Part shown: piece after piece, positions 1-64,000 of the stretch | Layout: each line of letters starts with the position of its first letter | How positions within the stretch are numbered: the stretch's first letter is position 1 | From: an uncultured Pseudomonadota bacterium | Lineage (GTDB): Bacteria > Pseudomonadota > Alphaproteobacteria > Acetobacterales > Acetobacteraceae | Assembly (NCBI GenBank): GCA_963736975.1 | Contig: CAVTQY010000002.1 | Location: 364,949-428,948 of the forward strand | Length of the DNA stretch: 64,000 nucleotides | Direction of reading: 5' to 3' | Made by a program: the position numbers and the translations under genes | The notes under the pieces: model-generated | Seen by the model: the letters and a program-made list of their open reading frames with translations, nothing else | Told to the model about the DNA's origin: nothing | The model's database searches: none

Positions 1-433
1 AGATGAACTTGCCCAGCAGGTCCTGCAGGCTGACCGCTCCCTGGGTAATGGTGATCGTTTGGCTCGGTTGCAGCATCGCCGTGTCCGCCCCGGGCTGCAC
101 CGACAGGTACTCCCCGCCCAGCAGGCTCTCGCTCGCCACCTCGATGCTGCTGTCCTTCGGCAGTTCGACCCCGTCGCGGATCGTCATTTTCACTACCGCC
201 AGATAGGTCTTCGGATCGATGCTGGCCGCATCCACCGTGCCGATCTTCACCCCGGCGATTTGTACGTCGGAGCCCGCATTCAGCCCGGCGATGCTGCTGA
301 ACCGCGCGTATAGCGGATACCCGCTTCCCACGCTCGACTGGCCGGAATGAGCCACGGCGTAGGCCAGGAATCCAACCGCGACGATAAGGACGACGGCGCC
401 GGTCAGCACCTCAACCAGATTGCGCCGAGCCAT
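1..433 (-). CDS. mlaD: MlaD/Mce-family lipid-asymmetry protein, N-terminal part (C-terminus beyond left edge)
   Basis: Hand translation of the minus strand from ATG 433-431 gives [31 protein letters not shown]...VQIAGVKIGTVDAASIDPKTYLAVVKMTIRDGVELPKDSS (TM anchor plus Mce core). The start shares one base with the stop of the upstream ORF (TGATG). It is absent from the ORF track because it runs off the window. Confidence 0.75.
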   Translation of the reverse strand, partial: MARRNLVEVLTGAVVLIVAVGFLAYAVAHSGQSSVGSGYPLYARFSSIAGLNAGSDVQIAGVKIGTVDAASIDPKTYLAVVKMTIRDGVELPKDSSIEVASESLLGGEYLSVQPGADTAMLQPSQTITITQGAVSLQDLLGKFI

Positions 434-786
434 CAGGCGCCCGGGGTCCAGGCTTCGTAATCGCCCGTCGCCGGAGCCCGCTGGCCTCCCAGGTAATCAT
501 GCCCAGGCGGCCGATAGGCCGCCGGCGTGCCGGTCGGGTTCTCGATATGCGGCTTCTGCCACGGCCGGCGCAGCGATTCTGGCAGCGGCGCGTCCGTGGT
601 GTAGTGCAGCCAGGCATGCCACTCGGGCGGCACTTTCGTCGCCTCCGGCAGCCCCCGATAGGCCACCCAGCGGCGTCCTCGCCGCCCTGGGCGCGGCCGG
701 CGCTCCTCGTAATAGATATTTCCGCCGGCGTCCGCGCCGAGGCGCCGGCCCTTCAGCCAAGTGAACAGTCTGGTACCTATGTTCAT
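433..786 (-). CDS. NDUFA12 (B17.2)-like NADH:ubiquinone oxidoreductase accessory subunit
   Basis: ORF 433..888. The family-typical sequence begins at the internal ATG (M35, nt 786): [28 protein letters not shown]...[13 protein letters not shown]. Confidence 0.8.
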
Positions 787-950
787 GCCGAGGCATATAC
801 GGGCTCCCCGCTGCGAGGTCCACCGGACAGGCGCCGATTCAGAATGTTGTGGGTTCGGCGCCACTGGAGCACAAAATATGCTTTGCACCGCCGCCAGTGC
901 CCACTACGATGCCCGGCATGAAACCAAATCGCGCCTGGCATGGAGTCAGA

Positions 951-2402
951 ATGCGGCGGGCCATGGCGGCCTCCGATCCCGACGCGCCGCGCCAGGCAGT
1001 GACCCTGCCCGCATCATGGGACGATGGGGCCGCCGACGCACTTGCCGCCTTCGCGCCGGAGGCGGGCACCGTTTCGCTTCCAGTTGCGGCTGAAGCGTGG
1101 ATTCGACCGATTGCTCGGCAGGCGCAGCATATCGGCCTGGAGGCTCCCTTAGCCGAGAGGCTGCACCGGCTCCTGCTGCTCCGCCAAGGCGCGCCGACGC
1201 GGTCTGTGTGGCAAGGCAGGGCGGATGATCCCGGCTTTGTCCTCAATCTTGCGGCATTCCACGACAATACGGGCTTCGACGCACCCGCCTTTGCCGAGGC
1301 GGTGGAGACGGCAACGCTCGCGGTGGCGATCGCCGTGCCCAGCGCCACGCGGCTGCGGGTTGGTATGGCCGAGCTTTCCGGCCTTCTGGCCGCGCTCGGG
1401 ATCGGCTACGACACCCCGAGCGCGCGCGATGTTGCACGGGCACTCGCCGCCATCCTGCGCGGCCGCTCCGAAGCGGCCTCCGCCCTGCTGGCCCGCCTGC
1501 TCGGTACCACCGCACCGGCGAGCCCGTGGCCGGCCGCGCCGAGCGCGACGGCGGTGCCGGGGCTTGCCGCGGCCGCCCAGGCAGCCCGCCAGGCAGCGGG
1601 CGCCGGAGGGTTGCGGCACGCTTCACTCACGGCCATCACCATCCCCGGACCAGCCGAAGCGCTGCTGGGCATTGAAACCGGCGGAATCGCACCGGCTTTC
1701 TCTCCGCTCGGTCCTACGGGTCTGTCCCGTACCGCCCGCGCCTCGCTGGTGGCCGGCGGTATCAGCCTGGAGCAAGCTCTCGCCGGACTACTGGCCGGCG
1801 ACAACCCATTTCCGCGCGCGGACCCGGCGGCGCACGCCGCGATGCACGACGCCGTCGCGCCCTTTCTGCATGCCATGCCGCTGCGGCCGGCGGTACTCGT
1901 GCCTCCCGCAAGACAGACGACACCCGCTCGCCGGGAACTGCCGGGCCGGCGCAGCGGCTACACCCAGAAAGCGTCGGTCGGCGGCCACAAGCTCTATCTC
2001 CGTACCGGCGATTATGCCGACGGCACACTCGGCGAGATCTCGCTTGCCCTGCATAAGGAAGGCGCCGCCTTCCGCGGCTTGATGGACAGTTTCTGCGCCG
2101 CGGTCAGCATCGGCCTGCAGCACGGCGTCCCGCTTGCCGGTTTCGTCGAGGCTTTCACTCTCACGCGGTTCGGCCACGCCGGCGCCGTCGAGGGCGACCC
2201 GGCGGTGACCCAGGCCTCCTCGCTGCTGGACTACGTCTTCCGCCACCTCGCCGCTAACTATCTCGGCCGGAACGATATCCCCGAGCCGGCACCCGAAGAG
2301 CCGCCTTCGGAAACCGGGCTTCTGCCGCTCGACTTTCCGGAGGCGTCGGCCGCCGCCCGCCGTCGCAGATTCAAGGTTATTTCGCAACAGGGACGCGGCT
2401 GA
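951..2402 (+). CDS. Orphan protein with class II ribonucleotide reductase (NrdJ) C-terminal-like module (TSCPD-type)
   Basis: ORF 849..2402. The last ~110 aa ([74 protein letters not shown]...[17 protein letters not shown]) resemble the C-terminal module of B12-dependent RNR. The N-terminal ~370 aa are Ala/Pro-rich with no RNR catalytic core. The start is ambiguous (849, 909, 918 or 951). Confidence 0.55.
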
Positions 2403-2453
2403 CCACGGCGCTGGAGTGTCCCGCGGACCCGGTCTAGCTTTGCCTTCTGCCTT

Positions 2454-2556
2454 AGAGCATGATCGCTTCTGGTAGGGCGAAGCGATCATGCTCTGACTCA
2501 CTGTTTGAGAGCGATTCACGCTTTCCGACGTGGCCGCCTCAAGCGGTCACGCTCTA
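2454..2556. repeat. Two-module REP-like intergenic element, copy 1
   Basis: Module A is a perfect 16-bp stem, AGAGCATGATCGCTTC (2454-2469) / GAAGCGATCATGCTCT (2479-2494). Module B (2508-2556) is an inverted repeat, AGAGCG..ATTCACGC...GCGGTCACGCTCT. The same element recurs at 51870-51971, and module B alone at 7527-7576. Confidence 0.85.
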
Positions 2557-2561
2557 AGGAG

Positions 2562-3035
2562 ATGGCGATGGCCAGCCTGATCGACGCGAAACTGGCGGAA
2601 CTCGGCATCACCATTCCCGCCCCCATGGCACCCGTCGCCAATTACGTTCCATACGTCGTGACTGGCCGACTGGTGATGGTTTCGGGCCAGGTGCCGGCAG
2701 TCGATGGGAAAATCACGGTCACCGGCAAGCTTGGCGGTACGGTTTCCATCGAGCAGGGCCAGCAGGCGGCCCAGCGTTGCTTCATCAACGTGCTCGCCCA
2801 CCTGAAGACCGCTTGCGACGGTCGGCTCGACCGGGTGCGCCGGGTCGTTCGGCTCGGCGGCTTCATCGCCTGCACGCCGGAGTTCGACCAACAGGCGCGC
2901 GTCATGAACGGTGCCTCGGATTTAGCAGTGGCGGTGTTCGGCGAAGCCGGCCGGCATGCCCGGACTACTATCGGTGTCGCCGCCTTGCCGCTCGATGTCC
3001 CGGTCGAGGTGGAGGGTCTTTTTGAAATCGATTGA
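2562..3035 (+). CDS. ridA: RidA/YjgF-family reactive-intermediate deaminase
   Basis: ORF 2505..3035, internal ATG 2562 preceded by AAGGAG. Sequence MAMASLIDAKLAELGITIPAP...VVTGRLVMVSGQ...RTTIGVAALPLDVPVEVEGLFEID is typical of YjgF/RidA. Confidence 0.85.
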   Translation: MAMASLIDAKLAELGITIPAPMAPVANYVPYVVTGRLVMVSGQVPAVDGKITVTGKLGGTVSIEQGQQAAQRCFINVLAHLKTACDGRLDRVRRVVRLGGFIACTPEFDQQARVMNGASDLAVAVFGEAGRHARTTIGVAALPLDVPVEVEGLFEID

Positions 3036-3060
3036 AGCCAATGGATAATGCCCGGGGACA

Positions 3061-4218
3061 ATGCCTGACGGATCGGCCGCCCTAACCCTCACGCTGCACA
3101 CCGCGATCGCCGAGATTCCCGCCGCCGAGTGGGATGCTTGCGCCGGCGCGGGCAACCCTTTCGTCAGCCACGCCTTCCTCTCCGCGGTCGAGGACAGCGG
3201 TTCCGCCGGCGCGCGCACCGGCTGGCTGCCGCAACACGCCGTATTGCGCGACGGCGGCGGGCAGATCCTGGCCGTCGCGCCGATGTACGCGAAATCGCAC
3301 AGCTACGGCGAGTACGTCTTCGACCACGGGTGGGCGAATGCGCTGGAACGCGCCAGCGGCGATTATTATCCCAAGCTACAGGTCGCGGTCCCTTTCAGCC
3401 CGGTGCCGGGACCACGGCTCCTGCTGCGTCCTGAAGGCGGGATCGTGCCGGCGGTGCTCGCCGCCGCTTTGGCCCAAGCCTGCCGGGAGCTTAGCCTCTC
3501 GTCCGTGCACGTCACCTTCTGCACCGAGCCCGAGTGGACAGCGCTCGGCGAAGCCGGCTGGCTGCAGCGGTTGGGGATGCAGTTCCATTGGGAGAACGCC
3601 GGCTACACGGGCTTCGAGGACTTCCTCGCTGCCTTGTCCTCGCGCAAGCGCAAAGTCCTCCGGCGCGAGCGCCGCGACGCCAATGCCGCCGGACTCGTCT
3701 TCAAGGAGCTGTCCGGTGCGGACATCACGGAGGCGCACTGGGACGCCTTCTATCGCTTCTACCGCTCCACCGTGGACCGTAAATGGGGCGGCGCGTATCT
3801 GACCCGGCGCTTTTTCTCGTTGGTCGGTGAACGGCTGGGCCAGCAGGTCGTGCTGATGCTGGCGGAGAATGCGGGGAAGCCGGTCGCCGGTGCACTTAAT
3901 CTGGCCGGCCGAGATACGCTGTATGGCCGCAACTGGGGCTGCCGCGGCGATTGGCCGTTCCTGCATTTCGAGCTGTGCTATTACCGCGCGATCGACTGGG
4001 CGATCACCCACGGGCTTCAGCGCGTCGAAGCCGGCGCCCAAGGACGGCACAAAATCCAGCGCGGTTATCTGCCGCGGCCGACCTATTCGGCGCATTGGAT
4101 CACGCATGGCGGGCTGCGCCGGGCTGTCGCCGCCTTTCTGGACAGCGAGCGCCCGCAAGTCCGCGCCGAGATGACCGCGCTCGCCGCGGACTCGCCGTAC
4201 CGGCACGAAGGGGGATAA
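3061..4218 (+). CDS. FemAB-like GNAT N-acetyltransferase family protein (DUF482/COG3146 type)
   Basis: 385-aa ORF. MYAKSHSYGEYVFDHGWANALERASGDYYPKLQVAVPFSPVPGPRLL and ...GAQGRHKIQRGYLPRPTYSAHWI are characteristic of this family. Confidence 0.75.
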   Translation: MPDGSAALTLTLHTAIAEIPAAEWDACAGAGNPFVSHAFLSAVEDSGSAGARTGWLPQHAVLRDGGGQILAVAPMYAKSHSYGEYVFDHGWANALERASGDYYPKLQVAVPFSPVPGPRLLLRPEGGIVPAVLAAALAQACRELSLSSVHVTFCTEPEWTALGEAGWLQRLGMQFHWENAGYTGFEDFLAALSSRKRKVLRRERRDANAAGLVFKELSGADITEAHWDAFYRFYRSTVDRKWGGAYLTRRFFSLVGERLGQQVVLMLAENAGKPVAGALNLAGRDTLYGRNWGCRGDWPFLHFELCYYRAIDWAITHGLQRVEAGAQGRHKIQRGYLPRPTYSAHWITHGGLRRAVAAFLDSERPQVRAEMTALAADSPYRHEGG

Positions 4219-4229
4219 GCGCGCTCAAG

Positions 4230-4291
4230 GGCCGGCGATCACGCCGGCCGGCCGTGACCCCCCTGTGTTCGCTGCCCTGCGACAGCGAACA
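4230..4291. terminator. Two GC-rich hairpins between convergent genes (terminator-like, no T-tract)
   Basis: GGCCGGCG-atca-CGCCGGCC at 4230-4249 and TGTTCGCTG-ccctgcga-CAGCGAACA at 4266-4291, placed between the stops of 3061..4218(+) and 4379..4849(-). Confidence 0.3.
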
Positions 4292-4378
4292 ACGGGGGCC
4301 AGTCCAGAGGCCTTCCGAGTATCCGATTCCCGCGTCGAAGCGTGCGGGGGAGCGCCTCACGCTTCTCTGCGACGGATA

Positions 4379-4849
4379 CTAGAACGCCAACCGCGCTTCC
4401 GACTTGGCGATTGCCGCGTCGAACGCAGCCAGTACCTGCGCGTGCGTCGAGCGGTCGTTCATCTTCTCGACATGGCTATACCCCCGCAGCACCGCTTCAG
4501 TGCGCAACAGGTCCTTCGCTTCCTCGAAGGCCCGCGGGTCGCGCAGCACACGTGCCGCAGCCTGCAGAGCGCCCATGGCGCAGCGACGGCCACGCACCGT
4601 CTCATAGCGGCCCTGCACCCATTTGTCCTCGAGTTCGATCAGTGCCCGCGCGGCGCGCAGCAGTTGGATCGCGGACACGTCGGAGGGAAGGACCGGATCG
4701 CCGGGTGCCAGCGACCACATCGGCACCGCGCGCGCATGCGTCAGCAGCGCGGCGACAGCACTGCGGATGAACGAGCCGAAACCGGTAGGAGCCACCGGCT
4801 CGGCAACGTGGACGGGAGGAACGCGGAACTCGGTTCCATCGAAAGGCAT
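4379..4849 (-). CDS. Hypothetical protein
   Basis: 156-aa ORF with coding-like G/C third positions. The motif EDKWVQGRYETVRGRRCAMGALQAAARVL loosely recalls small phage/actinobacterial DUF proteins. No confident family assignment. Confidence 0.5.
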   Translation of the reverse strand: MPFDGTEFRVPPVHVAEPVAPTGFGSFIRSAVAALLTHARAVPMWSLAPGDPVLPSDVSAIQLLRAARALIELEDKWVQGRYETVRGRRCAMGALQAAARVLRDPRAFEEAKDLLRTEAVLRGYSHVEKMNDRSTHAQVLAAFDAAIAKSEARLAF

Positions 4850-4955
4850 GAGTGATCCCCTTTCGTTGCGAGAGGCGTCAGCCTGAACGCCAGCCCGTGA
4901 ACCTCGTTCAACTCATCTCCTCGTGCCCGGGCCGGCCGGCAGCACGAGGAGCATA

Positions 4956-5738
4956 TCAACGGCCGCGGAACACAGGGCGCCTCTTTTCGGCGAAAGCGGT
5001 GACCGCCTCGCGGTGGTCCTCGCTGAGACCGGTGCGCGCCTGATGCACCGCCTCCATTTCCAGTACCGCCGCCAAAGGCTCCGTCTCGGCGGCATGCAAG
5101 TTGAGTTTCATATAACCATAGGCAAGGCGAGGACCTGCTGCAATGCGCCGGGCAAGCTGCATCGTCTCGTCCATGAGTACCGCATCGTCAGTCAGCTGGT
5201 TGACCAGCCCGATGGACACCGCTGTTTCGGCGTCGATCGTCTCTCCCAGCACATACAACTCACGCGCTTTGGCAGCCCCGACGAGGCGAGTCAGCAGCCA
5301 GGAGCCGCCGAAATCGCCCGAATATCCGATGCCCGAAAACCCTGTGCCAAAACGCGCGGAGCGAGCGGCAACACGGAAATCGCAGGCCATGGCGAGCCCT
5401 AGGCCAGCGCCGACCGCGGGCCCATTCACCATAGCGATGATCACTTTCGGGTGGCTGCGCATCAGCAGCGGCACCTGATGCATACGGCGCAGGCGCTGCA
5501 CACGCTGCTCGAAGGTCTGGTGCGCACGACCTGCCATGTCTTTCACGTCGCCCCCGGCGCAAAAGGCGCGACCGGCGCCGGTCAAAACGATGGCGCCAAC
5601 CGAGGCGTCGTCCGCTAGCCGGGTCAACGCCGCGTACAGCGTCGCCAGCATGTCCGGCGAGAAAGCGTTCAGCCGATCAGGCCGGTTGAGTGTCAACACG
5701 GCGACGCAATCGTCGATCGCTTCGGTCAGGTCGGTCAT
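4956..5738 (-). CDS. Enoyl-CoA hydratase/isomerase (crotonase) family protein
   Basis: 260 aa with LTLNRPDRLNAF...IVLTGAGRAFCAGGDVKDM...KVIIAMVNGPAVGAGLGLAMACDFRVAA, the crotonase oxyanion-hole motifs. Confidence 0.85.
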   Translation of the reverse strand: MTDLTEAIDDCVAVLTLNRPDRLNAFSPDMLATLYAALTRLADDASVGAIVLTGAGRAFCAGGDVKDMAGRAHQTFEQRVQRLRRMHQVPLLMRSHPKVIIAMVNGPAVGAGLGLAMACDFRVAARSARFGTGFSGIGYSGDFGGSWLLTRLVGAAKARELYVLGETIDAETAVSIGLVNQLTDDAVLMDETMQLARRIAAGPRLAYGYMKLNLHAAETEPLAAVLEMEAVHQARTGLSEDHREAVTAFAEKRRPVFRGR

Positions 5739-5825
5739 CGATCCTCCAGCGGGGGACGGTAACCGCCGTTGCTCGGTGCTTCAACCGCTGCGAGAGAACC
5801 CGCAGCACGCCGGACCGGGAAGGCC

Positions 5826-6140
5826 TCAGCGCAAGAGGGTGATGGCTGCGAGGCCGGCGCCATACGAGGCGACAATCGCGGCGACCAATACCCCGAGCAC
5901 GCCCCACATGTAGAGTTTGCTCGGCTTATCGGCGAGTTCCGCACGGAGTTCAGCCACCTCCGCCTTGGTCGCAAGGTGCGGCAGGGTGCTGTCCAGCGTC
6001 GCCAGGATACGGACGAGCATCGGGACGATCTGGCCGAGCACCGACTTCACCTCGCGCATATAGTCCTCCAGCCGGGATACGCGTCGTTCCAGCCCGGGAT
6101 CGTATCGTCCGGGACCGGCAGGTTCAAGGGTATCGGGCAT
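5826..6140 (-). CDS. Small coiled-coil protein with C-terminal transmembrane anchor (hypothetical)
   Basis: 104 aa. A heptad-like region (RVSRLEDYMREVKSVLGQIV...KAEVAELRAELADK) is followed by the hydrophobic tail LYMWGVLGVLVAAIVASYGAGLAAITLL. Confidence 0.45.
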   Translation of the reverse strand: MPDTLEPAGPGRYDPGLERRVSRLEDYMREVKSVLGQIVPMLVRILATLDSTLPHLATKAEVAELRAELADKPSKLYMWGVLGVLVAAIVASYGAGLAAITLLR

Positions 6141-6161
6141 CCGCGGCTCCTTGCCGGTTGC

Positions 6162-6872
6162 CTACCGCGTGGAGGTGAAAGATTGCTCCATGCCGACCTG
6201 TTCCAGGTGGTGCAGCAAGCTGCGCCGCGCCTTCGCGGCGTGGCGCGCAAGCAGGAGCAGCAACGGGAGCTGTCCCGGTTGTCGCGCCAGCGATGCGATG
6301 ATGTGGCCAAGCGCGATCGCGCCACGCGTATCCAGCCCTGCGAGTGCGGCGGGGGGAAGTGGCCGAGAAGCGGGATCACAAATCACGCGCAACACCGCAA
6401 ATGGCAGCCCGCGTTCAGTTGCCGCGACAGCGACGGCACCGCTCTCGAGATCGATCGCCGCACACCCGGTTTGCTGCCACAAGCTCTGTTTTTCATCCGG
6501 GGCTGCGGCGATCCGTTCCGCGCCGAGCACCGTGTCGAGTGTCGGTCCGGCAAACCTGCGACAGAGTCGAGGATCGGTCGGAAACCGATTTCTCCCCACG
6601 AGCACCGCTGCGGGAACGACAATCGTGCCGGCGGGTAACGCTGGATCCAGGCCACCAGCCAAACCGAAGCTCAGCAGTGCGGAGACGCCATCCGCGATCA
6701 GACGAAGCGCTGCGTGACGCGCCCCGGCACTGGTGCCACCGCCGATCGCCACATGACCGAGCCGGCGCGCAAGCCGCGCCTCGGCAGCGAACCCGACGAC
6801 GATACCTACTGCTCCGAATGGTCCGCTCAGCGTGTCACCAGCGTTCCGTGGCGGGTTTCTTCCGGGAGACAC
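6162..6872 (-). CDS. PNP/UDP phosphorylase-family protein, hopanoid-associated HpnG-like
   Basis: GIVVGFAAEARL..., SFGLAGGLDPALPAGTIVV..., AAIDLESGAVAVAATERGLPFAVLRVICDPASRPLPPAAL match the HpnG-type nucleosidase pattern. The start is uncertain because the ORF overlaps the upstream SDR gene by 46 nt. Confidence 0.6.
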   Translation of the reverse strand: MSPGRNPPRNAGDTLSGPFGAVGIVVGFAAEARLARRLGHVAIGGGTSAGARHAALRLIADGVSALLSFGLAGGLDPALPAGTIVVPAAVLVGRNRFPTDPRLCRRFAGPTLDTVLGAERIAAAPDEKQSLWQQTGCAAIDLESGAVAVAATERGLPFAVLRVICDPASRPLPPAALAGLDTRGAIALGHIIASLARQPGQLPLLLLLARHAAKARRSLLHHLEQVGMEQSFTSTR

Positions 6873-7525
6873 AGGGCGGCCAGTGCCGGTGCCACGTCGG
6901 CCGGTTTGGGCAATGCGTCAGGTATCTCGCCGGGATAGGCAGTGCGTCGCAGCCGCGTGGCCACCGGCCCCGGATCGAACAGGTTGACCCGCAGCCGGCT
7001 GTTGGCGACCTCGTCGGCCCAGGTCAACACGAGGTGCTCCAGCGCCGCTTTGCTGGCGCCGTATGCACCCCAATAGGCTTTCGGTGCGCGCGCCCGCGCC
7101 ACGGTTACAAACACCGCTCGCCCGGCTGGCGCAGCCCGCAACAGCGCATCGCAACTCCAAATCAGGCGCCATGCGGCGGTCGTGTTCACGGCCATTGCAT
7201 CGGCCCATTCCTCGGCGGTGAGATGCGCCACCGGCGTCACCCGCCCGAGTGATCCGGCGCCGTGCACTAAAACATCCAGCCGTTGGAAGCGCTGATACAG
7301 GCTCGGGCCGATCGCATCGAGTTGCTCGGCTTGGTGCAGATCGACGGGCAGCAGCGTCGCGGACCCGCCGGCCGCGCGGATCGCATCGTCGGTCTCTTCC
7401 AGCCCGCCGGGCGTACGTGCGGTTATCACCACATGGGCGCCCAGACGGGCGAGCTCGATCGCCGCGGCGGCCCCGATCCCGCGGCTCGCCCCGGTGACCA
7501 GTGCCACACTGCCCTTAAGCCGCAT
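6827..7525 (-). CDS. SDR-family oxidoreductase
   Basis: ORF 6827..7540, start taken at M6 (7525). MRLKGSVALVTGASRGIGAAAAIELARLGAHVVITAR contains the TGxxxGxG Rossmann motif, and ...YGASKAALEHL contains YxxxK. Confidence 0.8.
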   Translation of the reverse strand: MRLKGSVALVTGASRGIGAAAAIELARLGAHVVITARTPGGLEETDDAIRAAGGSATLLPVDLHQAEQLDAIGPSLYQRFQRLDVLVHGAGSLGRVTPVAHLTAEEWADAMAVNTTAAWRLIWSCDALLRAAPAGRAVFVTVARARAPKAYWGAYGASKAALEHLVLTWADEVANSRLRVNLFDPGPVATRLRRTAYPGEIPDALPKPADVAPALAALCLPEETRHGTLVTR

Positions 7526-7526
7526 G

Positions 7527-7576
7527 AGAGCGTGATGCACGCTTTCCGACGTATCCGCCTCCAGCGATCACGCTCT
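7527..7576. repeat. REP-like element, module B only, copy 2
   Basis: AGAGCGTGATGCACGCTTTCCGACGTATCCGCCTCCAGCGATCACGCTCT. It fills the purF-SDR spacer, overlaps the purF stop (7575-7577) and ends 1 nt from the SDR start codon (7525-7523). Confidence 0.85.
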
Positions 7577-9074
7577 AATGCGAGTCGAGGAGGCTGAGCT
7601 GGCGCTCGACGTTGTCGCCCTGATCGGGCCGGGGAATCGGATAATCGCCGGTGAAACAAGCGTCGCAGTAATAGGGCCGCACCGGGTCGCGATCCTGCTT
7701 GCCGAGCGCGCGGTAGAGGCCGTCGAGCGAGATGAACGCCAGGCTGTCCGCGCCGATCTGCTCGGCCATTTCGTCGAGGGAGTAGCACGCCGCCAGCAGC
7801 TGGCCGCGCTCTGGGGTATCGATGCCGTAGAAGCAGGAATGCGTGGTGGGCGGCGAGGAGATGCGCATGTGCACCTCGCCGGCTCCCGCCTGGCGAACCA
7901 TCTCGACGATCTTGCGGCTGGTGGTGCCGCGCACGATCGAATCATCTACCAGCACGACGCGGCGGCCTTCGAGGATGGCGCGATTGGCGGAATGCTTGAG
8001 CTTCACGCCGAGGTTACGGATGTGCTCGGTCGGCTCGATAAAGGTGCGGCCGACATAATGGTTGCGGATGATGCCCAGCTCGAAAGGAATGCCGCTTTCC
8101 ACCGCATAACCCATGGCCGCCGGCACGCCGGAATCGGGCACCGGCACGATCACGTCGGCCGGCACGCCTGACTCGCGGGCCAGCTCCGCGCCGATGCGTT
8201 TGCGCGCATCGTAAACCGGCATGCCCTCCATCACGGAGTCCGGGCGGGCAAAGTAGATATATTCGAACACGCAGAACCGCTCGCGAGCCCGGGTGAACGG
8301 CTTGATGCTACGCACGCCCTGATCGTTGATCACCACGACCTCGCCGGGCTCCACGTCGCGCACGAACTCGGCGCCGACGATGTCGAGCGCGCAACTCTCG
8401 CTGGCCAGCACCCAACCGCCGGTGCCCTCGGAGCCGATCCGTCCCCCGTCGGCGGAGCCGACGATACGGCCAAGAATAAGCGGGCGGACGCCCAGCGGAT
8501 CGCGCACGCCCAGCAGCGCTTCATTGGATAGCGCGACCAGCGAATAGGCGCCGACCACCTGCTTGATCGCGTCGATCAGCCGGTCCGCGACCGTGGAATA
8601 AAGGCTGATCGCGATCAGGTGGATGAACACCTCGGAATCGGTGGTGGACTGAAACAGGCAGCCGCGCCGCACCAGGGACCGGCGCAGGATATGCGCGTTG
8701 GTCAGGTTGCCGTTATGTGCCACCGCGAGGCCGCCGAACTCGAAATCGGCGTAGAGCGGCTGCACGTTGCGCAGGACCGTCGCGCCGGTCGTCGCATAAC
8801 GGTTGTGGCCGATCGCGGACTGCCCCGGCAGGGAGGCGATCACCCGTGCATCGCCGAAATTGTCGCCGACCAGTCCCATGCCTTTGTGCGAGTGGAACCG
8901 CGCCCCGTCGAAACTGACGATCCCGCTCGCCTCCTGCCCGCGGTGCTGCAGGGCGTGCAGACCGAGTGCGGTCACTGCCGCCGCATCGGGCACGCTCCAG
9001 ATGCCGAAGACGCCGCACTCCTCGTGCGGCTTGTCATCGGTCAAATCGTCCGGTTCAGGCGACGCGGGTGGCAT
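7575..9074 (-). CDS. purF: Amidophosphoribosyltransferase
   Basis: ORF 7575..9221, start taken at M50 (9074, GGAGAG upstream). HEECGVFGIW...LQHRGQEASGIV...AIGHNRYATTG...DSGVPAAMGYA...VVLVDDSIVRGTTSRKIV. Confidence 0.95.
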   Translation of the reverse strand: MPPASPEPDDLTDDKPHEECGVFGIWSVPDAAAVTALGLHALQHRGQEASGIVSFDGARFHSHKGMGLVGDNFGDARVIASLPGQSAIGHNRYATTGATVLRNVQPLYADFEFGGLAVAHNGNLTNAHILRRSLVRRGCLFQSTTDSEVFIHLIAISLYSTVADRLIDAIKQVVGAYSLVALSNEALLGVRDPLGVRPLILGRIVGSADGGRIGSEGTGGWVLASESCALDIVGAEFVRDVEPGEVVVINDQGVRSIKPFTRARERFCVFEYIYFARPDSVMEGMPVYDARKRIGAELARESGVPADVIVPVPDSGVPAAMGYAVESGIPFELGIIRNHYVGRTFIEPTEHIRNLGVKLKHSANRAILEGRRVVLVDDSIVRGTTSRKIVEMVRQAGAGEVHMRISSPPTTHSCFYGIDTPERGQLLAACYSLDEMAEQIGADSLAFISLDGLYRALGKQDRDPVRPYYCDACFTGDYPIPRPDQGDNVERQLSLLDSH

Positions 9075-9082
9075 ACGCTCTC

Positions 9083-9667
9083 CTATTCCCGGGCCGGAGG
9101 CTTGCCGAGTGCGCGCCCCTGCGGGGTGGCGCGCAGCAAAGCCTGTTCCGTAGTTGCCCGCCCTTCCGGTGGCGGATAGATCTGGGGCCGGTACCCGGCG
9201 GACAGCCATTTCACGCTCCACATCGCCCCGGCATAAGCGAGCGGCATGGCCCGCGCGTTCAGCACCGGCGCCGGCCAGCGGTCCACCGGAAGCACCATGC
9301 CGACCAATACATAGGCGACCACCACCAGCGCCGCACCCCGTGCAAGCCCGAAGAGCAGACCCAAGCTCCGGTCAAGCCCGCCCAGGGCCGAGCGCCGCAC
9401 TGCCTTGCCGATCGCGTGGCAGATGAACAGCAACACGACCAGAGTGGCGACGAAGATCACGCCGAACGCGACCGGCTGCGCCAGCCCGGGTTGGTTGGCG
9501 AGCCAGTGGTCGAAGGTCGGCAGCACGCGCGGATTGGCCCAGACCGCCACCACCACGGCGCCGATCCAGGCGCCGACCCCGAGCACCTCGCGCACGAAGC
9601 CGCGCATGAACGCCAGCAACCCGGAGATCGCGAGGATCGCCAGGATCACCAGATCAACCCAGGTCAT
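9083..9667 (-). CDS. cvpA: CvpA-family membrane protein (colicin V production protein)
   Basis: ORF 9083..9826, start at M54 (9667). MTWVDLVILAILAISGLLAFMRGFVREVLGVGAWIGA... is multi-TM and sits in the classical cvpA-purF arrangement. Confidence 0.85.
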   Translation of the reverse strand: MTWVDLVILAILAISGLLAFMRGFVREVLGVGAWIGAVVVAVWANPRVLPTFDHWLANQPGLAQPVAFGVIFVATLVVLLFICHAIGKAVRRSALGGLDRSLGLLFGLARGAALVVVAYVLVGMVLPVDRWPAPVLNARAMPLAYAGAMWSVKWLSAGYRPQIYPPPEGRATTEQALLRATPQGRALGKPPARE

Positions 9668-9786
9668 CAACTCGCCGCGGCACGATGCATGGGGTTTATC
9701 GGAGGGAGGGGTGCGGGCCAATCCCCATTCGGGACATAGGCTATACCGCCCGGGCAGTGCTTTCCCTATTACCTTCGGAGGTTGCA

Positions 9787-10395
9787 ATGCCGGAACCCGA
9801 ACGCATCGATCGGCATCGCACGGCACTCATCGCGTACGACGTCTGTCGGCGTGCGCTGACGCCGTCGGATCCCGCTCGAAGATCTGCAATGCGCCCGCTG
9901 CTCGATGCGTGGGTGCGGATGATCGCGCTCGCACGGGCGGCTGGTGTGCCGGTGATCTACACGACGCCGGTCAGCCGCGCCGATGGCGCCGATGTCGTCA
10001 TGCTGCCGACCGATCTATCGGCGGAGACCGGTGTGCCGCCGCTGACGAACGCGATCGAGGGGACCGCCGAGGCCGGTTTCCCCGAGGAGATTGCGCCTCG
10101 GGTTGAGGATTACGTCTTTCTCAAGCGTCGGCCGAGTGCCTTCTATGGGACGGGCGTTGCCGAGCTACTGCAAATGCTGCGGCGCAACACCCTTATCATC
10201 GGCGGTGGCGCCACCAACCGTGGCGTCGAGACGAGTGTCCGCGAGGCTTTCAATCTCGACGTTGCGTGTGTCGTCGTGCGCGAGTGCTGCTGGGGCAGTG
10301 ACGCGGACGCTCATGCGTATAGTCTGGACAAGGCGATGAAGATGTACGCTCGCATCCGGCGGCTGGAGCAAGTCGCGGAGATGCTGGGGGAGTGA
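9787..10395 (+). CDS. Isochorismatase-family cysteine hydrolase
   Basis: ORF 9685..10395, ATG 9787 preceded by GGAGG. ...RTALIAYDVCRR..., VFLKRRPSAFYGTGVAELLQMLRRNTLIIGGGATNRGVETSVREAFNLDVACVVVRECC. Confidence 0.85.
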   Translation: MPEPERIDRHRTALIAYDVCRRALTPSDPARRSAMRPLLDAWVRMIALARAAGVPVIYTTPVSRADGADVVMLPTDLSAETGVPPLTNAIEGTAEAGFPEEIAPRVEDYVFLKRRPSAFYGTGVAELLQMLRRNTLIIGGGATNRGVETSVREAFNLDVACVVVRECCWGSDADAHAYSLDKAMKMYARIRRLEQVAEMLGE

Positions 10396-10566
10396 GATGG
10401 CTGCTGGCCGAGGGCGGCAGTGCGGCGACAAACAGCGGCGGCCCGCGCCCATCATGGGGCGGCATAGGGTTAAGCAGTGGCCCTGCTCCTGATCCGATCC
10501 TGATTAACGACGTCTCAGCACGCGTGTGCTTCCCCTGGGGCGGCATCCCGAAGCGGAACCGCGCCA

Positions 10567-10828
10567 ATGCCGACGTTGAGCACGTTCTATGGTATCGGTG
10601 ATTCAGATGTTCTGGCAGGAACATCCGCCGCCGCACTTCCACGCCTTGTACGCGGAGCACGAGGCATTGATTGACATTCAGACGCTTGACGTCATCGAGG
10701 GAAGCCTGCCCCGCCGTACGCTTACTCTTGTGCGTGAGTGGGCGCGCGTACATCGTGCTGAACTGATGGAGGACTGGAATCTATGCCGGCAGAGGCAGCC
10801 GCCCAAGACGATCGAGCCGCTTCGGTAA
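10567..10828 (+). pseudogene. DUF4160-family gene interrupted by a +1 frameshift near nt 10597
   Basis: ATG 10567 encodes MPTLSTFYGI. After one extra G (~10597) the ORF-track frame (10589..10828) continues VIQMFWQEHPPPHFHALYAEHEALIDIQT... Joined, the sequence matches the canonical DUF4160 N-terminus (MPT.S.FYGI.I.M...EH.PPHFHA.Y.E). Confidence 0.6.
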
Positions 10829-11115
10829 CACCAACCATACGTCCGACTGCTCCGTGGCGGGTGCAGGAGGTGAAGGCGCTACCAGACGACCGCCTGTTCG
10901 TGCGGTTCATCGATGGGCTCAGGGGCATTGTCGATCTTTCCGCGCTCATTGCGTCGCCGAACGCGGGGGTATTCGCGCGCCTGCAGGACCGGAGCTTGTT
11001 CGAGCAGGTTCGGGTAGAAATGGGGGCCGTCGTCTGGCCCGGCGACCTGGATCTTGCCCCCGACGCGATGCACGCCGCGATCAAGAAACACGGGGAGTGG
11101 AGGATTGCTCCCTAG
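10783..11115 (+). CDS. DUF2442-family protein
   Basis: 110 aa. ...WRVQEVKALPDDRLFVRFIDGLRGIVDLSALI...GAVVWPGDLDLAPDAMH is the DUF2442 pattern. GGAGGA lies 9 nt upstream of the ATG. The gene overlaps the DUF4160 3' end by 46 nt. Confidence 0.65.
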   Translation: MPAEAAAQDDRAASVTPTIRPTAPWRVQEVKALPDDRLFVRFIDGLRGIVDLSALIASPNAGVFARLQDRSLFEQVRVEMGAVVWPGDLDLAPDAMHAAIKKHGEWRIAP

Positions 11116-11147
11116 TTAGCCGAGGTTGCGGCGCGGCCCCGTCATCT

Positions 11148-11350
11148 GGCAGCGCCGCCACCTATAGCGGTGTCGAGACGAGCGTGTGCGAGGCGTGCAA
11201 TCTCGACATTGCGTCTGTCGCCGTGAGCGATTTATGTTGCAGAGGCCACACGAACTACACCTACGGCCCCGACGAGGCGATGAAGACGCACGCGCGCATC
11301 CGGCGCCTGGACCAGGCCGCGGCGTGCTGGGGGAATGAGGGTGCTGCTGA
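11148..11350 (+). pseudogene. Diverged duplicate of the 3' end of the isochorismatase-family gene
   Basis: Nucleotides align by eye with 10201-10410. The translation ...GVETSVCEACNLDIASVAVSDLCC...DEAMKTHARIRRLDQAA compares with GVETSVREAFNLDVACVVVRECCW...DKAMKMYARIRRLEQVA. There is no upstream coding part. Confidence 0.7.
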
Positions 11351-11635
11351 TTGGTACAACGACTCGAGCCGCCAAGGTCGACCCCAAACGGTTCAATGCG
11401 CGCCGTCGGTTTTCGACCGTCCCCACCGTGATACACCATCAGCTCCGCCCGCGGTGCCAACGCGGCCATATCCGACCAGGACCATCGACATCGAAACTGT
11501 TGGACATTTGGGGATATCGGCCGAAAAATGTCGGTGCGTGCGGCCGCCGCGCGGCAATCAGCGGCCGCGCTTGACGGGCGCCGCGAATGTCGGCCCTGCC
11601 CGGCCGGCTGCTTCGAGAACGGCGCAGGAGGCGAT

Positions 11636-13290
11636 ATGGATTATCCTTACGACCTCGGCCCTTATTCCCGGACGGTGACCACGGCCTCGGCGGACGCCCA
11701 GCGCTGGTTCGACCGCGGCCTCAACTGGTGCTTCGGTTACCACCATGAGGAGGCGATCGCCTGCTTCCAGAAGGCGCTTGAGGCCGACCCGAACTGCGCC
11801 ATGGCGCACTGGGGCATCGGCTACGCGGCCGGGCCGAACTACAACTTCCCCTGGGAACTGATGGACCCCGCGGGTAAGGCGGTGGCACTCGCGCGCGCCC
11901 ACTCTGCCGCCTGCGCAGCCCTCGCGCTGGCCGGAGGTGCCACCGCGCCGGAACGGGCGCTGATCGGGGCGTTGACCACCCGCTATCCACAGCGCGACCC
12001 CATCGAAGACCAGTCGCCCTGGAACGACGCCTTCGCCGATGCCATGCGCCACGCACACCAAGCGTATCCAGACGACCTCGACTTACGCGCCATATTTGTT
12101 GAAGCGATCCTCAATCGTACGCCCTGGCTCATGTGGGACCTGCGTACCGGCGAGCCCGCGCCCGGCGCCGGCACGCTGGAAGCGCGCGAGGTGCTCGAGT
12201 GCGCCTTCCGCGATCTGCCCGGGGCGATGGACCACCCCGGTCTTCTGCACCTGCATGTGCACCTGATGGAAATGTCACCGCATCCGGAGGTTGCGTTGGT
12301 AACGGGTGACCGACTGCGCGAGATGAGCCCGGACATGGGCCACCTGGTTCACATGCCCACGCACATCGACATTCAGTGCGGCTACTATCGCGACGCGATG
12401 CACTGGAATCATAAAGCGATCGTTGCGGACCGCAAGTTCTATGACCTCGCCGGGCCGATGAATTTCTATTCGGGTACCGGATACATAATTACCATTTCGC
12501 CGCTTACGGGGCTATGTTCCTCGGCCAGTACGCGCCGGCGATCGCGGCCGTTGACGAGCTGATCGCGACCATGCCGGAAGCGTTTCTGCGCATTCCTTCA
12601 CCGCCCATGGCGGATTTTTTCGAAGGATACGTTTCCATCAGGCAGCACGTGCTGGTGCGCTTCGGCAAATGGCGCGAGATCATCGCGCAGGAGTTGCCGG
12701 CCGATCGCGAGCTGTTTTGCAACACCGTGGCGATGATGCACTACGCCAAGGGCGTCGCCCACGCCGCGCTGGGGGAGGTGCAAGCAGCGGAGGCGGAACA
12801 GGCGCTGTTCAGGGACGCCGCGAAACGCGTCCCGAAGTCGCGGCAAATCCACAACGTGTCCTGCGTGCAGCTTCTGGCTGTGGCCGAGGAGATGCTGGCG
12901 GGCGAGATCGCGTATCGGCGAGGCGAGCACGATGCGGCGTTCGCGCGTCTCCGCGCTGCCGTTTCGCTGGAGGATGATCTGCCGTACGACGAGCCGTGGG
13001 GGTGGATGCAGCCGGTCCGCCACGCGCTGGGTGCGCTGCTGCTGGAGCAGGGCCGCCCGGCGGAAGCCGAGGTGGTGTATCGCGAGGATCTTGGGCTTGG
13101 GGGCGCGTTGCCTCGGGCGCAGATCCACCCCGACAATCTGTGGGCTCTGCGCGGGCTGCTCGATTGCCTCGAGCGGCGGGGCGAGACGGCGGAGGCCGCA
13201 CTTATTCGCCAGCGGGTGAAGTTCGCGGCGGCGCGTGCAGATTTGCCGGTATGGGTGTCCTGTTTCTGTGCCGGCGGCATGGCGGCCTGA
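11636..13290 (+). pseudogene. TPR-like helical-repeat protein gene split by a -1 frameshift at ~12472-12475
   Basis: ORFs 11528..12562 (ATG 11636, GGAGG upstream) and 12514..13290 are two halves of one protein. The frame changes inside TCGGGTAC. Reading ...PMNFYS then, in the second frame, YRIHNYHFAAYGAMFLGQYAPAIAAVDE restores a continuous sequence. Confidence 0.65.
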
Positions 13291-13305
13291 GTTCGAGCCG
13301 GATTT

Positions 13306-13644
13306 TCAGATCGTAATGAAGCTCTCGAGCTTGGCGCGAACCTGCCGGGCCACTTCCGGGCTCACCGAACTACCAGCATAACGGATCGGCCTTGCCATTG
13401 TTCGATGCTGCGCACATGGCTGGTCAGAATTTCTCCCACGACCGGCAATCCGGGCGGCAGGACGACGCTGGTCGGAAATGGCCGTATGCGGGACGTAATC
13501 GGACACACCACCGAAAGCCCTGTATTCGCGCTGAACGCCGCGTCGGAGATGACCAGCGCTGGCCGTCGTCCGGCTTGCTCGCGTCCCTTCGTGGGGTCGA
13601 AATCGGTCCAGATCAGGTCCCCCGCCCGCTGGCATATAGCTCAT
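13306..13644 (-). pseudogene. mazF: MazF/PemK-type toxin gene whose core is out of frame (two opposite single-base indels)
   Basis: ATG 13644 overlaps the mazE stop (ATGA). Frame A encodes MSYMPAGG and the C-terminus ARPIRYAGSSVSPEVARQVRAKLESFITI. The canonical core DLIWTDFDPTKGREQAGRRPALVISDAAFSANTGLSVVCPITSRIRPFPTSVVLPPGLPVVGEILTSHVRSIEQW is readable only in another frame, between the C5 run at 13619-13623 and ~13392-13395. Confidence 0.7.
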
Positions 13645-13898
13645 TCGGGAACAATCTCGCGGCCAATATCCGGTCCCCAGTCGTAGGCTCCGGCATATTC
13701 GGCTCGCCAATCTTCGGGCGACTTACCGCGAAACAGCTCCGCGAGCGATATTCGCCTCTCGCTCGGGCGAATGACGACTGCCCCATCCCGCGCCTCGATA
13801 TCGACCCGTTCGCCATCGCGAAGCCTGACTGCATCGGCGATCTCCGCCGGCAGGCGCACCGCCAGGTTATTGCCCCATCTGCCGACCGTAACCTGCAT
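13641..13898 (-). CDS. mazE: AbrB/SpoVT-fold MazE-type antitoxin
   Basis: ORF 13641..13982, start at M29 (13898, GGAG upstream). MQVTVGRWGNNLAVRLPAEIADAVRLRDGERVDIEARDGAVVIRP. Confidence 0.75.
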   Translation of the reverse strand: MQVTVGRWGNNLAVRLPAEIADAVRLRDGERVDIEARDGAVVIRPSERRISLAELFRGKSPEDWRAEYAGAYDWGPDIGREIVPE

Positions 13899-13976
13899 CG
13901 AGCGCTCCAATGGATGGTCTGAGAATATCTGTGGCGCGGACGGCAACAGGCAAGGCCTACCCACCGGCACCCGCTT

Positions 13977-14191
13977 CCTCAAAACCCCCGCACCTGCTCA
14001 ATCGTCCGCGCCTTCAGCTCTGGCGGCTCCTTCCACGGAAACACCGTTACCTCCGCCCGCGGCGCCAATGCCGCCACATCGGTCGATGCCTGCAACGGAT
14101 GCGCTGGCGTATCGTCCGGCATTACCAGCACCGGCGTCTGGCAACCCCGCACGAACTCCCGCGACACGCCGCGGGGATTGATTGCACACAC
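13977..14191 (-). pseudogene. Diverged duplicate of the 3' end of the alpha/beta-hydrolase gene at 18456..19217
   Basis: ORF 13979..14191 translation matches 51 of 62 hand-aligned residues of the C-terminus of the intact hydrolase (VSREF.R.C.TP.LVMPDDTPAHPLQAS.DVAALAPRAEVT..PW..PPELKA.TIEQVR.F). Nucleotides 13977-14172 align with 18488-18683. Confidence 0.8.
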
Positions 14192-14276
14192 GAGCCGAGC
14201 GCCCGAAGCGCCACAGGATTATCTCGCAGGCATTGCGATCTGGTGTAGGATGCGCCGATCGGGGGGATAGAACTGC

Positions 14277-17200
14277 ATGGTTCAGTCCACGCTGCATCTC
14301 GAAGTTGCAGAGTTCCGCGATGCCGATCATTGGCGCTTTGTGCTGAAGGAGGCCGGCGGGGCGTTCCTGGCCGACCACGTCGCCGCGCTCGATCGGGCCG
14401 ATGCCCACTATGCCGCGCTAGTCGATCTGCCGGGCTATCTGCGCATGCATAGCGCACCGGATACCCGTGCGGCTGATGAGCAGCGGCTACTTGTTGAGGT
14501 AGGTAGTTGGATCGGCAAGCAAGTGTTGGGCCGGAGCCTTGCGGAGAAGCTGCTGTCGCGGGTGCCGCCGTCGGTGGTGGTGCGCGTGCTGGTCCCGCCG
14601 ACGGCAGAGCGGCTGCTCGCGTTGCCGCTCGAGATCGCACGGCTGGACGGCGGCGAGCCCCTGTCGGTGCAGGGCGTCAGCTTCGTGTTCGAGACGACCG
14701 GCACGGCGCCGCCACGAGCGGAGCCAGTCGGCGAGCGGCTGCGCATCCTGGCACTATTCAGCCTGCCGCCGGTCGGCAGCCCGCTGAATCTCCGCCGCGA
14801 GCGGCAGATGCTGCGTAATCTGGTACGCCGCTTGGCCGGCGCGGCCGGTCTTGGGGTGGAGTTGCACGTCCTGCAATACGGCGTGACGCGGAAGAGCCTG
14901 CAGGAGGTGCTGGAGCAGGGCGAGGGCTGGGACGTCATCCATTTCTCCGGCCATGGCCAGCCGGGCGCGCTGCTGCTGGAGCGCTCCGATGGCAAGCCGG
15001 ACGAGGTCTCCTCGATCGATCTCGCAAAGCTGCTCCGACAGGCGGGCGGACGGGTGAAACTGGTGACCTTGTCGGCCTGCCTGTCGGCAGCGGCCAGCGT
15101 CGCGCAGACGCTGTCCTGGCTTGGCTTCTCGGAGGGAGAGGCGGCGAAGCGCGACGCCTCGCCGGCTGTAACCACGGAAAAGCAGGACACCAAGGCGGCG
15201 CCGACGGTCGCGCGGGCGCTGACCGAAACGCTCGATTGCGCGGTACTGGCGATGCGCTACGCGGTCGAGGACGAGTTCGCGATGAACCTGGCGCGGGAAC
15301 TCTACGACCGGCTGTTCCGCCAGAAGCAGCCATTGCCGCAGGCGACAAGGCTGGCGCTTGCCAGTGTCGCTGGGGGCGAACGAGGAATCCCCGCCGTGGG
15401 TGCGCTCTCCGCCGCGGCGCCGGCGCTGTTCGGTCCACGTTCTGCGGACCTGATGCTCGTCCCGCCCAAGGGCACGGGGATCGACGCGGATACGTCGCTC
15501 GCTTTCGTGCCGAAGCTGCCGGAGCACTTTGTCGGCCGGGTGTCGGCGATGACGCGCGCGAGCGCGGCGCTCGCCACCGAGAGCAGCCGGAGCGGCGTTC
15601 TGTTCCACGGCATGGCGGGCGCCGGAAAGACCAGCTGTGCGGTCGAGCTCGTTTATCACCACGCCGCCGTTGGCCGGTTCCAGCGCTTTGTCTGGTTCTC
15701 GGCGCCGGAGCAGGGCAAGGACATCGCCCTGGCGCTGCGTGACTTCACACTGGCGCTGGAACGCCAGATCCCCGACCTGGCCATGCTGCAGGTCATCGAC
15801 CGCACCGACGCGTTGCGCGACTGGCTGCCACGGCTGGCTGAGGTGCTGGAGAACAACGCGCTCCTGATCGTGCTGGACAACCTGGAGAGCCTGCTGACCG
15901 AGGCGGGGGTATGGCGGGACGAGCGCTGGGGGTTGCTCGTCGAGGCCCTGCTGACCGCGGGCGGGCTGTCGCGCACGGTGCTGACCAGCCGCACCCGCCC
16001 TGCCGCGCTGCCGGAGTCGACCGAGGTAATCGCGGTGCACGCACTGCCGCGCGACGAGGCGCTGCTGTTGGTGCGCGAGCTGCGCAACCTGCGCCGGTTG
16101 CTCGACGGTGCGAAAGAGACCGGCGTGAGCCAGGAGGCGGGCCGGCAACTGGTGCGCCGGGTGCTGCGCCTGGTGCAAGGCCATCCCAAGCTGATCGAGC
16201 TGGCCGAGGCGCTGGCCGCGGCGCCGGCAAAACTGGCCGCGCAGCTCGACGAAGCCGACAAGGCGCAGACCGCGGGTGCCGGCGAACTCGACGCCTTCTT
16301 CGCCCAAGGCGAGACGCGACTCGGTCCGGCGGAATTTGTGGAGAGCCTGCATGGCTGGACCCGCGGCATCGCCGGCGCACTACCGGAGGCTGCACGCACC
16401 GGCTTCCATTTCCTTTGCGCCCTGGAGGAGGGTGACCGGCAGGGTTGGATCATCGCGGCCAACTGGTCGGACGTGTGGCAGCGCCTTGGCCGCCCGGCGC
16501 CGGCGCCGGATTTTCAAGCGGTGCTCGCCCCGCTCGTCGCGGCAGGGCTGGTCGACAAACAGGCGACCGCCGACCAGGCGGACGAGTTCGAAGTGCTGAT
16601 CCATCCTGGCATCGCCGAGGCCGGCCGCGCCGAGGCTGGCGCGGACCTGCAGGCCGCCGTCGATCACGAGCTCGCCGCGACGTGGAACACGCTGTTTCGG
16701 AACGCTTGGAAGGCGGAGGGCCGTGAGGCCTGGGCCGGCCCAATGATGGTGCGCGCCGGGCTGCACGGCTTCCCGTACTTCGCCCGCCTTGGGCACTGGG
16801 AGTTGGCTGCGGGAATGATGGACAGGGCCGTGCATCTGGACACATCGCCCGGTACGATCGCCGCAGTGCTGCCGCTGCTACAAAAGGTGGTCTCTGCCGC
16901 GACGGGCACCGAGCGGCAGAATGCGGAAAACCGCGGCATCCTCGCCAAGGTTCTCGAACTGGCCGGCCGGACCGGCGAGGCGGAAGGCCTGCTCCGCGAC
17001 CTCATCGCGCAAACTGCCGAGCGGGGTGAGTTTGGGGCCGCCTCTGTAAATTCAGGCACTTTGGCCAAACTGCTCCGGCGCACCGGTCGGGCGCGCGAAG
17101 CCTTACAAGTAATCGAGCGGCAGGCCGAATACACCAAGCAGGCAGGCTACGGGGCATGGACACAGTTAGCCGACGAGGTTCGGCGTCTGCAGATCCGCGT

Positions 17201-18071
17201 CGAGCTTGGCGAACATAGCGATGTGCTCGCGCGCGTGCTGGAGCTGCGCGGGCAGATGCACCAGTTGCCCGATCCGCCCGAGGCGAACGACCGGTCGGTG
17301 ACCACGTGGAATGTGCGTGAGACAATGTTGGATGTCGGGCGCAACGCTGCGGTGGAATCAGGTGAATGGCAGCCAGCCCTTGATCTCAACGCTGAGATTT
17401 TGCAGAGCAGCGTCAACCGCGGCGCCGGGGCTTTTGAACTTGCGCGTGGCCGGTTCAACGATTACGGGCCGCTACTGCGGCTGCAACGTTATGGTGAGGC
17501 CCGCAGCCTTTTGCAGCACTGCCGGGACGTGTTCGAGCAGGAGAACGCCGTGGCGGAGCTCGGGGCGGTGTTCTCTGGCCTTGCGGATCTAGAGGACGAG
17601 CTCGGCCGTAAAGAAGCGGCGGGGCGTTTCGAGCAAACGGCAATTCGCTACGAATATGCTGCGGGAAACCCCAGCAGTATCGCTATCAGCCACTTCAATC
17701 TCGCCAAATACCTGACCAAGGCGGATGGCGATTGGCGCGGCGCGCTCGGACATCGGCTGGCCGCGGCAATGATCAGATGCATCACCGGATCGGCGGGATT
17801 GGAGCAGGCGATCACGGCACTCGCCAGGGATCTTCGCAACGCCGGCGGCCAGGCGAGCGCGGCTCTGCCCGGCGATTTGGCCGCGCTGTATGCGGACGTG
17901 CAGCAAGTCGAAGGCGTGCGCTTCCACGAGTTGATGCAGCGACTGCAGCCGGACGAGGCGGCACTGGAACAGCTCCTGCAAGACATTATCGCCGGTGCGA
18001 AGAAACGGGCCGACGCAAATGACGGTGCATCGCCTGATCGCGGGCCACAGCAGGGGGAGGGGTCACAATGA
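14277..18071 (+). CDS. CHAT (caspase-like) protease - STAND P-loop NTPase - TPR-like repeat protein, 1264 aa
   Basis: The CHAT dyad context is WDVIHFSGHG (His226, nt 14952-14954) and KLVTLSACLS (Cys268, nt 15078-15080). Walker A is VLFHGMAGAGKTS (nt 15609-15632) and Walker B-like is NALLIVLDNLESLL (Asp534). The C-terminal ~450 aa are helical repeats. It is a single uninterrupted ORF with coding-like G/C third positions. Confidence 0.85.
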   Translation: MVQSTLHLEVAEFRDADHWRFVLKEAGGAFLADHVAALDRADAHYAALVDLPGYLRMHSAPDTRAADEQRLLVEVGSWIGKQVLGRSLAEKLLSRVPPSVVVRVLVPPTAERLLALPLEIARLDGGEPLSVQGVSFVFETTGTAPPRAEPVGERLRILALFSLPPVGSPLNLRRERQMLRNLVRRLAGAAGLGVELHVLQYGVTRKSLQEVLEQGEGWDVIHFSGHGQPGALLLERSDGKPDEVSSIDLAKLLRQAGGRVKLVTLSACLSAAASVAQTLSWLGFSEGEAAKRDASPAVTTEKQDTKAAPTVARALTETLDCAVLAMRYAVEDEFAMNLARELYDRLFRQKQPLPQATRLALASVAGGERGIPAVGALSAAAPALFGPRSADLMLVPPKGTGIDADTSLAFVPKLPEHFVGRVSAMTRASAALATESSRSGVLFHGMAGAGKTSCAVELVYHHAAVGRFQRFVWFSAPEQGKDIALALRDFTLALERQIPDLAMLQVIDRTDALRDWLPRLAEVLENNALLIVLDNLESLLTEAGVWRDERWGLLVEALLTAGGLSRTVLTSRTRPAALPESTEVIAVHALPRDEALLLVRELRNLRRLLDGAKETGVSQEAGRQLVRRVLRLVQGHPKLIELAEALAAAPAKLAAQLDEADKAQTAGAGELDAFFAQGETRLGPAEFVESLHGWTRGIAGALPEAARTGFHFLCALEEGDRQGWIIAANWSDVWQRLGRPAPAPDFQAVLAPLVAAGLVDKQATADQADEFEVLIHPGIAEAGRAEAGADLQAAVDHELAATWNTLFRNAWKAEGREAWAGPMMVRAGLHGFPYFARLGHWELAAGMMDRAVHLDTSPGTIAAVLPLLQKVVSAATGTERQNAENRGILAKVLELAGRTGEAEGLLRDLIAQTAERGEFGAASVNSGTLAKLLRRTGRAREALQVIERQAEYTKQAGYGAWTQLADEVRRLQIRVELGEHSDVLARVLELRGQMHQLPDPPEANDRSVTTWNVRETMLDVGRNAAVESGEWQPALDLNAEILQSSVNRGAGAFELARGRFNDYGPLLRLQRYGEARSLLQHCRDVFEQENAVAELGAVFSGLADLEDELGRKEAAGRFEQTAIRYEYAAGNPSSIAISHFNLAKYLTKADGDWRGALGHRLAAAMIRCITGSAGLEQAITALARDLRNAGGQASAALPGDLAALYADVQQVEGVRFHELMQRLQPDEAALEQLLQDIIAGAKKRADANDGASPDRGPQQGEGSQ

Positions 18072-18328
18072 ACCAACCCAACAGCAGCGAGGAGGTCGCA
18101 CGCAGGTCGGCGGCGCGGCTTGTCGATATCGATCCGGGATTACCGGATCAGGTTGAACAGGCGCTCGCGGAAGATCCGCTGTCCCGGCCAGCAGACCGCA
18201 TACTCGACCCGATTTCGCTGGGCGCGCTCATCGCCAGCATCGCCTCGCTGGGCTGGACCATATATCACGACATCAAGAAGGACCGCGGCACGGCCGGGCT
18301 CGATCGGGCGGGAAGACTCGGCGCCTGA
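18068..18328 (+). CDS. Small ORF translationally coupled to the CHAT-STAND gene (hypothetical, one hydrophobic helix)
   Basis: The ATG overlaps the upstream stop (ATGA at 18068-18071). The 86-aa product has an acidic N-half and one uncharged 19-residue stretch, PISLGALIASIASLGWTIY. Third-position G/C is high. A further open, coding-like stretch in another frame runs to 18450. Confidence 0.45.
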   Translation: MNQPNSSEEVARRSAARLVDIDPGLPDQVEQALAEDPLSRPADRILDPISLGALIASIASLGWTIYHDIKKDRGTAGLDRAGRLGA

Positions 18329-18455
18329 CCGAGCAGCTACAGGAATCGGATCTGGAGACCGGACCAGTTCCAACTGATCTTTCGCCAGAGCGGCACGCCC
18401 GGATGATCAGCGTCATTGCTGCGGAGATCGTTGGTTCCGACCCGGTCTAAAGCGC

Positions 18456-19217
18456 TTACCGGGCAACGGCTCTCACCGGCAGCTGCACCCTCAGAAACTC
18501 CCGCACCTGCTCGATCGTCTTGGCCTTCAACTCCGGCGGCTTGGTCCACGGATAGGCCGTCACCTCTGCGCGCGGCGCCAACGCCGCCACGTCCATCGAT
18601 GCCTGCAATGGATGCGCCGGGGTATCATCCGGCATCACCAGCATCGGTGTCTTGCAAGACCGCGCAAACTCCCGCGATACGCTGTAAACAAAATCGGGTC
18701 GTGCGCGGTAAAGATTGTGCAGATAGGCCTCGATCGTTACCATCGCAACATCTGGCCGTCGCGCCAGCAGTTCCGGCGCCCACACATCCCGGCCGGACCG
18801 GTACATCACGTCGGGATCGTCATCCCGATGCCCCACCGTCTGGCACAGCACGCCGGCCACCACGCGATCCGGCGCTCGCTCCATCAGCTTCAGCGCAAAG
18901 CAACCGCCGATGCAGTACCCCATGAAGAAGAACTGCCGGATGCCCAGGTGGTCCATCAGCCCGAGCTGATCATCGGTGAACGCGCCCCACGGGTCGTCAA
19001 CAGCGACAGGCCCCGTGGACTCGCCGCCGTTCGCGTTGCGCTGATCCATCGTGATGCAGCGGAAGTCGTCCTTGAAGACTTCCATCGCATTGAACACGGC
19101 GGTCGGCCAATGGCTGACGCCGGAGTTCAGGCCGCCGCCGGGAGTGACAAGCAGCGGGAAGCCGCTGCCGGTCTCCTCATAGCGGATGCGGACGTCGCCC
19201 TTTTCGTAGAATGGCAT
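18456..19217 (-). CDS. Alpha/beta-fold hydrolase
   Basis: 253 aa. MPFYEKGDVRIRYEETGSGFPLLVTPGGGLNS..., nucleophile-elbow-like FFMGYCIGGCFALK, and C-terminus ...PMLVMPDDTPAHP. Confidence 0.85.
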   Translation of the reverse strand: MPFYEKGDVRIRYEETGSGFPLLVTPGGGLNSGVSHWPTAVFNAMEVFKDDFRCITMDQRNANGGESTGPVAVDDPWGAFTDDQLGLMDHLGIRQFFFMGYCIGGCFALKLMERAPDRVVAGVLCQTVGHRDDDPDVMYRSGRDVWAPELLARRPDVAMVTIEAYLHNLYRARPDFVYSVSREFARSCKTPMLVMPDDTPAHPLQASMDVAALAPRAEVTAYPWTKPPELKAKTIEQVREFLRVQLPVRAVAR

Positions 19218-19304
19218 GGTGTATTTCCCAGGCTGCGGGTTGTGCGTTCTTTGTCATGGCTGGGCTCGGCCCGGCCGTCCACGTTTTCCTTCATGCGGGC
19301 AAGA

Positions 19305-19342
19305 AAGACGTGGATGGCCGGCACGAGGCCGGCCATGACGGT
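19305..19342. repeat. REP-type module left of the GIY-YIG gene
   Basis: AAGACGTGGATGGCCGGCACGAGGCCGGCCATGACGGT. An inverted partner CCGGCCGTCCACGT lies at 19271-19284, and the same motif recurs in reverse (TCCACGTCTT) at 19383-19392. Confidence 0.75.
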
Positions 19343-19422
19343 AAGTGCCGGCGTCCGCCTTCGCCGGGTTGAGGGCCAGCAGTCCACGTCTTCTTCACCA
19401 GTCCCGGCCATTGGGTGTTCGC

Positions 19423-19659
19423 ATGGGCGGATGGGTTTACATCATGACGAACCAGCGCAGTGGAACGCTGTATGTCGGGGTTACGAATGACCTGGTTCGT
19501 CGGGTTTGGGAGCATCGGCAGGGAATCGGAAGCAATTTTGTTCGTCGATATGCCCTGAACAGCTTGGTCTACTTCGAACATCATGAAGACGTAGGCACAG
19601 CAATTCAGCGAGAGACCAGTCTGAAGCGGTGGCCTCGTGCTTGGAAAGTCGCCTCTTGA
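19423..19659 (+). CDS. Small GIY-YIG nuclease-family protein (COG2827 type); conserved C-terminal tail is out of frame to 19709
   Basis: ORF 19345..19659, start at M27. MGGWVYIMTNQRSGTLYVGVTNDLVRRVWEHRQG...LVYFEHHEDVGTAIQRETSLKRWPRAWK. The expected tail QNPEWRDLYPSLLG* is encoded in another frame (19656-19709), implying an indel near 19650-19656. Confidence 0.7.
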   Translation: MGGWVYIMTNQRSGTLYVGVTNDLVRRVWEHRQGIGSNFVRRYALNSLVYFEHHEDVGTAIQRETSLKRWPRAWKVAS

Positions 19660-19740
19660 CTGCTCAGAACCCGGAGTGGCGGGACTTGTACCCGTCGCTG
19701 CTCGGTTGAAGTTCGATTTTGGTGTCATGTGTGCGGTTAA

Positions 19741-19821
19741 AAGACGTGGATGGCCGGGCCAAACCCGGCCATCCACGATAGGGGGCCGGCCACGACGATG
19801 AGGGCGGCCGGCCATGACGGT
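19741..19821. repeat. REP-type module right of the GIY-YIG gene
   Basis: AAGACGTGGATGGCCGGG-ccaaa-CCCGGCCATCCAC forms a 13-bp perfect stem (19746-19776) and is followed by GCGGCCGGCCATGACGGT (19804-19821). It is in the same orientation and has the same end motifs as 19305-19342. Confidence 0.75.
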
Positions 19822-19832
19822 GTACATCGTCC

Positions 19833-20708
19833 TTAATTCGCGGGGGCCAGCTTGTCCTGCGTCTTGGTTTCGAAATCGCCGGCCTCGTGGCGCTCGTGCA
19901 ACTGACTCGATGGGTCGCCGCTGGTGCGATTGACCATCCGCCCGCGCCGCACCGCCGGCCGTGCATGGATCGCATCGGCCCAGCGAATAACGTTCTTATA
20001 CTCCTGCACAGACAGGAACTCGGCGGCCCCGTACTGCCCGAACTTCACCAGCCCGGCGTACCAAGGCCATGCAGCCATATCGGCAATCGTATACACGTCA
20101 CCTGCAAGATACTCATTTTCCGCCAGCCGCTTATCGAGCACATCGAGCAGCCGCTTCGTCTCCATCGCAAACCGGTCGATGGCATATTCGATCTTCGTCG
20201 GCGCATAGGCGTAGAAATGACCAAATCCGCCGCCGAGATACGGCGCGCTGCCCATTTGCCAGAACAGCCATGACAGGCATTCGGCGCGTACAGCGACCTC
20301 GGTCGGCAGAAACGCCCCGAACTTCTCCGCCAGGTACAACAGGATCGCGCCGGACTCGAACAGCCGGATCGGCTTCGGACCGCTGCGGTCCACCAGCGCC
20401 GGGATTTTGGAATTGGGGCTGATCGCGACGAAGCCGCTGCCGAACTGATCGCCCTCGCCGATGCGGATCAGCCAAGCATCATACTCCGCGCCCGCATGCC
20501 CAAGCGCCAACAGCTCCTCCAGCATCACCGTGACCTTCACGCCGTTCGGTGTGCCCTGCGAGTAGAGCTGGAGAGGATGGCGCCCGACCGGCAGTTCTTT
20601 CTCGTGCGTGGGCCCGGAGATCGGGCGGTTGATGTTCGCGAACTGGCCGCCGCTTGGCTTGTTCCATGTCCAAACCTTCGGCGGCATATATTCGGATGAG
20701 TCCGACAT
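19833..20708 (-). CDS. yghU: YghU-type (Nu-class) glutathione S-transferase / GSH-dependent disulfide reductase
   Basis: 291 aa. YMPPKVWTWNKPSGGQFANINRPISGPTHEKELPVGRHPLQLYSQGTPNGVKVTVMLEELL... is near-diagnostic of YghU. Confidence 0.85.
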   Translation of the reverse strand: MSDSSEYMPPKVWTWNKPSGGQFANINRPISGPTHEKELPVGRHPLQLYSQGTPNGVKVTVMLEELLALGHAGAEYDAWLIRIGEGDQFGSGFVAISPNSKIPALVDRSGPKPIRLFESGAILLYLAEKFGAFLPTEVAVRAECLSWLFWQMGSAPYLGGGFGHFYAYAPTKIEYAIDRFAMETKRLLDVLDKRLAENEYLAGDVYTIADMAAWPWYAGLVKFGQYGAAEFLSVQEYKNVIRWADAIHARPAVRRGRMVNRTSGDPSSQLHERHEAGDFETKTQDKLAPAN

Positions 20709-20726
20709 CTTCCAAACTCCAACAGT

Positions 20727-22097
20727 TTACGACCTACAGCCAAACTGCCCCACGAGATCCGCCAGATGCCCGATCTCCTCGAGCCGAAGCCCCTCGGGTG
20801 GCGCCGGCGTGCGCCCGCCGCGCGCCACCCGTCGTGGCAGGCACGCCGTATCGAACCCCAGCTTAGCCGCTTCCTTCAGCCGCGCCTCGGCCTGCGCCAC
20901 CTGCCGGATCTCGCCAGAAAGCCCCACCTCACCGAAATACACCATCCCGGCGCTGGTCGGCCGATCGCCGGCCGCCGAGGCAATCGCGGCGGCCACGGCA
21001 AGGTCGGCCGCCGGCTCATTCACCCGCAGCCCGCCGGCCACGTTCAGATACACATCCGCCGCACCGAGCCGCAGTCCGCAACGCGTCTCCAGCACTGCCA
21101 GCAGCATGGATAACCGCCCGCCATCCCAACCGATCACCTGCCGGCGCGGCGCTCCGCCCGGATTGGGCGCCAGCAGCGCCTGCACCTCCACCAGCACGGG
21201 CCGCGTGCCTTCGATGCCCGCAAACACCGCGCTGCCGGCGATGTTGCCGCGCCGCTCGGCCAGGAACAGCGCCGAGGGGTTCGTCACCTCGGCAAGCCCG
21301 CGCTCGGTCATCTCGAACACGCCGATCTCGTCAGTGGCGCCGAAGCGGTTCTTCACCGCACGCAAGATGCGGAACTGGTGTCCCCGCTCGCCTTCGAAAT
21401 ACAGCACCGCATCGACCATGTGCTCCAGCACGCGCGGTCCGGCGATCGCCCCGTCCTTGGTCACGTGCCCGACCAGCACCAGCGCGAAGCCGCGCGACTT
21501 CGCCAGCCGGATCAGCTCGAACGCGGCGGCTCGCACCTGCGCCACCGTGCCGGGCGCGCTCTCGATCTGATCGAGCCACATCGTCTGGATCGAATCGATC
21601 ACCACCAGCGCCGGCCGGCTCGCCTCGAGGCCGGCGGCGATGTCGCGCAGGTTGATCGCGGCGGCGACGTCGAGCGGCGCCTCCGTCACGCCGAGCCGGC
21701 GGGCGCGCAGCCGGACCTGCTCGATCGACTCCTCGCCGGAGACGTAGAGAACGGGCTGTCCACTGGCGGCGAGCGCGGCGGCCGCCTGCAGCAGCAGGGT
21801 CGATTTGCCGATCCCCGGATCGCCGCCGACCAACACCGCCGAGGCGGGCACGAGGCCGCCACCCAGCACGCGGTCCAGTTCGGCGATCCCGGTGCCGGCG
21901 CGCGGCGGCGGCTCAGCCGTTCCGGCCAGGCGAACGATATCCAACCCGCGAACCGGCCCGCCCCTGGCCGCAGGCCCGGGCCGCGGCGCGTCCTCGACGA
22001 TTGTATTCCAGGCGCCGCAGGCTTCACAGCGTCCGGCCCATTTTGGGCCGACGGCACCGCAGCCCTGACAAACGAAACGAACGGCGGGCTTGGCCAA
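20727..22097 (-). CDS. radA: DNA repair protein RadA/Sms
   Basis: Zn-ribbon FVCQGCGAVGPKWAGRCEACGAWNT, Walker A GGDPGIGKSTLLLQ, KNRFG motif and a Lon-like C-terminus. Confidence 0.95.
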   Translation of the reverse strand: MAKPAVRFVCQGCGAVGPKWAGRCEACGAWNTIVEDAPRPGPAARGGPVRGLDIVRLAGTAEPPPRAGTGIAELDRVLGGGLVPASAVLVGGDPGIGKSTLLLQAAAALAASGQPVLYVSGEESIEQVRLRARRLGVTEAPLDVAAAINLRDIAAGLEASRPALVVIDSIQTMWLDQIESAPGTVAQVRAAAFELIRLAKSRGFALVLVGHVTKDGAIAGPRVLEHMVDAVLYFEGERGHQFRILRAVKNRFGATDEIGVFEMTERGLAEVTNPSALFLAERRGNIAGSAVFAGIEGTRPVLVEVQALLAPNPGGAPRRQVIGWDGGRLSMLLAVLETRCGLRLGAADVYLNVAGGLRVNEPAADLAVAAAIASAAGDRPTSAGMVYFGEVGLSGEIRQVAQAEARLKEAAKLGFDTACLPRRVARGGRTPAPPEGLRLEEIGHLADLVGQFGCRS

Positions 22098-22101
22098 TGC
22101 A

Positions 22102-22626
22102 CTATGGATTCGTGGTCAGAACGGCCTCGCCCCCCGCCGGGTCCTTCGCCGTGCTGACCAGCATGTGCCAGGACCGCCCGGCGGCGGAGGCGGCGTATTC
22201 CCGGTTGTTCAGATCCTTCTGCAAGGGATCCGCGGTATCATCGGTCGCAGTAAAGGTGACGTTCGCCTCGCGCAAACCTTTGTCGAGCGCCGCTATCACC
22301 TGAGACCCCTTCGCCTGGTCGATGACCACCGAGCACGAACCGCTATCCTCAGACACCAGGACAAGGGCGTAGTTGCCGCGCGAGGCGTCATACGCCGCAC
22401 CCGGCATGCCTTCGAGATACTCGTCGGCACGATCGGCCGGCACCTCCGGATAGCCGGCGTGGCTCACCCATGACCGTAGCCCGGTCGAGTCGCCGGCGAA
22501 GCCGACACAACTGGCGAGGAACAGGGACACACCCAGCGTCGTGGGATCAGGCGTCGCGTCGGCAGCTTGCGTCGGCGCTGCAAGCACGATAGCGAGAAAC
22601 GGCAGAATCACACGAATCATGACCAT
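22102..22626 (-). CDS. Secreted hypothetical protein
   Basis: 174 aa with signal peptide MVMIRVILPFLAIVLAAPTQA/AD. No recognisable family. Confidence 0.5.
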   Translation of the reverse strand: MVMIRVILPFLAIVLAAPTQAADATPDPTTLGVSLFLASCVGFAGDSTGLRSWVSHAGYPEVPADRADEYLEGMPGAAYDASRGNYALVLVSEDSGSCSVVIDQAKGSQVIAALDKGLREANVTFTATDDTADPLQKDLNNREYAASAAGRSWHMLVSTAKDPAGGEAVLTTNP

Positions 22627-22659
22627 AGGTTAACCCAGCCTGAGTGACGCGAGCCAGCC

Positions 22660-25476
22660 CTAGTGCGCATCCGCCCAGCTGGCGCCGCGTCCCGTTTCAA
22701 CCACTAGCGGCACTGCCAGTTCGGCTGCAGCCTCCATCGCACGCCTGGCGACCGCCGCAAGCGCCTCCGCCTCATGCTCCGGCGCCTCGAACAACAATTC
22801 GTCATGCACCTGCAGCAGCAGGCGCGAGCGCAGCCCGGCCTCCGCCAGGGCTTTCGGCAAGCGCACCATGGCCCGCTTGATGATGTCGGCAGCACCGCCT
22901 TGCAGCGGTGCGTTGATGGCTTGTCGCTCGGCATAGCCGCGCTTCGCCGGGTTCTTGTCGGCGATCCCCGGCACCCAACAGCGGCGGCCGAAAGCGGTCA
23001 CCACGTAGCCGTTGATCCGCGCCTCCTCCTTGGTACGCTCCATGTAGGCGCGGATGCCGGGATAACGGGCGAAATAGGCATCGATGTAACCGCGCGCCTC
23101 GGCCGGCTGGATGCCGAGCTGACGCGCCAGGCCGAAGGCGCTGATTCCGTAAATGATGCCGAAATTGATCGCCTTGGCGCGCCGACGGGTCATCGGGTCC
23201 ATGCCCGCCATCGGAACGCCGAACACCTCGCTCGCGGTGCGGGCATGGATATCTTCTCCGCGCGCAAAACTTTCGCGCAGCGGCGCGATCTCGGCGACAT
23301 GCGCCAGCAGCCGCAATTCGATTTGCGAGTAATCCGCGCTGACCAGCACATGGCCCGGTTCGGCCACGAAGGCGCGCCTGATCCGCGTACCCTCCTCGGT
23401 GCGGATGGGAATGTTCTGCAGGTTCGGATCGTTGGAGGAAAGCCTCCCCGTGCTGGCTACCGCCATGGCGAAGGAGGTGTGCACCCGCCCGGTGTCGGGG
23501 TTGATCTCGCCGATCAACGCATCGGCATAGGTCGATTTCAGCTTCTGCAACTGCCGCCATTCCAGGATGCGCGCCGGCAGCTCGTGGCCCTGCTCGGCGA
23601 GCGCCTGGAGCACGGAGGCATCGGTGCCCCAGGCACCGGTCTTCATCCGCCGCCCGCCCCCCAGTTTCATCTCATCGAACAGCACCTCGCCCAACTGTTT
23701 GGCGCTGCCAAGGTTGAAAGCATGCCCGGCAAGCCGGTGGATGTCGCGCTCCATGGCCGCCATCCGGGCTTCGAAATCGATCGAGATACGGCCAAGTTCC
23801 GCCGCGTCCACCTTGATGCCGGCACGCTCCATTTCCAGCAGCACGGATACTAACCGCCGCTCGATCTGCTCATAAAGTGCGAGCGCACGGGCAAAGCGCA
23901 GCCGCGGCCGCAGCGCACACCACAGGCGATAGGTGATGTCGGCCTGTTCGGCGGCACAGCCGGTGGCACGGTCGATCGGCACCTGGGCGAAGGGCAGCCG
24001 GTTGCGCCCCGTGCCGGTGACCTCGTCATAAGCGAGCGGCGTATGGCCGAGATGAAGCCGCGCCAGCTCGTCCAGCGCATGGCCGTGCAAACCGGCTTCC
24101 TGCGCGTAGGAGATCAACGTGACGTCATCGGTCGGGGAGGCCATCGGAAACCCGGCCCGGCCCATCACCAACAGGTCGAACTTGGCGTCCGGATAGACTT
24201 TCAGAACCCCGGGGTCGGTCAGCAGCGGACCGAGCAATGCGATCGCCTCGGCAACCGGCATCTGCGCGGTTATGCCCTCATGCCGCAGCGGCACGTAGCA
24301 GGCCCAGCCGGCCGCCGTCGCCAGCGAGAGTCCCAGCAGCGCGGCGCGCAACGCATCGCCTCCGTCGGTCTCGACGTGGATGGCGAGCACGCCTTCTTTC
24401 CGCGCCGCCGCCGCCCAGCGGGCCAGCGCGGTGGCATCAGTGACAGTTTCGTACGGGCCGAATCCGCTCGGCGCCTCCGACGGCGTGCCCGGGCGCGGGC
24501 GGGCAAGCAGACCCAGCTCGGCCTGCGCGGGACCGGCCGGGGCCCGGGAGCGGGCCGGGGCGGCCGGTTCCGGCGCGGATTCGCCGGCCTCCAGCCCCAT
24601 TCGCACCAGCACGCTGCGGAAACCCTGCTTCGAAAGCCACGCCGCGAGCTTCGGCCGGTCGATGGGACACGCGCAGAGCCGGTCCAAGGGCACGGGAAGC
24701 GGCGTATCGTCCCGCAGCGTCACCAGCTCGCGCGAGAGCCGGGCCGAGGCCGCGTGCTCGATCAGCGAGTCGCGTCGCTTCCCCGGCTTCATCGCGACCG
24801 CCGCCGCCAGCACCCCCTCCAAGTCGCCGAATTCGTTCACCAGCTCGGCGGCGCGCTTCGGCCCGATACCCGGGATGCCGGGCACATTGTCGGTGCTGTC
24901 CCCGATCAGCGCCTGCACATCAACCATTTTCTCCGGCCTCACGCCGAAGCGCTCCATCACCTCGGCCGGGCCGATCGGCTTCTGCCTGATCGGGTCGAGC
25001 ATCTCCACGCCCGGCCGGATGAGCTGCATCAGGTCCTTGTCGGAGGAGACGATCGTCACCTGCCCGCCGGCCCGCTCGGCCTCGCGGGCATAGGCGGCGA
25101 TCAGGTCGTCGGCCTCCCAGTCGGCGAGCTCGACCGCTGGGACGCAAAAGGCGTCGGTCGCCTCGCGCACCAGCGCGAATTGCGGGAGAAGGTCGTCGGG
25201 CGGCGGCGGCCGATGCGCCTTGTAGTCCTCATAGAGCCGATTGCGGAACGTCGTCCGCCCGGCATCGAAAATCACTGAGATATGCGTGCCGACATGCTCG
25301 CGCAGCAGCTTCGCCAGCATGTTGGTGAAGCCGAACACCGCGTTCACCGGCACTCCGTCCGGGCGCGTCATCGGCGGCAGCGCGTGGAAGGCGCGGAAGA
25401 TGAAGCCCGATCCGTCGATCAGGATGAGGTGGAGTAGCCGCTCCTCTGTCGCCGTCTCGGCCGGAACGGCGAGCAA
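22660..25476 (-). CDS. polA: DNA polymerase I
   Basis: 938 aa with a 5'-3' exonuclease N-terminus (LILIDGSGFIFRAFHALP), a 3'-5' exo region and pol motifs (SADYSQIELRLLAH, RRRAKAINFGIIYG, QVHDELLFE). Confidence 0.95.
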   Translation of the reverse strand: MLAVPAETATEERLLHLILIDGSGFIFRAFHALPPMTRPDGVPVNAVFGFTNMLAKLLREHVGTHISVIFDAGRTTFRNRLYEDYKAHRPPPPDDLLPQFALVREATDAFCVPAVELADWEADDLIAAYAREAERAGGQVTIVSSDKDLMQLIRPGVEMLDPIRQKPIGPAEVMERFGVRPEKMVDVQALIGDSTDNVPGIPGIGPKRAAELVNEFGDLEGVLAAAVAMKPGKRRDSLIEHAASARLSRELVTLRDDTPLPVPLDRLCACPIDRPKLAAWLSKQGFRSVLVRMGLEAGESAPEPAAPARSRAPAGPAQAELGLLARPRPGTPSEAPSGFGPYETVTDATALARWAAAARKEGVLAIHVETDGGDALRAALLGLSLATAAGWACYVPLRHEGITAQMPVAEAIALLGPLLTDPGVLKVYPDAKFDLLVMGRAGFPMASPTDDVTLISYAQEAGLHGHALDELARLHLGHTPLAYDEVTGTGRNRLPFAQVPIDRATGCAAEQADITYRLWCALRPRLRFARALALYEQIERRLVSVLLEMERAGIKVDAAELGRISIDFEARMAAMERDIHRLAGHAFNLGSAKQLGEVLFDEMKLGGGRRMKTGAWGTDASVLQALAEQGHELPARILEWRQLQKLKSTYADALIGEINPDTGRVHTSFAMAVASTGRLSSNDPNLQNIPIRTEEGTRIRRAFVAEPGHVLVSADYSQIELRLLAHVAEIAPLRESFARGEDIHARTASEVFGVPMAGMDPMTRRRAKAINFGIIYGISAFGLARQLGIQPAEARGYIDAYFARYPGIRAYMERTKEEARINGYVVTAFGRRCWVPGIADKNPAKRGYAERQAINAPLQGGAADIIKRAMVRLPKALAEAGLRSRLLLQVHDELLFEAPEHEAEALAAVARRAMEAAAELAVPLVVETGRGASWADAH

Positions 25477-25477
25477 A

Positions 25478-25675
25478 TCAGTGTCCGCTGGCGTGGCCGG
25501 CCCCTTCGTTCAGGATGTAGAGTCGCGAGCAATACGGGCACATCACCTGCTGGTGCTCGATAAACAGGAACACGCGGGGATGGCCGAGCGCACCCTCGCC
25601 GCCATCACAGGCGACGGTCCGCTGGTCGACATGAATGGTTTCGGTGGGCGTCGGCGCGGGGGCGGCGTCCAGCAT
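25478..25675 (-). CDS. zf-CHCC zinc-finger domain protein
   Basis: 65 aa. VACDGGEGALGHPRVFLFIEHQQVMCPYCSRLY is a small zinc-ribbon protein common in alphaproteobacteria. Its stop is 2 nt from the polA start. Confidence 0.6.
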   Translation of the reverse strand: MLDAAPAPTPTETIHVDQRTVACDGGEGALGHPRVFLFIEHQQVMCPYCSRLYILNEGAGHASGH

Positions 25676-25746
25676 GGCGGTTTCTCTGGCGATAACGTCG
25701 GCGCGATGATAGCCATGGCGCCCGTGCTTGCAACTGTCCGCTTGTC

Positions 25747-26724
25747 ATGCGCCGGCGCCTCGCCGCCCTGATCCTGCTCCTGCCGCTGCTGGGCGGCTGT
25801 GTCGCGCGTTTTGCTCCCGAGGGTCCGATCGTCGAGGCCCCCGCCGAGCGGGCCAACGCCTTCATCATGCCGGACGGCACGCGGCTGCCCTACCGGATCT
25901 GGAAACCGGCCGGCCCGCCGCTGGCGATCGTGCTCGCCCTGCACGGCATGAACGACAGCCGGGATGCCTGGGAGGTTCCGGCCGCCGCCTTCACCGGCGC
26001 CGGGATCGAGATCATCGCGCCGGACCAGCGCGGCTTCGGCGCCACCGCGGCGCGGGGCTACTGGCCGGGAACCGCCACGCTGGTCAGCGACGCGCGCACC
26101 ATGGCGCTGCTCGTCCATGCGCAAAACCCGCACGCAAAGCTGATCATGATGGGCGAGAGCATGGGCGCGGCGGTGCTGATCTGTCTTGCCGCCTCGCCTG
26201 ATCCGCCGCCGGTGGACGGCTATGTGCTGGTCTCCCCCGCGGTCTGGGGGCGCTCGCAGATGAACCTGTTCGAGCGGGTGGGGCTTTGGCTGATGGCGAC
26301 CACGCTGCCCGGCTTCACCGCGACGGGCGAGTTCCTGCACATCGAAGCGAGCAATAACCTTGCCGCAATCGAACGTCTGTCCGCCGATCCGCTGACCATC
26401 CACCACACCCGGTTCGACACGGTGAAGGGGCTGGTCGATCTGATGAGCACGGCGCTGGCAGATGCACCGTATATGCGGAGGCCGGTGCTGTTCCTTTACG
26501 GCGGGAAAGACGAGCTGATCCCCAAGCACGCCGCGCGGGCGGCCTGGCGTGCGCTGCCGCCCGGGGCGCGCATCGCCTACTACCCTCAGGATTACCATCT
26601 GATGCTGCGCGATATCGGCCGGGCGGTGCCGATCGACGATATTCTGACCTGGATCGCCAATCCGGCGGCACCGTTGCCCTCGGGTGCCGGGGAGACGGCG
26701 CGGACCTGGCTGGCGCTGCAATAG
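25747..26724 (+). CDS. Lipoprotein alpha/beta hydrolase (lysophospholipase/monoacylglycerol-lipase-like)
   Basis: Lipobox LLPLLGGC and nucleophile elbow IMMGESMGAAV. The HG motif LALHGMNDS is typical of the lysophospholipase family. Confidence 0.8.
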   Translation: MRRRLAALILLLPLLGGCVARFAPEGPIVEAPAERANAFIMPDGTRLPYRIWKPAGPPLAIVLALHGMNDSRDAWEVPAAAFTGAGIEIIAPDQRGFGATAARGYWPGTATLVSDARTMALLVHAQNPHAKLIMMGESMGAAVLICLAASPDPPPVDGYVLVSPAVWGRSQMNLFERVGLWLMATTLPGFTATGEFLHIEASNNLAAIERLSADPLTIHHTRFDTVKGLVDLMSTALADAPYMRRPVLFLYGGKDELIPKHAARAAWRALPPGARIAYYPQDYHLMLRDIGRAVPIDDILTWIANPAAPLPSGAGETARTWLALQ

Positions 26725-26769
26725 GGAGGCGGCTTCCGTCGCCGGCGGTTTGCCGCTATGAGATGCGCA

Positions 26770-26846
26770 GGACCCGTAGCTCAGTTGGATAGAGCGTCGC
26801 CCTCCGAAGGCGAAGGTCGCACGTTCGAGTCGTGTCGGGTCCGCCA
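26770..26846 (+). tRNA. tRNA-Arg (anticodon CCG)
   Basis: Hand-folded cloverleaf: GGACCCG-TA-GCTC-AGTTGGATA-GAGC-G-TCGCC-CTCCGAA-GGCGA-AGGTC-GCACG-TTCGAGT-CGTGT-CGGGTCC-G-CCA. 77 nt with an encoded CCA. Confidence 0.9.
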
Positions 26847-26938
26847 GCTTCGCGACGCCCCCCGAAAGCGGGCCGGTCCCTCAATATGCGCCAGAGCCTA
26901 TCATTCCCGCATTTCCCATCCAATGCGGGCTTGGTCGG

Positions 26939-28903
26939 TTGGATGCGCCCGAGGCAAATCACATGCACTCCGACACACTGATCCGTCTGTTTTATCGTCA
27001 CTTTCTTGGGCGCTCGCCGGATCCGCCGGGGTTTGCGTCTTTCATGAATCACCTCGAGCAGGGCACGGATCTGCGCGAAATCATCCGTATGTTCGTGGAG
27101 AGCGAGGAATACCACCGGCGCGAAGCCGCACTCGTCCCGCAGGTAATCGATTTCTCGCCGCTGCAGCACCGTCCGATCGTCATCGTCGATGTGGGAGCGC
27201 AGAAGCTCGAGGGCGAGGACCACATCTACACGCCCATTCTGACCTCAGGGCTGGATTGGCGTTGCATCGGTTTTGAGCCTTTGAAGCACCGGCTGGCGAG
27301 TCGCCGCGAAGCAGAGCCGGACCCGCGGATACGGCTTCTGGACGCGTTCATCGGCGATGGATCGGCGCGCACGTTTTACACGAACAACGAGGACGCCACC
27401 TCCTCGCTATTGCCCCTTGCGCTGGAAACTAATGCCGCCTTCACCGGACTTCGCCAGCTTCGGTCGGTGAAGACCACAGAAGTCGAAACTTCTCGCCTGG
27501 ATGACATTCTCGCCCACGAACCGCACATCGACCTGCTGAAGCTGGATATCCAGGGGTTCGAGCTCGAGGCGCTGCGTGGTGCGAAGGACACCCTGCGCCG
27601 GACGAATCTCATCCATTGCGAGGTTTCCTTTTTCCCCATGTACATTGGCTCCGCGCTGTTCGCTGATATCGATCGCTTCCTGCGGGAACAGGGCTTTGAG
27701 TTCCTCGATTTTGTGCATCTGTCCCGCTATGCTTACGCTGATCTCGATCCGGGTGAAGACCGGCTGATTTGGGGCGATGCGGTCTTTTTCCGAAAACTTG
27801 CGGCTGGCCCGAGCGAAGTCGAGGCGGCCTTTGCTCAAGCGGCGTTAGCAACCCTGATTTTCGGCAAATACGGCTTCGCTTCGCACGTCGCCCGAACCGC
27901 TGGAACCGCGGCGCTCGCGGCGTTGTTCGAACGTTCCCCGGCCGACAGCCCCGCGCCCAGCGGAACCCAGCCCAGTGCGCCCGCGAGCCAAAGCCTCGAG
28001 ACGCTTTCTCTCGATCCCCTCGTGCGCGACCCGCGCTTTCGCATTGAAATGACCGCAAGCTGCCGGGATTGCGACAGCATACCAAAGGTGGCGAACGCGG
28101 GAGCGATCCTCGACAGCAGCGGCCGCCGGGCCCAGGTCATGCACAACGGTGTTCTTGTGGTGGCGGGCGGCTATCATGGCGAGTGGATGGCCGAAGTGAT
28201 TAGCAGGCTGCGCGGCCATCACGAGCCGCAGGAGGAACTGGTTTTTCACACCGTTCTCGCGCACATCCCGCTTGAAGCTACGATGATCGAGCTGGGTGGC
28301 TTCTGGTCCTACTACTCGCTCTGGTTCCTGCAACAGGCGCCCTCAATGCGGCGGGCAGTCGTGCTTGAGCCCGATGCGGCTCACCTCCTCATAGGCCGCG
28401 CCAATGCCGAGCTGAACAGCCGCGATCTGACGTTCGTGCACGCTAGTGCCGGCATAGGCTCCCTCCCGCCGCAGCCTTTCCAGACTGAATTGTCCGGGAC
28501 CGCTCTGGTCCCGCAGACCTGCGTGGAGGATCTGATGTCCCATGCCGGCCTCGATGTTCTGGATGTCCTGCATTGCGATACGCAGGGTGCTGAAATCGAC
28601 GTCATCCGCTCATGTGAAGACCTGTTTCGGCAGCACCGGATACGCTTCTGCCTAATATCGACGCATCATATGTCGATTAGCGGGGATCCACTCACGCATC
28701 AGCGTTGTCTCGCCCTGCTTCGCCATTACGGCGGCCGCATTCTGGCCGAGCATGATGTCCATGAGAGCTTCAGTGGTGATGGGCTGATTGCCGCATATTT
28801 CGGCGAGGAACCACTCGACTGGCAAGAGCCGGCGATCAGTCGCAATCGCTATTCCACCAGCCTGTTCGCGAACCCGCTGTTTGATCTCGCAGCTTTGGTA
28901 TAA
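26939..28903 (+). CDS. DUF4214-like N-terminal domain fused to two FkbM-type SAM methyltransferase modules
   Basis: 654 aa. The N-terminus LIRLFYRHFLGRSPDPPGFASFMNHLEQG is DUF4214-like. FkbM-like module 1 is IVIVDVGAQKLEGE...IDLLKLDIQGFELEALRG. Module 2 is MIELGGFWSYYSLWF...LDVLHCDTQGAEIDVIRS. An alternative start lies at 26963. Confidence 0.7.
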   Translation: MDAPEANHMHSDTLIRLFYRHFLGRSPDPPGFASFMNHLEQGTDLREIIRMFVESEEYHRREAALVPQVIDFSPLQHRPIVIVDVGAQKLEGEDHIYTPILTSGLDWRCIGFEPLKHRLASRREAEPDPRIRLLDAFIGDGSARTFYTNNEDATSSLLPLALETNAAFTGLRQLRSVKTTEVETSRLDDILAHEPHIDLLKLDIQGFELEALRGAKDTLRRTNLIHCEVSFFPMYIGSALFADIDRFLREQGFEFLDFVHLSRYAYADLDPGEDRLIWGDAVFFRKLAAGPSEVEAAFAQAALATLIFGKYGFASHVARTAGTAALAALFERSPADSPAPSGTQPSAPASQSLETLSLDPLVRDPRFRIEMTASCRDCDSIPKVANAGAILDSSGRRAQVMHNGVLVVAGGYHGEWMAEVISRLRGHHEPQEELVFHTVLAHIPLEATMIELGGFWSYYSLWFLQQAPSMRRAVVLEPDAAHLLIGRANAELNSRDLTFVHASAGIGSLPPQPFQTELSGTALVPQTCVEDLMSHAGLDVLDVLHCDTQGAEIDVIRSCEDLFRQHRIRFCLISTHHMSISGDPLTHQRCLALLRHYGGRILAEHDVHESFSGDGLIAAYFGEEPLDWQEPAISRNRYSTSLFANPLFDLAALV

Positions 28904-28984
28904 CATCGCCGCCCATCGGCAGAGCGGCGTCACACTGGACGCTCGCGGAAGCCGGTTATGCGGTGCGTCAACAAAGGACAGACC

Positions 28985-31231
28985 ATGTCGGCATGGATGC
29001 CAGCGTTATTCGCGCGTGCACTGCTGCGCGCAATTCCGATGTTCATCATCGCCTGCACCGGCGCGGCAGCGGCGCCATCCTTCACCGAGGCATCCGTACC
29101 CCCGGCAAAGCTGCCGGCCATCTCAGGCACTATGCTGACAGTCAGCCCCGGCGGCCAGTACCCCGATCTCGCTTCCGCATACGCCGCGTCGAAGCCGGGC
29201 GATACGATCATCATCGCCCCCGGCAGCTACACAGGCGGTCAGGCAGCCCGAAATGCGGATGTAACAATCCGCCATGACCTCACGATCAAGTGCCAGCCAG
29301 GCGCAGTTTTCGACAACCCGGCAACGACGATCGACCCAAAGAACCTGAAGGCGGCGAATGTCGCCAAGGGCTATCTCGTTATCGGGAACCAGCGCAATCT
29401 TCCCTTCACGCCCGACGTCCTGATCGATGGCTGCACGTTCCAACATGCTATCAGCTTCAGCTATAACGGCGCCGGCATCCGCTACCAATCGGGCAACCTG
29501 ACCGTGCGGAACTCGACCTTCCGCGACAACCAGATGCATATCCTCGCACCACCCACGGTGACCGGCAGCGGCAACATAACGCTTGAAAAGGATACCTTCC
29601 TCACCGGTGCGTTTGCGGCGACGGGCCTCGGACACGCCCTTTACATCGGCACCGTCAAGTATTTCACCATCGCGAACAGCAAGGTGATCGGCGTCTACGA
29701 CGGCCACGGCGTGAAAACCCGCGCCGCCAACAACCTGATCAAGGACAACACGATCGGCGACGGGCCGGGCGAGGACGGCCAGATGAGTTATCAGATCGAG
29801 GCAGCGGAGAACGGCAACACGATCGCGGAGGGCAACACGTTGGAGAAGGGCCCGCATGCGACGAACTCGGCCTTCATCCAGACCGGAACCCTGGATGGCG
29901 TCGCCTGGCCCGACACCACGATCATCATCAGGAGCAACACCTTCATCGACGACCATGACGGCGAAGGGGCAAACGCCACGGGCCCGATCAGGGCATTGTG
30001 GAATATTTCCCTGACCCATGTGCAGATGACGGGCAACAAGTTCGTCAACATGGCCAGGAGCTTCGATCAGGACGGCAAGAACTGGGCGCTGCAAGGCACC
30101 GTAGATTTCACCGGGAACGTGGACGGAAACCGCAGACCGATTCCCGACGCGCACCTTGTCGGCTACAATTATTCGTGGCGAACCGTGGATTACAGTTCCT
30201 CAACCGGTCCGGTGACCTACACCACGCCGCCCGGCCCTCCTATGACCGTGATCGGCGGCGCTGGCAAGCTCACCTTCAACAATCAGGGCCGCAACTGGAC
30301 GGTGATTTCCGGACCGGGCGGACTCTCGGTGGCCGATACAGGCGGTCGGCTGCGCGTGATCACCGCCGCGGGGTCCAAAAGTATCCTGTCGTTGCTCGGG
30401 TCCTCGCGCTACTCGGGATACGGCGATGACACCGTGACATTCGCCGGCAGAAGCAACGGAACCGGCCCCCGTCCCGGGGGGAACCAGATCTATGGCACGG
30501 CCGCGATCAGCGAGCCGGTCGATTTCGGCCTGGCTGCTTACGCCGTCACTGGTGCCGCGACGATCCACATGGCCGGCGGCACGCGGCACTTCCTGGGCGA
30601 GGTATATCCCGGCGGTTCAATGTCTGTTTCCGGGCCGCTCGGCCCGTCGCTTTCGGTCGGCGAACAGGGCGGTTCGCTCAGCCTCGACGTAACGCAAGCG
30701 GATACCGGCACCGAAAGTATCGCCGACCTGCGCGGCGGCTGCATGTCGGTTCTCCGGGGAGGCAAAGCGGACAACCCGATCACCATCACCGTGATGCCAA
30801 TGGAAGGCGCGGATCTGGCGACCTTCAACCCATCCCCGCGCGGGTTCAGCACCGCACCTGCCATATCCCTTCGTCGTGGCAGCTATCTTATCCACAACTT
30901 CGATCAGCACCTGATCGTGAACGTGTCGAGCGGCGATCAGAGCATCGCTGTTTCCAATGGAGGCAACGAGGCGGTGCCGCGGGAGCGCGCCGTGACGGAA
31001 TTCCGGGTTGATGCCACGGCGAACACCGGCACGACGATGATCACCGCTTTCGCCGGGGGCGGTGCCCGGTTCGCTGATGGTCGATGGGGCAAGGTCACCA
31101 CGTTCCGTCTCAGTTTCTCCGGCTTTACCGGCAACCCCATCGCGGCCGGAGCCGAGACAGGGCCGGATCTGAGGCTCACACTGATCAACGGCAAGACGAT
31201 CGTATTGAAGAACACGCGGGCCGGATCGTAG
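28985..31231 (+). CDS. Secreted right-handed parallel beta-helix repeat protein (pectate-lyase-fold, glycan-active?)
   Basis: ORF 28958..31231 with a signal-like MSAWMPALFARALLRAIPMFIIACTGAAAAPS. Repeated N-rich rungs (GNLTVRNSTFRDNQMHI, NNLIKDNTIGDG, GNTIAEGNTLEKG, IIIRSNTFIDD) are typical of the beta-helix fold. The C-terminal ~350 aa are Gly/Ser/Thr-rich. Confidence 0.7.
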   Translation: MSAWMPALFARALLRAIPMFIIACTGAAAAPSFTEASVPPAKLPAISGTMLTVSPGGQYPDLASAYAASKPGDTIIIAPGSYTGGQAARNADVTIRHDLTIKCQPGAVFDNPATTIDPKNLKAANVAKGYLVIGNQRNLPFTPDVLIDGCTFQHAISFSYNGAGIRYQSGNLTVRNSTFRDNQMHILAPPTVTGSGNITLEKDTFLTGAFAATGLGHALYIGTVKYFTIANSKVIGVYDGHGVKTRAANNLIKDNTIGDGPGEDGQMSYQIEAAENGNTIAEGNTLEKGPHATNSAFIQTGTLDGVAWPDTTIIIRSNTFIDDHDGEGANATGPIRALWNISLTHVQMTGNKFVNMARSFDQDGKNWALQGTVDFTGNVDGNRRPIPDAHLVGYNYSWRTVDYSSSTGPVTYTTPPGPPMTVIGGAGKLTFNNQGRNWTVISGPGGLSVADTGGRLRVITAAGSKSILSLLGSSRYSGYGDDTVTFAGRSNGTGPRPGGNQIYGTAAISEPVDFGLAAYAVTGAATIHMAGGTRHFLGEVYPGGSMSVSGPLGPSLSVGEQGGSLSLDVTQADTGTESIADLRGGCMSVLRGGKADNPITITVMPMEGADLATFNPSPRGFSTAPAISLRRGSYLIHNFDQHLIVNVSSGDQSIAVSNGGNEAVPRERAVTEFRVDATANTGTTMITAFAGGGARFADGRWGKVTTFRLSFSGFTGNPIAAGAETGPDLRLTLINGKTIVLKNTRAGS

Positions 31232-31237
31232 GGTTTG

Positions 31238-32470
31238 TCACGTCGGCCGGACATGCTCCGGCAGAAAGCCGAGCCCGACCAGCCGGGCTGCCAGCCCACG
31301 CAGCGCCGGCACGTTCTGCATCAGCCGCAGCGCGAGCGGCACGGTTGGGGTCGTGTCCGCCGCCAGCACACGGCGGATCACCCGGTTCTGCAGCAGGATC
31401 TGCAATCGCTGCGTCAGCCGCGTCGGTGTCTCCCGCCGGCGCTGCACGGCCTTTAATGTTTCATGCGAAACATGGCCGGCCCGCAGAGCGGGGATCAGGA
31501 TATTGGCTGCCGCGACCGCATCCTGTATCGCCAGGTTGATGCCCACGCCGCCGATCGGCGACATGGCGTGCGCGGCATCGCCGATCAGCAACAGACCGGG
31601 GCGGTGCCATTCGCGCACGCGGTTCACCGCCACGGTCAGCAGCTTCACATCGTCCCAACTGTTGATCTCATCGACGCGATCGGCAAAAGCCGGCACCAGC
31701 CTCGCGATCTCGGCGCGAAACGCCGGCAGGCCCCTTGCATGTATGTCATCCACCGCACCTTTGGCGATCACGAATGCGCATTGCCAGTAATCGCCGCGGT
31801 CGATCGTGATAAAGATCCGCCCGGCGGTGACACGACCCAGTGAAACCTGCGGATCGTCGTTGCGGCGCGGCAGCCGTAGCCATAACACGTCCATCGGTGC
31901 GCCGAGATCGAGCACCCGGAACCCTCCGGCCTCGCGCAAGGTTGAGTGTCGCCCATCGGCCGCGACCACCAGTTCCGCGCTGATCTCCAGCTCACGGTCC
32001 GGCCCGCGGGCACGCAACCCACGCACGCAGCCAGCCGCTTCGATCAGACCCGTCGCCTCTGTCTGCATCAACAAGCGGAAGCTTGGGTAGGCTTTCGCGC
32101 GACTGGCCAGGAAGTCGAGGAAATCCCATTGCGGCATGAGAGCGATGAAGCCGCAGCGCGTCGGCAGATGGGTGAAATCGGCAACCTCCAACACGGTATC
32201 GCCGATCTGCGCGCCGAGCGTTCGTGCCTTGGCGTGCGGGAGCTTCAGCAGGTCGTCGAGCATGCCGAGCTCATGCATGACCTGCAGCGTCGAGGGATGA
32301 ATCGTGTCGCCGCGGAAGTCGCGCAGGAAATCGGCGTGCTTTTCCAGCACGGTCACATCGATACCGGCGCGAGCGAGCAGCAGCCCCAGCATCATGCCGG
32401 CAGGGCCGCCGCCGGCGATGCAGCAACGGGTGGATAGAGCGGCCATCGGGCGAGAGCTTAGCACCGGCAC
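31238..32470 (-). CDS. FAD-dependent monooxygenase/oxidoreductase
   Basis: Dinucleotide-binding motif CCIAGGGPAGMMLGLLLARAGIDVTVLEK, plus LLIGDAAHAMSPIGGVGINLAIQDA (GD motif). Confidence 0.8.
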   Translation of the reverse strand: MPVLSSRPMAALSTRCCIAGGGPAGMMLGLLLARAGIDVTVLEKHADFLRDFRGDTIHPSTLQVMHELGMLDDLLKLPHAKARTLGAQIGDTVLEVADFTHLPTRCGFIALMPQWDFLDFLASRAKAYPSFRLLMQTEATGLIEAAGCVRGLRARGPDRELEISAELVVAADGRHSTLREAGGFRVLDLGAPMDVLWLRLPRRNDDPQVSLGRVTAGRIFITIDRGDYWQCAFVIAKGAVDDIHARGLPAFRAEIARLVPAFADRVDEINSWDDVKLLTVAVNRVREWHRPGLLLIGDAAHAMSPIGGVGINLAIQDAVAAANILIPALRAGHVSHETLKAVQRRRETPTRLTQRLQILLQNRVIRRVLAADTTPTVPLALRLMQNVPALRGLAARLVGLGFLPEHVRPT

Positions 32471-32493
32471 GGGAAGAATGGAGGGGCGTTTTC

Positions 32494-32805
32494 TTACCTC
32501 GTGACACTGCGCAGGAAGGACCGATCCTCGTTCAGGATGCAGCCCGAGGCATCGACGCGGCGAGCCGTCTCGGCGGCGGCGGGATCGGCGGCGAGCTTCT
32601 CCCGATACCGTTCATAGCAAGCGAGGTCGGGAAAATCGATGAGGCCCAGCGCGATGTTGGTCGGGCCGGCGAATTTGGTCGGCAGGTAGTAGTGCGCGGA
32701 GGTGCCGCCGCAGCGCTCGATATGGGCGGGCAAAGCTCGAGCATACGCGTCGAAATCGGCCATTTTGTTGATATCCAGCGTGTAGCGGATGCAGAGGGTG
32801 AACAT
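32494..32805 (-). CDS. NIPSNAP-family protein
   Basis: 103 aa. MFTLCIRYTLDINKMADFDAYARALPAHIERCGG... is a ferredoxin-like dimeric alpha-beta barrel pattern. Confidence 0.7.
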   Translation of the reverse strand: MFTLCIRYTLDINKMADFDAYARALPAHIERCGGTSAHYYLPTKFAGPTNIALGLIDFPDLACYERYREKLAADPAAAETARRVDASGCILNEDRSFLRSVTR

Positions 32806-32902
32806 GCGCTTCTCCCGATCGTTGTGACCGCAGGGAGATGATCCGGGGAGCGGGTCCGGTCGAGTGCGAACGCTTCGGCGCTGACCGAAGCGAGGGAGGC
32901 CT

Positions 32903-33196
32903 AGTGCGCAGTATCAGGGCACGGTGCAGTCCGCCAAGGCGGCGATCGCCACCGACCAGCTCAACATAGCGTACTGCCACATCGTCTCCCCGATTGATGG
33001 GGCGCGTCGGCCTGCGTCTGGTGGATCCCGGCAATTATGTGCAGACCAGCAACACCGCGGGGATCGCCGTCGTCACCCAGTTGCAGCCGATGTCACCTCG
33101 AAGACGCTGCCGCTGATCCAGGTGGAGGATCTCGGTGATACAAGGCTGGCGCAGAAGATATCGCAGCCGCCCGGCGTGGGGCTGGTCAGCATGGGC
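32903..33196 (+). pseudogene. Fused remnants of an RND efflux operon (MdtA-like membrane-fusion fragment + MdtB-like permease fragment)
   Basis: QYQGTVQSAKAAIATDQLNIAYCHIVSPIDG, then (frameshift in the GGGG run at ~32998-33001) RVGLRLVDPGNYVQTSNTAGIAVVTQLQPM, is the centre of an MFP. It is directly joined to IQVEDLGDTRLAQKISQPPGVGLVSMG, which recalls from memory an N-proximal periplasmic-loop segment of MdtB-type RND permeases (not aligned to a reference). Both fragments lack starts and ends. Confidence 0.55.
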
Positions 33197-33420
33197 TCGA
33201 TATCGACGGCCTACGCACCACGCCTGACAATGCCAATGTGGATGATCCGAAGGGCAGCGTCTACGGAGTTGGCTTCGAGCGGGAGGCCCGTGCGGGTGGC
33301 GTAGCGGCGTTCGATGTTCTCGATGTGTTTCACGTGAAACGTTCGTAAATAAACAGTAAACGAGGCGCTGGTATAAGGGCTCGTGCGCCGGTCCGATTAT
33401 CTGGGCGTAGCTGCCGCGAG

Positions 33421-33548
33421 GTTGTACAACAAGGCGTTTCGGGGCGATGCGCGTTGTACAACGGGGCATTTTGGGGCGCCGTCGGTTGTACAACAGGGCT
33501 TTTTGGGGCATGGCCAGTTGCACAACAGGGCTAAAATCGGGTGCGCCA
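33421..33548. repeat. Four tandem 32-bp iteron-like repeats, each starting with the 10-bp palindrome GTTGTACAAC
   Basis: The units start at 33421, 33453, 33485 and 33517, an exact 32-bp register. They read GTTGTACAACAAGGCGTTTCGGGGCGATGCGC / GTTGTACAACGGGGCATTTTGGGGCGCCGTCG / GTTGTACAACAGGGCTTTTTGGGGCATGGCCA / GTTGCACAACAGGGCTAAAATCGGGTGCGCCA. Confidence 0.9.
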
Positions 33549-33617
33549 GATGTACGTTTGGACGGCTGATCGTCTCGGATTTGAGCTAAGAGTTAGGCAC
33601 CGCTAAATTTTTGGGGA

Positions 33618-36072
33618 ATGCCGATGTCGCCCGAGGGTTGGGAGCGGGGTAGGTCGGGCATTTACGTGTGGATAAGAATTGAGAGGTGGCCATTGTGCCC
33701 ATCGGCGACGGGTCGAGGACCGGGGGGCCTCGCTGCATGGCGGGCCATTCGGCGGCATCAATGCCTCTTTCCTCGAGTCCGGTCAAAGGTCGACTCCAGG
33801 CACAAGCTCGCCGAGACCGACCGGACAGGCGCGGCAAAACTTGTCGCGGAGTTTCACGCCCGGCTTTGCGGCGTGCGCGTGTTGATCCGGCCTGCGGGAC
33901 GGGGAATTTTCTGTATGTGACGCTGGAGCTGATGAAGCGGCTGGAAGGGGAGGTGCTTGATCTGCTGGTTGATCTGTCGCCGGGCGAAGGCGATCGGTTA
34001 TCGCTGAGCGGGGCGAGCGTTGATCCGCACCAGTTTCTTGGATTGGAGAAGAATCCGCGCGCTGTGCCTGTGGCAGAGCTTGTGTTGTGGATCGGCTGGT
34101 TGCAATGGCATTTCCGGACGCGCGGCAAGGCTCCGCCGGCGGAGCCGATCATGCATGACTTCCATAATATCCAGGAACGGGACGCGCTGCTGGCTTATAC
34201 GGATGAGGTGCCTGAACGCAACGCACGGGGCGATCCGATGACGCGTTGGGATGGCCGCACCTTCAAGCTGCATCCGATCACCGGGGAGGAAGTGCCGGAC
34301 GAAACGGCCAGGGTTCTGACGTTGCGGCCGGTGGGGGCGATGGCTCAGAGTTGGCCGGCAGCCGATTTTGTCGTCGGCAATCCGCCGTTCATCGCCGGCA
34401 AGGATTTGCGGACGGAGCTTGGCGAGGGCTACACGAAGGCTCTGTGGGGGGCATATCCGGACGTGCCGCGTTCGGCCGACCTCGTCATGTTCTTCTGGTG
34501 GAAAGCGGCGGAGCTGGCGCGAACCAGCGATCTGCCGCGGCGGTTCGGCCTCATCGGGTCCAACAGCATCCGGCAGACCTTCTCGCGCCGCGTCATGGCG
34601 GCGGCGCTGGAGGGCAAGCGCCGGCTGCATCTGGTGTTCGCCATTCCGGACCATCCGTGGGCGGACGGCGCCGGGGCGGCTGCGGTTCGGATCGCGATGA
34701 CGGTGGCTGAGCGATCGATCTCGGCGAAGCGGACCGGCCGGCTCGCCACGGTGACTGCGGAGCGAGCGGTAAAGGAGGGTGCGCCCGAGGTCGAGTTGGC
34801 GATGCGCGAGGGGGTGATCAACGCTGACCTGACGGTGGGGACGGATGTAACCTCGGCGCGGCCGCTGAGGGCGAACGAGGGGCTGTGTTGTCCCGGCGTA
34901 AAGCTGCATGGTGCAGGATTTATCGTCTCTCCCGCAACTGCACGCGGGCTGGGGTTGGGACGGATTGCAGGGTTGGAGCGGCATATCCGGCCTTATCTGA
35001 ACGGGCGCGATCTGACGCAGAGAAGCCGCGGGCAGATGGTGATTGATCTTTTCGGGCTCACGGAAGATGAGGTGCGGCAGCGGTTTCCGGCGGTGTACCA
35101 GCACGTCCTGCTGCGGGTTAAGCCAGAGAGGGATCAGAACAACCGGCCCAGTTATCGCGACGCGTGGTGGGTATTCGGCGAGCCGAGGCGGGAGCTGAGG
35201 CCTGGTTACGTGGCCTGCGACGTTATACCGCTACTGTGGAAACCGCGAAGCACAGGCCGTTTGTGTTTTTGCCGGCTGAGACAATTGCTGACAACATGCT
35301 GGTCTGTTTCGCCAGCGATGACGCATTGCATCTGGGTGTTTTGTCGTCGAGGTTCCATGTTGTTTGGGCGCTCGCGGCCGGTGGTCGGCAGGGCGTAGGC
35401 AACGATCCTCGATACAATAAGACACGTTGCTTTGATCCATTCCCTTTCCCATTTCCCACCCATTCGCAGGCGGAGAAGATTCGGGTCGCTGCCGAGGAGC
35501 TGGACACACATCGGAAGGCTCGACTGTCCGCCCATCCTGAGCTCACCCTGACTTCCCTTTATAATGTGCTCGTTGCTTTACGCGCCGGCGCCCCACTCTC
35601 GCCGGCGGAGCGCGACATCCATGATGCGGGGCAGGTGTCGATCCTGCGTGAGTTGCATGATCGGCTGGATGCAGCCGTTGCCGCTGCGTATGGTTGGCCG
35701 GTTGACTTGAACGACAGCGAGGTCCTCACACGACTTGTGACGTTGAATGCGGAGCGCCGAGCCGAGGAAGAGGCCGGGCTCGTTCGCTGGCTTCGGCGCG
35801 AGTATCAGGCTCCGGAGGAGACTGGCAGGCGTGCGACGCAGAGCAGCCTTGTCATCGAAGAAACGACCGTCGTGGAGGCGCTTCCCTGGCCGAAGCGGAT
35901 ACCCGACCAGTATGTCACTCTGCGTGCGGCACTTGCTGGGCATCCGGCGACGCCGACCGAGCTGACCCGCCGCTTCGTTCGGGCGCCGCGTACCCGCATG
36001 AAGGAGATGCTGGAGGCGCTGGTCGCCATGGGGCAGGCTCGGCAGGTCGGCGACGGGCGGTATGTGAGTTGA
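33618..36072 (+). pseudogene. Decayed MmeI-like (type IIL/IIG-like) N6-adenine DNA methyltransferase, 5'-truncated and frameshifted
   Basis: Motif I is split by a missing G at 33884: ...AEFHARLCGVRVL (frame of ORF 33618) / DPACGTGNFLYVTLE (ORF 33686). Motif IV is FVVGNPPFIAG. A second frameshift at ~35198-35203 joins ...WWVFGEPRRELR to LRGLRRYTATVETAKHRPFVFL...LGVLSSRFHVVW...CFDPFPFP (ORF 35164..36072). Only ~90 codons lie upstream of motif I, versus several hundred in full-length relatives. Confidence 0.7.
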
Positions 36073-36109
36073 TGACGGGCACCCTCACCCGGTTCGCTTT
36101 GCGAACCGA

Positions 36110-36131
36110 CCTCTCCCGCGAGCGGGAGAGG
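36110..36131. repeat. GC-rich REP hairpin (CTCCCGC...GGGAG family)
   Basis: CCTCTCCCGC-GA-GCGGGAGAGG. Related hairpins lie at 41193-41215 and 56630-46. Confidence 0.5.
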
Positions 36132-36387
36132 TGACGCTGCTCTCCGAGCTTACTCAGAGGCAACGGCGGCGGATTGAAGGGCAGTTCCGGGTCGAGATCG
36201 GTCGCCGCAGATGGCCGCTGGTGTAATACCAGCCCGCGGAAATGTTGACCCTCCTGGGTCATTGCGGCGGAAGCCGGGAACCCAGGCGAGAGGCGCCGAA
36301 TTCCATGGAGCAGCCTGGGTGCCGGCTTTCGCCGGCATGACGAAGGAAGCGTCGGCGGTTTCGCGGGCGTATAAGTGCTTGGAAAGG

Positions 36388-36463
36388 TGGCTCCCGGAGT
36401 AGGACTCGAACCTACGACCCAGCGGTTAACAGCCGCTTGCTCTACCGACTGAGCTATCCGGGA
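36388..36463 (-). tRNA. tRNA-Asn (anticodon GTT)
   Basis: The reverse complement folds as TCCCGGA-TA-GCTC-AGTCGGTA-GAGC-A-AGCGG-CTGTTAA-CCGCT-GGGTC-GTAGG-TTCGAGT-CCTAC-TCCGGGA-G-CCA. 76 nt. Confidence 0.9.
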
Positions 36464-36557
36464 CCAGCGCGTGCCCCTATCTAGCGAGGCGGCCCCTCGG
36501 AAGCAAACCACTGAGGTGCCGTGGCCCCTCGGGCTTACCTGGTGTTAGGATACGCTG

Positions 36558-36992
36558 GTGCTCAAAACGCTGACCCGTCTGCACACGCCGGACCTTCTGC
36601 ATGTGCTCGCCTCCATGGGGCATGGCGACGATATCGCCATCGTGGATGCGCATTTCCCGGCGGTGGCGTTGGCCCGAAGGCTGGTGCGGCTGGATGGGGC
36701 GGACCTGCCGGAGGTGGTGGATGCCTGCCTCGCGCTGATGCCGCTCGATGATTTCGTCGATGCGCCGGCGCGGCGGATGGAGGTGGTAGGCAAGCCGGAT
36801 GAAATTCCGGACGTGCAGCGGCTGTGCCAGGCGGTGATCGACAAGCGCGAAGGCCGTCCGGTGCGGCTGGTGGGCACGGAGCGGCACGCCTTCTATGCCG
36901 ATGCTCGGGCGGCCTTCGCGATCGTGCTGACCGGCGAGTTGCGGCCGTATGGCTGCCTGTTGCTCAAAAAGGGCGTGGCGCTGCCGGCATGA
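36558..36992 (+). CDS. RbsD/FucU-family sugar mutarotase/pyranase
   Basis: 144 aa (GTG start). LHTPDLLHVLASMGHGDDIAIVDAHFP...FAIVLTGELRPYGCLLLKKGV is typical of FucU/RbsD. Confidence 0.8.
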   Translation: MLKTLTRLHTPDLLHVLASMGHGDDIAIVDAHFPAVALARRLVRLDGADLPEVVDACLALMPLDDFVDAPARRMEVVGKPDEIPDVQRLCQAVIDKREGRPVRLVGTERHAFYADARAAFAIVLTGELRPYGCLLLKKGVALPA

Positions 36993-37960
36993 GTGGGGAA
37001 GGGCGCCTGCGGGTCGGCATCCAGGCGATTCACCGGCAGGCCGAGCCTTCCAGCCTACCATGGCGGCCGGCGATTGATGAGCTGGTAGCGCTGGTCGAGC
37101 TGGTCGATCGGTCAGGCTACGACTTGCTGTGGGTCGGTGACCATGTGTCCTTCGCCGTGCCCATGCTCGATCCGTTGCTGCAGTTGGCGCAGGCGGCCGT
37201 GGTCAGCCGGCGGCTGACCCTGGGCACCGCGGTCTATCTGCTGCCGCTGCGGCATCCGGCGCCGGTGGCGAAACAGGTGTCGACGCTCGACCACCTGACC
37301 GAAGGACGGCTGATCTTCGGGGTGGGGGTGGGCGGGGAGTTTCCGCAGGAATATGCGGCGTGCGGCGTTCCGCTGCAGGAGCGGGGCGCCCGTCTGACCG
37401 AGGCGCTCGGGCTGTTGCGGCGGTTCTGGAGCGGCGAGCCGGTGAGCCATGCCGGGCGGTTTTACGGCCCGTTCAGCGATGTGAGCATGCAGCCGCCGGC
37501 GCGGCAGCCCGGTGGACCGCCGATCTGGCTGGGCGGCCGCTCCGAGGCGGCGCTTCGACGTGCGGGGCGGATGGGCGACGGCTATCTGTCGTATGTGGTT
37601 ACGCCTGAGATGTACGGGGCTGCGCTCGGCACGATCTGGACCGAGGCGGAAGCGGTCGGGCGCAGCCTGGACGGGTTCGGCACCGGGCACCTGCTGTTCA
37701 CGCGGCTGGATGCAACCTATGAGGCCGCGCTGGACGCGGCGACCGCCACGCTTTCGGTCCGCTACGCGATGGATTTTCGTCGGGCGGCGGAGCGGTACTG
37801 CGCGCTTGGCCCTCCGGCTGCCGTGGCGGAACGCATCCGTGCTTTCCATGCCGCCGGGGTGCGGCATGTGATCCTGGACTTGCTCGGGCCGTATCAGGAG
37901 CGCGAGCGGCAGGTCGCCTGGTTCGCCGCCGAGGTGATGCCGCTGCTTCAGGACCTGTAG
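36989..37960 (+). CDS. LLM-class (luciferase-like) flavin-dependent oxidoreductase
   Basis: ORF 36824..37960. ATG 36989 overlaps the upstream stop (ATGA). LLWVGDHVSF...LTLGTAVYLLPLRHPAPVAKQVSTLDHLTEGRLIFGVGVGGE. Confidence 0.8.
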   Translation: MSGEGRLRVGIQAIHRQAEPSSLPWRPAIDELVALVELVDRSGYDLLWVGDHVSFAVPMLDPLLQLAQAAVVSRRLTLGTAVYLLPLRHPAPVAKQVSTLDHLTEGRLIFGVGVGGEFPQEYAACGVPLQERGARLTEALGLLRRFWSGEPVSHAGRFYGPFSDVSMQPPARQPGGPPIWLGGRSEAALRRAGRMGDGYLSYVVTPEMYGAALGTIWTEAEAVGRSLDGFGTGHLLFTRLDATYEAALDAATATLSVRYAMDFRRAAERYCALGPPAAVAERIRAFHAAGVRHVILDLLGPYQERERQVAWFAAEVMPLLQDL

Positions 37961-39054
37961 AGGGCGAGCGCGTTTTCCAGGAAGAATTTCCGACGTTTCT
38001 CTTCCGGCACCGGCAATGGCAGCGCGAGCGCCGGATCGTCATAGTCCCAGTGCGGATAGTCGGTCGCGAACAGCAAACGGTCCCAGCCGATCCAATCGAG
38101 CACGTCCAGCAGGTGCTCACGCGGCTGCGGTTCTTCCATCGGCTGCGTGGTCCACCAGACTTGCTGGCGCATGGCCTCGGACGGGGCACGATGCAGATGC
38201 GGGGTTTCAACTTTCAGGCGACGCCATAATCTGTCCAGCCGCCAGCCGAGTGAAGGCACCCAGCCGAAGCCGGACTCGATCAGCACCAGTTTGAAATCCG
38301 GGAGGCGATCGAAGACGCCCTCGATCAGCATGCTGGTCAGGAAGGATTGGCAGGACTGGGCGTGGCCGACCATGTCCTCGATGTAGAAAGAGGGCCAGCC
38401 GCTGCCGCTGACCGGCCAGCCGCCGAAGCCGAATGCGTGCACGCCGATCGGCAGACCGGCGGCGGCGGCCGCTTCGTAGAATTTCCAGTAGCGCTTCTGG
38501 CCGGGCGGCTCGGCGGTGCGGTTGAGCATCAGCACCTGGGCGAAGCGGGAATCGCCGGCATAGCGTTCGAGCTCGGCGATTGCGGCCTCGGTGTCCTCGA
38601 AGGGTACGACGATGGAGCCCTTGAGGCGCGGCTCCGGTGACAACCATTCCGCGATCAGCCATTCATTCATGGCGTGACAGACTGCGTTGCCAAACTCGCG
38701 GTTTTGGAAACTTTGGCCGTTCTCGCCGGTGGCGTTGAGGATGCCGAGCTGCGTGTTGTTGGCATCCAGAAGCTGCGCGCGCAGGAAGTTCAAATCGCTG
38801 CCGGGGCGGCCGTTTGGCGGCCAGGCATCGCGGCGCGAGGCTTGCGGCTGGCCTTTCGGATACGCCGGGCCGCCCTGGTAGGCCTGGCGCAGCCGGGCGC
38901 CGAATGTGGCGTAGTGCTCCTGCCAGCGCTTCGGCAGATAGGGAGCGAGATCGCCGTTGCCGTTGCGCCCCGGATGGATGTCGCCGTCGGCCGTTGCGAG
39001 CTTGGAGACATTCGCCGTCTGCGGGGTCGGGCGGTCGGAGATGTGCACGTTCAT
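37948..39054 (-). CDS. Amidohydrolase_2 (ACMSD/lactonase-type) family protein
   Basis: 368 aa. ...ADGDIHPG..., ...LLFATDYPHWDYDDP is a TIM-barrel metal-dependent hydrolase signature. Confidence 0.8.
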   Translation of the reverse strand: MNVHISDRPTPQTANVSKLATADGDIHPGRNGNGDLAPYLPKRWQEHYATFGARLRQAYQGGPAYPKGQPQASRRDAWPPNGRPGSDLNFLRAQLLDANNTQLGILNATGENGQSFQNREFGNAVCHAMNEWLIAEWLSPEPRLKGSIVVPFEDTEAAIAELERYAGDSRFAQVLMLNRTAEPPGQKRYWKFYEAAAAAGLPIGVHAFGFGGWPVSGSGWPSFYIEDMVGHAQSCQSFLTSMLIEGVFDRLPDFKLVLIESGFGWVPSLGWRLDRLWRRLKVETPHLHRAPSEAMRQQVWWTTQPMEEPQPREHLLDVLDWIGWDRLLFATDYPHWDYDDPALALPLPVPEEKRRKFFLENALALYRS

Positions 39055-40121
39055 CGGACGGTCTCCGTCAGGCGCGCATAGGTCGCACGCGGATTGTCTA
39101 TCATGATCTTGCGGGTGAGTTCTGGCGAGAGGCCGGGAGGCAGGGCAGCCTCGCCGTCGAACTGCCAGTGCGGGTAGTCGGTCGAGAACAGCAACATCTC
39201 GTCGCTGCCGAGATGCTCGATCAGGCGCTCGACCACTGAGGCGTCGTCCGGGGCGTCGAAAGGTTGGAGGGTCAGGCGCACATTCTCGCGCACGATCTCG
39301 CTGGGGGCGCGGTCCACCCAGGGGATTTCCAGCCGAAGGCCACGCCAGAATTTGGTGAGGCGCCAGAGATGCGCCGGTAGCCAGGTGACGCCGGATTCGA
39401 TCAGCACGACGCGAAGGCCGGGGAATTTGGTGAATACGCCCTCGCAGACCAGGCTGGAGAGCGCGGCCTGAAACGCGGTCGCCTGGGCGGCGTAATCCTC
39501 GGTGAAGTAGGTGGGCCAGCCGACCGGAGTGACGGGGTGGCGATAGGCGCTGCCGGCGTGGATACCGATCGGCAGGCCGTGTTTCTGGGCGGCGGCGTAG
39601 ATCGGCCAGTACTGGCGTTTGCCGAGCGGGGCGTCGCCCATCACCAGCAACAGCACCTGCACGAAGCGATGATCCGGAGCGACGCGTTCGATTTCATCCA
39701 CTGCCAGTTCGGAGTTCTGCGTGGGCACGACGATGGAGGCGCGCAGCCGCGGTTCGCGATCCAGCCATTCGCGCGCGATCCAATCGTTCACCGCTCGGGC
39801 GAAGCCGGCGCCCATATCCTCGCTGAACAGCAACTGCACGCCATAGAGACAGTTGCAGATGGCATGAGCGGTGCCGAACGCATCGAGCGCATGGCGGCGC
39901 AGCAAGTCGAGGTCGGAGCCGGGCTTACCGGAGGCGGGCCGCCACTCGGGCCGTGAGGACAGCGGTGCATTCACCGGATAGGCGATGGACTCGAGGTCGT
40001 GCAGACCGCGCTGCACGACGGAATCACGCCAGTGATCGGCGAGATAGGGCAGCAGCGTCTTCAGCCCCGGCACGGCTGGGTGGATGTCGCAGTCGATGCC
40101 GCCGGGCGGCAGTGTGCTCAT
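39051..40121 (-). CDS. Amidohydrolase_2 family protein (paralogue of the downstream gene)
   Basis: 356 aa. GIDCDIHPAVPG..., ...LLFSTDYPHWQFDGE. Its stop overlaps the start of 37948..39054 (ATGA). Confidence 0.8.
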   Translation of the reverse strand: MSTLPPGGIDCDIHPAVPGLKTLLPYLADHWRDSVVQRGLHDLESIAYPVNAPLSSRPEWRPASGKPGSDLDLLRRHALDAFGTAHAICNCLYGVQLLFSEDMGAGFARAVNDWIAREWLDREPRLRASIVVPTQNSELAVDEIERVAPDHRFVQVLLLVMGDAPLGKRQYWPIYAAAQKHGLPIGIHAGSAYRHPVTPVGWPTYFTEDYAAQATAFQAALSSLVCEGVFTKFPGLRVVLIESGVTWLPAHLWRLTKFWRGLRLEIPWVDRAPSEIVRENVRLTLQPFDAPDDASVVERLIEHLGSDEMLLFSTDYPHWQFDGEAALPPGLSPELTRKIMIDNPRATYARLTETVR

Positions 40122-40204
40122 GGATCACCTCGTCCCGGCTGCCTCGACCGGATATGGAGCGGATGATAGCCTGACTCCGGGCCAGGACGAAGCCGGGAGG
40201 AGCC

Positions 40205-41077
40205 ATGCTGACAGGGGCACAGATCGAGCAGTACAACGAGGTCGGCGCGATCGTGGTTCCGGACGTGCTGGGGCCGGACGAGGTCATGCAGCTTCGACGC
40301 GTCACGGACGACTTCGTCGAGAATGCGCGCGGCCTTACGGGTCATACGGATATCTACGACCTGGAGGACAGCCACAGCGCCGATCAGCCGCGGGTGCGGC
40401 GCATCAAGGCGCCGCATCTGCATCATGAGGTGTATGCGAGGCTGGCGCGCCATCATGGCATTGTCGCCGTACTGCGGGACTTATGGGGACCGGACATTCG
40501 CTTCGATACCGCCAAGCTGAACATGAAATCGGCGGGGTTCGGGGCGGCTGTGGAGTGGCACCAGGATTGGGCGTTCTATCCGCACACAAACGACGACCTC
40601 GCCGCGGTCGGCGTGATGATGGATGATATGCAGATGGAAAACGGTCCGCTGCTGATTGTCCCGGGCAGCCATCGCGGACCGGTGTTCGATCATCACGCGG
40701 ACGGCGTGTTTTGCGGCGCGATGGATCCGACGCGGGGCGAGTGCGACTACGCCGCCGCGGTGCCGCTGACCGGGCGGGCGGGGTCGATCACCGTGCATCA
40801 CGTGCGCGCGGTGCATGGGTCGGCGCCGAACACCTCGGAGCGTGACCGGCGGCTGTTGCTGTTCCAGTTCCGGGCCGCTGATGCGTGGCCGTTGCTGGGA
40901 TTCCCGGCGGGCATCGAGGCGTTCGATGCGTTGATGGTTGCGGGAGAGCCGACCTTGTCGCCGCGGCTGGCGCCTGTGCCGGTGCGCCTGCCGTTGCCGC
41001 CGGCGGCGAAGCAGGGGTCGATCTACGAGAACCAGAAAGGGTTGCGCGCGCGGTATTTTGTGAAAGCGGCAGAGTAG
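40205..41077 (+). CDS. Phytanoyl-CoA dioxygenase (PhyH)-family Fe(II)/2-oxoglutarate oxygenase
   Basis: 290 aa. MLTGAQIEQYNEVGAIVVPDVL..., VEWHQDWAFYPHTNDD (HxD), ...GSITVHHVRAVHGSAPN. Confidence 0.8.
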   Translation: MLTGAQIEQYNEVGAIVVPDVLGPDEVMQLRRVTDDFVENARGLTGHTDIYDLEDSHSADQPRVRRIKAPHLHHEVYARLARHHGIVAVLRDLWGPDIRFDTAKLNMKSAGFGAAVEWHQDWAFYPHTNDDLAAVGVMMDDMQMENGPLLIVPGSHRGPVFDHHADGVFCGAMDPTRGECDYAAAVPLTGRAGSITVHHVRAVHGSAPNTSERDRRLLLFQFRAADAWPLLGFPAGIEAFDALMVAGEPTLSPRLAPVPVRLPLPPAAKQGSIYENQKGLRARYFVKAAE

Positions 41078-41192
41078 CGGGCATGAGCGACAGGACGCCG
41101 CAACCGGTCGAGCCGCTGTTCGACCGCACCCGCCCGCTGGTGGGGACGGGCCGCCTGATCCGCTAGTGTATCACGCATCAACACTCCCGCTG

Positions 41193-41215
41193 CCCCCTCC
41201 CGCAAGGGGAGGGGG
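41193..41215. repeat. GC-rich REP hairpin (CCCCCTCCCGCAAGGGGAGGGGG)
   Basis: A stem of about 9-10 bp with a short central GCAA-type loop lies in the phyH-dehydratase spacer. A near-identical core CCTCCCGCAAGGGGAGG lies at 56630-56646. Confidence 0.6.
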
Positions 41216-41250
41216 TTGATGGCGGTTGCATTTGAAGAGGAACGCCCAGC

Positions 41251-42426
41251 ATGCAAATCAGCGCCATCCGTCCCCTTACGGTACATGCCGGCGATCGCAA
41301 CTGGATCTTCGTGCGCGTGGAGACCGATCAACCCGGTCTTTATGGCTGGGGGGAGGCCACGCTGGAATGGAAGACGCGTGCCGTGGTCGGCTGCATCGAG
41401 GATTTCGCCCCGATGCTGACTGGGCGCGATCCGCGCGACATCCCCTGGCTGCATGAGCGGATGATCAAGCATAGTTTCTGGCCGCTCGGGGTAATCGGGC
41501 TGACGGCGGTCAGCGCCATCGAGCAGGCGCTGTGGGACATCCTGGGCAAGGATTGGGGCAAGCCGGTCTGGCAGTTGCTCGGCGGTCGCGCGCGCGAGCG
41601 GGTGCGCGTCTATGCGCATATCACCAACTCCAAGCAGAATTTGCATGCGCGGCCGGTGGATCCGGAGGCTTATGCCGACGGGGCGCGGGAGATGGTGGAG
41701 AAGGGTTACAATGCGCTGAAATGCGGTCCGGCGCCCTATACGCATTATGCAACCGACCGGGATGGCGTTCGCCGGATGGAGCGGCTGGCGATCAAGCTGC
41801 GGGACGCCGTGGGGCCGGATGTGGATCTGCTGTTCGATTTTCACGGCCGGGCCACCACGATCGGTGCGGCGGTCGCCTACACCAAGGCGCTGGCCGCGTG
41901 CGACCCGATGTTCGTGGAGGAACCCGTGCAGCCGGGTGACCCGGAGTTGATGCAGGTGGTGGCGGATCGCAGCAATGTGCCACTGGCGGCGGGTGAGCGG
42001 CTACTGACCTTGCCGGAGTTCCAGGCGCTGGCGGACCGGCGGGCGGTAAGTTTCTTTCAGCCCGATCTCTGCCATTGCGGCGGGTTCACGGTGGGGCAGC
42101 AGATCGCGGCGGTGGGCGCGGCGGCGCAGATCGGCATCGCGCCGCACAACCCGATGGGGCCGATCGCCTCGGTGGTCGGGCTGCATTTCGCCATTGCGAC
42201 ACCGAATTTCGTCATCCTGGAGCAGTTGTCGGACCGGGTCGCGCATTTCTCGGCGGTTGCGGATGTGCCGATCCGGATGAAGGACGGCTATTGGGAGATA
42301 CCCGACCGCCCCGGCCTTGGCGTGGAGATCGACATGGTGGAAGCTGCGAAGCATCCATTCGAGCAGGAAGCGATTGCCGCGCGGTCTGCTGTCCATAGGC
42401 CGGACGGTTCCATAACGCACTGGTAG
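41251..42426 (+). CDS. Enolase-superfamily acid-sugar dehydratase (galactonate-dehydratase-like)
   Basis: 391 aa. [29 protein letters not shown]...[27 protein letters not shown]...DLLFDFHGR...FVEEP. Confidence 0.8.
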   Translation: [391 protein letters not shown]

Positions 42427-42428
42427 AG

Positions 42429-43220
42429 GTGTTCATGGTGACAGGCGCAAATCGGCCGTTGACGGTTGATCTCAGCGGGCTGCGGGTTGCGATTACCGCC
42501 GGAGCGAACGGCATCGGCAAGGCGATGGCGGATAGTTTCACTGCTTGCGGAGCCAGTGTTTTCGTTTGCGACATCGACGAAGCGGCGCTGGCTGTCTGCA
42601 CGCATCCTCGGATGCGGGCCGATGCGGGGGTGAGTGCCGATTGCGAGGCGTTCATTGATGCGGCGGCGGCACGGCTCGGCGGGCTGGATGTGCTGGTGAA
42701 CAATGCCGGCATCGCCGGACCGACCGCGCGGGTGGAGGATGTCACGCCCGAGGCGCTGGACGCGACATTGCGGATCGATCTGGCGAGCATGTTCCATTGC
42801 TCGAGGCGGGCGATTCCACACATTCGCCGCGCGGGAGGTGGGGCGATTATCAATTTGTCCTCGGCTGCCGGACGCTTCGGTTTCCCGCTGCGGGCGCCGT
42901 ATTCGGCGGCGAAATGGGGGGTGATCGGTTTCACCAAGTCGCTGTCGATCGAGTTGGGGCCGGACGGCGTCCGGGTGAATGCAATTTTGCCTGGGCCGGT
43001 GGATGGGCCGCGCATCCGCGCGGTGATCAAGGCCAAGGCGGATGCTGCCGGTATCTCGGACAATGAGATGACGGAGCGCACGGTTGGCACAACCAGCCTG
43101 CGGTGTTTTGTCACCCAGCAGGATATTGCGAATATGGCGCTGTATCTGGCGAGCCCGTTCGGCGCGACAATCAGTGGCCAGGCGATCAGTGTCGATGCGG
43201 ACATGCAGACGACGATGTGA
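42429..43220 (+). CDS. SDR-family oxidoreductase
   Basis: 263 aa. VAITAGANGIGKAMA, NNAG, YSAAKWGV (YxxxK). It starts 2 nt after the dehydratase stop. Confidence 0.8.
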   Translation: MFMVTGANRPLTVDLSGLRVAITAGANGIGKAMADSFTACGASVFVCDIDEAALAVCTHPRMRADAGVSADCEAFIDAAAARLGGLDVLVNNAGIAGPTARVEDVTPEALDATLRIDLASMFHCSRRAIPHIRRAGGGAIINLSSAAGRFGFPLRAPYSAAKWGVIGFTKSLSIELGPDGVRVNAILPGPVDGPRIRAVIKAKADAAGISDNEMTERTVGTTSLRCFVTQQDIANMALYLASPFGATISGQAISVDADMQTTM

Positions 43221-43395
43221 CTGCGCGGGTGCGTGCAGTACACCTGGATCGCCACGCCGCCGCAATCGGCAGCGGCTCGCGATGACGTGGAGCCCGAACG
43301 CGATAACAGTTGACAGCCGCAGCGGCCGGGCCTAAGCGCCATGCCGGGTCACGCCCCCCCACCGGGGCGCTTCTCTTCTGCAAGGGAGAGCCGTC

Positions 43396-44565
43396 ATGGC
43401 AGTCGCCGCGCGTCCGGACTTGCGTCCGGCAAATCCCAATTTTTCCTCCGGCCCGTGCGCCAAGCGTCCCGGCTTTTCGCTGGAGGCGCTGGGTGGCGCG
43501 TTGCTGGCGCGCAGCCATCGCGCCGGACCGCTCAAGGCGCGACTTGCGGAGGTGATCGACCGGTCGCGGGCCATCCTGGGCATGCCGGCTGATTGGCGGC
43601 TGGCGATCGTGCCGGCCTCCGACACCGGCGCGGTGGAGATGGCGCTGTGGTCCCTGCTGGGCGCGCGCGGCGTGGATGTGCTTGCCTTCGAAAGCTTCTC
43701 CGAGGGCTGGGCCGCCGATGTGGTCAAGCAACTGAAGCTGCCCGACGCGCGGGTGCTGTCGGCGCCGTACGGGGGGCTGCCGGATCTTGCCGCGGTCGAT
43801 TTCAGCCGGGACCTCGTTTTCACCTGGAACGGCACGACGTCGGGTGTGCGGATGCCGCACGGCGCGTGGATACCGGCCGAGCGCGAGGGGTTGGTGGTTT
43901 GCGACGCCACCTCGGCGGCGTTCGCGATGGCGCTGCCGTGGGACAGGCTCGATGTCGTCACCTGGTCCTGGCAAAAGGTGCTGGGCGGCGAGGCGGCGCA
44001 CGGGATGCTGGCGCTTTCGCCCCGCGCGGCGGCTCGGCTGGAGAGTTACCAACCGGCCTGGCCGCTGCCGAAGATCTTCCGCCTGACCAAAGGCGGCAAA
44101 CTGATCGAGGGCATCTTCAAAGGCGAAACGATCAACACGCCTTCCATGCTGTGCGTGGAAGATGCGCTGGACGGGCTGCGCTGGGCGGAGGCGATCGGTG
44201 GACTGCCGGCGCTGATCGCGCGCAGCGAGGCCAACCTCGCTGCCGTCGCGGATTGGGTCGCGCGCACGCCTTGGGTTGATTTCCTCGCCGAAGACCCGGC
44301 GACGCGTTCCTGCACATCGATTTGCCTGAAGTTCACCGCGCTGGCGGCCACCGACCAAGCGCAGGCGGCGAAGCGGTTGGTTGCGCTGCTGGAGCGCGAA
44401 GGCGTCGCATTCGATATCGGCGCTTATCGCGATGCGCCGCCGGGCTTGCGTATCTGGGGCGGCGCCACGGTGGAAACCGCCGACATCGTCGCCCTGCTGC
44501 CTTGGCTGGACTGGGCTTACGCGCAGCTCGCCGCCGAACATGCGCCGGCGCGAGCCGCGGAGTAG
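43396..44565 (+). CDS. serC: Phosphoserine aminotransferase (long alphaproteobacterial form)
   Basis: 389 aa. [19 protein letters not shown]..., [16 protein letters not shown], and the position upstream of serA. Confidence 0.9.
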
Positions 44566-44569
44566 GCCG

Positions 44570-46156
44570 ATGCCGAAAGTCCTGATCAGCGATAAGCTTT
44601 CCCCCGCCGCGGTGGAGATTTTCCGCAATCGCGGCATCGAGGCCGATGTAAAGCACGGCCTCTCGCCCGCCGAGTTGCGCGCGGTCATCGCACCATATGA
44701 CGGGCTGGCTATCCGTTCCGCCACGAAGGTTACGCGTGAATTGTTGGATGCGGCGCGGAGCCTGAAAGTGGTCGGCCGCGCCGGGATCGGCGTTGATAAT
44801 GTCGATGTGAAATCGGCGACGGCGCGCGGTGTGGTGGTGATGAATACGCCGCACGGCAATACGATCACGACGGCCGAACACGCGATCGCCATGATGTTTG
44901 CGCTGGCTCGGCAAATTCCCGAAGCGTCGGCTTCTACGAAAGCGGGGAGGTGGGAGAAGAACCGCTTTCTCGGCGTGGAGCTGGCCGGCAAGACGCTCGG
45001 GCTGATCGGCTGCGGCAATATCGGCTCGATCGTCGCCGATCGTGCGATCGGGCTGCGGATGCGGGTGATCGCCTACGATCCGTTCCTGTCGGAAAAAAGA
45101 GCGCTCGATCTCGGCGTGGAGAAAGTGGAACTGGAGGCGCTGTTGCAGCGCGCGGACATCATCACGCTGCACACGCCGCTGACTGAGGCGACGCGCAATA
45201 TTGTCTCGCGCGAGGCGATTGCGCAGACAAGGCGCGGTGTACGCATCATCAACTGCGCGCGCGGCGGGCTGGTCGATGAAGCGGCATTGGCGGAGGCGAT
45301 CAGGTCGGGTCATGTCGCCGGGGCCGCCCTGGATGTATTCGAGACCGAGCCGGCAACCGACAGTCCGCTGTTCGGGCTGGAGAACGTGGTGTGCACGCCG
45401 CATCTCGGCGCCGCGACGACCGAGGCGCAGGAGAATGTGGCGCTGCAGGTCGCCGAGCAGATGAGCGATTTCCTGTTGAGCGGGGCGGTGGCGAACGCGA
45501 TCAACATGCCGTCGGTTTCGGCTGAAGAGGCGCCGCGCATCACGCCCTATATGGCGCTTTGCCGGCATCTCGGGGCTTTTGCCGGGCAATTGACGCACGC
45601 GCGCGAGGGGGTGATCCGGCGAGCCGTGATCGAATACGAGGGGCACGCGGCCGAGCTCAACCATCGACCGCTGACGGCGGCCGTGCTCGCCGGGCTGTTG
45701 GCGCCGGTGATGGAAGGGGTGAACATGGTCAATGCGCCGACAGCAGCGCATGAGCGCGGCATCGATGTTGCCGAAACGGTGCACGATCGGCCGAGCGAGT
45801 ATCAGACACTGGTGCGGGTGACGATCGAGGCGGATCGGCTGACGCGCTCGGTTGCCGGGACATTGTTCGCCGGCGCGCGCCCGCGGATTGTTGAGATCAA
45901 GGGCATTCGCGTGGAGGCCGATTTCGCCTCGCACATGCTGTATGTGACCAACCAGGACAAGCCGGGTTTTATCGGCCGGTTCGGGGCGACTCTGGCGGGG
46001 GCGGGGATCAATATCGCGACCTTCCATCTCGGCCGGGCGGAGCCGGGCGGGGACGCGATCTGCCTGGTTTCGGTCGATGAGCCGGTGCCGGAGGATGTGC
46101 TGGCGATGGTGCGCACGCTGCCGCTGGTGGTGCAGGCGACGGGGTTGTCGTTTTAG
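44570..46156 (+). CDS. serA: D-3-phosphoglycerate dehydrogenase
   Basis: ORF 44381..46156, start at M64. MPKVLISDKLSPAAVEIF..., GLIGCGNIGSIVA (NAD fold), C-terminal ACT-like YVTNQDKPGFIGRFGATLAGAGINIATFHLGR. Confidence 0.95.
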   Translation: MPKVLISDKLSPAAVEIFRNRGIEADVKHGLSPAELRAVIAPYDGLAIRSATKVTRELLDAARSLKVVGRAGIGVDNVDVKSATARGVVVMNTPHGNTITTAEHAIAMMFALARQIPEASASTKAGRWEKNRFLGVELAGKTLGLIGCGNIGSIVADRAIGLRMRVIAYDPFLSEKRALDLGVEKVELEALLQRADIITLHTPLTEATRNIVSREAIAQTRRGVRIINCARGGLVDEAALAEAIRSGHVAGAALDVFETEPATDSPLFGLENVVCTPHLGAATTEAQENVALQVAEQMSDFLLSGAVANAINMPSVSAEEAPRITPYMALCRHLGAFAGQLTHAREGVIRRAVIEYEGHAAELNHRPLTAAVLAGLLAPVMEGVNMVNAPTAAHERGIDVAETVHDRPSEYQTLVRVTIEADRLTRSVAGTLFAGARPRIVEIKGIRVEADFASHMLYVTNQDKPGFIGRFGATLAGAGINIATFHLGRAEPGGDAICLVSVDEPVPEDVLAMVRTLPLVVQATGLSF

Positions 46157-46583
46157 GGAGATAATACCAGCCTCGTCTGGTGGCGGCTTTGGGCGGAGAG
46201 CCGACGTTGCCACCCGGCCGCCTCTACCAGACGCGATGACCGGTTTCAGGCAGCGGCGGCCGATCAGGGCCGCCAACCTTCACTTACCGACCCAACAACT
46301 CAGCGAAGCGCCACCGCTTCTCAGCGGCAGCCCGGCGCGCCGGTTTACGCCGCATCCCACCCGGAGTCGCGTTGTAATGCGCATTAGCGGCGGGCGGTGT
46401 GACTGGCCATGTAGCTGAGAGATCGCATGGTGGTGAGCCTTTCATGGTCCGGCAGAGTGCGTATGCGGGGGGCACGATGGAGCACTGACACAAAGCACCA
46501 AGGTCCCCCTGGTGCTCTAACAGTGCGAGATTCGTCTCCTATGAGCGACCAACCCAATGGCTTCTCGAACCTTCTCCGTCAAA

Positions 46584-46856
46584 TCAGTCCTGCCACGGAT
46601 TACGATAATTCGGATCTTGCTGCTGCCGACTCTTGACATAGTCTTGTTGGTTCTGCATTGCTTTCTGGCTCATTTGGTGCTTGTTCCATTCATGTCCAGC
46701 AATGCACCCCCCGATGGCCCCGAGCACGCCATGACCCGCCATATGACCCGCCAAGGCTCCCGCAGCGCCGCCAGATAGGCAGCCGATAGCGTTCGCTGAG
46801 GGGCTCGCCGCTGTGAGGCCCAAAACTGCTGCCGCAGCGATAAGTGCATATCGCAT
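46584..46856 (-). CDS. Small secreted glycine-zipper protein (hypothetical)
   Basis: ORF 46584..46883, start at M10. Signal MRYALIAAAAVLGLTAASPSANA, then GCLSGGAAGALAGHMAGHGVLGAIGGCIAGH. It lies in a visibly AT-richer stretch. Confidence 0.5.
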   Translation of the reverse strand: MRYALIAAAAVLGLTAASPSANAIGCLSGGAAGALAGHMAGHGVLGAIGGCIAGHEWNKHQMSQKAMQNQQDYVKSRQQQDPNYRNPWQD

Positions 46857-46872
46857 CGATAATCCCTCCATC

Positions 46873-47262
46873 TCACTTAGCATACGCTTGCTTGTGGAAC
46901 ACCATCACATCATTTTTGCTGGAAACGAGCCGCAGCACCTTCCCGCCCTGCTCCAACGTGTATTTGTCTTCCTCGACCTGGGCAGCGCCGTGCTCCTCAG
47001 TCGTTTTCGATTTCACCGGGGTGAAAACGAGCGTTCCGGTTGTGGCATTGGCTTTTTTCTGTTCGTAGGAGCCCGCCATCTCAGCCACGAGCTTGTTGCT
47101 CTGCACCGTCTGGCTGGTCCAATAACCATCCGCCAGCACGTCCATGGCAATGATCACGTTGTGACCGAGATTGGCTTCCCATTGTCCAGAAATACTTTCA
47201 TCCGCCATCGCTAGCATGGGCGTGAACGCGATGACGGCGGCGAGAAGTGCACGGCGATGCAT
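46873..47262 (-). CDS. Small secreted hypothetical protein
   Basis: 129 aa with signal MHRRALLAAVIAFTPMLAMA. No family recognised. AT-richer codon usage than the neighbours. Confidence 0.5.
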   Translation of the reverse strand: MHRRALLAAVIAFTPMLAMADESISGQWEANLGHNVIIAMDVLADGYWTSQTVQSNKLVAEMAGSYEQKKANATTGTLVFTPVKSKTTEEHGAAQVEEDKYTLEQGGKVLRLVSSKNDVMVFHKQAYAK

Positions 47263-47606
47263 GAACTTACGCTCCTGCTGTTTCTACCGACGGAAAGAGC
47301 GCCAGAACGGCGGCTAACCCTTGCCGACGAACCCAAACTATCTCTCCGTCAAGGCGACTGCAAAAGCCGAGCAGGGTCCTTCCCCTTGGCCTCATGCTGG
47401 GATGATCGAAGCCCGGCGAGGTCAGCAGCGCTCACTACAGGATCGCTGATCTGGTCGAGGATGACAAGGCGGCAGGTCGCTACCGCAGCAAAATCACTGG
47501 CTTGGGGGCTGCATAAGTCCCGGTGCGAATGACCGCAAAGGGTCGAGACCGGTCATCGGAAACCGGCCGCTGGTATAAAAGCGACTGAGCGAAGCCCCAT
47601 TCGTGG

Positions 47607-48944
47607 TCAGTCGGAGACGAAGCGCTCCAACCAGTGAATCGTGTAAGCGCCCGCGCCAAACCCGGGATCGGCAGCAATGCGCTGATGCAGCGGGATCGTG
47701 GTCTTGATCCCCACCACGACGAACTCGTCCAGGGCGCGGCGCAGCCTGGCGATCGCATCCGCGCGGGTCGGCGCGTGCACGATCAGCTTGGCCACAAGGC
47801 TGTCGTAATAGGGCGGCACCTGACAGCCGGCATAGAGCGCCGAATCGACACGCACCCCAAGCCCGCCCGGCGCGTGGAACATCGACACCCGGCCTGGCGA
47901 GGGAGCGAATGTCTCCGGGTCCTCGGCGGTGATCCGGCACTCGATCGCATGGCCGGAAAAGCCGATATCGGCCTGCGTGTAGCCGAGCCGGTCGCCGGCG
48001 GCGATGCGGATCTGTTCACGGACAAAGTCGATGCCGCAGACCATTTCGGTGACCGGGTGTTCGACCTGCAGCCTTGTGTTCATCTCGATGAAAGCGAACT
48101 GCCCGTCCTGGTAGAGGAATTCCAGCGTCCCGGCATTGCGGTAGCCGATCCGCGCCAGCGCCGCGGTCACGGTGCCACCGATGCGAGAGCGCTCATCGGC
48201 TGACAAGGCGGGCGATCCCGCCTCCTCCAGCAGCTTCTGGTGTCGGCGTTGCAGGCTGCAGTCGCGCTCGCCGAAATGCACGACGGCGCCATGTGCGTCG
48301 GCCAGCACCTGCACCTCGATGTGGCGCGGGCGATCGAGATATTTCTCGAGATAGACGGCGTCGCTGCCGAATGCCGCACGCGCCTCGGCCCGCGCGGTTT
48401 GCAGCGCCTCGGCCAGCTCATCCGGTCGGCGTGCCACTTTCATGCCGCGTCCGCCGCCGCCCGCCGCAGCCTTGACCAGCACGGGGTAGCCGACGCGGCC
48501 GGCTGCCTGCCGCGCCGCGGCGGCATCCGTGACCTCGTCGGCGGAGCCGGGGACCAGCGGCACGCCGAGGCCGGCCATCGCCGATTTGGCTGCGATCTTG
48601 TTGCCCATCATGCGGATATGCTCGGGCGAGGGGCCGATGAAGGTCAGCCCGTGCGCCTCCACCATCTCGGCGAAAGCCGCGTTTTCCGACAAAAATCCAT
48701 AACCCGGGTGGATGGCATCCGCGCCGGTGATGCTGGCGGCCGAGAGGATCGATGGGATGTTGAGGTAACTGTCTTTCGCCGGCGGCGGGCCGATGCAGAC
48801 GCTTTCATCGGCGAGGCGCACATGCATGGCTTCGGCATCCGCGGTGGAATGCACCGCGACGGTCGGGATGCCCAGCTCGCGGCAGGCGCGTTGGATGCGC
48901 AGGGCGATCTCGCCGCGATTGGCGATCAGGATCTTCTGAAACAA
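47607..48944 (-). CDS. accC: Acetyl-CoA carboxylase, biotin carboxylase subunit
   Basis: [26 protein letters not shown]..., ATP-grasp [23 protein letters not shown]. Confidence 0.95.
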
Positions 48945-48948
48945 GCGG

Positions 48949-49398
48949 CTATTCCAGGATCATCAGCACCTCGCCGTATTCGACCGGGGTGCCGTTGCTG
49001 ACCAGGATGCGGGCGAGGGTGCCGGATTTCGGGGCCTTGATCTGGTTGAAGGTCTTCATGGCCTCGATCAGCAGCAAGGTCTGTCCGGCGGTGACCGTCT
49101 GGCCCAATGTCACGAAGGGCGGTGCGCCGGGTTCGGCGGCCAGATAGACCACGCCGACCATGGGGCTGGTGATCGCACCGGGATGTGCTGCTTCTTCGGG
49201 GACGGCGGCCGGCGACGGTTCGACAGCCGGCGCCGCGGCCATCCGCGGCGAGGCGGGCGGTTCTGTCGCTGTGCCCGGGGCGCGCGCCACGCGGATGCGG
49301 TAGTCCTTCTCGGCGATCTCGATCTCGGTTAGGCCGGTTTCGTGCAGGATGTCGGCGAGGGCGCGAATAGCGTCGGGGTCGAGGGGGACGCGCGTCAT
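48949..49398 (-). CDS. accB: Acetyl-CoA carboxylase, biotin carboxyl carrier protein
   Basis: ORF 48949..49929, start at M178 (49398). Pro/Ala linker and the biotinyl motif [16 protein letters not shown]. Confidence 0.9.
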
Positions 49399-49853
49399 CC
49401 GCCTTGCTCCAGGATCTCCGCCATGGCGGAGAGGGCGAGGGAATAACCCCGGATGCCGAGCCCGCATATCACCCCCACAGCAGCCTTGGAGACGAAGGAG
49501 TGCTGCCGGAACTCCTCGCGCCGATGAATATTGGTGACGTGGACCTCGATGACGGGCAGCTCGACCGCCAGCAAGGCGTCCATCAACGCGATCGAGGTGG
49601 TGGTGTAGCCGGCCGGGTTGATCACGATCCCCTGTGCCCGGCCGCGGCACTCCTGCACCCAGGACACCAGCTCGCCTTCGCCGTTGGTCTGGCGGAAGTC
49701 GATGGCGAGCCCCAGGCTCTCGCCGGTTTCGGCGCAGAGCTGCTCCACGTCGTCGAGTGTGGCCGAGCCGTAGAGATGCGGCTGACGCAGGCCGAGCATG
49801 TTCATGTTCGGGCCGTTCAACACGGCGATCAGCGGCAGCGGCATATCCGACAT
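49395..49853 (-). CDS. aroQ: Type II 3-dehydroquinate dehydratase
   Basis: ORF 49395..49916, start at M22. IAVLNGPNMNMLGLRQPHLYG..., INPAGYTTTSIALMDAL, VEVHVTNIHRRE. Its stop overlaps the accB start (ATGA). Confidence 0.9.
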   Translation of the reverse strand: MSDMPLPLIAVLNGPNMNMLGLRQPHLYGSATLDDVEQLCAETGESLGLAIDFRQTNGEGELVSWVQECRGRAQGIVINPAGYTTTSIALMDALLAVELPVIEVHVTNIHRREEFRQHSFVSKAAVGVICGLGIRGYSLALSAMAEILEQGG

Positions 49854-49927
49854 CGGCTTCGCGCCTAGCATGGCGGCGGAGGTTGGTCCATGCGACTGTA
49901 CCGGGTCGATCGGCACGGAAGGGTGGC

Positions 49928-50809
49928 ATGGTCCAGGTTCCGCAGCAGCAGATTCCCGGCGTGTATCACCGCCGGATCGGCGACATCGTGGTGACCGCGC
50001 TCGCCGACGGCTATCTGGACGGCACGGTCGAGGTGTTGCGCAACATCGATCATTCGGAGGCCGCCGGGATGCTGACCGCGGCGTTCCGTCCGGGCCGGCG
50101 GACCTCGGTGAACTGTTTTGCGGTGTATTCCGCCGGGCGGTTGGCGCTGATCGAGACCGGCTCCGGCAATTACCTGCAGCCGACCGCGGGGAAGCTGCGG
50201 GCCAACCTGGCGGTGGCGGGGATCAATCCAGCGGATATCGAGCGCGTGTTGCTGACGCATATGCATCCGGACCACTCGGCGGGGTTAACTGACCCGGCGA
50301 TCGGGCGGGCGCTGTTCCCCAATGCCGAGCTGGTGGTGCACGCGAATGAGCCGCGCCATTGGGATGACGACGCGGCCAAGGCGCGAGCGAGCGAGCGGGC
50401 GAAGAAACTCTATTTTGAGGCGGCGCGCGAGCAGATTGCGCCCTATCGGGACCGGTTGCGGACCTTCGATGCGGGCGGAGAGGTTTTTCCGGGGGTTATC
50501 GCCGTGCCGCTGATCGGGCATACGCCGGGGCACACGGGATATCTGATCGCCTCGGGCGGGGAGTCGCTGCTTGTTTGGGGCGATATTATCCACGTGCCGG
50601 AAATTCAGGTGCCCCGGCCGGAGGTGACGATCGAGTTCGACACCGACCCGGAGGCCGCGGCAGCCACGCGGCGACGCACGTTCGACATGGTGGCGACGGA
50701 CAAGCTGCTGATCGCCGGGATGCATGTGCATTACCCGGGCTTCGCGCATGTGGTCCGCAGCGGGAGCAGCTACGCGCTGGTGCCGGAGCCTTGGGTGCAC
50801 GCGTTCTGA
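49928..50809 (+). CDS. MBL-fold metallo-hydrolase
   Basis: ORF 49634..50809, start at M99. HxHxDH motif LLTHMHPDHSAG and later GHTPGHTGY. Confidence 0.8.
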   Translation: MVQVPQQQIPGVYHRRIGDIVVTALADGYLDGTVEVLRNIDHSEAAGMLTAAFRPGRRTSVNCFAVYSAGRLALIETGSGNYLQPTAGKLRANLAVAGINPADIERVLLTHMHPDHSAGLTDPAIGRALFPNAELVVHANEPRHWDDDAAKARASERAKKLYFEAAREQIAPYRDRLRTFDAGGEVFPGVIAVPLIGHTPGHTGYLIASGGESLLVWGDIIHVPEIQVPRPEVTIEFDTDPEAAAATRRRTFDMVATDKLLIAGMHVHYPGFAHVVRSGSSYALVPEPWVHAF

Positions 50810-50901
50810 GCGGATAGGCCAAGGGCGGCGACTTGAACCCAGCCCTCACTCGGCGCGCCTATTACGGGACCTGCCCGATCGGTACGGCTGGACGGGCTGA
50901 A

Positions 50902-50917
50902 TGCTACGTTATAACGT
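50902..50917. promoter_or_regulatory. Putative Zur box upstream of the metal ABC importer
   Basis: TGCTACGTTATAACGT contains the perfect 12-bp palindrome ACGTTATAACGT (50906-50917), 34 nt upstream of ATG 50951. A 13/16-identical sequence lies upstream of zur (55025-55040). Confidence 0.45.
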
Positions 50918-50950
50918 CTTGACGTTCATTCTCTGGTCCGGGGAAGCCGA

Positions 50951-51871
50951 ATGAAGCAGCTCTTGGCTGTGGCAGCGCTCGCGGCCTTGTTGAGCGCTGG
51001 TCCGATCGGTCAGGCGGGCGCCGAAATATCGGGGATGATCAACGCCGTCGGCGTGGAAAACGAATATGCCGACGTTATCGCGCAAATTGGCGGCAAGTAT
51101 GTGCAGATGACGGCGATTGAAACAGATCCCAACACCGATCCGCATACGTTCGAGGCCAGCCCGAAAGTCGCGGCACAGATCGCCTCCGCTGAGCTGATCG
51201 TGAAGAACGGAGTCGGCTACGACTCATGGGCAGACAAAATCATATCGGCTGCGCCAAAGGCCGATCGCAAAGTTATTGATGTCCAACAGTTGCTGGGAAT
51301 GCCCGACAGCACCCCGAACCCGCATCTGTGGTATGATCCGAAGACGATGCCGACCCTCGCGAAGGCCATCGCGGCCGACCTCTCCGCCCTGCAGCCGGTA
51401 AACGCCGCGTATTTCCAGGCGAACATGCAAAAATTCAACTCCTCGCTCCAACCCTGGACGGCGGCGATCGCATCCTTCAAAACGCAGTACGGGAACACAC
51501 TGATCGCGGTGACCGAGCCGGTCGCCGACTACCTGCTGGCGGCCATGGGGTTCAACATAGCCACCCCCTTGGGCCTGCAGGCCGCGATCATGAACGGCAC
51601 GGACCCTTCTCCTCAGGATGTCACGACACAGAACGACCTGTTCAAAAACCACAAGGTGAAGGTGTTCGCCTATAACCAGCAGGTCACAGATACCTTGACT
51701 CAGTCTTTCCTCGATCTGGCGAAGAAGAACGGGGTTCCGGTTGTCGGCGTGTATGAGACGATGCCGACGCCCGGCTACAACTACCAATCGTGGATGATGG
51801 CGGAGGTCGCCGCTCTTCGGAAGGCCGTCGCTGAAAAGGTGTCCACCGTGACGCTTGAGGCGGGACACTAG
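50951..51871 (+). CDS. Metal (Zn/Mn) ABC transporter substrate-binding protein, TroA/ZnuA family
   Basis: Signal MKQLLAVAALAALLSAGPIGQAGA, then ...VGVENEYADVIAQIGG..., DPHTFEASP, NPHLWYDP. Confidence 0.85.
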   Translation: MKQLLAVAALAALLSAGPIGQAGAEISGMINAVGVENEYADVIAQIGGKYVQMTAIETDPNTDPHTFEASPKVAAQIASAELIVKNGVGYDSWADKIISAAPKADRKVIDVQQLLGMPDSTPNPHLWYDPKTMPTLAKAIAADLSALQPVNAAYFQANMQKFNSSLQPWTAAIASFKTQYGNTLIAVTEPVADYLLAAMGFNIATPLGLQAAIMNGTDPSPQDVTTQNDLFKNHKVKVFAYNQQVTDTLTQSFLDLAKKNGVPVVGVYETMPTPGYNYQSWMMAEVAALRKAVAEKVSTVTLEAGH

Positions 51872-51971
51872 AGCATGATCGCTTCTGGCAGGCGAAGCGA
51901 TGATGCTCTAGCTCTTTGTTTAGAGCGTGATTCACGCGTTCCGACGTGTCCGCCTCAAGCGATCACGCTCT
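51870..51971. repeat. Two-module REP-like intergenic element, copy 3
   Basis: Module A is AGAGCATGATCGCTTC (51870-51885) / GAAGCGATGATGCTCT (51894-51909). Module B is AGAGCGTGATTCACGCGTTCCGACGTGTCCGCCTCAAGCGATCACGCTCT (51922-51971). It starts inside the stop codon of the SBP gene and ends 1 nt before ATG 51973. Confidence 0.85.
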
Positions 51972-51972
51972 A

Positions 51973-52797
51973 ATGCCCACGGGCGCCGGGAGCGAGGTCC
52001 TCGCTGTCCGTCAGGTGAGCGTCTCGCTTTCCGGACGCAGGATTCTACAGGACATGAATTTCGCGTTGGAGCCGGGCGAGTTCTGCGGTCTTATCGGCGC
52101 CAATGGATCGGGAAAAACGACGCTGCTGCGGACCATCCTTGGCTTCATCAAGCCCAGCCGCGGCAGCATCGCAATCGGGAGTGGCAGGCCGGCCTCGGTC
52201 GGCTACGTGCCGCAGAAGTTTACCCTCGATCCCTACATGCCGATGCGCGCGCGAGATCTTGTGGCACTCGGGTTCGATGGTCACCGGCTTGGCATTCCGC
52301 TTCCGTCGAGAGAGCGTGGGCGGAAGGTGGACGAGATGCTGGCTGCGGTCGAAGCGGCGGATTTCGCCGACCAGCGCATCGGGGCTTTATCCGGTGGGCA
52401 GCAACAGCGGGTGCTGATTGCGCACGCGCTGATCCGGCGTCCGCGCCTGCTTCTGTTGGACGAACCACTCGCCAACCTGGATATAAGAAGCATCGCCGCG
52501 ATCGTTGCGCTCTTGCGGCGCGTTTCCAGCGACTATCGGGTGACCGTCCTGCTCTCCGCCCATGACATGAACCCGCTGCTCGCGGCCATGGACCGGATCA
52601 TCTATCTGGCCAATGGGCGGGCTGCGAGCGGTCCTACCGACGACGTGGTTCGCACTGAGGTGCTGAGCAAGTTGTTCGGCTACCATATCGACGTCATCCG
52701 GGTTCATGGCCGGATCCTGGTGATCGCCGCCGACGCAGAGGACAGCATAGAAGCTGCGGTCGAGCGGCACCCCGAGCACGTGGCCCAGGTTCCATGA
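51973..52797 (+). CDS. Metal ABC transporter ATP-binding protein (TroB/ZnuC-like)
   Basis: ORF 51946..52797, ATG at M10. Walker A GANGSGKTTLL, signature LSGGQQQRV, Walker B LLLLDEP. Confidence 0.85.
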   Translation: MPTGAGSEVLAVRQVSVSLSGRRILQDMNFALEPGEFCGLIGANGSGKTTLLRTILGFIKPSRGSIAIGSGRPASVGYVPQKFTLDPYMPMRARDLVALGFDGHRLGIPLPSRERGRKVDEMLAAVEAADFADQRIGALSGGQQQRVLIAHALIRRPRLLLLDEPLANLDIRSIAAIVALLRRVSSDYRVTVLLSAHDMNPLLAAMDRIIYLANGRAASGPTDDVVRTEVLSKLFGYHIDVIRVHGRILVIAADAEDSIEAAVERHPEHVAQVP

Positions 52798-52804
52798 TCG
52801 CTTG

Positions 52805-53708
52805 ATGTCGCTTTTTTCGATCATCTTCGAGCCGGGCTTCTTCACGAGTGAGCCGGTACCGTACAGCCGCGGTGATCGGCGGAGCGGCGGCCATCGTGTC
52901 CGGAGTTGTCGGCGTCTTCACCGTCATAAGGGGCCAGTCCTTCGCCGGTCACACCCTGGCCGATGTAAGCAGTGCGGGAGGGGCGGCTTCGTACCTTCTT
53001 GGGATAAACCCATTGCTCGGGTTTCTGAGCATGGGTGTGATGGCGGCTTGCAGTATGGAACTTATCCGCGTGCATCTTGCCCGCGAGCGCGATCTTGTGA
53101 CGGGCGTCGTGACGGGGGCCGGGCTCGGGCTTGCGGCCTTGTTTCTCTACTGGGACGTCACGTCGAGCAGCACCACCGGAGCCGCGGTAGCGGTGATGTT
53201 CGGGTCTATGTTTGCGATTCCGCCTTCGATCATTCTGCCTGCCCTGGCGGTGGGTTGCGGTGCGCTCCTGGCGATGACCCTGCTGTACCGACCGTTGTTG
53301 TTGAGCTCGCTCGATCCGGATCTTGCTGCCGTGCGCGGGGTGCCGGTTCGGCTGGTTGGATTGTTGCATCTGATCGTGCTGGCGCTGGCCGTTGCCCTTT
53401 CAGCAATCACCGTCGGTGCCATTCTCTCCACGGCGTTGCTGATCGGCCCCGCTGCTATCGCGCTGCATATCGCCAGGCGACCCGGATCCGCCATCTGCCT
53501 TGCGGCCGCTATTGGCGTCACAACGACCTGGGGCGGGATCCTTATAGCCTATGACAGCTTCAACTGGACGTCTGGGCACGGCTGGCCGGTGAGCTTCTGC
53601 ATCGTCGCCCTGATTTTCATCTGCTACATTGGTGCCGGCTGGCCGAAACCTGGGCAGGCACGCCGGGTACCGCGCATTGCCCCGCGTTATGTCCGGCCTG
53701 CCGAGTAA
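52805..53708 (+). CDS. Metal ABC transporter permease 1 (TroC/ZnuB-like); conserved N-terminus lies in a different frame
   Basis: ORF 52848..53708 (GTG) carries the permease body (AAIVSGVVGVFTVIRGQSFAGHTLADV...). The family-typical N-terminus MSLFSIIFEPGFFTSEPV is encoded from ATG 52805 in the frame of ORF 52802. The frames meet at ~52859. Confidence 0.7.
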
Positions 53709-53713
53709 GGCTG

Positions 53714-54508
53714 ATGTTTTCCAGTTTCATGGTCAACACCTGGATCGCGGCCACCATCGTTGCCGCGGTCGCCGGGGTGGTCGGCTTCTTCGTCGTTATT
53801 CGGGGGGCGGCCTTCGCCGCTCATGCCCTTCCGCTCGGCAGCTTTCCCGGCGCGGCCGCAGCCAGCTTGCTGGGTATCAACCCGCTCATTGGCCTGCTGG
53901 TGTTCTCCGGGCTGGGCGTGATCGGGATCAGCCAACTCGGACGGCGAGGCCGGCAAGAGGTCGCGACGGCGCTATCGCTCGTCACGCTGCTTGGACTGGG
54001 CGCGCTGTTCCTGAGCATGAGCAGCGAGTACTCCCAGGCGACCTTCGCGCTGCTTTTCGGCGAGGTGCTGGGGGTCAGCCGCAGCGAACTAGCGCCAGTG
54101 CCGGCGCTTAGCGCCGTCGGTATGGGCCTGACAGCGATGCTGTTCCGCCCGCTGCTGCTGAGTTCCGTCTCGCCTGAGCTGGGACAAGCCAGGGGCATTT
54201 CGGCTGCCCGGATGGAGCTGCTGTTTCTGACGATTGTGGCACTCGCAACTTCTATGGCGTTGCCGGTTGTCGGGGCGCTCCTGGTCTTTTCCCTGATGGT
54301 GGGCCCTGCCTCTGCCGCGCGCGCACTCGCGGACCAACCGCTGCGCGCGATGCTGCTCTCGGGCGCCTTATCCGTCCTGACGGTCTGGGTAGCGATCGCC
54401 CTGTCCTTTGTCTCGAACTGGCCAATCGGTTTTTTTGTCGGCAGCTTGAGTGCTGGCGCCTACGGGGTCGGGAGGATGTGGACGTGGGCGGCGTTTGCTC
54501 GGTTTTGA
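53714..54508 (+). CDS. Metal ABC transporter permease 2 (TroD/ZnuB-like)
   Basis: 264 aa, multi-TM. MFSSFMVNTWIAATIVAAVAGVVGFFVVIRGAAFAAHALP... Confidence 0.85.
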   Translation: MFSSFMVNTWIAATIVAAVAGVVGFFVVIRGAAFAAHALPLGSFPGAAAASLLGINPLIGLLVFSGLGVIGISQLGRRGRQEVATALSLVTLLGLGALFLSMSSEYSQATFALLFGEVLGVSRSELAPVPALSAVGMGLTAMLFRPLLLSSVSPELGQARGISAARMELLFLTIVALATSMALPVVGALLVFSLMVGPASAARALADQPLRAMLLSGALSVLTVWVAIALSFVSNWPIGFFVGSLSAGAYGVGRMWTWAAFARF

Positions 54509-54533
54509 GTATTGGAAACGGCGGTGTGCAGGC

Positions 54534-54995
54534 TCAGGCTGGCCGGGAGCAGGCAGCGCATGTGCCGTCGAGCTCCACCATGGTGTGGTCGGGATGAAAG
54601 CCTTCGCGCTCCGCGGCGTGTTCAAGCGCCTTCGAGACAGCGCGATCCTCGATTTCGGCCACCGTGCCGCATGTCCGGCAGATCAGTAATTGCACCGCAT
54701 GGCGGTGATTGCCGGCCTCGGTGCAGGGGATAAACGCATTCAGGCGCTCGACCTTGTGGATCAACCGTTGCTCCATCAGGAAATCGAGCGCGCGATAGAT
54801 CGTCGGTGGCACAGCACCTTTGCGGGTCTGCTTGAGCTGGTCCAGGAGCTCATACGCGATCGAGGGCCCCTCAGCCTCCAGGATCAGGCGCAGGACATCA
54901 CGGCGAAGATCAGTGAACCGGGCGCCCTGTTGGGAGCAAGCCTGTGCCGCTGTCTCCAGTTGGGCCTTGATGGCGCGCTGCTTTCTTTGTTTCAT
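54534..54995 (-). CDS. zur: Fur-family zinc uptake regulator
   Basis: 153 aa. FTDLRRDVLRLILEAEGPSIAYELLDQL...TIYRALDFLMEQRLIHKVE, with metal sites HAVQLLICRTCGTV and GTCAACS. It is convergent with the importer operon. Confidence 0.8.
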   Translation of the reverse strand: MKQRKQRAIKAQLETAAQACSQQGARFTDLRRDVLRLILEAEGPSIAYELLDQLKQTRKGAVPPTIYRALDFLMEQRLIHKVERLNAFIPCTEAGNHRHAVQLLICRTCGTVAEIEDRAVSKALEHAAEREGFHPDHTMVELDGTCAACSRPA

Positions 54996-55024
54996 CGATC
55001 AACCTCTGGCCGGGCGTCCAGGAG

Positions 55025-55040
55025 TGCTACGATATAGCGT
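55025..55040. promoter_or_regulatory. Second Zur-box-like sequence, upstream of zur
   Basis: TGCTACGATATAGCGT matches TGCTACGTTATAACGT (50902-50917) at 13 of 16 positions. It lies 30 nt upstream of the zur start (54995) in the zur/GST divergent spacer. Confidence 0.35.
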
Positions 55041-55263
55041 GGTGCATAGGCTTGCCAGCAGAGGCTTCGTGGCATGATGATGGGCTGGCGACCGTATCGC
55101 CTACCGGCTGCACGTTCGGCGGCTCCTTCGCTTATGCGGTCAATTCGCTCGAGCTGCAGATCGCCACCGACGAGGGCGGTGCGCCTGGGGTATGGGCTCT
55201 TTGGCTGGGTTTGGGCGGTCGCGGCACGGCAGCCTGGCCGTTTCAAATGATACAGAGGTCGTG

Positions 55264-55896
55264 ATGCAGCTTTATGGCATGCGGATGTCAGGCAATTGTT
55301 GGAAGGCGGCGCAGATATTGCGTTTGACCGGATATCAGTTCGAATGGATCGAGACCGACAGCAATGCCGGCGCGACGCGCGCGCCGGACTTCCTGAAGAT
55401 CAATCCCATAGGCAAAGTGCCGGCCATCGTCATGGACGACGGCACCGTTCTGGTGGAAAGCAACGCAATCCTATTGCATTTTGCCGAAGGATCTTCCTGG
55501 CTGCCACCGCCGGGACTGAACCGTACGCGCGTGCATGAATGGCTGTTCTTCGAGCAATACAGCCATGAACCATATATCGCGGTTGCCCGTAATATCATGG
55601 CTTGGCTGCGACAGGCGCATCTGTATCAGGATCGCCTGGTGGAATGCGCCAAACGCGGTGCGTACGCGCTTGACGTCATGGAGCGACGGCTCGACGGACA
55701 TTCCTGGCTCGACGGCGAGGCGCCGTCGATCGCCGATCTGGCGCTGTTCGCCTATACGCACCGTGCGGATGAGGGAGGTTTCGATCTCAAGCAGTGGCCT
55801 GCCGTGCTTGGCTGGGTGGAGCGGGTGGCCGCGCTCCCCGGCATGGCTACCCTGCCGCGTCCTCCCGACTGGGCTGCAACCGCAACGACATGGTAA
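55264..55896 (+). CDS. Glutathione S-transferase
   Basis: ORF 55192..55896, start at M25. MQLYGMRMSGNCWKAAQILRLTG...INPIGKVPAIVMDDGTVLVESNAILLHFA. Confidence 0.8.
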   Translation: MQLYGMRMSGNCWKAAQILRLTGYQFEWIETDSNAGATRAPDFLKINPIGKVPAIVMDDGTVLVESNAILLHFAEGSSWLPPPGLNRTRVHEWLFFEQYSHEPYIAVARNIMAWLRQAHLYQDRLVECAKRGAYALDVMERRLDGHSWLDGEAPSIADLALFAYTHRADEGGFDLKQWPAVLGWVERVAALPGMATLPRPPDWAATATTW

Positions 55897-56506
55897 GCCG
55901 ATTCAGTTCCTCCAGAAACGACCTCGCCGCGATGCCCGGCGGCCACGGTTCCCAGGGCCGCATCTCCGCCGGGCGCGGCGTCGGGTCGCGGGTCAGCGGC
56001 TTCGCCGCGATGCCGAGACTGCCGCGGACCTCGGCAGCCGACCAGCCCACCACATGCACGGCCTCGCTGGCAGCAGCCAGCCGGTCCGCTCGTTTATGCA
56101 GTGCCTGTTCTTCTGCGCTCCAGGCCGGCAGGGCGTAGCGGCGCCAGATCGCCGCACGCAGCCGCTCGGCAAGAGCGGCGAAACCGTCGCCGAGAAACGG
56201 CTTGATCGGGGAGATCGCATCGAAGCCGAGCAAACCCTCATCGGCGTCGTGCAGCAGCTCCCGCAACGCCTGCGGCGGCGATAGCCGTGCACGCTCCTGG
56301 CGGCGCAGGGCGAGCACGGTCAGGCTGTGCTGTGCCACCGACAACGGCAGCGGCCAGCCGGAATGCCCGCCCCAGCGATAGGTGCGGGCCAAGCCGAGCG
56401 CGAGATCCTGGTCTTCCCAGTCGAACGGTGTCGGGTCGAGCAGGTCCAGGCGTTTGCCGGAGGGCAGCAGCACCCAGGCGCGCGGCGCGTCGTCCCGGCG
56501 CGTCAC
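55847..56506 (-). CDS. HD-domain phosphohydrolase-like protein
   Basis: 219 aa. ...YRWGGHSGWPLPLSVAQHSLTVLAL...ELLHDADEGLLGFD contains an H...HD...D pattern. It overlaps the GST gene 3' end by 50 nt (convergent). Confidence 0.55.
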   Translation of the reverse strand: MTRRDDAPRAWVLLPSGKRLDLLDPTPFDWEDQDLALGLARTYRWGGHSGWPLPLSVAQHSLTVLALRRQERARLSPPQALRELLHDADEGLLGFDAISPIKPFLGDGFAALAERLRAAIWRRYALPAWSAEEQALHKRADRLAAASEAVHVVGWSAAEVRGSLGIAAKPLTRDPTPRPAEMRPWEPWPPGIAARSFLEELNRLTMSLRLQPSREDAAG

Positions 56507-56629
56507 GGCGGCAGGAGCGGCGGCTTGGGGGCGCGGCTCGGGGGCAGACCGAACGTGGCGGCAGCCGTGAGGGAGACGACGCGGAGGGGCGGTGCTTCTT
56601 GATCGGCCGCCGCCCCCTCCCGCTGACCG

Positions 56630-56646
56630 CCTCCCGCAAGGGGAGG
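56630..56646. repeat. GC-rich REP hairpin (CCTCCCGCAAGGGGAGG)
   Basis: Same core as 41193-41215. It lies just downstream of the CDF transporter stop and has no T-tract. Confidence 0.6.
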
Positions 56647-56663
56647 GGGAAGAAGGGCGGTGC

Positions 56664-57551
56664 TCATAGGACGGGGACGCCTTGTTGCTTGGCCTTGGCT
56701 TCCGGCTCGACGTGGATGGTGATCAGCAGATGCGCCATTTCGGCCCTCAGCGTCTCTTCTATCCGGTCGCAGATCGAGTGCGACTCCGCGACTGTCATTG
56801 TTCCGGGTACGACGAGATGGAATTCGAGGAAGCTGACTTTGCCGGCGTAGCGCATGCGCAGATCATGGGCCTCCAGAGCGCCGGCGGCGCTTTGCGCGAC
56901 CAGCTCGCGAATGCGGGCCACCACATCCGCCGGCGGCGCCGCGTCCATCAGCCCGCCCACTGAGCCGGAGATGGTGGTCATGCCAGACCACAGGACATAG
57001 ACGCCGGCCAGCGCGGCAATCGCCGGATCCAGCAGCAGCACGCCGGTGCGCGCCGCCACGGCGACGCCGACGATGATCCCCGTGGCGGTGATCGCGTCGG
57101 CGAGCAAGTGGCGCCCGTCGGCGGCGAGGGCCGGCGAACTGAGGCGATCGCCGCGGCGGATCAGCCAATACCCCCAGCCGGCGTTCAGCACCGTGCCGAC
57201 GGCATTGAACGCAATGCCGGCGAAGGGTGCGGTGAGCGGCCGCGGGGCACGGAAATCCAGCCAAGCCTGGTCGAAGATCGAGAGCGCGGCGACGACGATG
57301 AGCGCGCCTGTCACGACCGCGGCGAAGAACTCCGCCTTGTCGTGACCGTACGGGTGGTTGGCGTCGGCCGGCACCGCGGCGAGCCGGACCGCGAACAGCG
57401 CGATGGCGGCGGATGCGACGTTGACCGTCGTTTCCAGCGCGTCCGAGTAGAGCGCGGCGCTGCCGGTTATGCGCCATGCGGCGACCTTGAGCGCCAGCAC
57501 CACACAGCCGATGACAATGCTGCCGACGGCGATCCGCTCTGTCCGGCTCAC
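56664..57551 (-). CDS. Cation diffusion facilitator (CDF) family metal efflux transporter
   Basis: 295 aa with six TM segments. ALYSDALETTVNV..., HPYGHDKAEF, HLLADAITATGIIVG, and a C-terminal cytoplasmic domain. Confidence 0.85.
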   Translation of the reverse strand: MSRTERIAVGSIVIGCVVLALKVAAWRITGSAALYSDALETTVNVASAAIALFAVRLAAVPADANHPYGHDKAEFFAAVVTGALIVVAALSIFDQAWLDFRAPRPLTAPFAGIAFNAVGTVLNAGWGYWLIRRGDRLSSPALAADGRHLLADAITATGIIVGVAVAARTGVLLLDPAIAALAGVYVLWSGMTTISGSVGGLMDAAPPADVVARIRELVAQSAAGALEAHDLRMRYAGKVSFLEFHLVVPGTMTVAESHSICDRIEETLRAEMAHLLITIHVEPEAKAKQQGVPVL

Positions 57552-57568
57552 GCCCCCTCCGGCCGGCT

Positions 57569-58858
57569 TTATGCTTCGAACGGGTCGCGCACCAGGATCG
57601 TGTCATCCCGCTCGGGGCTGGTGGATACCAGCGTGACCGGCGCCTCCACCAGTTCCTCGATCCGGCGCACGTATTTCACGGCCTGGGCAGGCAGCGCGGC
57701 CCAGGAGCGGGCACCGCGGGTCGAGCCGCTCCAGCCCTCCATCGTTTCGTAGTCAGGGACCACGTCCGCTTGGGCGCCGGGGGAAGCGGGCATCCTGCGA
57801 AGCTGCTCGCCACCGATGCGATATCCGGTGCAGATTTTCAGCTCCGGCAGACCATCGAGCACGTCGAGTTTGGTGAGCGCGAGGCCGTGGATGCCGCCCA
57901 CCTTGACAGCCTGGCGGACCAGCACGGCATCGAACCAGCCGCAGCGGCGGCGGCGGCCGGTGACGGTGCCAAACTCGTGGCCGCGGTCGCCGAGCAACTG
58001 GCCGGTGGCGTCGGCCAGCTCGGTGGGGAAGGGGCCGGCGCCGACGCGGGTGGAGTAGGCCTTGGCGATGCCCAGCACAAAGCCGACGACGCCCGGCCCG
58101 ACGCCCGCGCCGGCGGCGGCGGTGGCGGCTACCGTGTTGCTGCTTGTCACGTACGGATAGGTGCCGTGATCGACGTCCAGCATGACCGCCTGCGCGCCTT
58201 CGAACAGGATTCGGGTGCCGGCGCGGCGGGCTTCGTCCAGCCGTTCCCAGACCGGCTCGGCATAGGGCAGCACGCGCGGGGCCAGCGCCAGCAACTGTGC
58301 CTGCAACGCCGGCTTTTCGAACACCGGCGCGCCCAGGCCGGCCAACAGCGTGTTATGGTGCAGCAGCAGCTCGTCGAGCTTGGCGGCGATCGTCGCCGGC
58401 TCGGCAAGATCGGCGAGGCGGATGGCGCGACGCGCCACCTTGTCTTCATACGCGGGGCCGATGCCCCGGCCGGTGGTTCCGATCCGCCGCTCCCCGCGCG
58501 CCGCTTCCCGCGCGCGATCGAGTGCGGGATGCAGCGGCAGGATCAGGGCGGCGTTCTCGGCGATGCGCAGGCTATCGGGCGTCACGGTCAGGCCCTGCGC
58601 CCGCACGCGGTCGATTTCCGCCAGCAGCGCTTCGGGATCGACCACCACGCCGTTGCCGATGATGCCGAGCTTGCCGCGCACCAGGCCGGCGGGCAGCAGC
58701 GAGAGTTTGTAGGTCTGGTTGCCGACGACCAGCGTGTGGCCGGCATTATGGCCGCCCTGGAAGCGCACGACGATCTCGGCGCGGCTGGCGAGCCAGTCCA
58801 CCACCTTCCCTTTGCCCTCGTCGCCCCATTGGGCGCCGATCACCGCGACATTCGCCAT
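57569..58858 (-). CDS. purA: Adenylosuccinate synthase
   Basis: [23 protein letters not shown]..., [28 protein letters not shown]. Confidence 0.95.
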
Positions 58859-58861
58859 CGC

Positions 58862-60010
58862 TCAGTCTCCGAGGGGGATTGCCCGACCGTCGCACAGGAT
58901 ATGCGTGCAGCCGAGCCGACGGGCCTCCGCCGCCGCGTCGGTTTCGCCGTCCTCCAGCGACGCTACTGTGGCGTAGCCCTGGCAGCGGAACTGGGCTGCC
59001 GCCGCCGCGGTATCCGCCGGTAGATAAAGCGTCGGACGGGGCGCGCGGGGCGGGGCGGCGCGCAGGACCGCATCCGGATAGAGAGTGAGCCCGGTTGCCG
59101 GTTCGGTCTCGCCGCACAGATAGCGCCCGCCGCGGCCCAGCTCCTCATGACGGCCGGGCGCGAAGATCGTGATCGCCACCCCGGTGTGGTAGCGCAGGCC
59201 GCGGAACTCCACTGGATCAATGGTCAGGCGCAGCGCCGGCGCGCGCGCGCGGATGGCCGCCACGGTTTCCGCGAGCCGGTCGGCGAGGTCACGGGCGGTA
59301 GTGGGGAGGCGCGCGGACTGCAGCGCGGCGAGGGCGCGGTCGGCGGCGCCGGCGGCGAGCAACAGCCCGGTCAGTGTTGGCGCGAGCGCGCCGCCATGCC
59401 GGGCCACCGCCGCCGCGTCCTTGCGGTCGAGCGCGCGGGCGAGGGCAGCCCGGTCGGCGCCATCGACCCCGGCGTCGTCGAGCAGGGCGGGCGCCAGCGT
59501 CGGCAAAGTGAGATCGAAGCTGACGCGGGTGAGGCCAACGGCGGCGAGCGCCTCGGCGCCCACCAGCACGATCTCGGCATCCGCCGTCGGGGAGGCGCTG
59601 CCGATCAGCTCGATGCCGGCCTGCGCGATCTGGCGGTCCGGGGCGATCTGGCTGCCGCGCACGCGCAGGCATTGGCCGGCATAGGCGAGGCGCAGCGGGC
59701 GGGGTGCATTGGCGAGCCGCGTGGTGGCGATGCGCGCCACCTGCGGGGTGGTGTCGGCGCGCAGCCCCATCATGCGCTGGCTGTCCGGGTCCATGAGGCG
59801 GAAGGTCTGTTCCGCCACCGCCGCCCCGGATCCGGCGAGGAGGCTGTCCTCGAATTCCAGCAGCGGCGGCTTGACGCGCTGATAGCCGTGCCGGGCGAAT
59901 ACCTCCATCAGCGCCTCGACGGCGGCCGCTTCGGTCTCGGCGTCGGGCGGCAGCAAGTCACGCAGGCCGGCGGGCAGCAGCGCCGGGTGGTTGGAGGTGT
60001 CGTCGGTCAT
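58862..60010 (-). CDS. hisZ: ATP phosphoribosyltransferase regulatory subunit
   Basis: ORF 58862..60313, start at M102. LLPAGLRDLLPPDAETEAAAVEALMEVFARHGYQRVKPPLLEF...FRLMDPDSQRMMGLRADTTPQVAR (HisRS-like). Confidence 0.85.
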   Translation of the reverse strand: MTDDTSNHPALLPAGLRDLLPPDAETEAAAVEALMEVFARHGYQRVKPPLLEFEDSLLAGSGAAVAEQTFRLMDPDSQRMMGLRADTTPQVARIATTRLANAPRPLRLAYAGQCLRVRGSQIAPDRQIAQAGIELIGSASPTADAEIVLVGAEALAAVGLTRVSFDLTLPTLAPALLDDAGVDGADRAALARALDRKDAAAVARHGGALAPTLTGLLLAAGAADRALAALQSARLPTTARDLADRLAETVAAIRARAPALRLTIDPVEFRGLRYHTGVAITIFAPGRHEELGRGGRYLCGETEPATGLTLYPDAVLRAAPPRAPRPTLYLPADTAAAAAQFRCQGYATVASLEDGETDAAAEARRLGCTHILCDGRAIPLGD

Positions 60011-60121
60011 ACGAGGGGGCTGGTACCAGCTATGCGGGCGAAGGCAAGGATGACGGCAACGGAATGTTAACGGATGGTGGGATAAGGTCGCGCGGGGCGG
60101 TGTGACTTGGCACGGTGGTGA

Positions 60122-60502
60122 ATGGACGACTGGCCGAAGGAGTCTGATGGGCAGGGCACGCTGCGGGTGCCGTTCCTGTGGGTGCCGGACGGGGCGCCGG
60201 AGCCGGTCGAGTGGCTGGCAGCGCATCCCGATTATATCCGGCTGCGGGCGCGGTATGTGCCACGGGAGCGGGGTGTTGCACGGGTGGGGCTGGTGCGTGA
60301 TCAGCTCGCGCAAAGCGGGATCGGGCAGGGGATGATCCGGCCGGACGGACGTCGGTGGTTCCCGCCTTCGCCTGATATTGATCGGTCGGGATATTTTCAG
60401 AAGAGTCCGGTCGCAGCGTTTCTACAGGCGAATGAGGCGTTCGGGCATTTCGACCGCAGCACAGCGAAGGTCGGGGTACGAACGCCACGACAATCTATCT
60501 GA
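60122..60502 (+). CDS. Hypothetical protein
   Basis: 126-aa ORF with strongly G/C-biased third positions. No family recognised. Confidence 0.4.
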   Translation: MDDWPKESDGQGTLRVPFLWVPDGAPEPVEWLAAHPDYIRLRARYVPRERGVARVGLVRDQLAQSGIGQGMIRPDGRRWFPPSPDIDRSGYFQKSPVAAFLQANEAFGHFDRSTAKVGVRTPRQSI

Positions 60503-60522
60503 CCATATACCGGCTCTCCGCC

Positions 60523-61776
60523 TCAACCAAACACATGCTCCAACAGAAATTCGTTTCGAAACTTCCCGGCTGGATCGAACCTGTCTGCCAAAGCCCGGAA
60601 ATCCGCCAGCCGATCATACAAGCGGCCGATCTGCCCAGCACCAGCATGCATCAGCTTGCCCCAATGCGGCCGCGCCCCAAGCGGCAGCAGCATCGCCTCG
60701 ATCTCGGCGGTGATCGCCGCCACGGCATCGGGCTCACGCTTCCAGGTGAAATAAATCGCGACCGTGTCCTGGCCATAGGACGGGCTGAGCCAAAGATCAT
60801 CCGCCGCCATGCTGCGTATCTCGCTCAGATACAGATGCCGGTCGATGCGATCCGCGATTGCCCGCAACCCGCCCAGCGCGGTCGTGGCGTGCGCGCGCGG
60901 AACCATATACTCGCTTTGTATCTGCTCGACCGGGCCCGGTTCCAACTCCACGGTGAAATGGCATAGGTGCTCGGACCACGGGCCGGCGATGCCGAACGGC
61001 GTGAGGCCCTCGGCCGCATCGTCCGGACCGGTGGCGCTCGCATACGGCGCCGGCGTCGCACCGAAATGTGCCGCCGTGACCACCGAAGGGCCGCCATCCA
61101 CCAAGCGCGTCTTCAGCCATAATCGGTCGATGTCACGGCTCGACCATTTCGTCATCAGGCTGACGCTGTAGGCCGCCGACATGATGTCTTGCAGGTTCGC
61201 CAGCGCGGCATCCCAGGACAAGCCGATGAAGGCATCCTGGCGCAAGTCGAAACTCGGCTGAATATCCAGCGTAACACGGGTCACCACACCGAAGGCGCCC
61301 AGCCCCACCACCATCCCGTCGAAGCCCTCATCGCCCCGCCGGACCTCGACCAGGTCGCCGCCGGCCGTGACCATCTGAAAACCCGCTACCGCGGTAGCGA
61401 GATTGCCGTGTTTGTCGCCCGAACCATGCGTCCCGGTCGCGATGGCGCCGGCAAGCGAGATATGCGGGAGCGATCCCATATTGTGCAGCGCCCAGCCCTG
61501 CGATTGCAGATACCGCGCAAGCGCCCCGTAGCGCGTGCCCGCGCCGGCCGCGACAGTCCGCCGCACAGGATCGATGACGAACCCGGCGGGCAATGCGCCG
61601 AGATCGACCAGATCGCCGGCCGAATCAGCGATGCCGTTGAATGAATGACGGGTCCCCAGAGCGCGAACCCGCACGGATCGCTCGATCGCGCGGCGCAACT
61701 CGTCGATCGAAGCGGGACGATGAATGCGTTGGGCTTTGTAGGCGTAGCTGTGCGACCAGTTATACTCGCCAGTCAT
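60523..61776 (-). CDS. FAD-linked oxidase of the D-arabinono-1,4-lactone/alditol oxidase type
   Basis: ORF 60523..61821, start at M16. NWSHSYAYKAQRIHRPASIDEL..., VRALGTRHSFNGIAD, SLPHISLAGAIATGTHGSG, C-terminal ...ARPHWGKLMH. Confidence 0.8.
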   Translation of the reverse strand: MTGEYNWSHSYAYKAQRIHRPASIDELRRAIERSVRVRALGTRHSFNGIADSAGDLVDLGALPAGFVIDPVRRTVAAGAGTRYGALARYLQSQGWALHNMGSLPHISLAGAIATGTHGSGDKHGNLATAVAGFQMVTAGGDLVEVRRGDEGFDGMVVGLGAFGVVTRVTLDIQPSFDLRQDAFIGLSWDAALANLQDIMSAAYSVSLMTKWSSRDIDRLWLKTRLVDGGPSVVTAAHFGATPAPYASATGPDDAAEGLTPFGIAGPWSEHLCHFTVELEPGPVEQIQSEYMVPRAHATTALGGLRAIADRIDRHLYLSEIRSMAADDLWLSPSYGQDTVAIYFTWKREPDAVAAITAEIEAMLLPLGARPHWGKLMHAGAGQIGRLYDRLADFRALADRFDPAGKFRNEFLLEHVFG

Positions 61777-62957
61777 CCGTCCTGACCGATTCGGAACGCG
61801 TTGACGCAGATGCTGAGCCATACTTCCAGCGAAAGCGCGTGCGCGTCTTCATAGGGCGCGAAACGGTCTATATGTCCGCGCAGCAGCCCCGGCATCAGCC
61901 GGTCCACCGTGCCCGGCGCATGATCCGCGTCGCCGGGCACGACCCACAGCAGGGTATTCGACCCGTAGCGGTTCAGCTCCGCGTGCAGCGGCAGCACGTC
62001 CTGCTCCGCAAGCGGCGCGTTGCGCTTGCAGACAAAGATTTTCTCTCCGGTCTGAAGATCTTCCAAAAGCTTGCGCTGTAGGAAGCCGAGCCGGCGCGCC
62101 TGCTGTGTCAGCAACCCGTCGTGATCAACATCGCCTTCGTATAGGAATGTGTGGAACACCAACGAATACTGGCGGTCGCGGATCACGTATTCACGCCTCG
62201 TCCCCGCGGCTACCCAGAATTCGAGGTTGCGGACATCGCCCAGCCCTTCGAAGCCGCGCTGCAGCCCCCAGATCAGCCGGTGCAGCTCCAAATTGGAAAA
62301 TCGCAGCAGGCCCTGCGGCTCCGCACCGCATCGGCGCTGCACCAGGCCGAACTCGCAGTTATCCCCCAGGCTCTCGAATTTCAGCATGAACTCGGCGGCG
62401 GGCAGGCCAATCAGTTTCCCGACATCTGCTGCGATCACGCCCTTCCAGGCCTCCAGCCGCTTCGGCGCCAGGTCCCCAACCAGCCGCGACAGCCGAAGAT
62501 TGCGGAAATTCACCGCCAGCCGGCGATCGTCGCGGTCATGCCCGAAGTCGGACGGCCGTGAGGCGTCCGGGTGCTCGAAGACCAACCGGACCGGACCACG
62601 GCCGGCGAACAGGCTGGCGGGAATGCGAAATCCTAGATTTGCCGGCGCGGTCAGCGTGCTCCGGCCGACGAGCGTGCCGCGAGCGAATACGCTGAGACGC
62701 TGGTGGGGAAGCTCCGGGGCTTGAAGATAGGGCGCGACGTCGAGTTCCAGGACGCAATCGCTCTCCGCGCCAGGGTTCTCGATCCAGAGCTCGCTCCACT
62801 CATTGACGGTCCAACGAAAGCCCGGCTCGTTTCCCGACCATCCGGCGCCGAGGTAATGAGTGTCATCCCCACCGGACCCAAAGGTGATGCGCAGCAGCGC
62901 CTCGGCGTTGGCCGGGGCGTGCGCCGTGGTTTGACCAGTTGTCGCTTCAGTGTCCAT
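61773..62957 (-). CDS. Conserved-looking hypothetical two-domain protein
   Basis: 394 aa. The N-half is YLGAGWSGNEPGFRWTVNEWSELWI...LELDVAPY...QRLSVFARGTLVG (beta-sandwich-like). The C-half is FESLGDNCEFGLVQRRCGAEPQGLLRFSNL. Its stop overlaps the oxidase start (ATGA). Confidence 0.55.
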   Translation of the reverse strand: MDTEATTGQTTAHAPANAEALLRITFGSGGDDTHYLGAGWSGNEPGFRWTVNEWSELWIENPGAESDCVLELDVAPYLQAPELPHQRLSVFARGTLVGRSTLTAPANLGFRIPASLFAGRGPVRLVFEHPDASRPSDFGHDRDDRRLAVNFRNLRLSRLVGDLAPKRLEAWKGVIAADVGKLIGLPAAEFMLKFESLGDNCEFGLVQRRCGAEPQGLLRFSNLELHRLIWGLQRGFEGLGDVRNLEFWVAAGTRREYVIRDRQYSLVFHTFLYEGDVDHDGLLTQQARRLGFLQRKLLEDLQTGEKIFVCKRNAPLAEQDVLPLHAELNRYGSNTLLWVVPGDADHAPGTVDRLMPGLLRGHIDRFAPYEDAHALSLEVWLSICVNAFRIGQDG

Positions 62958-63043
62958 TCAGCTCCTGCGTTGCGACAAATTCAATTCCTGTGGCGAGTAA
63001 CACGAGCAACGCGAACGCGGGAAGGCAACTGCGCGTGTGTGGA

Positions 63044-64000
63044 TCATTCCGCCGGAACTACAATCGGCGGTCGTTTCCCGGCCAACCGTTCCAGCGCCAG
63101 ATAAACAACCGGGGTGGTGTAGAGCGTCAGCATCTGCGAGACGATGAGGCCGCCGACGATGGCGATGCCGAGCGGCCGCCGCAGTTCCGCGCCGGTGCCG
63201 AAGGACAGCGCCAGCGGCATGGCGCCCAGCAGCGCGGCCAACGTCGTCATCAGGATCGGCCGGAAGCGCTCCATGCAGGCGTCGCGGATCGCCTCGGCCG
63301 GTGGAAGGCCGCGGTTCCGCTCCGCTTCCAGCGCGAAATCGACGATCATGATGCCGTTCTTCTTTACGATTCCCATCAGCAGGACGATCGCGATCATCCC
63401 CATGATGTCGAGCGGCTCGCCGGTGATCAGAAGTGCGAGCAAGGCACCCGCTCCGGCGGAGGGCAGCGTGGAAAGGATGGTCAGCGGGTGCAGCAGGCTC
63501 TCATACAGTACCCCCAGCACGATATAGATCGCGATCAAAGCGGCGGCGATCAGCAGCGGCTCCGACTGCACCGTCTGTTGCAGCCATTTCGCGTTGCCGG
63601 CAAACTCGGTGTGGACGTCGGCGGGCATGTGCAGCTCGTCCGCGGCTTTCTGCACCGCCGCCTCGGCATCGCCGAGCGCCATGCCGGGCGCCAGGTTGAA
63701 ACTCAGTGTGGCGGCGGGGAACTGACCCTGATGGCGCACGGCCAGCGGCGCGTCGCCGCGTTCGAAATGCGCCACCGCCGACAGCGGCACCTGCGTCCCG
63801 GCAGTGGAACCGACGTAAACCCGATCCAGCATGGCAGGGCTGGTTTGCAGCGCCGGGTCGGTTTCGACCACAACCTTGTACTGGTTGCGTTGAGTATAAA
63901 TGGTCGAGACCTGGCGCTGCGCGAAGGCATTGTTCAGCGCATTGTCGATGTCCGTTGTCCTGACCCCAAGCCGGGCAGCGGCGGCGCGATCGATCACCAC
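63044..64000 (-). CDS. RND efflux permease (AcrB/MdtC family), C-terminal part; N-terminus beyond right edge
   Basis: ...NAFAQRQVSTIYTQRNQYKVVVE..., TM10-12 region LLIAAALIAIYIVLGVLYESLLHPLTILSTLPSAGAGALLAL..., VKKNGIMIVDFALEAER. Confidence 0.9.
   Translation of the reverse strand: MVIDRAAAARLGVRTTDIDNALNNAFAQRQVSTIYTQRNQYKVVVETDPALQTSPAMLDRVYVGSTAGTQVPLSAVAHFERGDAPLAVRHQGQFPAATLSFNLAPGMALGDAEAAVQKAADELHMPADVHTEFAGNAKWLQQTVQSEPLLIAAALIAIYIVLGVLYESLLHPLTILSTLPSAGAGALLALLITGEPLDIMGMIAIVLLMGIVKKNGIMIVDFALEAERNRGLPPAEAIRDACMERFRPILMTTLAALLGAMPLALSFGTGAELRRPLGIAIVGGLIVSQMLTLYTTPVVYLALERLAGKRPPIVVPAE

Follow-up and report, generated by a model that had tools for sequence, protein, structure and literature searches.

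The window analysed here is a single stretch of DNA (64,000 nucleotides) in which one palindromic intergenic element recurs, each time at or close to the boundary between two genes. It raises the question of why a repeat should come to lie between the stop codon of one gene and the start codon of the next. An initial annotation had offered two answers: either the element targets stop/start junctions, or it has been co-opted to control mRNA processing and translation initiation. We addressed the question by comparing the copies in the window with each other, with copies in other genomes and metagenomes, and with the corresponding gene junctions of close relatives.

Copies of the element in the window

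The core of module B (CACGCNTTCCGACGTNNCCGCCTCNAGCG) has exactly three matches in the 64 kb (2517-2545, 7538-7566 and 51933-51961), all on the plus strand, where shuffled sequence gives an expectation of 0. This agrees with the three copies first described, two of them full and one consisting of module B only (Table 1). The 16-bp stem attributed to module A is complete in copy 1 (16/16) and is present in copy 3 with one mismatch. Copies 1 and 3 are 88% identical, and the two ends of the window element form terminal inverted repeats, with 14 of 16 positions matching between AGAGCATGATCGCTTC and CAAGCGATCACGCTCT in reverse complement. In copy 2 the inverted repeat reaches into the flanks, 7521-7536 with 7567-7582 (CGCATgAGAGCGTGAT / ATCACGCTCTaATGCG). 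When folded as RNA, the copies gave -46 to -54 kcal/mol, with z-scores of -3.9 to -6.2 against shuffled sequence.

The neighbouring genes were assigned by Pfam (RidA/YjgF, adh_short for the SDR, ABC_tran and ZnuA), which upheld the identities given earlier for ridA, the SDR and the ABC ATPase, and purF was assigned by its homologues; the closest relatives of the window purF, ZnuA and RidA are Acetobacteraceae MAGs. Spurious ORFs run through module B in the ORF listing.

At two junctions the element does begin in the stop codon of the upstream gene, as had been noted: the TAG of the znuA gene (the SBP) and the purF stop both overlap element ends. The further statement that a start codon abuts all three copies holds for the ATPase and the SDR (1 nt) but not for ridA, whose start lies 12 nt away. 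The ridA start had been placed at ATG 2562; RidA homologues, the identical protein of the source genome included, are 155 aa long, and the start is therefore ATG 2568, which has an unpaired AAGGAG at ideal spacing.

Table 1. Positions of the repeat copies, their modules and the adjoining gene signals in the window
Feature	Position	Strand	Basis
Copy 1, full two-module element including flanking TA (2453-2454, 2555-2556)	2453-2556	+	
Copy 1 core GAGC...GCTC, 100 nt	2455-2554	+	
Copy 1 module A hairpin, arms AGAGCATGATCGCTTC/GAAGCGATCATGCTCT, perfect 16-bp stem, 9-nt loop	2454-2494	+	
Copy 1 linker GACTCACTGTTTG, T-rich, with GANTC site GACTC	2495-2507	+	comparison with linkers of other lineages
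Copy 1 module B, 2-nt deletion in left arm, conserved loop TTCCGACGTGGCCGCCTCA	2508-2555	+	
Free Shine-Dalgarno AAGGAG (2556-2561) and true ridA ATG (2568-2570), outside the element	2556-2570	+	
Copy 2, module B alone, between purF stop and SDR start	7527-7576	+	
purF stop TAG, sharing AG with copy 2	7577-7575	minus	
SDR ATG, 1 nt from AGAGC of copy 2	7525-7523	minus	
Copy 3, full two-module element including flanking TA (51869-51870, 51971-51972)	51869-51972	+	
Copy 3 module A hairpin, arms AGAGCATGATCGCTTC/GAAGCGATCATGCTCT, one mismatch	51870-51909	+	
Copy 3 linker AGCTCTTTGTTT	51910-51921	+	
Copy 3 module B, stem AGAGCGTGAT/ATCACGCTCT, inner helix of CGCG/AGCG type, 19-nt conserved loop, GANTC site GATTC at stem-loop junction	51922-51971	+	
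znuA (SBP) stop TAG, made of the left TA of copy 3 and the G of the element	51869-51871	+	
ABC ATPase (znuC) ATG, directly after the right TA and 1 nt after ...GCTCT of copy 3	51973-51975	+	

Distribution across genomes

Copies in other genomes were collected by exact match to the conserved B core, a search by which diverged copies are missed. A scan of one genome per species gave 34 loci, of which a single Acetobacteraceae MAG (CP_BE_BS_16, hereafter the MAG) accounts for at least 26; the remaining loci were in Rhodopila, another Acetobacteraceae MAG and one proteobacterial MAG, apart from four chance matches in coding DNA. The left half of module B, used to scan metagenomes, added about 22 true loci (soil metagenomes among the sources), and a plasmid search gave one diverged copy, on a plasmid of Rhodovastum atsumiense. 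About 55 further copies beyond the three in the window were available from the MAG, other Acetobacteraceae genomes and soil metagenomes, and 61 non-redundant copies pooled from all sources were used below, the MAG being fragmented. On this evidence the repeat family appears so far only in Acetobacteraceae. Matches of the generic palindrome in viral contigs mostly belonged to a prophage palindrome that shares the 10-nt arms but is otherwise unrelated, and were set aside; a few were single-hairpin TAGAGCATGAT...ATCATGCTCTA elements, which we take to come from other alphaproteobacteria, and one was a diverged B-like module (locus L040).

Structure and conservation of the element

A full copy measures 100-102 nt and consists of hairpin A, a T-rich linker of 12-13 nt and the module B hairpin. 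Its common layout runs TA-GAGC, hairpin A, GCTCTA(G/A) and the T-rich linker, followed by module B, (G)AGAGYRYGAT-TCACGC-TTTCCGACGTnnCCGCCTCA-AGCG-ATCRYRCTCT, and then TA. Hairpin A keeps its hairpin form in every lineage although its sequence changes: the window copies have the stem CATGATCGCTTC, peat-soil contigs CATGATAGCT, the MAG CATGTTTGTTT and locus L068 CGCCATCGCTTC, and the stem of locus L070 is quite different. Module B was also found alone and as tandem arrays with a 60-nt period (loci L104, L119 and L056).

Module B is built from a 10-bp outer stem, a 4-bp inner helix and an almost invariant 19-nt loop. Pairing in the outer stem is 96% over 28 distinct B modules, and both sides have changed in five of its pairs (six over both helices), values reached by 0 of 500 shuffles. 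The three central pairs of the stem change by transitions (CGT/ACG, CAC/GTG, TGT/ACA, TGC/GCA and CGC/GCG), with G.U intermediates. RNAalifold independently gave the same structure (stem, 4-bp inner helix and 19-nt loop).

The B loop is more conserved than this covarying stem, and over the element as a whole it is the asymmetric interior of module B, not the terminal repeats, that is conserved most strongly, an unusual arrangement for a simple MITE; in the MAG copies only about 8 nt, AGAGCA(T/C)G, are common to both element ends. A GATTC straddling the end of the B stem and the loop is found in 26 of the 28 distinct B modules, and it is also kept in the diverged Rhodovastum and L040 variants. 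Copy 2 has GATGC in its place. The linkers of the MAG copies and of copy 1 hold a second GANTC site.

Empty sites, near-identical copies and gene disruption

All three sites occupied in the window are empty in close relatives (81-91% protein identity). At copy 2, purF ends in ...LLDSH* both in the window and in its relative L083, and in the window the element follows straight after; in relatives the purF/SDR junction overlaps, as TGATG in L083 (purF TGA over SDR ATG) and as GTGA in L081. At copy 3, the window ZnuA is 306 aa long, a length shared by its ten best homologues (78-100% identity) and by most other close ones, and in L085-L088 the znuA stop is followed by 5 nt and then by the ATPase start. 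These four relatives have 11 nt between the stop and the conserved GCCGGGAG, and taking 102 nt out of the window sequence gives exactly the same spacing; the znuA/znuC junction without the element was reconstructed as CAC-TAATG-CCC. At copy 1, the spacer between the TSCPD gene and ridA is 165 nt in the window vs 65 nt in the relative L123.

The 25 full-length copies of the MAG have a mean pairwise identity of 98.4%. In locus L047, two copies cut the gene for a type I restriction R-subunit (hsdR) into three pieces, which match HSDR_N, positions 4-112 of the ResIII profile and positions 122-164 of ResIII (Pfam); the second of these insertions, which splits ResIII 4-112 from 122-164, lies at CCC-TA-GCT, a CTAG site. 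The near-identical MAG copies, the disruption of hsdR and the empty sites, together with the regular flanks described in the next section, argue that the repeat moves, and we conclude that it is probably a non-autonomous mobile repeat of the MITE-like type.

Target site and position relative to genes

The flanks almost always read Y-TA/GAGC...GCTC/TA-R, the strokes marking the borders of the element. A C precedes the left TA in 21 copies and a T in three, and the right TA is followed by G in 17 and by A in eight, never by C or T. At copy 3, the C before TA comes from the host gene, as part of its last His codon, which relatives keep as well. The flank preferences and this host C identify the target as a two-fold symmetric Y-TA-R site. 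About 27 of 30 full copies have a TA at either end, a pattern in which duplication of TA is indistinguishable from insertion of AGAGC...GCTCT between T and A; the flanks that depart from it are TG in L047a, TC in L048 and L080, and G on the left of copy 2.

It is on these flanks that a second kind of mobile element has to be weighed, a REP/REPIN-type element moved as single-stranded DNA by a RAYT or by an IS200/IS605-like HUH transposase with CTAG as its cleavage tag. Like REP/BIME and REPIN-RAYT systems, the repeat consists of extragenic palindromes in gene tails and operon junctions with a mosaic or array organisation, and its copies lie mostly 3' of genes, sometimes as the 60-nt-period arrays. 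Compensatory changes, with wobble intermediates, have preserved the hairpin in both modules, and this pattern is as compatible with a hairpin-recognising HUH enzyme as with symmetric TIR binding; the three window copies are moreover on one strand, and REP termini, like those found here, can supply TAG stops to flanking ORFs (PMC3733652). The mark that defines a REP, a GTAG or CGTC tetranucleotide beside a 20-40-nt palindrome (PMC3733652), is however lacking: the ends read N-C-TA-GAGC, the base before CTAG is variable, and at copy 3 the C before TA belongs to the host. The units are also longer than those of REPs. Flanks with two-fold symmetry (Y on the left, only R on the right) fit the TA duplication of a DDE enzyme and not one-sided targeting, no Y1 transposase was seen in the loci around the repeats, and no RAYT was identified in the copy loci. 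An origin of this kind is thus quite unlikely. The comparison first made with the REP hairpins at malE-malF, through a possible effect on mRNA stability, is reasonable as an analogy of effect and not as one of family.

For a MITE-like repeat with a Y-TA-R target, the supply of targets bears directly on where copies survive. The window holds 66 YTAR sites (35 in CDS, 24 intergenic and seven in stop codons), stop codons being about a quarter of the non-coding sites in this genome of 65% GC; if insertions into CDS are mostly lost, about a quarter of the surviving copies would be expected in stop codons. Gene contexts of the copies were called with a simple codon log-odds (codon-bias) gene caller written for this analysis. 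Around the 61 copies, 55 flanks face the 3' end of a gene and 33 face a 5' end, and the stop codon overlaps the end of the element at 11 of the 55 stop-facing flanks (distances of -1 to -3). Most copies lie between convergent genes or in gene tails, in both orientations, and where the genes run in tandem there are about six co-oriented copies vs five in the opposite sense, that is, no orientation preference.

Start codons behave differently from stop codons. The smallest possible distances to a start are 0, 1 and 6 nt for the window copies and 10, 11, 19 nt and more elsewhere, and among the 61 non-redundant copies no start within 6 nt of an element end occurs outside the window, so that start adjacency is not a general rule. 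The bias toward start codons on which the initial annotation had staked its reading is absent as far as these 61 available copies allow. The positional bias is toward stop codons, not starts. What stands of the proposal that stop/start junctions are targeted is the targeting of TA and stop codons, starts being adjacent only at tight junctions. Copies 2 and 3 touch starts because the stop codon that they entered overlapped or nearly touched the next start, and copy 1 sits in TTAA just 5' of the ridA Shine-Dalgarno sequence; start-codon contact in the window follows from the targeting of TA and stop codons where genes are tightly packed, and is not evidence for an element that is regulatory or directed at start codons.

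Proposed mechanism and search for a mobilising enzyme

Elements of the IS630 family insert into TA, and IS630 itself prefers CTAG (PMC2170065, with its reference to Tenzen and Ohtsubo 1991). Most bacterial MITEs have TA at their termini, and RUP has been attributed to IS630-Spn1 (PMC2229807). Since the TA target, the CTAG preference and the TA flanks of the present repeat match the pattern of the IS630/Tc1-mariner enzymes and of the MITEs that are attributed to them or resemble them, namely RUP, Correia and ERIC (PMC2229807), we favour mobilisation in trans by a DDE transposase of the IS630/Tc1-mariner type, a type that we infer from this match. The element would insert into the TA of a Y-TA-R site, preferably CTAG, after which TA would stand on both sides. 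With TA scarce at 65% GC and insertions in CDS selected against, surviving copies would accumulate in gene tails. When a TAA or TAG stop codon supplies the TA, the first G of the element would restore a TAG stop; if the stop had overlapped or adjoined the start of the next gene, the far end of the element would come to lie flush with that start, as at znuA/znuC and purF/SDR. The conserved B loop may be a cis-acting site for mobilisation, under selection on the element itself, which would be its simplest explanation.

An autonomous parent was sought in several ways. No transposase with GAGCRYGAT... ends was found in about 0.9 Mb around the copies, pairs of terminal repeats 0.6-3 kb apart gave nothing credible in the retrieved copy loci, and no long form was recovered from metagenomes with the left half of module B, the right half being always at the normal distance in true matches. 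The genes beside the tandem arrays of L056 and L119 are ordinary, with no transposase among them. Unlike the IS630/Tc1-mariner insertion sequences, with which it shares the TA target, the CTAG preference and the TA flanks (PMC2170065), the present repeat carries no transposase gene; the Rhodovastum plasmid holds three IS630-family copies, and their ends (...ATACCAGCC...) are unrelated to it.

Effects on expression and possible function of module B

The copies fold into very stable hairpins at gene junctions, and such folds would fit a host-selected cis-regulatory RNA, with hairpins recruited for differential mRNA stability and translation initiation at operon junctions. In the modelled purF-SDR mRNA of copy 2, the SDR AUG pairs with the last purF codon within a stem of -28 kcal/mol. 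At copy 3 the ATPase AUG comes directly after the stable B stem, the ancestral GAGG lying upstream of the element, and no Shine-Dalgarno sequence precedes the AUG in either copy. The B loop is conserved across lineages, and the downstream genes are intact though copies 1 and 3 are only 88% identical, so these insertions are not very recent. Against such a role, the three sites are empty in relatives, the copies have no orientation preference, start adjacency is confined to the window copies, most copies occupy gene tails or the space between convergent genes, and two interrupt a gene. Searches against Rfam 15 gave no match to the element at gathering scores (the whole window yielding only two tRNAs and a serC leader), and at E ≤ 10 the region around copy 3 gave only chance miRNA and L17DE matches. 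Scans for sigma-70 promoters (-35/-10) and for intrinsic terminators (GC stem and U-tract) gave zero sites in copies 1 and 3. Co-option for mRNA processing or translation is for these reasons a highly improbable account of why the element exists. A 12-nt complementarity between the 3' end of znuA and the B loop of copy 3, compared over all copies, of which about 0.1 would be expected across the dataset, is not claimed as a pairing.

Local side effects on the translation of znuC and the SDR are nevertheless plausible for a MITE-like repeat that has inserted at such junctions; the hairpins may lower translation of these two genes or tie it to translation of the gene before them. At copy 2, a ribosome terminating at the purF stop would open the stem that holds the SDR AUG, and because it must do so, translation of the SDR may have become strictly dependent on translation of purF. 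At copy 3, the hairpin is expected from its predicted fold to lower translation of znuC relative to znuA.

The conservation of module B allows one further reading, in which it is a structured motif with a function of its own; we consider this unlikely. It could be a methylation-sensitive site or a protein-binding site in DNA or RNA, and such a function would explain why module B persists across Acetobacteraceae lineages while the A hairpins vary, and why it occurs in 60-nt tandem arrays. Related to this, translational coupling might be kept across inserted hairpins: with stop and start joined at the base of a stem, coupling across 50-100 nt might proceed through termination, opening of the hairpin and re-initiation.

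Comparison with known repeats

The present repeat is probably a new family of an ordinary kind of element, the bacterial MITE. In the literature search we found no description of this repeat family, nor of MITEs or REPs in Acetobacteraceae, a family from which CGTC REPs are reported to be absent (PMC3733652); the Chunjie MITE of Geobacter uraniireducens (Chen et al. 2008, as cited in PMC3184786) is a different element in a different organism. The repeat resembles RUP of S. pneumoniae (related to IS630-Spn1), Correia/NEMIS of Neisseria and ERIC/IRU of enterobacteria in several respects: these are non-coding units of about 100-150 bp with inverted-repeat termini and TA at both ends, they have filled and empty sites among relatives and bursts of near-identical copies, and they form co-transcribed hairpins near or over gene ends with occasional intragenic insertion (PMC2229807). 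Unlike them, it has no sequence similarity to any of the three, is GC-rich and not AT-rich, and consists of two independent hairpins and a linker in place of one end-to-end stem; moreover, it is most conserved in the B loop, has module B alone or in 60-nt arrays, and has no cognate IS found.

The closest described relatives, compared by description only, are the CcrM-associated intergenic repeats (CIR elements), which are known from Caulobacter, Brucella and other alphaproteobacteria and include Bru-RS1/2 (Chen and Shapiro 2003). They measure about 110 bp, have two inverted-repeat arms, a linker and TA termini, and are conserved among alphaproteobacteria (PMC2229807). They carry a conserved GANTC at or partly within the loop, are reported never to be intragenic, and have a mobility that is unexplained (PMC2229807). 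By description the two kinds share an alphaproteobacterial host, a length of about 103-110 bp, two stem-loop arms with a linker, TA termini and GANTC at the stem-loop junction. That the present repeat is a member or a sister of the CIR elements is possible, if doubtful, and would be compatible with a MITE-like nature; on such a reading the GANTC methylation site at the stem-loop would tie the repeat to a host function in DNA methylation or nucleoid proteins, beyond transposition alone. The layout of 100-102 nt, with two arms, a linker, TA termini and GATTC at the B stem-loop junction, fits it. However, CIRs are reported as never intragenic, yet the present repeat interrupts hsdR, is polymorphic between relatives and is so far known only from Acetobacteraceae. 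Furthermore, the GATTC belongs to a block that is conserved as a whole, which does not single out the methylation site, and copy 2 has GATGC in place of GATTC.

Significance

The odd pattern at gene boundaries in this window is explained without regulation, since scarce TA puts a TA-targeting element into stop codons and coupled junctions. For annotation, this means that the repeat creates stop codons, false ORFs and false start sites. The purF/SDR and znuA/znuC junctions are natural test cases for whether translational coupling survives a hairpin placed between a stop and a start that formerly overlapped or lay near each other. A repeat family for which the literature searched held no description is added to the Acetobacteraceae, and its B loop and GANTC site give a concrete starting point from which to look for the mobilising enzyme or for a host factor that binds them, and to learn whether the little-studied CIR elements of alphaproteobacteria are mobile in the same way.

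Module B in arrays and as a single unit

Module B, the stem with a conserved loop that forms one half of the element, also occurs in direct tandem arrays at three of the retrieved loci (listed in the table). The array of L119 holds at least 7 units and begins directly at the stop codon (TGA) of a gene encoding 400 aa. A CRISPR-like nature of these arrays was ruled out because the sequence between the B stems (ccggtttgtcgg) is constant.

In copy 2, which consists of module B only, the inverted repeat (window 7521-7582) continues 5 nt into each flank, so that reconstruction of the empty site gives a perfect palindrome of 12 nt, CGCAT-TA-ATGCG. On the left, the flanking base is G and not T (TGAGAGC), the same as at internal left ends of module B. 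This B-only copy may have moved as a unit of its own, or may have been produced by deletion of module A and the linker.

Complementarity at the znuA end

The B loop of copy 3 (GTGTCCGCCTCAAGCG, window 51946-51961) and the last codons of znuA (CGCTTGAGGCGGGACAC, 51853-51868) are complementary to each other, over 12 nt perfectly or at 16/17 positions with one bulge. In relatives the coding sequence at the same place already reads GAGGCGGG(A/G)CA(C/T). About 0.1 such 12-mers are expected in the whole dataset, and the match may be due to chance. At two further loci (L054 and L102), 9-mers from the same B-loop segment are complementary to sequence upstream.

Relatives and look-alikes

About 38 prophage or viral contigs carry a different palindrome, AGAGCGTGAT..GACGCGGCCGCGT..GGGAAAA..ATCACGCTCT between CCCTG/CAGGG flanks, with the same 10-nt arms as the element. 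Single-hairpin elements (TAGAGCATGAT..CCGAAAA..TTTTCGG..ATCATGCTCTA) were found at L021, L023 and L044, in the same set of viral contigs. These are presumed to be alphaproteobacterial, a hint that elements sharing these termini may form a wider superfamily. The diverged Rhodovastum copy has on one side a D-aminoacylase gene, whose TAG stop is made jointly with the element end, and on the other a gene for an MFS transporter. Both GATTCACGC and TTCCGCCTC are retained in this copy, but the remainder of its loop is different.

Features located in the window and at the retrieved loci
Feature	Sequence	Position	Strand	Remark
serC leader	window	43342-43394	+	RF00517, 44 bits; unrelated to element
tRNA gene	window	26770-26843	+	unrelated to element
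tRNA gene	window	36391-36463	-	unrelated to element
Direct tandem module B array	L119	1729-2107		60-nt period
Direct tandem module B array	L104	3650-3844		60-nt period
Direct tandem module B array	L056	about 3040-3110		60-nt period
Diverged two-module copy	L122	2440-2575		R. atsumiense plasmid NZ_OW485603.1, 37645-37715
Mechanical ORFs running into or starting in element	window	51927-52565, 51946-52797	+
Mechanical ORFs running into or starting in element	L047	601-1299, 1306-1929

Consequences for gene annotation

Two element copies in the same orientation split a gene of the Acetobacteraceae MAG that encodes a type I restriction R subunit (HSDR_N + ResIII; L047 316-1929), and the reading frame is closed in each copy by the TAG at the module A end. 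Two + strand frames of module B are free of stops; mechanical ORF lists therefore lengthen real genes into the element or make false ORFs, of which MIHAFRRVRLKRS... and MFESTIHAFRRFRLKRS..., with starts inside the element, are examples. The open frames of module B are thus a hazard for gene annotation.

Follow-up and report, generated by a model that had tools for sequence, protein, structure and literature searches.

In the T6SS effector-immunity arrays of Vibrio cholerae, as in Rhs and CDI loci, all of them polymorphic-toxin loci, sequential or C-terminal displacement has been attributed to homology-facilitated illegitimate recombination (PMC5361080, with Jackson et al. 2009 cited therein). 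Experiments in Acinetobacter, Streptococcus pneumoniae, Pseudomonas stutzeri and E. coli have demonstrated this kind of recombination (references in PMC5361080; PMC3240628). A displaced gene end can also follow from site-specific integration: e14 and phage 21 integrate into icd of E. coli and leave the icdC pseudogene behind (PMC13626634). The DUF4160/DUF2442 gene pair, which figures in the present locus, is listed as the dhiTA type II toxin-antitoxin pair (PMC8198452) and is also present on a Thermus plasmid (PMC12724237).

An earlier note on the DNA analyzed here (the window, 64 kb in full length) had described a DUF4160/DUF2442 cassette bracketed by duplicates of the 3' end of an isochorismatase-family gene (iso), and had suggested that the cassette and a replacement 3' end were inserted together by a recurrent, possibly shared mechanism for very small integrase-less modules. 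Our results confirm the repeat and favor a different origin. The iso repeat looks like a recombination scar, not like the footprint of a special insertion machine, and with it at least four gene ends have been left behind in a fast-changing, swap-prone islet of toxin-antitoxin and defense genes: the 3' relic of an SDR (short-chain dehydrogenase) gene, the 3' stub of iso, and two hydrolase leftovers, a relic of 83 nt and a 3' stub of 225 nt (Table 1).

Table 1. Features of the variable block in window coordinates, with the evidence for each assignment.
Feature	Position	Strand	Evidence
iso_A, intact isochorismatase-family gene, 202 aa	9787..10395	+	Pfam PF00857, E 3.8e-30; nhmmer, E 1e-191
Copy A, iso nt 388-606 and ~14 nt beyond the stop	10174..10409	+	pairwise alignments
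SDR relic, last ~76 nt of the gene, degenerate	10410..10478	+	nhmmer, E 2.4e-4
DhiTA-type toxin-antitoxin cassette (predicted)	10495..11123	+	Pfam PF13711, E 7.4e-21; PF10387, E 3.4e-12
Conserved cassette leader, ~70 nt	5' part of 10495..11123	+	comparison with relatives
DUF4160 gene	ATG 10567; ORF as called 10589-10828	+	Pfam
DUF2442 gene	ends 11115	+	Pfam
Copy B, iso pseudogene fragment lacking the 5' part, from iso nt 388 to ~14 nt beyond the stop	11123..11352	+	nhmmer, E 1e-40
Short hydrolase (hyd) relic, 83 nt, hyd nt 616-698	11399..11481	-	nhmmer --max, E 8.4e-4
TPR-repeat gene, in two ORFs because of 1 nt missing near 12465	11634..13290	+	Pfam TPR
MazEF-type toxin-antitoxin pair	13362..13898	-	MazE by Pfam MazE_antitoxin, E 5e-12
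MazE	~13641-13898	-	Pfam MazE_antitoxin
MazF, frameshift in a G run near the start	~13362-13650	-	three-frame translation
Fragment F, 5'-truncated 3' end of a hydrolase gene, hyd nt ~536-746, 225 nt	13960..14191	-	nhmmer, E 1e-50
CHAT protease/NB-ARC NTPase/TPR protein, 1264 aa	14277..18071	+	Pfam PF12770, PF00931, TPR_12
hyd, intact alpha/beta-hydrolase gene	18456..19217	-	Pfam Abhydrolase_1; nhmmer, E 2e-241
GST gene, upstream partner of hyd, outer border of the variable block	19833..20708	-	Pfam GST_N, GST_C

The iso repeat and the DNA between its copies

The repeat lies at the positions previously claimed for it, with homology that begins about 25 nt further 5' (at ~10174 in copy A and ~11123 in copy B), and the peptides and four conserved runs quoted from it are all found in the sequence. 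Copy B duplicates the last 73 codons of iso and some 11-14 nt past its stop, at 73-77% identity. A repeat finder paired 10201-10292 with 11148-11239 (77% identical), 10327-10378 with 11271-11322 (85%) and 10382-10406 with 11325-11349 (84%), and copy A was the sole blastn match of copy B in the whole window (74% over 212 nt, E 2.4e-30). When a profile of 80 iso orthologs was used with nhmmer, it matched 9787-10401 as well as 11123-11352, the latter corresponding to iso nt 388-623. The pairwise nucleotide match is significant, and the E values of 2e-30 (blastn) and 1e-40 (nhmmer) rule out chance similarity between the two copies.

The two copies differ in their state of preservation. Differences between copy A and its orthologs are distributed over the three codon positions as 0.11/0.065/0.40, which is typical of purifying selection, whereas for copy B the comparison with the 80 orthologs gives 0.29/0.16/0.31. 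Relative to copy A, copy B carries indels of -2, -3 and -1 nt, and its translation has no Pfam match. The description of copy B as a displaced 3' end of iso is borne out by its decay, its three indels and its truncated 5' side; judged by its sequence, it is a decaying, old and non-functional 3' stub of a second iso copy. That it belongs to a distant functional paralog was considered and rejected, since its third codon positions are ortholog-like (0.31 vs 0.28) and its first and second positions are degraded.

The intact gene appears unremarkable. Compared with 160 related loci, iso_A shows amino acid identities of 83-91%, and its 5' and 3' parts are both nearest to the same locus, L001 (0.887, and 0.856 in a tie with L018). 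No recombination breakpoint was detectable inside iso_A, in segments that are too short for one to be expected. The 3' end of the gene looks like that of an ordinary ortholog, and nothing in copy A visibly points to a foreign source. Exact matches between the two copies reach 10-11 nt at most, and these fall within conserved codons. Of the derived states of copy A, 5/23 are found in copy B, a number that only 11/80 orthologs reach; the orthologs sharing most of them are members of a group linked to hyd and GST (e.g. L001, L012 and L024). Because of these derived states in common, we suggest that copy B stems from the same hyd/GST-linked subgroup of orthologs and not from a distant paralog.

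Between the copies lie 713 nt that do contain the genes for DUF4160 (Pfam E 7e-21) and DUF2442 (E 3e-12), as the earlier note had stated, but these are not alone: a 69-nt relic of an SDR 3' end precedes them. It was found with an nhmmer profile built from the 3'-terminal 160 nt of nine SDR orthologs and run against a 13-kb target, in which it was the only significant match (profile positions 83-158), and it abuts the cassette exactly as in alignments with L051, where the SDR gene is intact. With default nhmmer filters and the full window, this relic and the short hyd relic were both missed; they required --max on restricted sequence. The evidence for these two relics is accordingly weaker (E 2e-4 and 8e-4, in restricted searches).

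The adjacent small genes, DUF4160 followed by DUF2442, have the domain order of dhiTA, and the pair is predicted to be a DhiTA-type type II toxin-antitoxin module. In DUF4160 one extra base near 10597 causes a +1 frameshift, which may be a sequencing error. The cassette is 83-94% identical at the nucleotide level to its counterparts in L007, L005, L051 and L094, with which it has sharp common ends. A DNA-level comparison of the cassette and iso with a plasmid collection gave no match, the repeat finder reported no inverted repeats flanking 10.4-11.1 kb, and a transposase is absent. In L051 the cassette is flanked by an imperfect duplication of the target of about 16 nt.

The hydrolase side and the arrangements in relatives

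A second footprint within 8 kb had been announced in the earlier note. It exists in the form of a hydrolase pair 3 kb away (18462-18682 in the 3' end of hyd vs 13949-14169, 81% identical, E 2.8e-55), but it brackets a 3.8-kb CHAT/NB-ARC gene and not a small cassette. This gene, the cargo between fragment F and hyd, is present in 0/160 related loci, and its flanks (18060-18470 and 14165-14290) have no relic or homolog anywhere. The codon-position differences of fragment F equal those of functional orthologs, and no decay is detectable in it. By these patterns F is a diverged allele of hyd and not a copy made in situ, and an in-situ target-site duplication was rejected for the hydrolase pair since both copies look like functional, diverged alleles. 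We also considered the import of a single fragment from B to F (3.07 kb); it is unlikely, because decay is seen in B but not in F, unless the donor itself already had B as a relic.

The short hyd relic matched fragment F (blastn E 6e-7) and hyd (E 1e-4), and a 135-nt hyd relic occupies the homologous spacer in L081 (E 4e-18). Intact orthologs of the TPR gene, 551-560 aa long, lie downstream of iso in L001, L081, L094 and L110. We take the MazF-like sequence, by its motif, to be of the PemK/MazF family. The frameshifts were not accepted as proof of pseudogenes, given that they are single-base and partly homopolymeric and that ORFs are split in a similar way in other parts of the window. Orthologs of hyd adjoin iso in about 20 loci, and the GST>hyd> pair is conserved across all arrangements. 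Cargo turnover in the islet is high (DhiTA, MazEF, HigBA, ParDE, GmrSD-like, CHAT/NB-ARC). Among dispersed repeats of at least 70 nt, the 64-kb window contains only the iso and hyd pairs and one short leader-like repeat.

Relatives form an allelic series at this site, with an empty state in L110 (iso, 167 nt, then TPR), a decayed cassette without copy B in L094 and a different cargo in L081. The order SDR>iso> is found in L053 and L057, and L051 has an intact SDR gene, the cassette and an intact iso, with the SDR|cassette junction as in the window. In L094, which is alignable from iso via the SDR relic into the cassette (window positions 9763-10579, 84%), the cassette has two internal deletions. 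The iso|SDR-relic junction occurs without the cassette in L081 and L086; SDR nt 546-659 and 780-824 follow iso in L086, and SDR is cut off at nt ~553 before iso in L081 and L094.

What recurs is an order of functional anchor, new cargo, 5'-truncated older copy and older cargo. It is seen at iso (copy A, cassette, copy B, TPR) and at the hydrolase (hyd, CHAT gene, F, MazEF), and the order of anchor, cargo and stub is seen also for SDR in L086, L081 and L094 and for gene Y in L008. In the last case, an independent one, a complete gene Y is followed by a DUF7946 cargo and then by a 3' stub of Y (91% identical) that is joined directly to an orphan DUF2442, a third instance in support of the earlier statement that the same footprint recurs. 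A DUF4160 3' stub is present in L011. Donor-like and recipient-like arrangements are found in L053, L057, L051, L094, L110, L081 and L001. Relics, their order and orientation, their unequal decay and donor-like arrangements in relatives are matters of observation.

These comparisons have a defined reach. Genome and metagenome scans, which yielded the 160 loci, returned none above ~91% amino acid identity, and genomes nearer than ~86-88% nucleotide identity were not found; there is no true before/after pair. Look-ups of the exact iso protein, with either of two starts, and of the exact hyd protein turned up no record in public assemblies. Among the loci compared, none but the window has the cassette|B junction or the F junction. 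Loci L003 and L060 come from one bin, and the iso family is thus multi-copy in at least one MAG.

Origin of the gene-end leftovers

We hypothesize that the stubs are best explained by serial recombination among alternative SDR-iso-hydrolase-GST arrangements, a reading that we hold with moderate confidence. Incoming DNA from another arrangement, either from another strain or possibly from another copy in the same genome, would pair with the chromosome via one conserved flanking gene that serves as homologous anchor. The opposite end would be joined illegitimately inside the islet, by homology-facilitated illegitimate recombination or by unequal crossing-over followed by deletion. The product would be a functional flanking gene, its travelling cargo and then the 5'-truncated rest of the other copy, which decays. 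For iso, an SDR-iso block would have been joined into the SDR 3' end of an L051-like SDR-cassette-iso arrangement, creating the SDR relic; nt 1-387 of the redundant downstream iso would then have been removed, through a deletion or another one-sided event, so that copy B came to lie right after the cassette. An anchor on the left, an anchor on the right, or a duplication followed by deletion would result in the same final structure, by which they are indistinguishable.

We infer the recombination mechanism, as well as which allele was resident and which incoming. At the illegitimate joints microhomology amounts to at most 1-2 ambiguous nt, at cassette|B, and none is informative. As to donor and recipient alleles, hyd and F are 81% identical with a pattern of purifying selection in both, and for A vs B decay masks the signal.

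The insertion of a small mobile unit, made up of a replacement iso 3' end and DUF4160/DUF2442, would account for the locus in another way: it would have entered at iso nt ~388, either as a circle by Campbell-type single crossover or by an integrase-less mechanism, and displaced the native 3' end, with the same mechanism acting at the hydrolase gene. The layout of full gene, cargo and displaced 3' end, which occurs at two places within 9 kb and at one in L008, agrees with this, as do the sharp common ends of the cassette in at least three genomic contexts (so it moves), the imperfect duplication around it in L051, and the start of copy B about 3 nt or less from the conserved end of the cassette. 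However, the bracket also contains the SDR relic, which sits between the iso stop and the cassette and adjoins the latter as it does in L051; L081 and L086 have the iso|SDR-relic junction but no cassette, and L094 has both of these but no copy B; and in L007, L005 and L051 the cassette was inserted without a long duplication. The idea of very small modules as the common cargo also fails at the second footprint, which surrounds a 3.8-kb defense-type gene flanked by diverged alleles. We therefore find it unlikely that the cassette and a replacement 3' end were the inserted unit of a shared mechanism. Since iso|SDR-relic junctions lack the cassette and L094 has the cassette without B, the cassette is older than, and separable from, the duplication. 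It was, we believe with some reservation, a passenger already present between SDR and iso that did not itself bring the duplication about. The counter-case named in the earlier note, a longer duplication with no relation to the cassette, receives partial support, as the repeated unit includes SDR 3' sequence from upstream of the cassette.

Such a duplication could also have arisen internally and with no foreign DNA, if the SDR 3' part and iso were duplicated in tandem in one genome with the cassette already in the downstream copy, whose iso 5' part was later deleted. A junction of iso stop+14 with an SDR 3' part is the expected product of tandem duplication, the SDR pieces in L086, L081 and L094 suggest a repeat unit starting near SDR nt 550, and the multi-copy state of iso in one MAG (L003, L060) is compatible with it. 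Nevertheless, an internal origin seems improbable to us: the 5/23 derived states shared by A and B compare with 9/24 for L001, so that the copies are no closer to each other than to genes of other species, two intact tandem iso genes are present in no relative examined, and the hydrolase pair consists of different alleles under purifying selection, so that at least that event used diverged DNA.

A site-specific integrative element of the e14 or phage 21-icd type that entered the iso 3' end with a substitute 3' end on board, and of which only a remnant was left once nearly everything including the integrase had been deleted, would share the architecture of icd, e14 and icdC, with a reconstituted gene and a displaced C-terminal pseudogene (PMC13626634). 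In the window the target gene is indeed reconstituted, with iso_A at full length and a 5'-truncated stub downstream. Against such a remnant, recombinase, phage and conjugation genes are absent between cvpA and radA, and Pfam assigned the ORFs between the repeats and across 9.7-20.7 kb to other families or to none, with no recombinase or integrase among them. With respect to integrons, the window region examined contains no integrase-like ORF. No identical att core was found at the repeat edges, where age-related decay could have erased one, and the longest exact match of A and B, 11 nt in conserved codons, is not att-like. Moreover, tRNA and Rfam scans found nothing near the region, the SDR relic would stay unexplained, and several different islet genes carry stubs. 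We regard this origin as very improbable.

We give equally little credence to an assembly artefact, in which the contig would join variants of the locus from two strains or species that occur together. Single-base frameshifts in conserved genes (DUF4160, TPR, MazF and other ORF pairs) do suggest that the metagenome was assembled from error-prone long reads, and neither the cassette|B junction nor the F junction is seen outside the window. Copy B is, however, a decayed pseudogene and no functional variant, copies that are only 74-81% identical are too far apart for an assembler to mix up, independent assemblies confirm the iso|SDR-relic and SDR-relic|cassette junctions, and L081 independently has a hyd relic in the same spacer.

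Serial recombination among arrangements could be an instance of something broader. Accessory islets of this soil alphaproteobacterial lineage might grow mainly by strongly biased displacement, in the mode known from Rhs and T6SS toxin arrays but with ordinary metabolic genes as anchors and toxin-antitoxin and defense genes as the cargo delivered, a fresh border gene and cargo being added and the old 3' end pushed inward, possibly driven by gene-transfer-agent-sized fragments and end joining. We consider this improbable. If it were true, the six stubs of the neighborhood (SDR, iso, hyd twice, gene Y in L008 and DUF4160 in L011) would be a signature and not an accident.

Significance and comparison with known systems

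The region provides a clean, layered record of how a toxin-antitoxin and defense islet is rebuilt in uncultured soil bacteria that are Acetobacteraceae/Stellaceae-like. Its local stratigraphy, with an old decayed iso stub and hyd relic on one side and a fresh hyd stub by the CHAT/NB-ARC gene on the other, makes the order of acquisition readable. Short 3' gene duplicates around small modules should be interpreted with caution, as they need not be the ends of mobile elements, and relatives should be compared first. The finding opens no new kind of system. It suggests that displacement, so far discussed for polymorphic-toxin loci, also shapes ordinary defense and toxin-antitoxin islets.

The module itself resembles other DhiTA modules in having two adjacent small genes with the same Pfam domains in the same order, and differs from them in that DUF4160 is frameshifted here, perhaps through a sequencing error, and the L094 copy is visibly decaying. 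With e14 and icd the locus has in common a full gene with a substituted 3' end, inserted DNA and a displaced, diverged 3' fragment. Yet e14 is 15 kb long, encodes an integrase of its own and has a defined att core, whereas the bracketed DNA here measures 0.7 kb (4.3 kb at hyd) and contains neither recombinase nor core. The experimental cases of illegitimate recombination are comparable in that one homologous and one illegitimate end explain both the gain of cargo beside a conserved gene and the local duplication or deletion at the joint. Those joints typically show microhomology, whereas here it does not exceed 1-2 ambiguous nt, and the present case is known from sequence alone.

The T6SS, Rhs and CDI loci share with this islet the entry of new DNA via a conserved anchor gene, the pushing inward of the resident 3' part and downstream genes, the strings of orphaned 3' fragments that result from repeated rounds, and the lack of an integrase. 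They differ from it in three respects: the part of the anchor is played here by ordinary genes of metabolic type (SDR, isochorismatase-family, alpha/beta hydrolase) and not by toxin genes, the stubs have no plausible retained function, unlike the orphan immunity genes and toxin tips of those loci, and displacement has proceeded from both borders of the islet.

The duplicated 3' end of the isochorismatase gene

Our results confirm the duplication of the 3' end of iso, the intact isochorismatase-family gene, with coordinates slightly wider than those of the earlier note. The repeat finder returned three collinear blocks (10201-10292/11148-11239, 77%; 10327-10378/11271-11322, 85%; 10382-10406/11325-11349, 84%) between the 3' part of iso (A) and a 5'-truncated copy (B); the note had called for a pairwise alignment, in which these blocks join into one repeat. 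As a blastn query against the 64-kb window, B had A as its sole match (74% over 212 nt, E 2.4e-30). The DNA profile of 80 orthologs matched both the intact gene and B, and the latter match places the start of the repeat ~25 nt upstream of the position previously assigned and its end 11-14 nt beyond the stop codon. B has lost 2, 3 and 1 nt at three points as compared with A, and no single frame is open throughout. Two genes with DUF4160 and DUF2442 domains (the cassette) separate A from B. Such pairs have been listed as the dhiTA type II toxin-antitoxin (TA) system of Dickeya dadantii (PMC8198452); a pair on a Thermus plasmid enhanced plasmid persistence, and a type II TA role was hypothesised (PMC12724237).

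Codon-position differences against the 80 orthologs (positions 1/2/3) were 0.11/0.065/0.40 for A, 0.07/0.05/0.40 for the 5' part of intact iso and 0.29/0.16/0.31 for B, as compared with 0.09/0.05/0.28 among the orthologs themselves. The constrained positions of B are heavily changed while its third positions remain at ortholog level, which argues that B is an ortholog fragment long released from selection, with drift of some 15% per site by our rough estimate. Amino acid identity to the orthologs is 46-59% for B and 78-95% for A. The same changed constrained positions and ortholog-like third positions rule out derivation from a distant functional paralog. Of the 23 derived states of A, B carries 5, as many as occur in only 11 of the 80 orthologs. 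The orthologs with most of these states belong to a subgroup linked to hyd (an alpha/beta-hydrolase gene) and GST (the outer border gene of the variable block), and the comparison suggests that B came from this subgroup too.

Features of the window and of related loci (window positions unless a locus is named)
Feature	Position	Strand	Remarks
iso	9787-10395	+	profile match 9787-10401, E 1e-191
B	11123-11352		gene positions 388-623, profile E 1e-40
SDR relic	10410-10478		matches last 76 nt of SDR
hyd relic	11399-11481	as hyd	83 nt; hyd positions 616-698, E 8e-4; blastn to F, E 6e-7
F, hyd 3' fragment	13960-14191		81% identical to 18462-18682, E 2.8e-55
86-aa ORF	18068-18328		between F and hyd; no Pfam match
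hyd	18456-19217	-	
GIY-YIG small ORF	19345-19659		
REP-like palindromes	19290-19345, 19740-19777		AAAGACGTGGATGGCCGG...
iso-to-GST block	9668-20721		
Hairpin-bearing sequence	2453-2562, 7528-7583, 51869-51973		GAGCGTGAT...ATCACGCTC
Same-strand overlapping ORF pairs	36558-36992/36824-37960, 43396-44565/44381-46156, 60523-61821/61773-62957		
~101-nt palindromic element	L045 5827-5927, 6616-6715		TGTCATTGCGAGG...CCTCGCAATGACA
same	L152 1803-1902, 2591-2690		
same	L157 384-484, 1173-1272		
Imperfect ~16-nt duplication	L051 5270-5300, 5925-5950		GGCGGTGACACCACC / GGCGTGATGACCGCACC
HigBA remnant	L094 13201-13473		
Intact gene/cargo/3' stub layout	L008 10485-12498		
96-aa gene, complete	L008 12208-12498	-	family unknown
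DUF7946 gene	L008 11204-12043		
3' fragment of 96-aa gene	L008 10771-10998		91% identical

Relics in the islet and arrangements in relatives

The 90-nt gap between the iso stop and the conserved cassette holds a relic of a short-chain dehydrogenase gene (SDR); a profile of the SDR 3' end had its only significant match within 13 kb here (E 2.4e-4). The relic leads directly into the cassette, as SDR does in the related locus L051, where SDR is intact, the cassette begins a few bases past its stop and 64 nt separate the cassette from an intact downstream iso. The alignment to L094 is unbroken from iso through the SDR relic into the cassette (w9763-10579, 84%), and in L081 and L086 the relic follows iso without a cassette. 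The hyd relic after B is the remnant of a junction at which iso> and <hyd met directly, as they do in L053; the homologous spacer in L081 contains a 135-nt hyd relic (E 4e-18). The order in the window is thus iso_A, SDR stub, DhiTA cassette, iso stub B, hyd relic, TPR, MazEF, hyd stub F, CHAT/NB-ARC gene, hyd, GIY-YIG and GST, and each of the stubs represents a gene's 3' part, placed on the islet side of an intact copy of that gene.

Scans of species-representative genomes and metagenome contigs yielded 160 related loci (iso at 83-91% amino acid identity), none from the same organism as the window, and exact look-ups had no match either. The flanks of iso are unrelated in most of them, and at least one MAG has more than one copy of the family (L003 and L060 share a bin). 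A neighbourhood of SDR, iso, GST and hyd is common to ~25 loci, in several orders and orientations. Arrangements include SDR> iso> <hyd <GST (L053, L057); SDR> cassette> iso> TA <hyd <GST (L051); iso, 167 nt, TPR (L110); iso, TPR, HigBA, hyd (L001); iso, a GmrSD-like gene with a second ORF, TPR, HigBA, hyd, GST (L081); and iso, a cassette with two internal deletions, ~390 nt of unknown DNA, TPR, decayed HigBA, ParDE, hyd, GST (L094). This variety marks the iso-hyd interval as a hot spot for gain and loss of TA and defence-type genes. A second iso 3' fragment was present in none of the relatives examined.

HigBA, intact in L001 and L081, survives in L094 as a remnant, fused and with an internal deletion, next to intact ParDE, a further sign of rapid TA turnover at the site. 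The cassette itself is reduced to a DUF4160 3' stub in L011 and to an orphaned DUF2442 in L008, and these states, together with that of L094, indicate that the module is not stably maintained. L008 also offers an independent case of the intact gene/cargo/3' stub layout, in which the fragment of a 96-aa gene is fused directly to the orphan DUF2442 gene. Compared with L007, L005 and L051, DUF4160 in the window contains an additional base near 10597; near 12465 the TPR gene is one base short, and MazF is shifted in frame in a G run at about 13640. Other ORFs of the window are split in a similar way, as in several same-strand overlapping pairs, so that sequencing errors are more probable than inactivation; the pattern suggests indel errors of long-read metagenome assembly instead of real pseudogenes.

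The iso-to-GST block sits between cvpA/purF and radA/polA, and purF, cvpA or radA lie near iso in 0 of the 160 related loci; the block as a whole either has another chromosomal location in this organism or belongs to a set of several paralogous copies. Copies of a ~101-nt palindromic element, a MITE/REP-like repeat, border iso on each side in three related loci, which hints that iso is able to sit within repeat-bounded units. REP-like palindromes also lie on either side of the GIY-YIG ORF; L005, L007, L008, L011, L027 and L053 have related copies between GST and hyd. A hairpin-bearing sequence of 56-106 nt occurs in three copies in the window (84-88% identity), at or near gene starts and without an Rfam match.

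The hydrolase footprint

The earlier note had spoken of two small cassettes within 8 kb. The bracket formed by hyd and F, a 5'-truncated second copy covering the last ~225 nt of hyd, holds no small cassette but the gene for a 1264-aa CHAT protease/NB-ARC NTPase/TPR protein, a counterpart of which is absent from all 160 related loci. F differs from the orthologs by 0.20/0.13/0.34 and intact hyd by 0.21/0.14/0.34, and the two differ from each other mostly at third positions, so that they represent two diverged functional alleles; an in-situ target duplication is thereby excluded for this pair. Judged from its sequence, the truncation of F is recent. Because F is undecayed, acquisition of the CHAT gene looks recent as well, and with B decayed the two footprints are unequal in age. 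They form one 9-kb stretch, nested around the TPR gene and the MazEF pair. On self-comparison, the only dispersed repeats of at least 70 nt in the window were the iso pair, the hyd pair and one 106-nt leader-like repeat.

Origin of the stubs

The earlier note had suggested for two small integrase-less cassettes a recurrent, possibly shared insertion mechanism replacing the 3' end of a host gene. The displacement of an old iso 3' end stands. A discrete inserted unit would fit the bare layout, the sharp ends of the cassette and its mobility (at least three contexts), and the ~16-nt duplication that flanks the cassette around the SDR stop codon in L051 may be a target-site duplication. However, such a unit explains neither the SDR stub within the bracket nor the occurrence of the iso/SDR junction without the cassette or without B, and the shared mechanism is not supported. 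A purely internal tandem duplication is possible for the iso pair, as the junction takes the form that such an event would create and SDR truncations near nt 550 recur, but is excluded for the hyd pair. A remnant of an integrative element of the e14/icd type would share the same outline (PMC13626634); recombinase, att core and tRNA are absent here and the cargo is only 0.7 kb. An assembly chimera is unlikely, given that B is decayed, that the copies are just 74-81% identical and that two junctions recur in independent assemblies, the cassette/B and F junctions being known from the window assembly alone.

We hypothesize that incoming DNA has entered again and again at the conserved borders, each time ending within the islet, in which case 3'-only stubs on the islet side are expected. 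One end would be formed by homologous recombination in a border gene, the other by an illegitimate joint, or by unequal exchange and then deletion. The simplest path to the iso pair takes two steps. An L053-like SDR-iso block would have become fused to the 3' end of SDR within an L051-like SDR-cassette-iso arrangement, producing the iso/SDR-stub junction common to the window, L094, L081 and L086. The redundant downstream iso would then have eroded: in the window the first 387 nt would have been lost, in L094 the whole gene, and in L081 the gene together with the cassette. The same final structure could arise if an L094-like block entered an L001-like allele and was joined to it at iso nt 388, or if an L001-like fragment entered from the TPR side. 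Both the sequence of events and the enzymes behind them are inferences. All versions agree that B would be the leftover of a second iso allele, that the cassette already lay between SDR and iso, and that no cassette-specific insertion machinery is needed.

The islet would accordingly carry ordinary but unusually legible recombination scars of a hypervariable TA/defence region. Its proposed history corresponds to the sequential-displacement model put forward for T6SS effector-immunity arrays, Rhs and CDI loci, in which displacement has been attributed to homology-facilitated illegitimate recombination (PMC5361080).

What the first reader, a model, noticed from the sequence alone, without database searches (positions are those of the whole stretch)
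13306..13898. mazEF module in which the toxin keeps a full-length ORF but its catalytic core is out of frame (+1 and -1 indels 230 nt apart)
Seen in the sequence: mazE (MQVTVGRWGNNLAVRLP...) is intact and its stop overlaps the toxin ATG (ATGA at 13641-13644). The annotated-frame toxin ORF (to 13306) has the right N-terminus (MSYMPAGG) and the right C-terminus (ARPIRYAGSSVSPEVARQVRAKLESFITI), but the 80 residues between are nonsense. The real MazF/PemK core (DLIWTDFDPTKGREQAGRRPALVISDAAFSANTGLSVVCPITSRIRPFPTSVVLPPGLPVVGEILTSHVRSIEQW) is read in another frame. That frame is entered at a 5-nt C run (13619-13623, one base too many) and left at ~13392-13395 (one G too few in CAATGG/GCAAGG). Inference: if the indels are real, this is a neutralised toxin that preserves ORF length and coupling. 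That could reflect a domesticated antitoxin locus or a first inactivating hit followed by a length-restoring second hit. If they are not real, two homopolymer errors hit one 340-nt gene.
Basis: partly seen in the sequence, partly recalled or inferred. Interest (0 to 1): 0.5.

Follow-up and report, generated by a model that had tools for sequence, protein, structure and literature searches.

The report
Frameshift-disabled mazF toxin beside intact mazE
This is an ordinary mazEF toxin-antitoxin pair in which two one-base indels have knocked out the toxin gene while the antitoxin stays intact, a common kind of gene decay, unless it is an assembly error.

Summary
On the minus strand, mazE (13898..13641) is intact and overlaps the toxin start through ATGA. 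The 112-codon ORF 13644..13306 has no family match as it stands. Removing one G from the GGGGG run (13623-13619) and adding one base between 13402 and 13401 restores a canonical MazF/PemK protein. That protein scores Pfam 2e-20 and PDB MazF 2.5e-24, and is 87% identical to intact metagenomic MazF.

A separate 1.8-kb Logan contig (run ERR11594400) carries both indels. Random error is unlikely to hit one 339-nt gene twice (about 3e-4). However, a highly conserved neighbouring TPR gene is also frameshifted, and the sequencing platform is unknown, so an artefact remains possible (about 0.2).

The kept ORF length is not remarkable, because 40% of intact homologues stay open after the same +1 insertion. 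Three of 80 related loci also carry a frameshifted mazF next to an intact mazE.

Best reading: a recent, real toxin pseudogene with an orphaned antitoxin. This is known biology and of low interest.

The parts
13641..13898 (-). mazE antitoxin gene, intact, 85 aa (AbrB/SpoVT-type MazE domain). Its stop overlaps the mazF start.
   Evidence: PF04014 MazE_antitoxin 2.6e-12. NCBIfam MazE-like hits fall below the equivalog cut-off. 0 of 14 conserved columns deviate compared with 64 homologues. An identical protein is encoded on Logan contig L001.
13306..13644 (-). mazF pseudogene: the as-is 112-codon ORF, including the stop at 13308-13306. Only codons 1-8 and 82-112 are in the MazF frame.
   Evidence: The as-is product has no Pfam or NCBIfam match. 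The doubly repaired product scores PF02452 2.4e-20, PDB MazF 7d28 2.5e-24, and is 87% identical to intact P0001.
13619..13623 (-). Indel site 1: a GGGGG run with one G too many (+1) at codon 8/9. The MazF frame is lost here.
   Evidence: DNA alignment with 13 intact homologues puts a single extra base just before GAC CTG ATC TGG. Sequence read.
13401..13402 (-). Indel site 2: one base missing (-1) inside the Asp81 codon (ATCGA^ACA; homologues have ATC GAC ACn). The original frame is regained here.
   Evidence: DNA alignments. Inserting C here and deleting one G at site 1 gives a 112-aa MazF whose junction SIDTMARPIRYAG is identical to L009.
13402..13620 (-). Out-of-frame MazF core (about 72 codons, DLIWTDFDPTKGREQAGRRPALVIS...HVRSI). 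It includes the equivalents of E. coli MazF Arg29 (13565-13563) and Thr52 (13496-13494).
   Evidence: Three-frame translation. Alignment to E. coli MazF 1ub4/3nfc. The catalytic role of R29 and T52 is from established knowledge of MazF and was not tested here.

Best explanation
This is a chromosomal type II mazEF toxin-antitoxin module. It sits on an accessory, defence-gene-rich stretch of an Acetobacteraceae-like genome. Its toxin gene has recently become a pseudogene.

What the mutations do. A +1 slip in a G run at codon 8/9 and a -1 deletion in the Asp81 codon put about 72 codons of the RNase core out of frame. These codons include the catalytic Arg and Thr. The locus therefore cannot make an active MazF. 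If translated, it gives an Arg/Pro-rich nonsense peptide that carries only the last 31 residues of MazF.

What remains. mazE is intact and is left as an orphan antitoxin and likely autorepressor.

The full-length ORF. It is a by-product of two things: GC-rich DNA rarely contains stop codons in other frames, and the second indel happened to have the opposite sign.

Shown versus inferred.
- Shown: the anatomy, the homology, the positions of the indels, the absence of other decay, and the presence of both indels in a second assembly.
- Inferred: that the indels exist in the DNA, the order of the two hits, and any residual role of MazE (for example neutralising related incoming toxins).
For: Homology. 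The hidden frame is a canonical MazF. The as-is frame matches nothing.

Homologues. 77 of 80 related genomic loci, and 3580 database proteins of 113-116 aa, keep the MazF frame uninterrupted.

Second assembly. Logan contig L001 (run ERR11594400) equals window 13160-14957 and has both indels. Logan builds contigs from 31-mers seen at least twice. L001 differs from the window by only one 1-nt indel, at 13292/3, outside the gene.

Census of frameshifts in the 64-kb window (frame model plus Pfam plus homologues). Five frameshifting indels were found: two in mazF, two in a 5'-truncated MmeI-like remnant, and one in a TPR gene. About 50 other genes look intact.

Statistics. Under random error at that rate, the probability of two or more errors in mazF is about 3e-4. 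Two of the five indels fall in a gene that is independently dead, which is what real decay predicts.

Base rate. Three of 80 homologous loci (L051, L062, L081) also have a frameshifted mazF beside an intact mazE. Their contig names look like MEGAHIT or SPAdes output.

Recency. The repaired MazF deviates at 2 of 76 conserved columns (homologue mean 1.55), and MazE at 0 of 14.

Literature. Frameshifted toxins that leave orphan antitoxins are documented (PMC7354431).
Against: - The platform behind the window and behind ERR11594400 is unknown. L001 may derive from the same reads as the window assembly.
- A highly conserved 551-aa TPR gene about 0.9 kb away also carries a 1-nt deletion at 12474/5. 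Homologues are up to 90% identical, and the listed best hits are 547-568 aa, mostly 551. That looks more like an assembly error than like decay.
- Three indels, plus the L001/window indel difference, lie within 1.15 kb (P about 0.009 for three of five). This could mark a locally poor consensus.
- Related long-read MAG loci (L083, L084) show split genes such as an MCP and Mfd, as expected from such errors.
- Apart from the two indels the gene shows no decay at all. That is also what sequencing errors would give.
- No intact or frameshifted allele of the same lineage was found elsewhere for comparison.
Confidence: 0.72

Rival explanations
1. Assembly or sequencing artefact. The organism has an intact mazF. 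Both indels, and the TPR frameshift at 12474/5, are consensus errors in a locally poor stretch of an indel-prone (long-read) assembly. L001 repeats them because it was built from the same reads or shares a systematic base-calling error.
For: - A conserved TPR gene next door is frameshifted.
- Indel-type anomalies cluster within 12474-13623, including the only L001-versus-window difference, which is itself an indel.
- Related long-read MAG contigs show split genes.
- mazF shows no other decay.
- Six other proteins of the window were not found by exact look-up, so independent coverage of this strain is thin.
Against: - Two different assembly methods agree at both sites.
- Site 1 is an insertion in a 4-base run and site 2 is outside any homopolymer. 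From general knowledge, neither is a typical systematic long-read error.
- The window has about 400 G/C runs of four or more bases (328+64+15+1), and about 50 other genes read through intact.
- A random double hit in 339 nt has P about 3e-4.
- Frameshifted mazF alleles occur in assemblies whose contig names suggest short reads.
Confidence: 0.2
2. Selected, length-preserving neutralisation ('domesticated' locus). After a first inactivating hit, the second indel of opposite sign was favoured. It lets ribosomes run to the native stop, which would preserve operon mRNA stability or coupling. It also yields a harmless peptide with the MazF C-terminal helix.
For: - The two indels have opposite signs and restore the native stop.
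- mazE is perfectly conserved.
- Each single-indel version would end early, at 91 or 93 codons.
Against: - Open shifted frames are expected by chance in 40% of homologues.
- mazE lies upstream of mazF, so its translation does not depend on mazF.
- The other three disrupted homologues carry single, uncompensated frameshifts.
- The as-is peptide has no conserved counterpart anywhere.
Confidence: 0.05
3. Programmed recoding. Active MazF is made at a low level by a +1 ribosomal shift at GGG_GGA followed by a -1 shift near GAA_CAA.
For: The G5 run could in principle allow tRNA-Gly to slip by +1 (sequence). This is inference only.
Against: - There is no slippery heptamer or stimulator at the second site.
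- Two rare events would have to occur in series.
- Homologues encode MazF in one frame.
Confidence: 0.01

Closest known systems
E. coli-type MazE-MazF (ChpA) type II toxin-antitoxin system; MazF/PemK family PF02452
   Same: - Gene order is antitoxin then toxin, with an overlapping stop and start.
- MazE has the AbrB/SpoVT-type domain.
- The repaired toxin aligns end to end with E. coli MazF (1ub4, 3nfc, 5ck9; 1.6e-19) and with 7d28 MazF (2.5e-24). The Arg29 and Thr52 equivalents are retained.
   Different: The toxin reading frame is broken twice, so the as-is product is not a MazF. Scores against the NCBIfam E. coli MazF and MazE equivalogs fall below the cut-offs. This is therefore a family member and not an ortholog.
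Degraded type II TA loci with orphan antitoxins, for example the parE pseudogene with orphan ParD in Caulobacter, the frameshifted yacB in Shigella, and Klebsiella orphan antitoxins (reviewed in PMC7354431)
   Same: The toxin is inactivated by frameshift while the cognate antitoxin gene stays intact. An anti-addiction or regulatory role is proposed for the orphan but remains untested.
   Different: Here there are two indels of opposite sign, so the native stop codon is regained and the ORF looks full length. No function of the orphan MazE was tested.
Frameshifted mazF alleles in related MAG loci L081, L051 and L062
   Same: - Same MazF subfamily: 70-80% identity over the aligned segments.
- mazE is intact upstream.
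- 1-nt frameshifts are present. L081's +1 lies in the very same Asp codon as window site 2.
   Different: Those loci carry a single frameshift each and lose the native C-terminus or N-terminus. The window carries two compensating ones.

Membership tests
Type II mazEF toxin-antitoxin module | The toxin ORF encodes a MazF/PemK (PF02452) domain in frame. | tested here: not met
   The as-is 112-aa and 134-aa products match no Pfam or NCBIfam family. The locus is a mazF pseudogene and not a functional member.
Type II mazEF toxin-antitoxin module | An antitoxin with a MazE (AbrB/SpoVT-type) domain lies directly upstream in the same operon. | tested here: met
   PF04014 46.9 bits, 2.6e-12. The ATGA stop/start overlap is at 13644-13641.
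Type II mazEF toxin-antitoxin module | Catalytic residues equivalent to E. coli MazF Arg29 and Thr52 are present in the translated product. | tested here: not met
Their codons (13565-13563, 13496-13494) lie in the out-of-frame stretch of the as-is ORF.
Type II mazEF toxin-antitoxin module | The toxin arrests growth (sequence-specific mRNA cleavage) and the antitoxin neutralises it. | not testable with these tools
   This needs expression of the as-is and repaired alleles with and without mazE.
Degraded TA locus with orphan antitoxin | The disruption of the toxin is real in the DNA and not an assembly error. | tested here: inconclusive
   Both indels are shared by Logan contig L001, and a random double error is improbable. 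Against this, the platform is unknown and a conserved neighbouring gene is also frameshifted.
Degraded TA locus with orphan antitoxin | The antitoxin gene is retained intact while the toxin is disrupted. | tested here: met
   MazE is full length and deviates at 0 of 14 conserved columns. mazF has two frameshifts.

The most novel reading that the evidence does not exclude
The second, sign-compensating indel was selected. The locus would then make a non-toxic chimeric peptide that keeps the C-terminal 31 residues of MazF, and ribosomes would run to the native stop. This would preserve operon expression or MazE-dependent autoregulation. It would be a deliberately 'defanged' TA module serving as an anti-addiction or regulatory locus.
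Probability: 0.04. Interest if true: 0.45.

Novelty: new member of a known kind. Interest (0 to 1): 0.15.

Why it matters
The stakes are small. If real, this is one more example of a chromosomal toxin-antitoxin module decaying toxin-first and leaving an orphan antitoxin. It also illustrates that in GC-rich genomes a doubly frameshifted gene can pass as a full-length ORF and be mis-annotated as a hypothetical protein. If it is an artefact, it is a reminder to check indel-prone assemblies before calling pseudogenes. In neither case does it open a new biological question.

Tried and rejected
- Exact look-ups of six other window proteins, intended to gather more independent contigs of this strain and measure indel disagreement, found nothing: TPR C-terminal ORF, Fur-like, hydrolase, PurA, NDUFA12-like. 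Only MazE hit, giving L001.
- Two exact DNA scans of JGI metagenome contigs across each indel site, allowing either allele, found nothing.
- Literature searches for ERR11594400 and neighbouring accessions, to learn the platform, found nothing.
- The GC3 frame plot and the frame Markov model do not resolve mazEF itself, because its composition is atypical.
- Several overlapping same-strand ORF pairs were suspected of being frameshifts. They turned out to be separate genes: cvpA/purF, rbsD-like/luciferase-like, NIPSNAP/FAD monooxygenase, serC/serA, aroQ/accB, NDUFA12-like/MlaD-like, and two amidohydrolases.
- The antisense ORFs over mazEF (13392..13922 and 13405..13686, + strand) have no family match. 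They are shadow ORFs, although a gene caller picked one on L001.
- No sigma-70-like promoter, terminator or operator palindrome was found around mazE by simple scans.
- There is no synteny between this mazEF and its homologues, so no orthologous allele is available for comparison.
- Programmed frameshifting was rejected for lack of signals and because homologues use one frame.

Full report
**1. What is there**

On the minus strand, mazE runs 13898..13641 (85 aa). Its TGA overlaps the ATG of the next ORF within ATGA at 13644-13641. MazE matches PF04014 (2.6e-12).

The downstream ORF is 13644..13306, 112 codons. It reads MSYMPAGG, then about 73 codons of Arg/Pro-rich nonsense, then TMARPIRYAGSSVSPEVARQVRAKLESFITI. 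As it stands it matches no Pfam or NCBIfam family, whether started at the ATG or at the upstream TTG.

A second frame contains DLIWTDFDPTKGREQAGRRPALVIS...HVRSI, a textbook MazF core.

**2. Where the indels are**

A DNA alignment with 13 intact homologues shows exactly two length differences.

- Site 1: one extra base in the GGGGG run at 13623-13619, just before GAC CTG ATC TGG.
- Site 2: one missing base between 13402 and 13401. The window has ATCGA^ACAATG, where homologues have ATC GAC ACn (Asp-Thr).

The second was placed about 8 nt too far 3' ('13392-13395, one G too few'). It is not in a G run, and the residues 'EQW' assigned to the core are already out of frame.

Deleting one G and inserting one C gives a 112-aa protein. 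Its scores are:

- PF02452: 2.4e-20.
- PDB MazF 7d28: 2.5e-24; E. coli MazF: 1.6e-19.
- 87% identity to the closest intact database protein, among 3580 hits of 113-116 aa.

The equivalents of E. coli MazF Arg29 and Thr52 are R27 and T50. Their catalytic role comes from established knowledge. Both lie in the out-of-frame stretch, so the as-is gene cannot encode an active MazF.

**3. Is the 'kept full-length ORF' meaningful?**

No. I applied the same +1 insertion to 77 intact homologues. The shifted frame stayed open for at least 73 codons in 40% of them, and beyond the natural stop in 34%. This follows from the GC-rich sequence.

The opposite sign of the second indel has roughly a one-in-two chance. 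With only one of the two indels the ORF would end at 91 or 93 codons. mazE lies upstream, so its translation does not depend on mazF.

**4. Real mutation or assembly error?**

Evidence for a real mutation:

- An exact look-up of MazE found one other contig, Logan contig L001 from run ERR11594400. It equals window 13160-14957 and has both mazF indels. It differs from the window only by a 1-nt indel at 13292/3, outside the gene.
- Logan contigs are built from 31-mers seen at least twice and are simplified with Minia (PMC12424806). A different assembly method on that run therefore supports both sites.
- I took a census of frameshifts across the window using a frame-specific Markov model, Pfam and homologues. 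It found five frameshifting indels. About 50 other genes look intact, although the window holds about 400 G/C runs of four or more bases.

| Gene | Indels | Position |
|---|---|---|
| mazF | 2 | 13619-13623 (+1); 13401/2 (-1) |
| MmeI-like methyltransferase/TRD remnant (also lacks its N-terminal domains) | 2 | about 33884/5 (-1); about 35205-7 (-1) |
| TPR gene | 1 | 12474/5 (-1) |

- Under random error at that rate, the probability of two or more errors in the 339-nt mazF is about 3e-4.
- Two of the five indels sit in a gene that is independently dead. Real decay predicts this pattern.
- Three of the 80 homologous loci (L081, L051, L062) also have a frameshifted mazF beside an intact mazE. 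Their contig names look like MEGAHIT or SPAdes output. In L081 the +1 lies in the same Asp codon as window site 2.

Evidence for an artefact:

- The platform of the window and of ERR11594400 could not be learned. L001 may come from the same reads.
- The TPR gene 0.9 kb away is very conserved. The repaired 551-aa product is up to 90% identical to homologues, and the listed best hits are 547-568 aa, mostly 551. Its single-base deletion looks more like an error than like decay.
- Three indels, plus the L001/window difference, fall within 1.15 kb (P about 0.009 for three of five).
- Related long-read MAG contigs show split genes.
- Apart from the indels, mazF is undamaged: 2 of 76 conserved columns deviate, against a homologue mean of 1.55. 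Both a very recent inactivation and a sequencing error would give this.

No other copy of this lineage, intact or broken, was found.

I weigh this as about 0.7 real and 0.2 artefact.

**5. Mechanism (best reading)**

This is a mobile mazEF module with no synteny to its homologues. Its neighbours are:

- a 3' fragment of a hydrolase gene;
- a CHAT/NB-ARC/TPR defence-like gene.

Either indel alone disables the toxin, and their order is unknown. If the -1 came first, it would leave MazF residues 1-80 plus junk. Such a product might be poorly neutralised and could favour a second, earlier hit. This is inference.

MazE is intact (0 of 14 conserved columns deviate) and is left as an orphan antitoxin and probable autorepressor. 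A role in neutralising related incoming toxins (anti-addiction) is a known proposal for such orphans (PMC7354431). It was not tested here.

**6. Comparison with what is known, and novelty**

The family is MazF/PemK-MazE. Membership as a functional toxin fails, because the in-frame domain and the catalytic residues are not met. Membership as a degraded TA locus is met, apart from the open question of whether the lesion is real.

Frameshifted toxins with retained antitoxins are documented. They recur in this very subfamily in 3 of 80 loci. The finding is therefore a new instance of a known kind.

The only unusual point is the sign-compensating second indel, and chance explains it adequately.

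**7. Verdict**

- Interest is low (0.15).
- The most novel reading that the evidence does not exclude is a selected, length-preserving 'defanged' module that makes a harmless MazF-tail peptide. I give it about 4%.

Noticed in passing
window 11630-13290 (+), indel between 12474 and 12475: A highly conserved 551-aa TPR protein gene is split into two overlapping ORFs by a 1-nt deletion (TCGGG^TACC; homologues have GGC TAT). Repaired homologues are up to 90% identical, mostly 551 aa, in Acetobacteraceae. This is either an assembly error or a second pseudogene, and it bears on how far the assembly can be trusted.
   Followed up: partly
window 33618-36072 (+); shifts near 33884/5 and 35205-7: Remnant of an MmeI-like type IIL restriction-modification enzyme. 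The MmeI_Mtase and MmeI_TRD domains are present, with two -1 frameshifts. No N-terminal MmeI domains were detected upstream. It is a decayed defence gene.
   Followed up: partly
window 13979-14191 (-) versus 18456-19217 (-); 14277-18071 (+): The 70-aa ORF just upstream of mazE is an 81%-identical (222 nt) copy of the 3' end of the intact alpha/beta-hydrolase gene 4.3 kb away. Between the two copies lies only a 1264-aa CHAT/NB-ARC/TPR (STAND-like) gene. This suggests an insertion or recombination that duplicated the hydrolase 3' end.
   Followed up: partly
L081:1990-2030; L051:2120-2140; L062:1030-1080: Three related MAG loci carry single-frameshift mazF alleles beside an intact mazE. L081's +1 (GAT TAC versus GA- CAC) is in the same Asp codon as window site 2. 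This may be coincidence or a hotspot.
   Followed up: partly
L020:2900-3010: The reverse case in one Acetobacteraceae MAG locus: an apparently intact mazF preceded only by the last ~15 codons of mazE (...FDWGGDVGREIVEE). No full antitoxin ORF is present.
   Followed up: no
window 13292-13293: The only difference between the window and Logan contig L001 over 1.8 kb is a 1-nt indel (AA versus A on the minus strand). It lies 2-3 nt after the TPR gene stop, in the spacer between the convergent genes.
   Followed up: no
window 32914-33300 (+): By eye, short out-of-frame pieces resemble an RND efflux membrane-fusion protein (…SPIDG / RVGLRLVDPGNYVQ…IAVVTQLQP…) and possibly an RND pump fragment. Pfam does not detect them. 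They may be further gene remnants next to the MmeI remnant.
   Followed up: partly
L083:7688-9752; L084:15249-18963: In the related contigs fetched for the TPR gene, a chemoreceptor gene is split into four ORFs and mfd into two. This shows that frameshifted gene calls are common in these metagenome assemblies.
   Followed up: no
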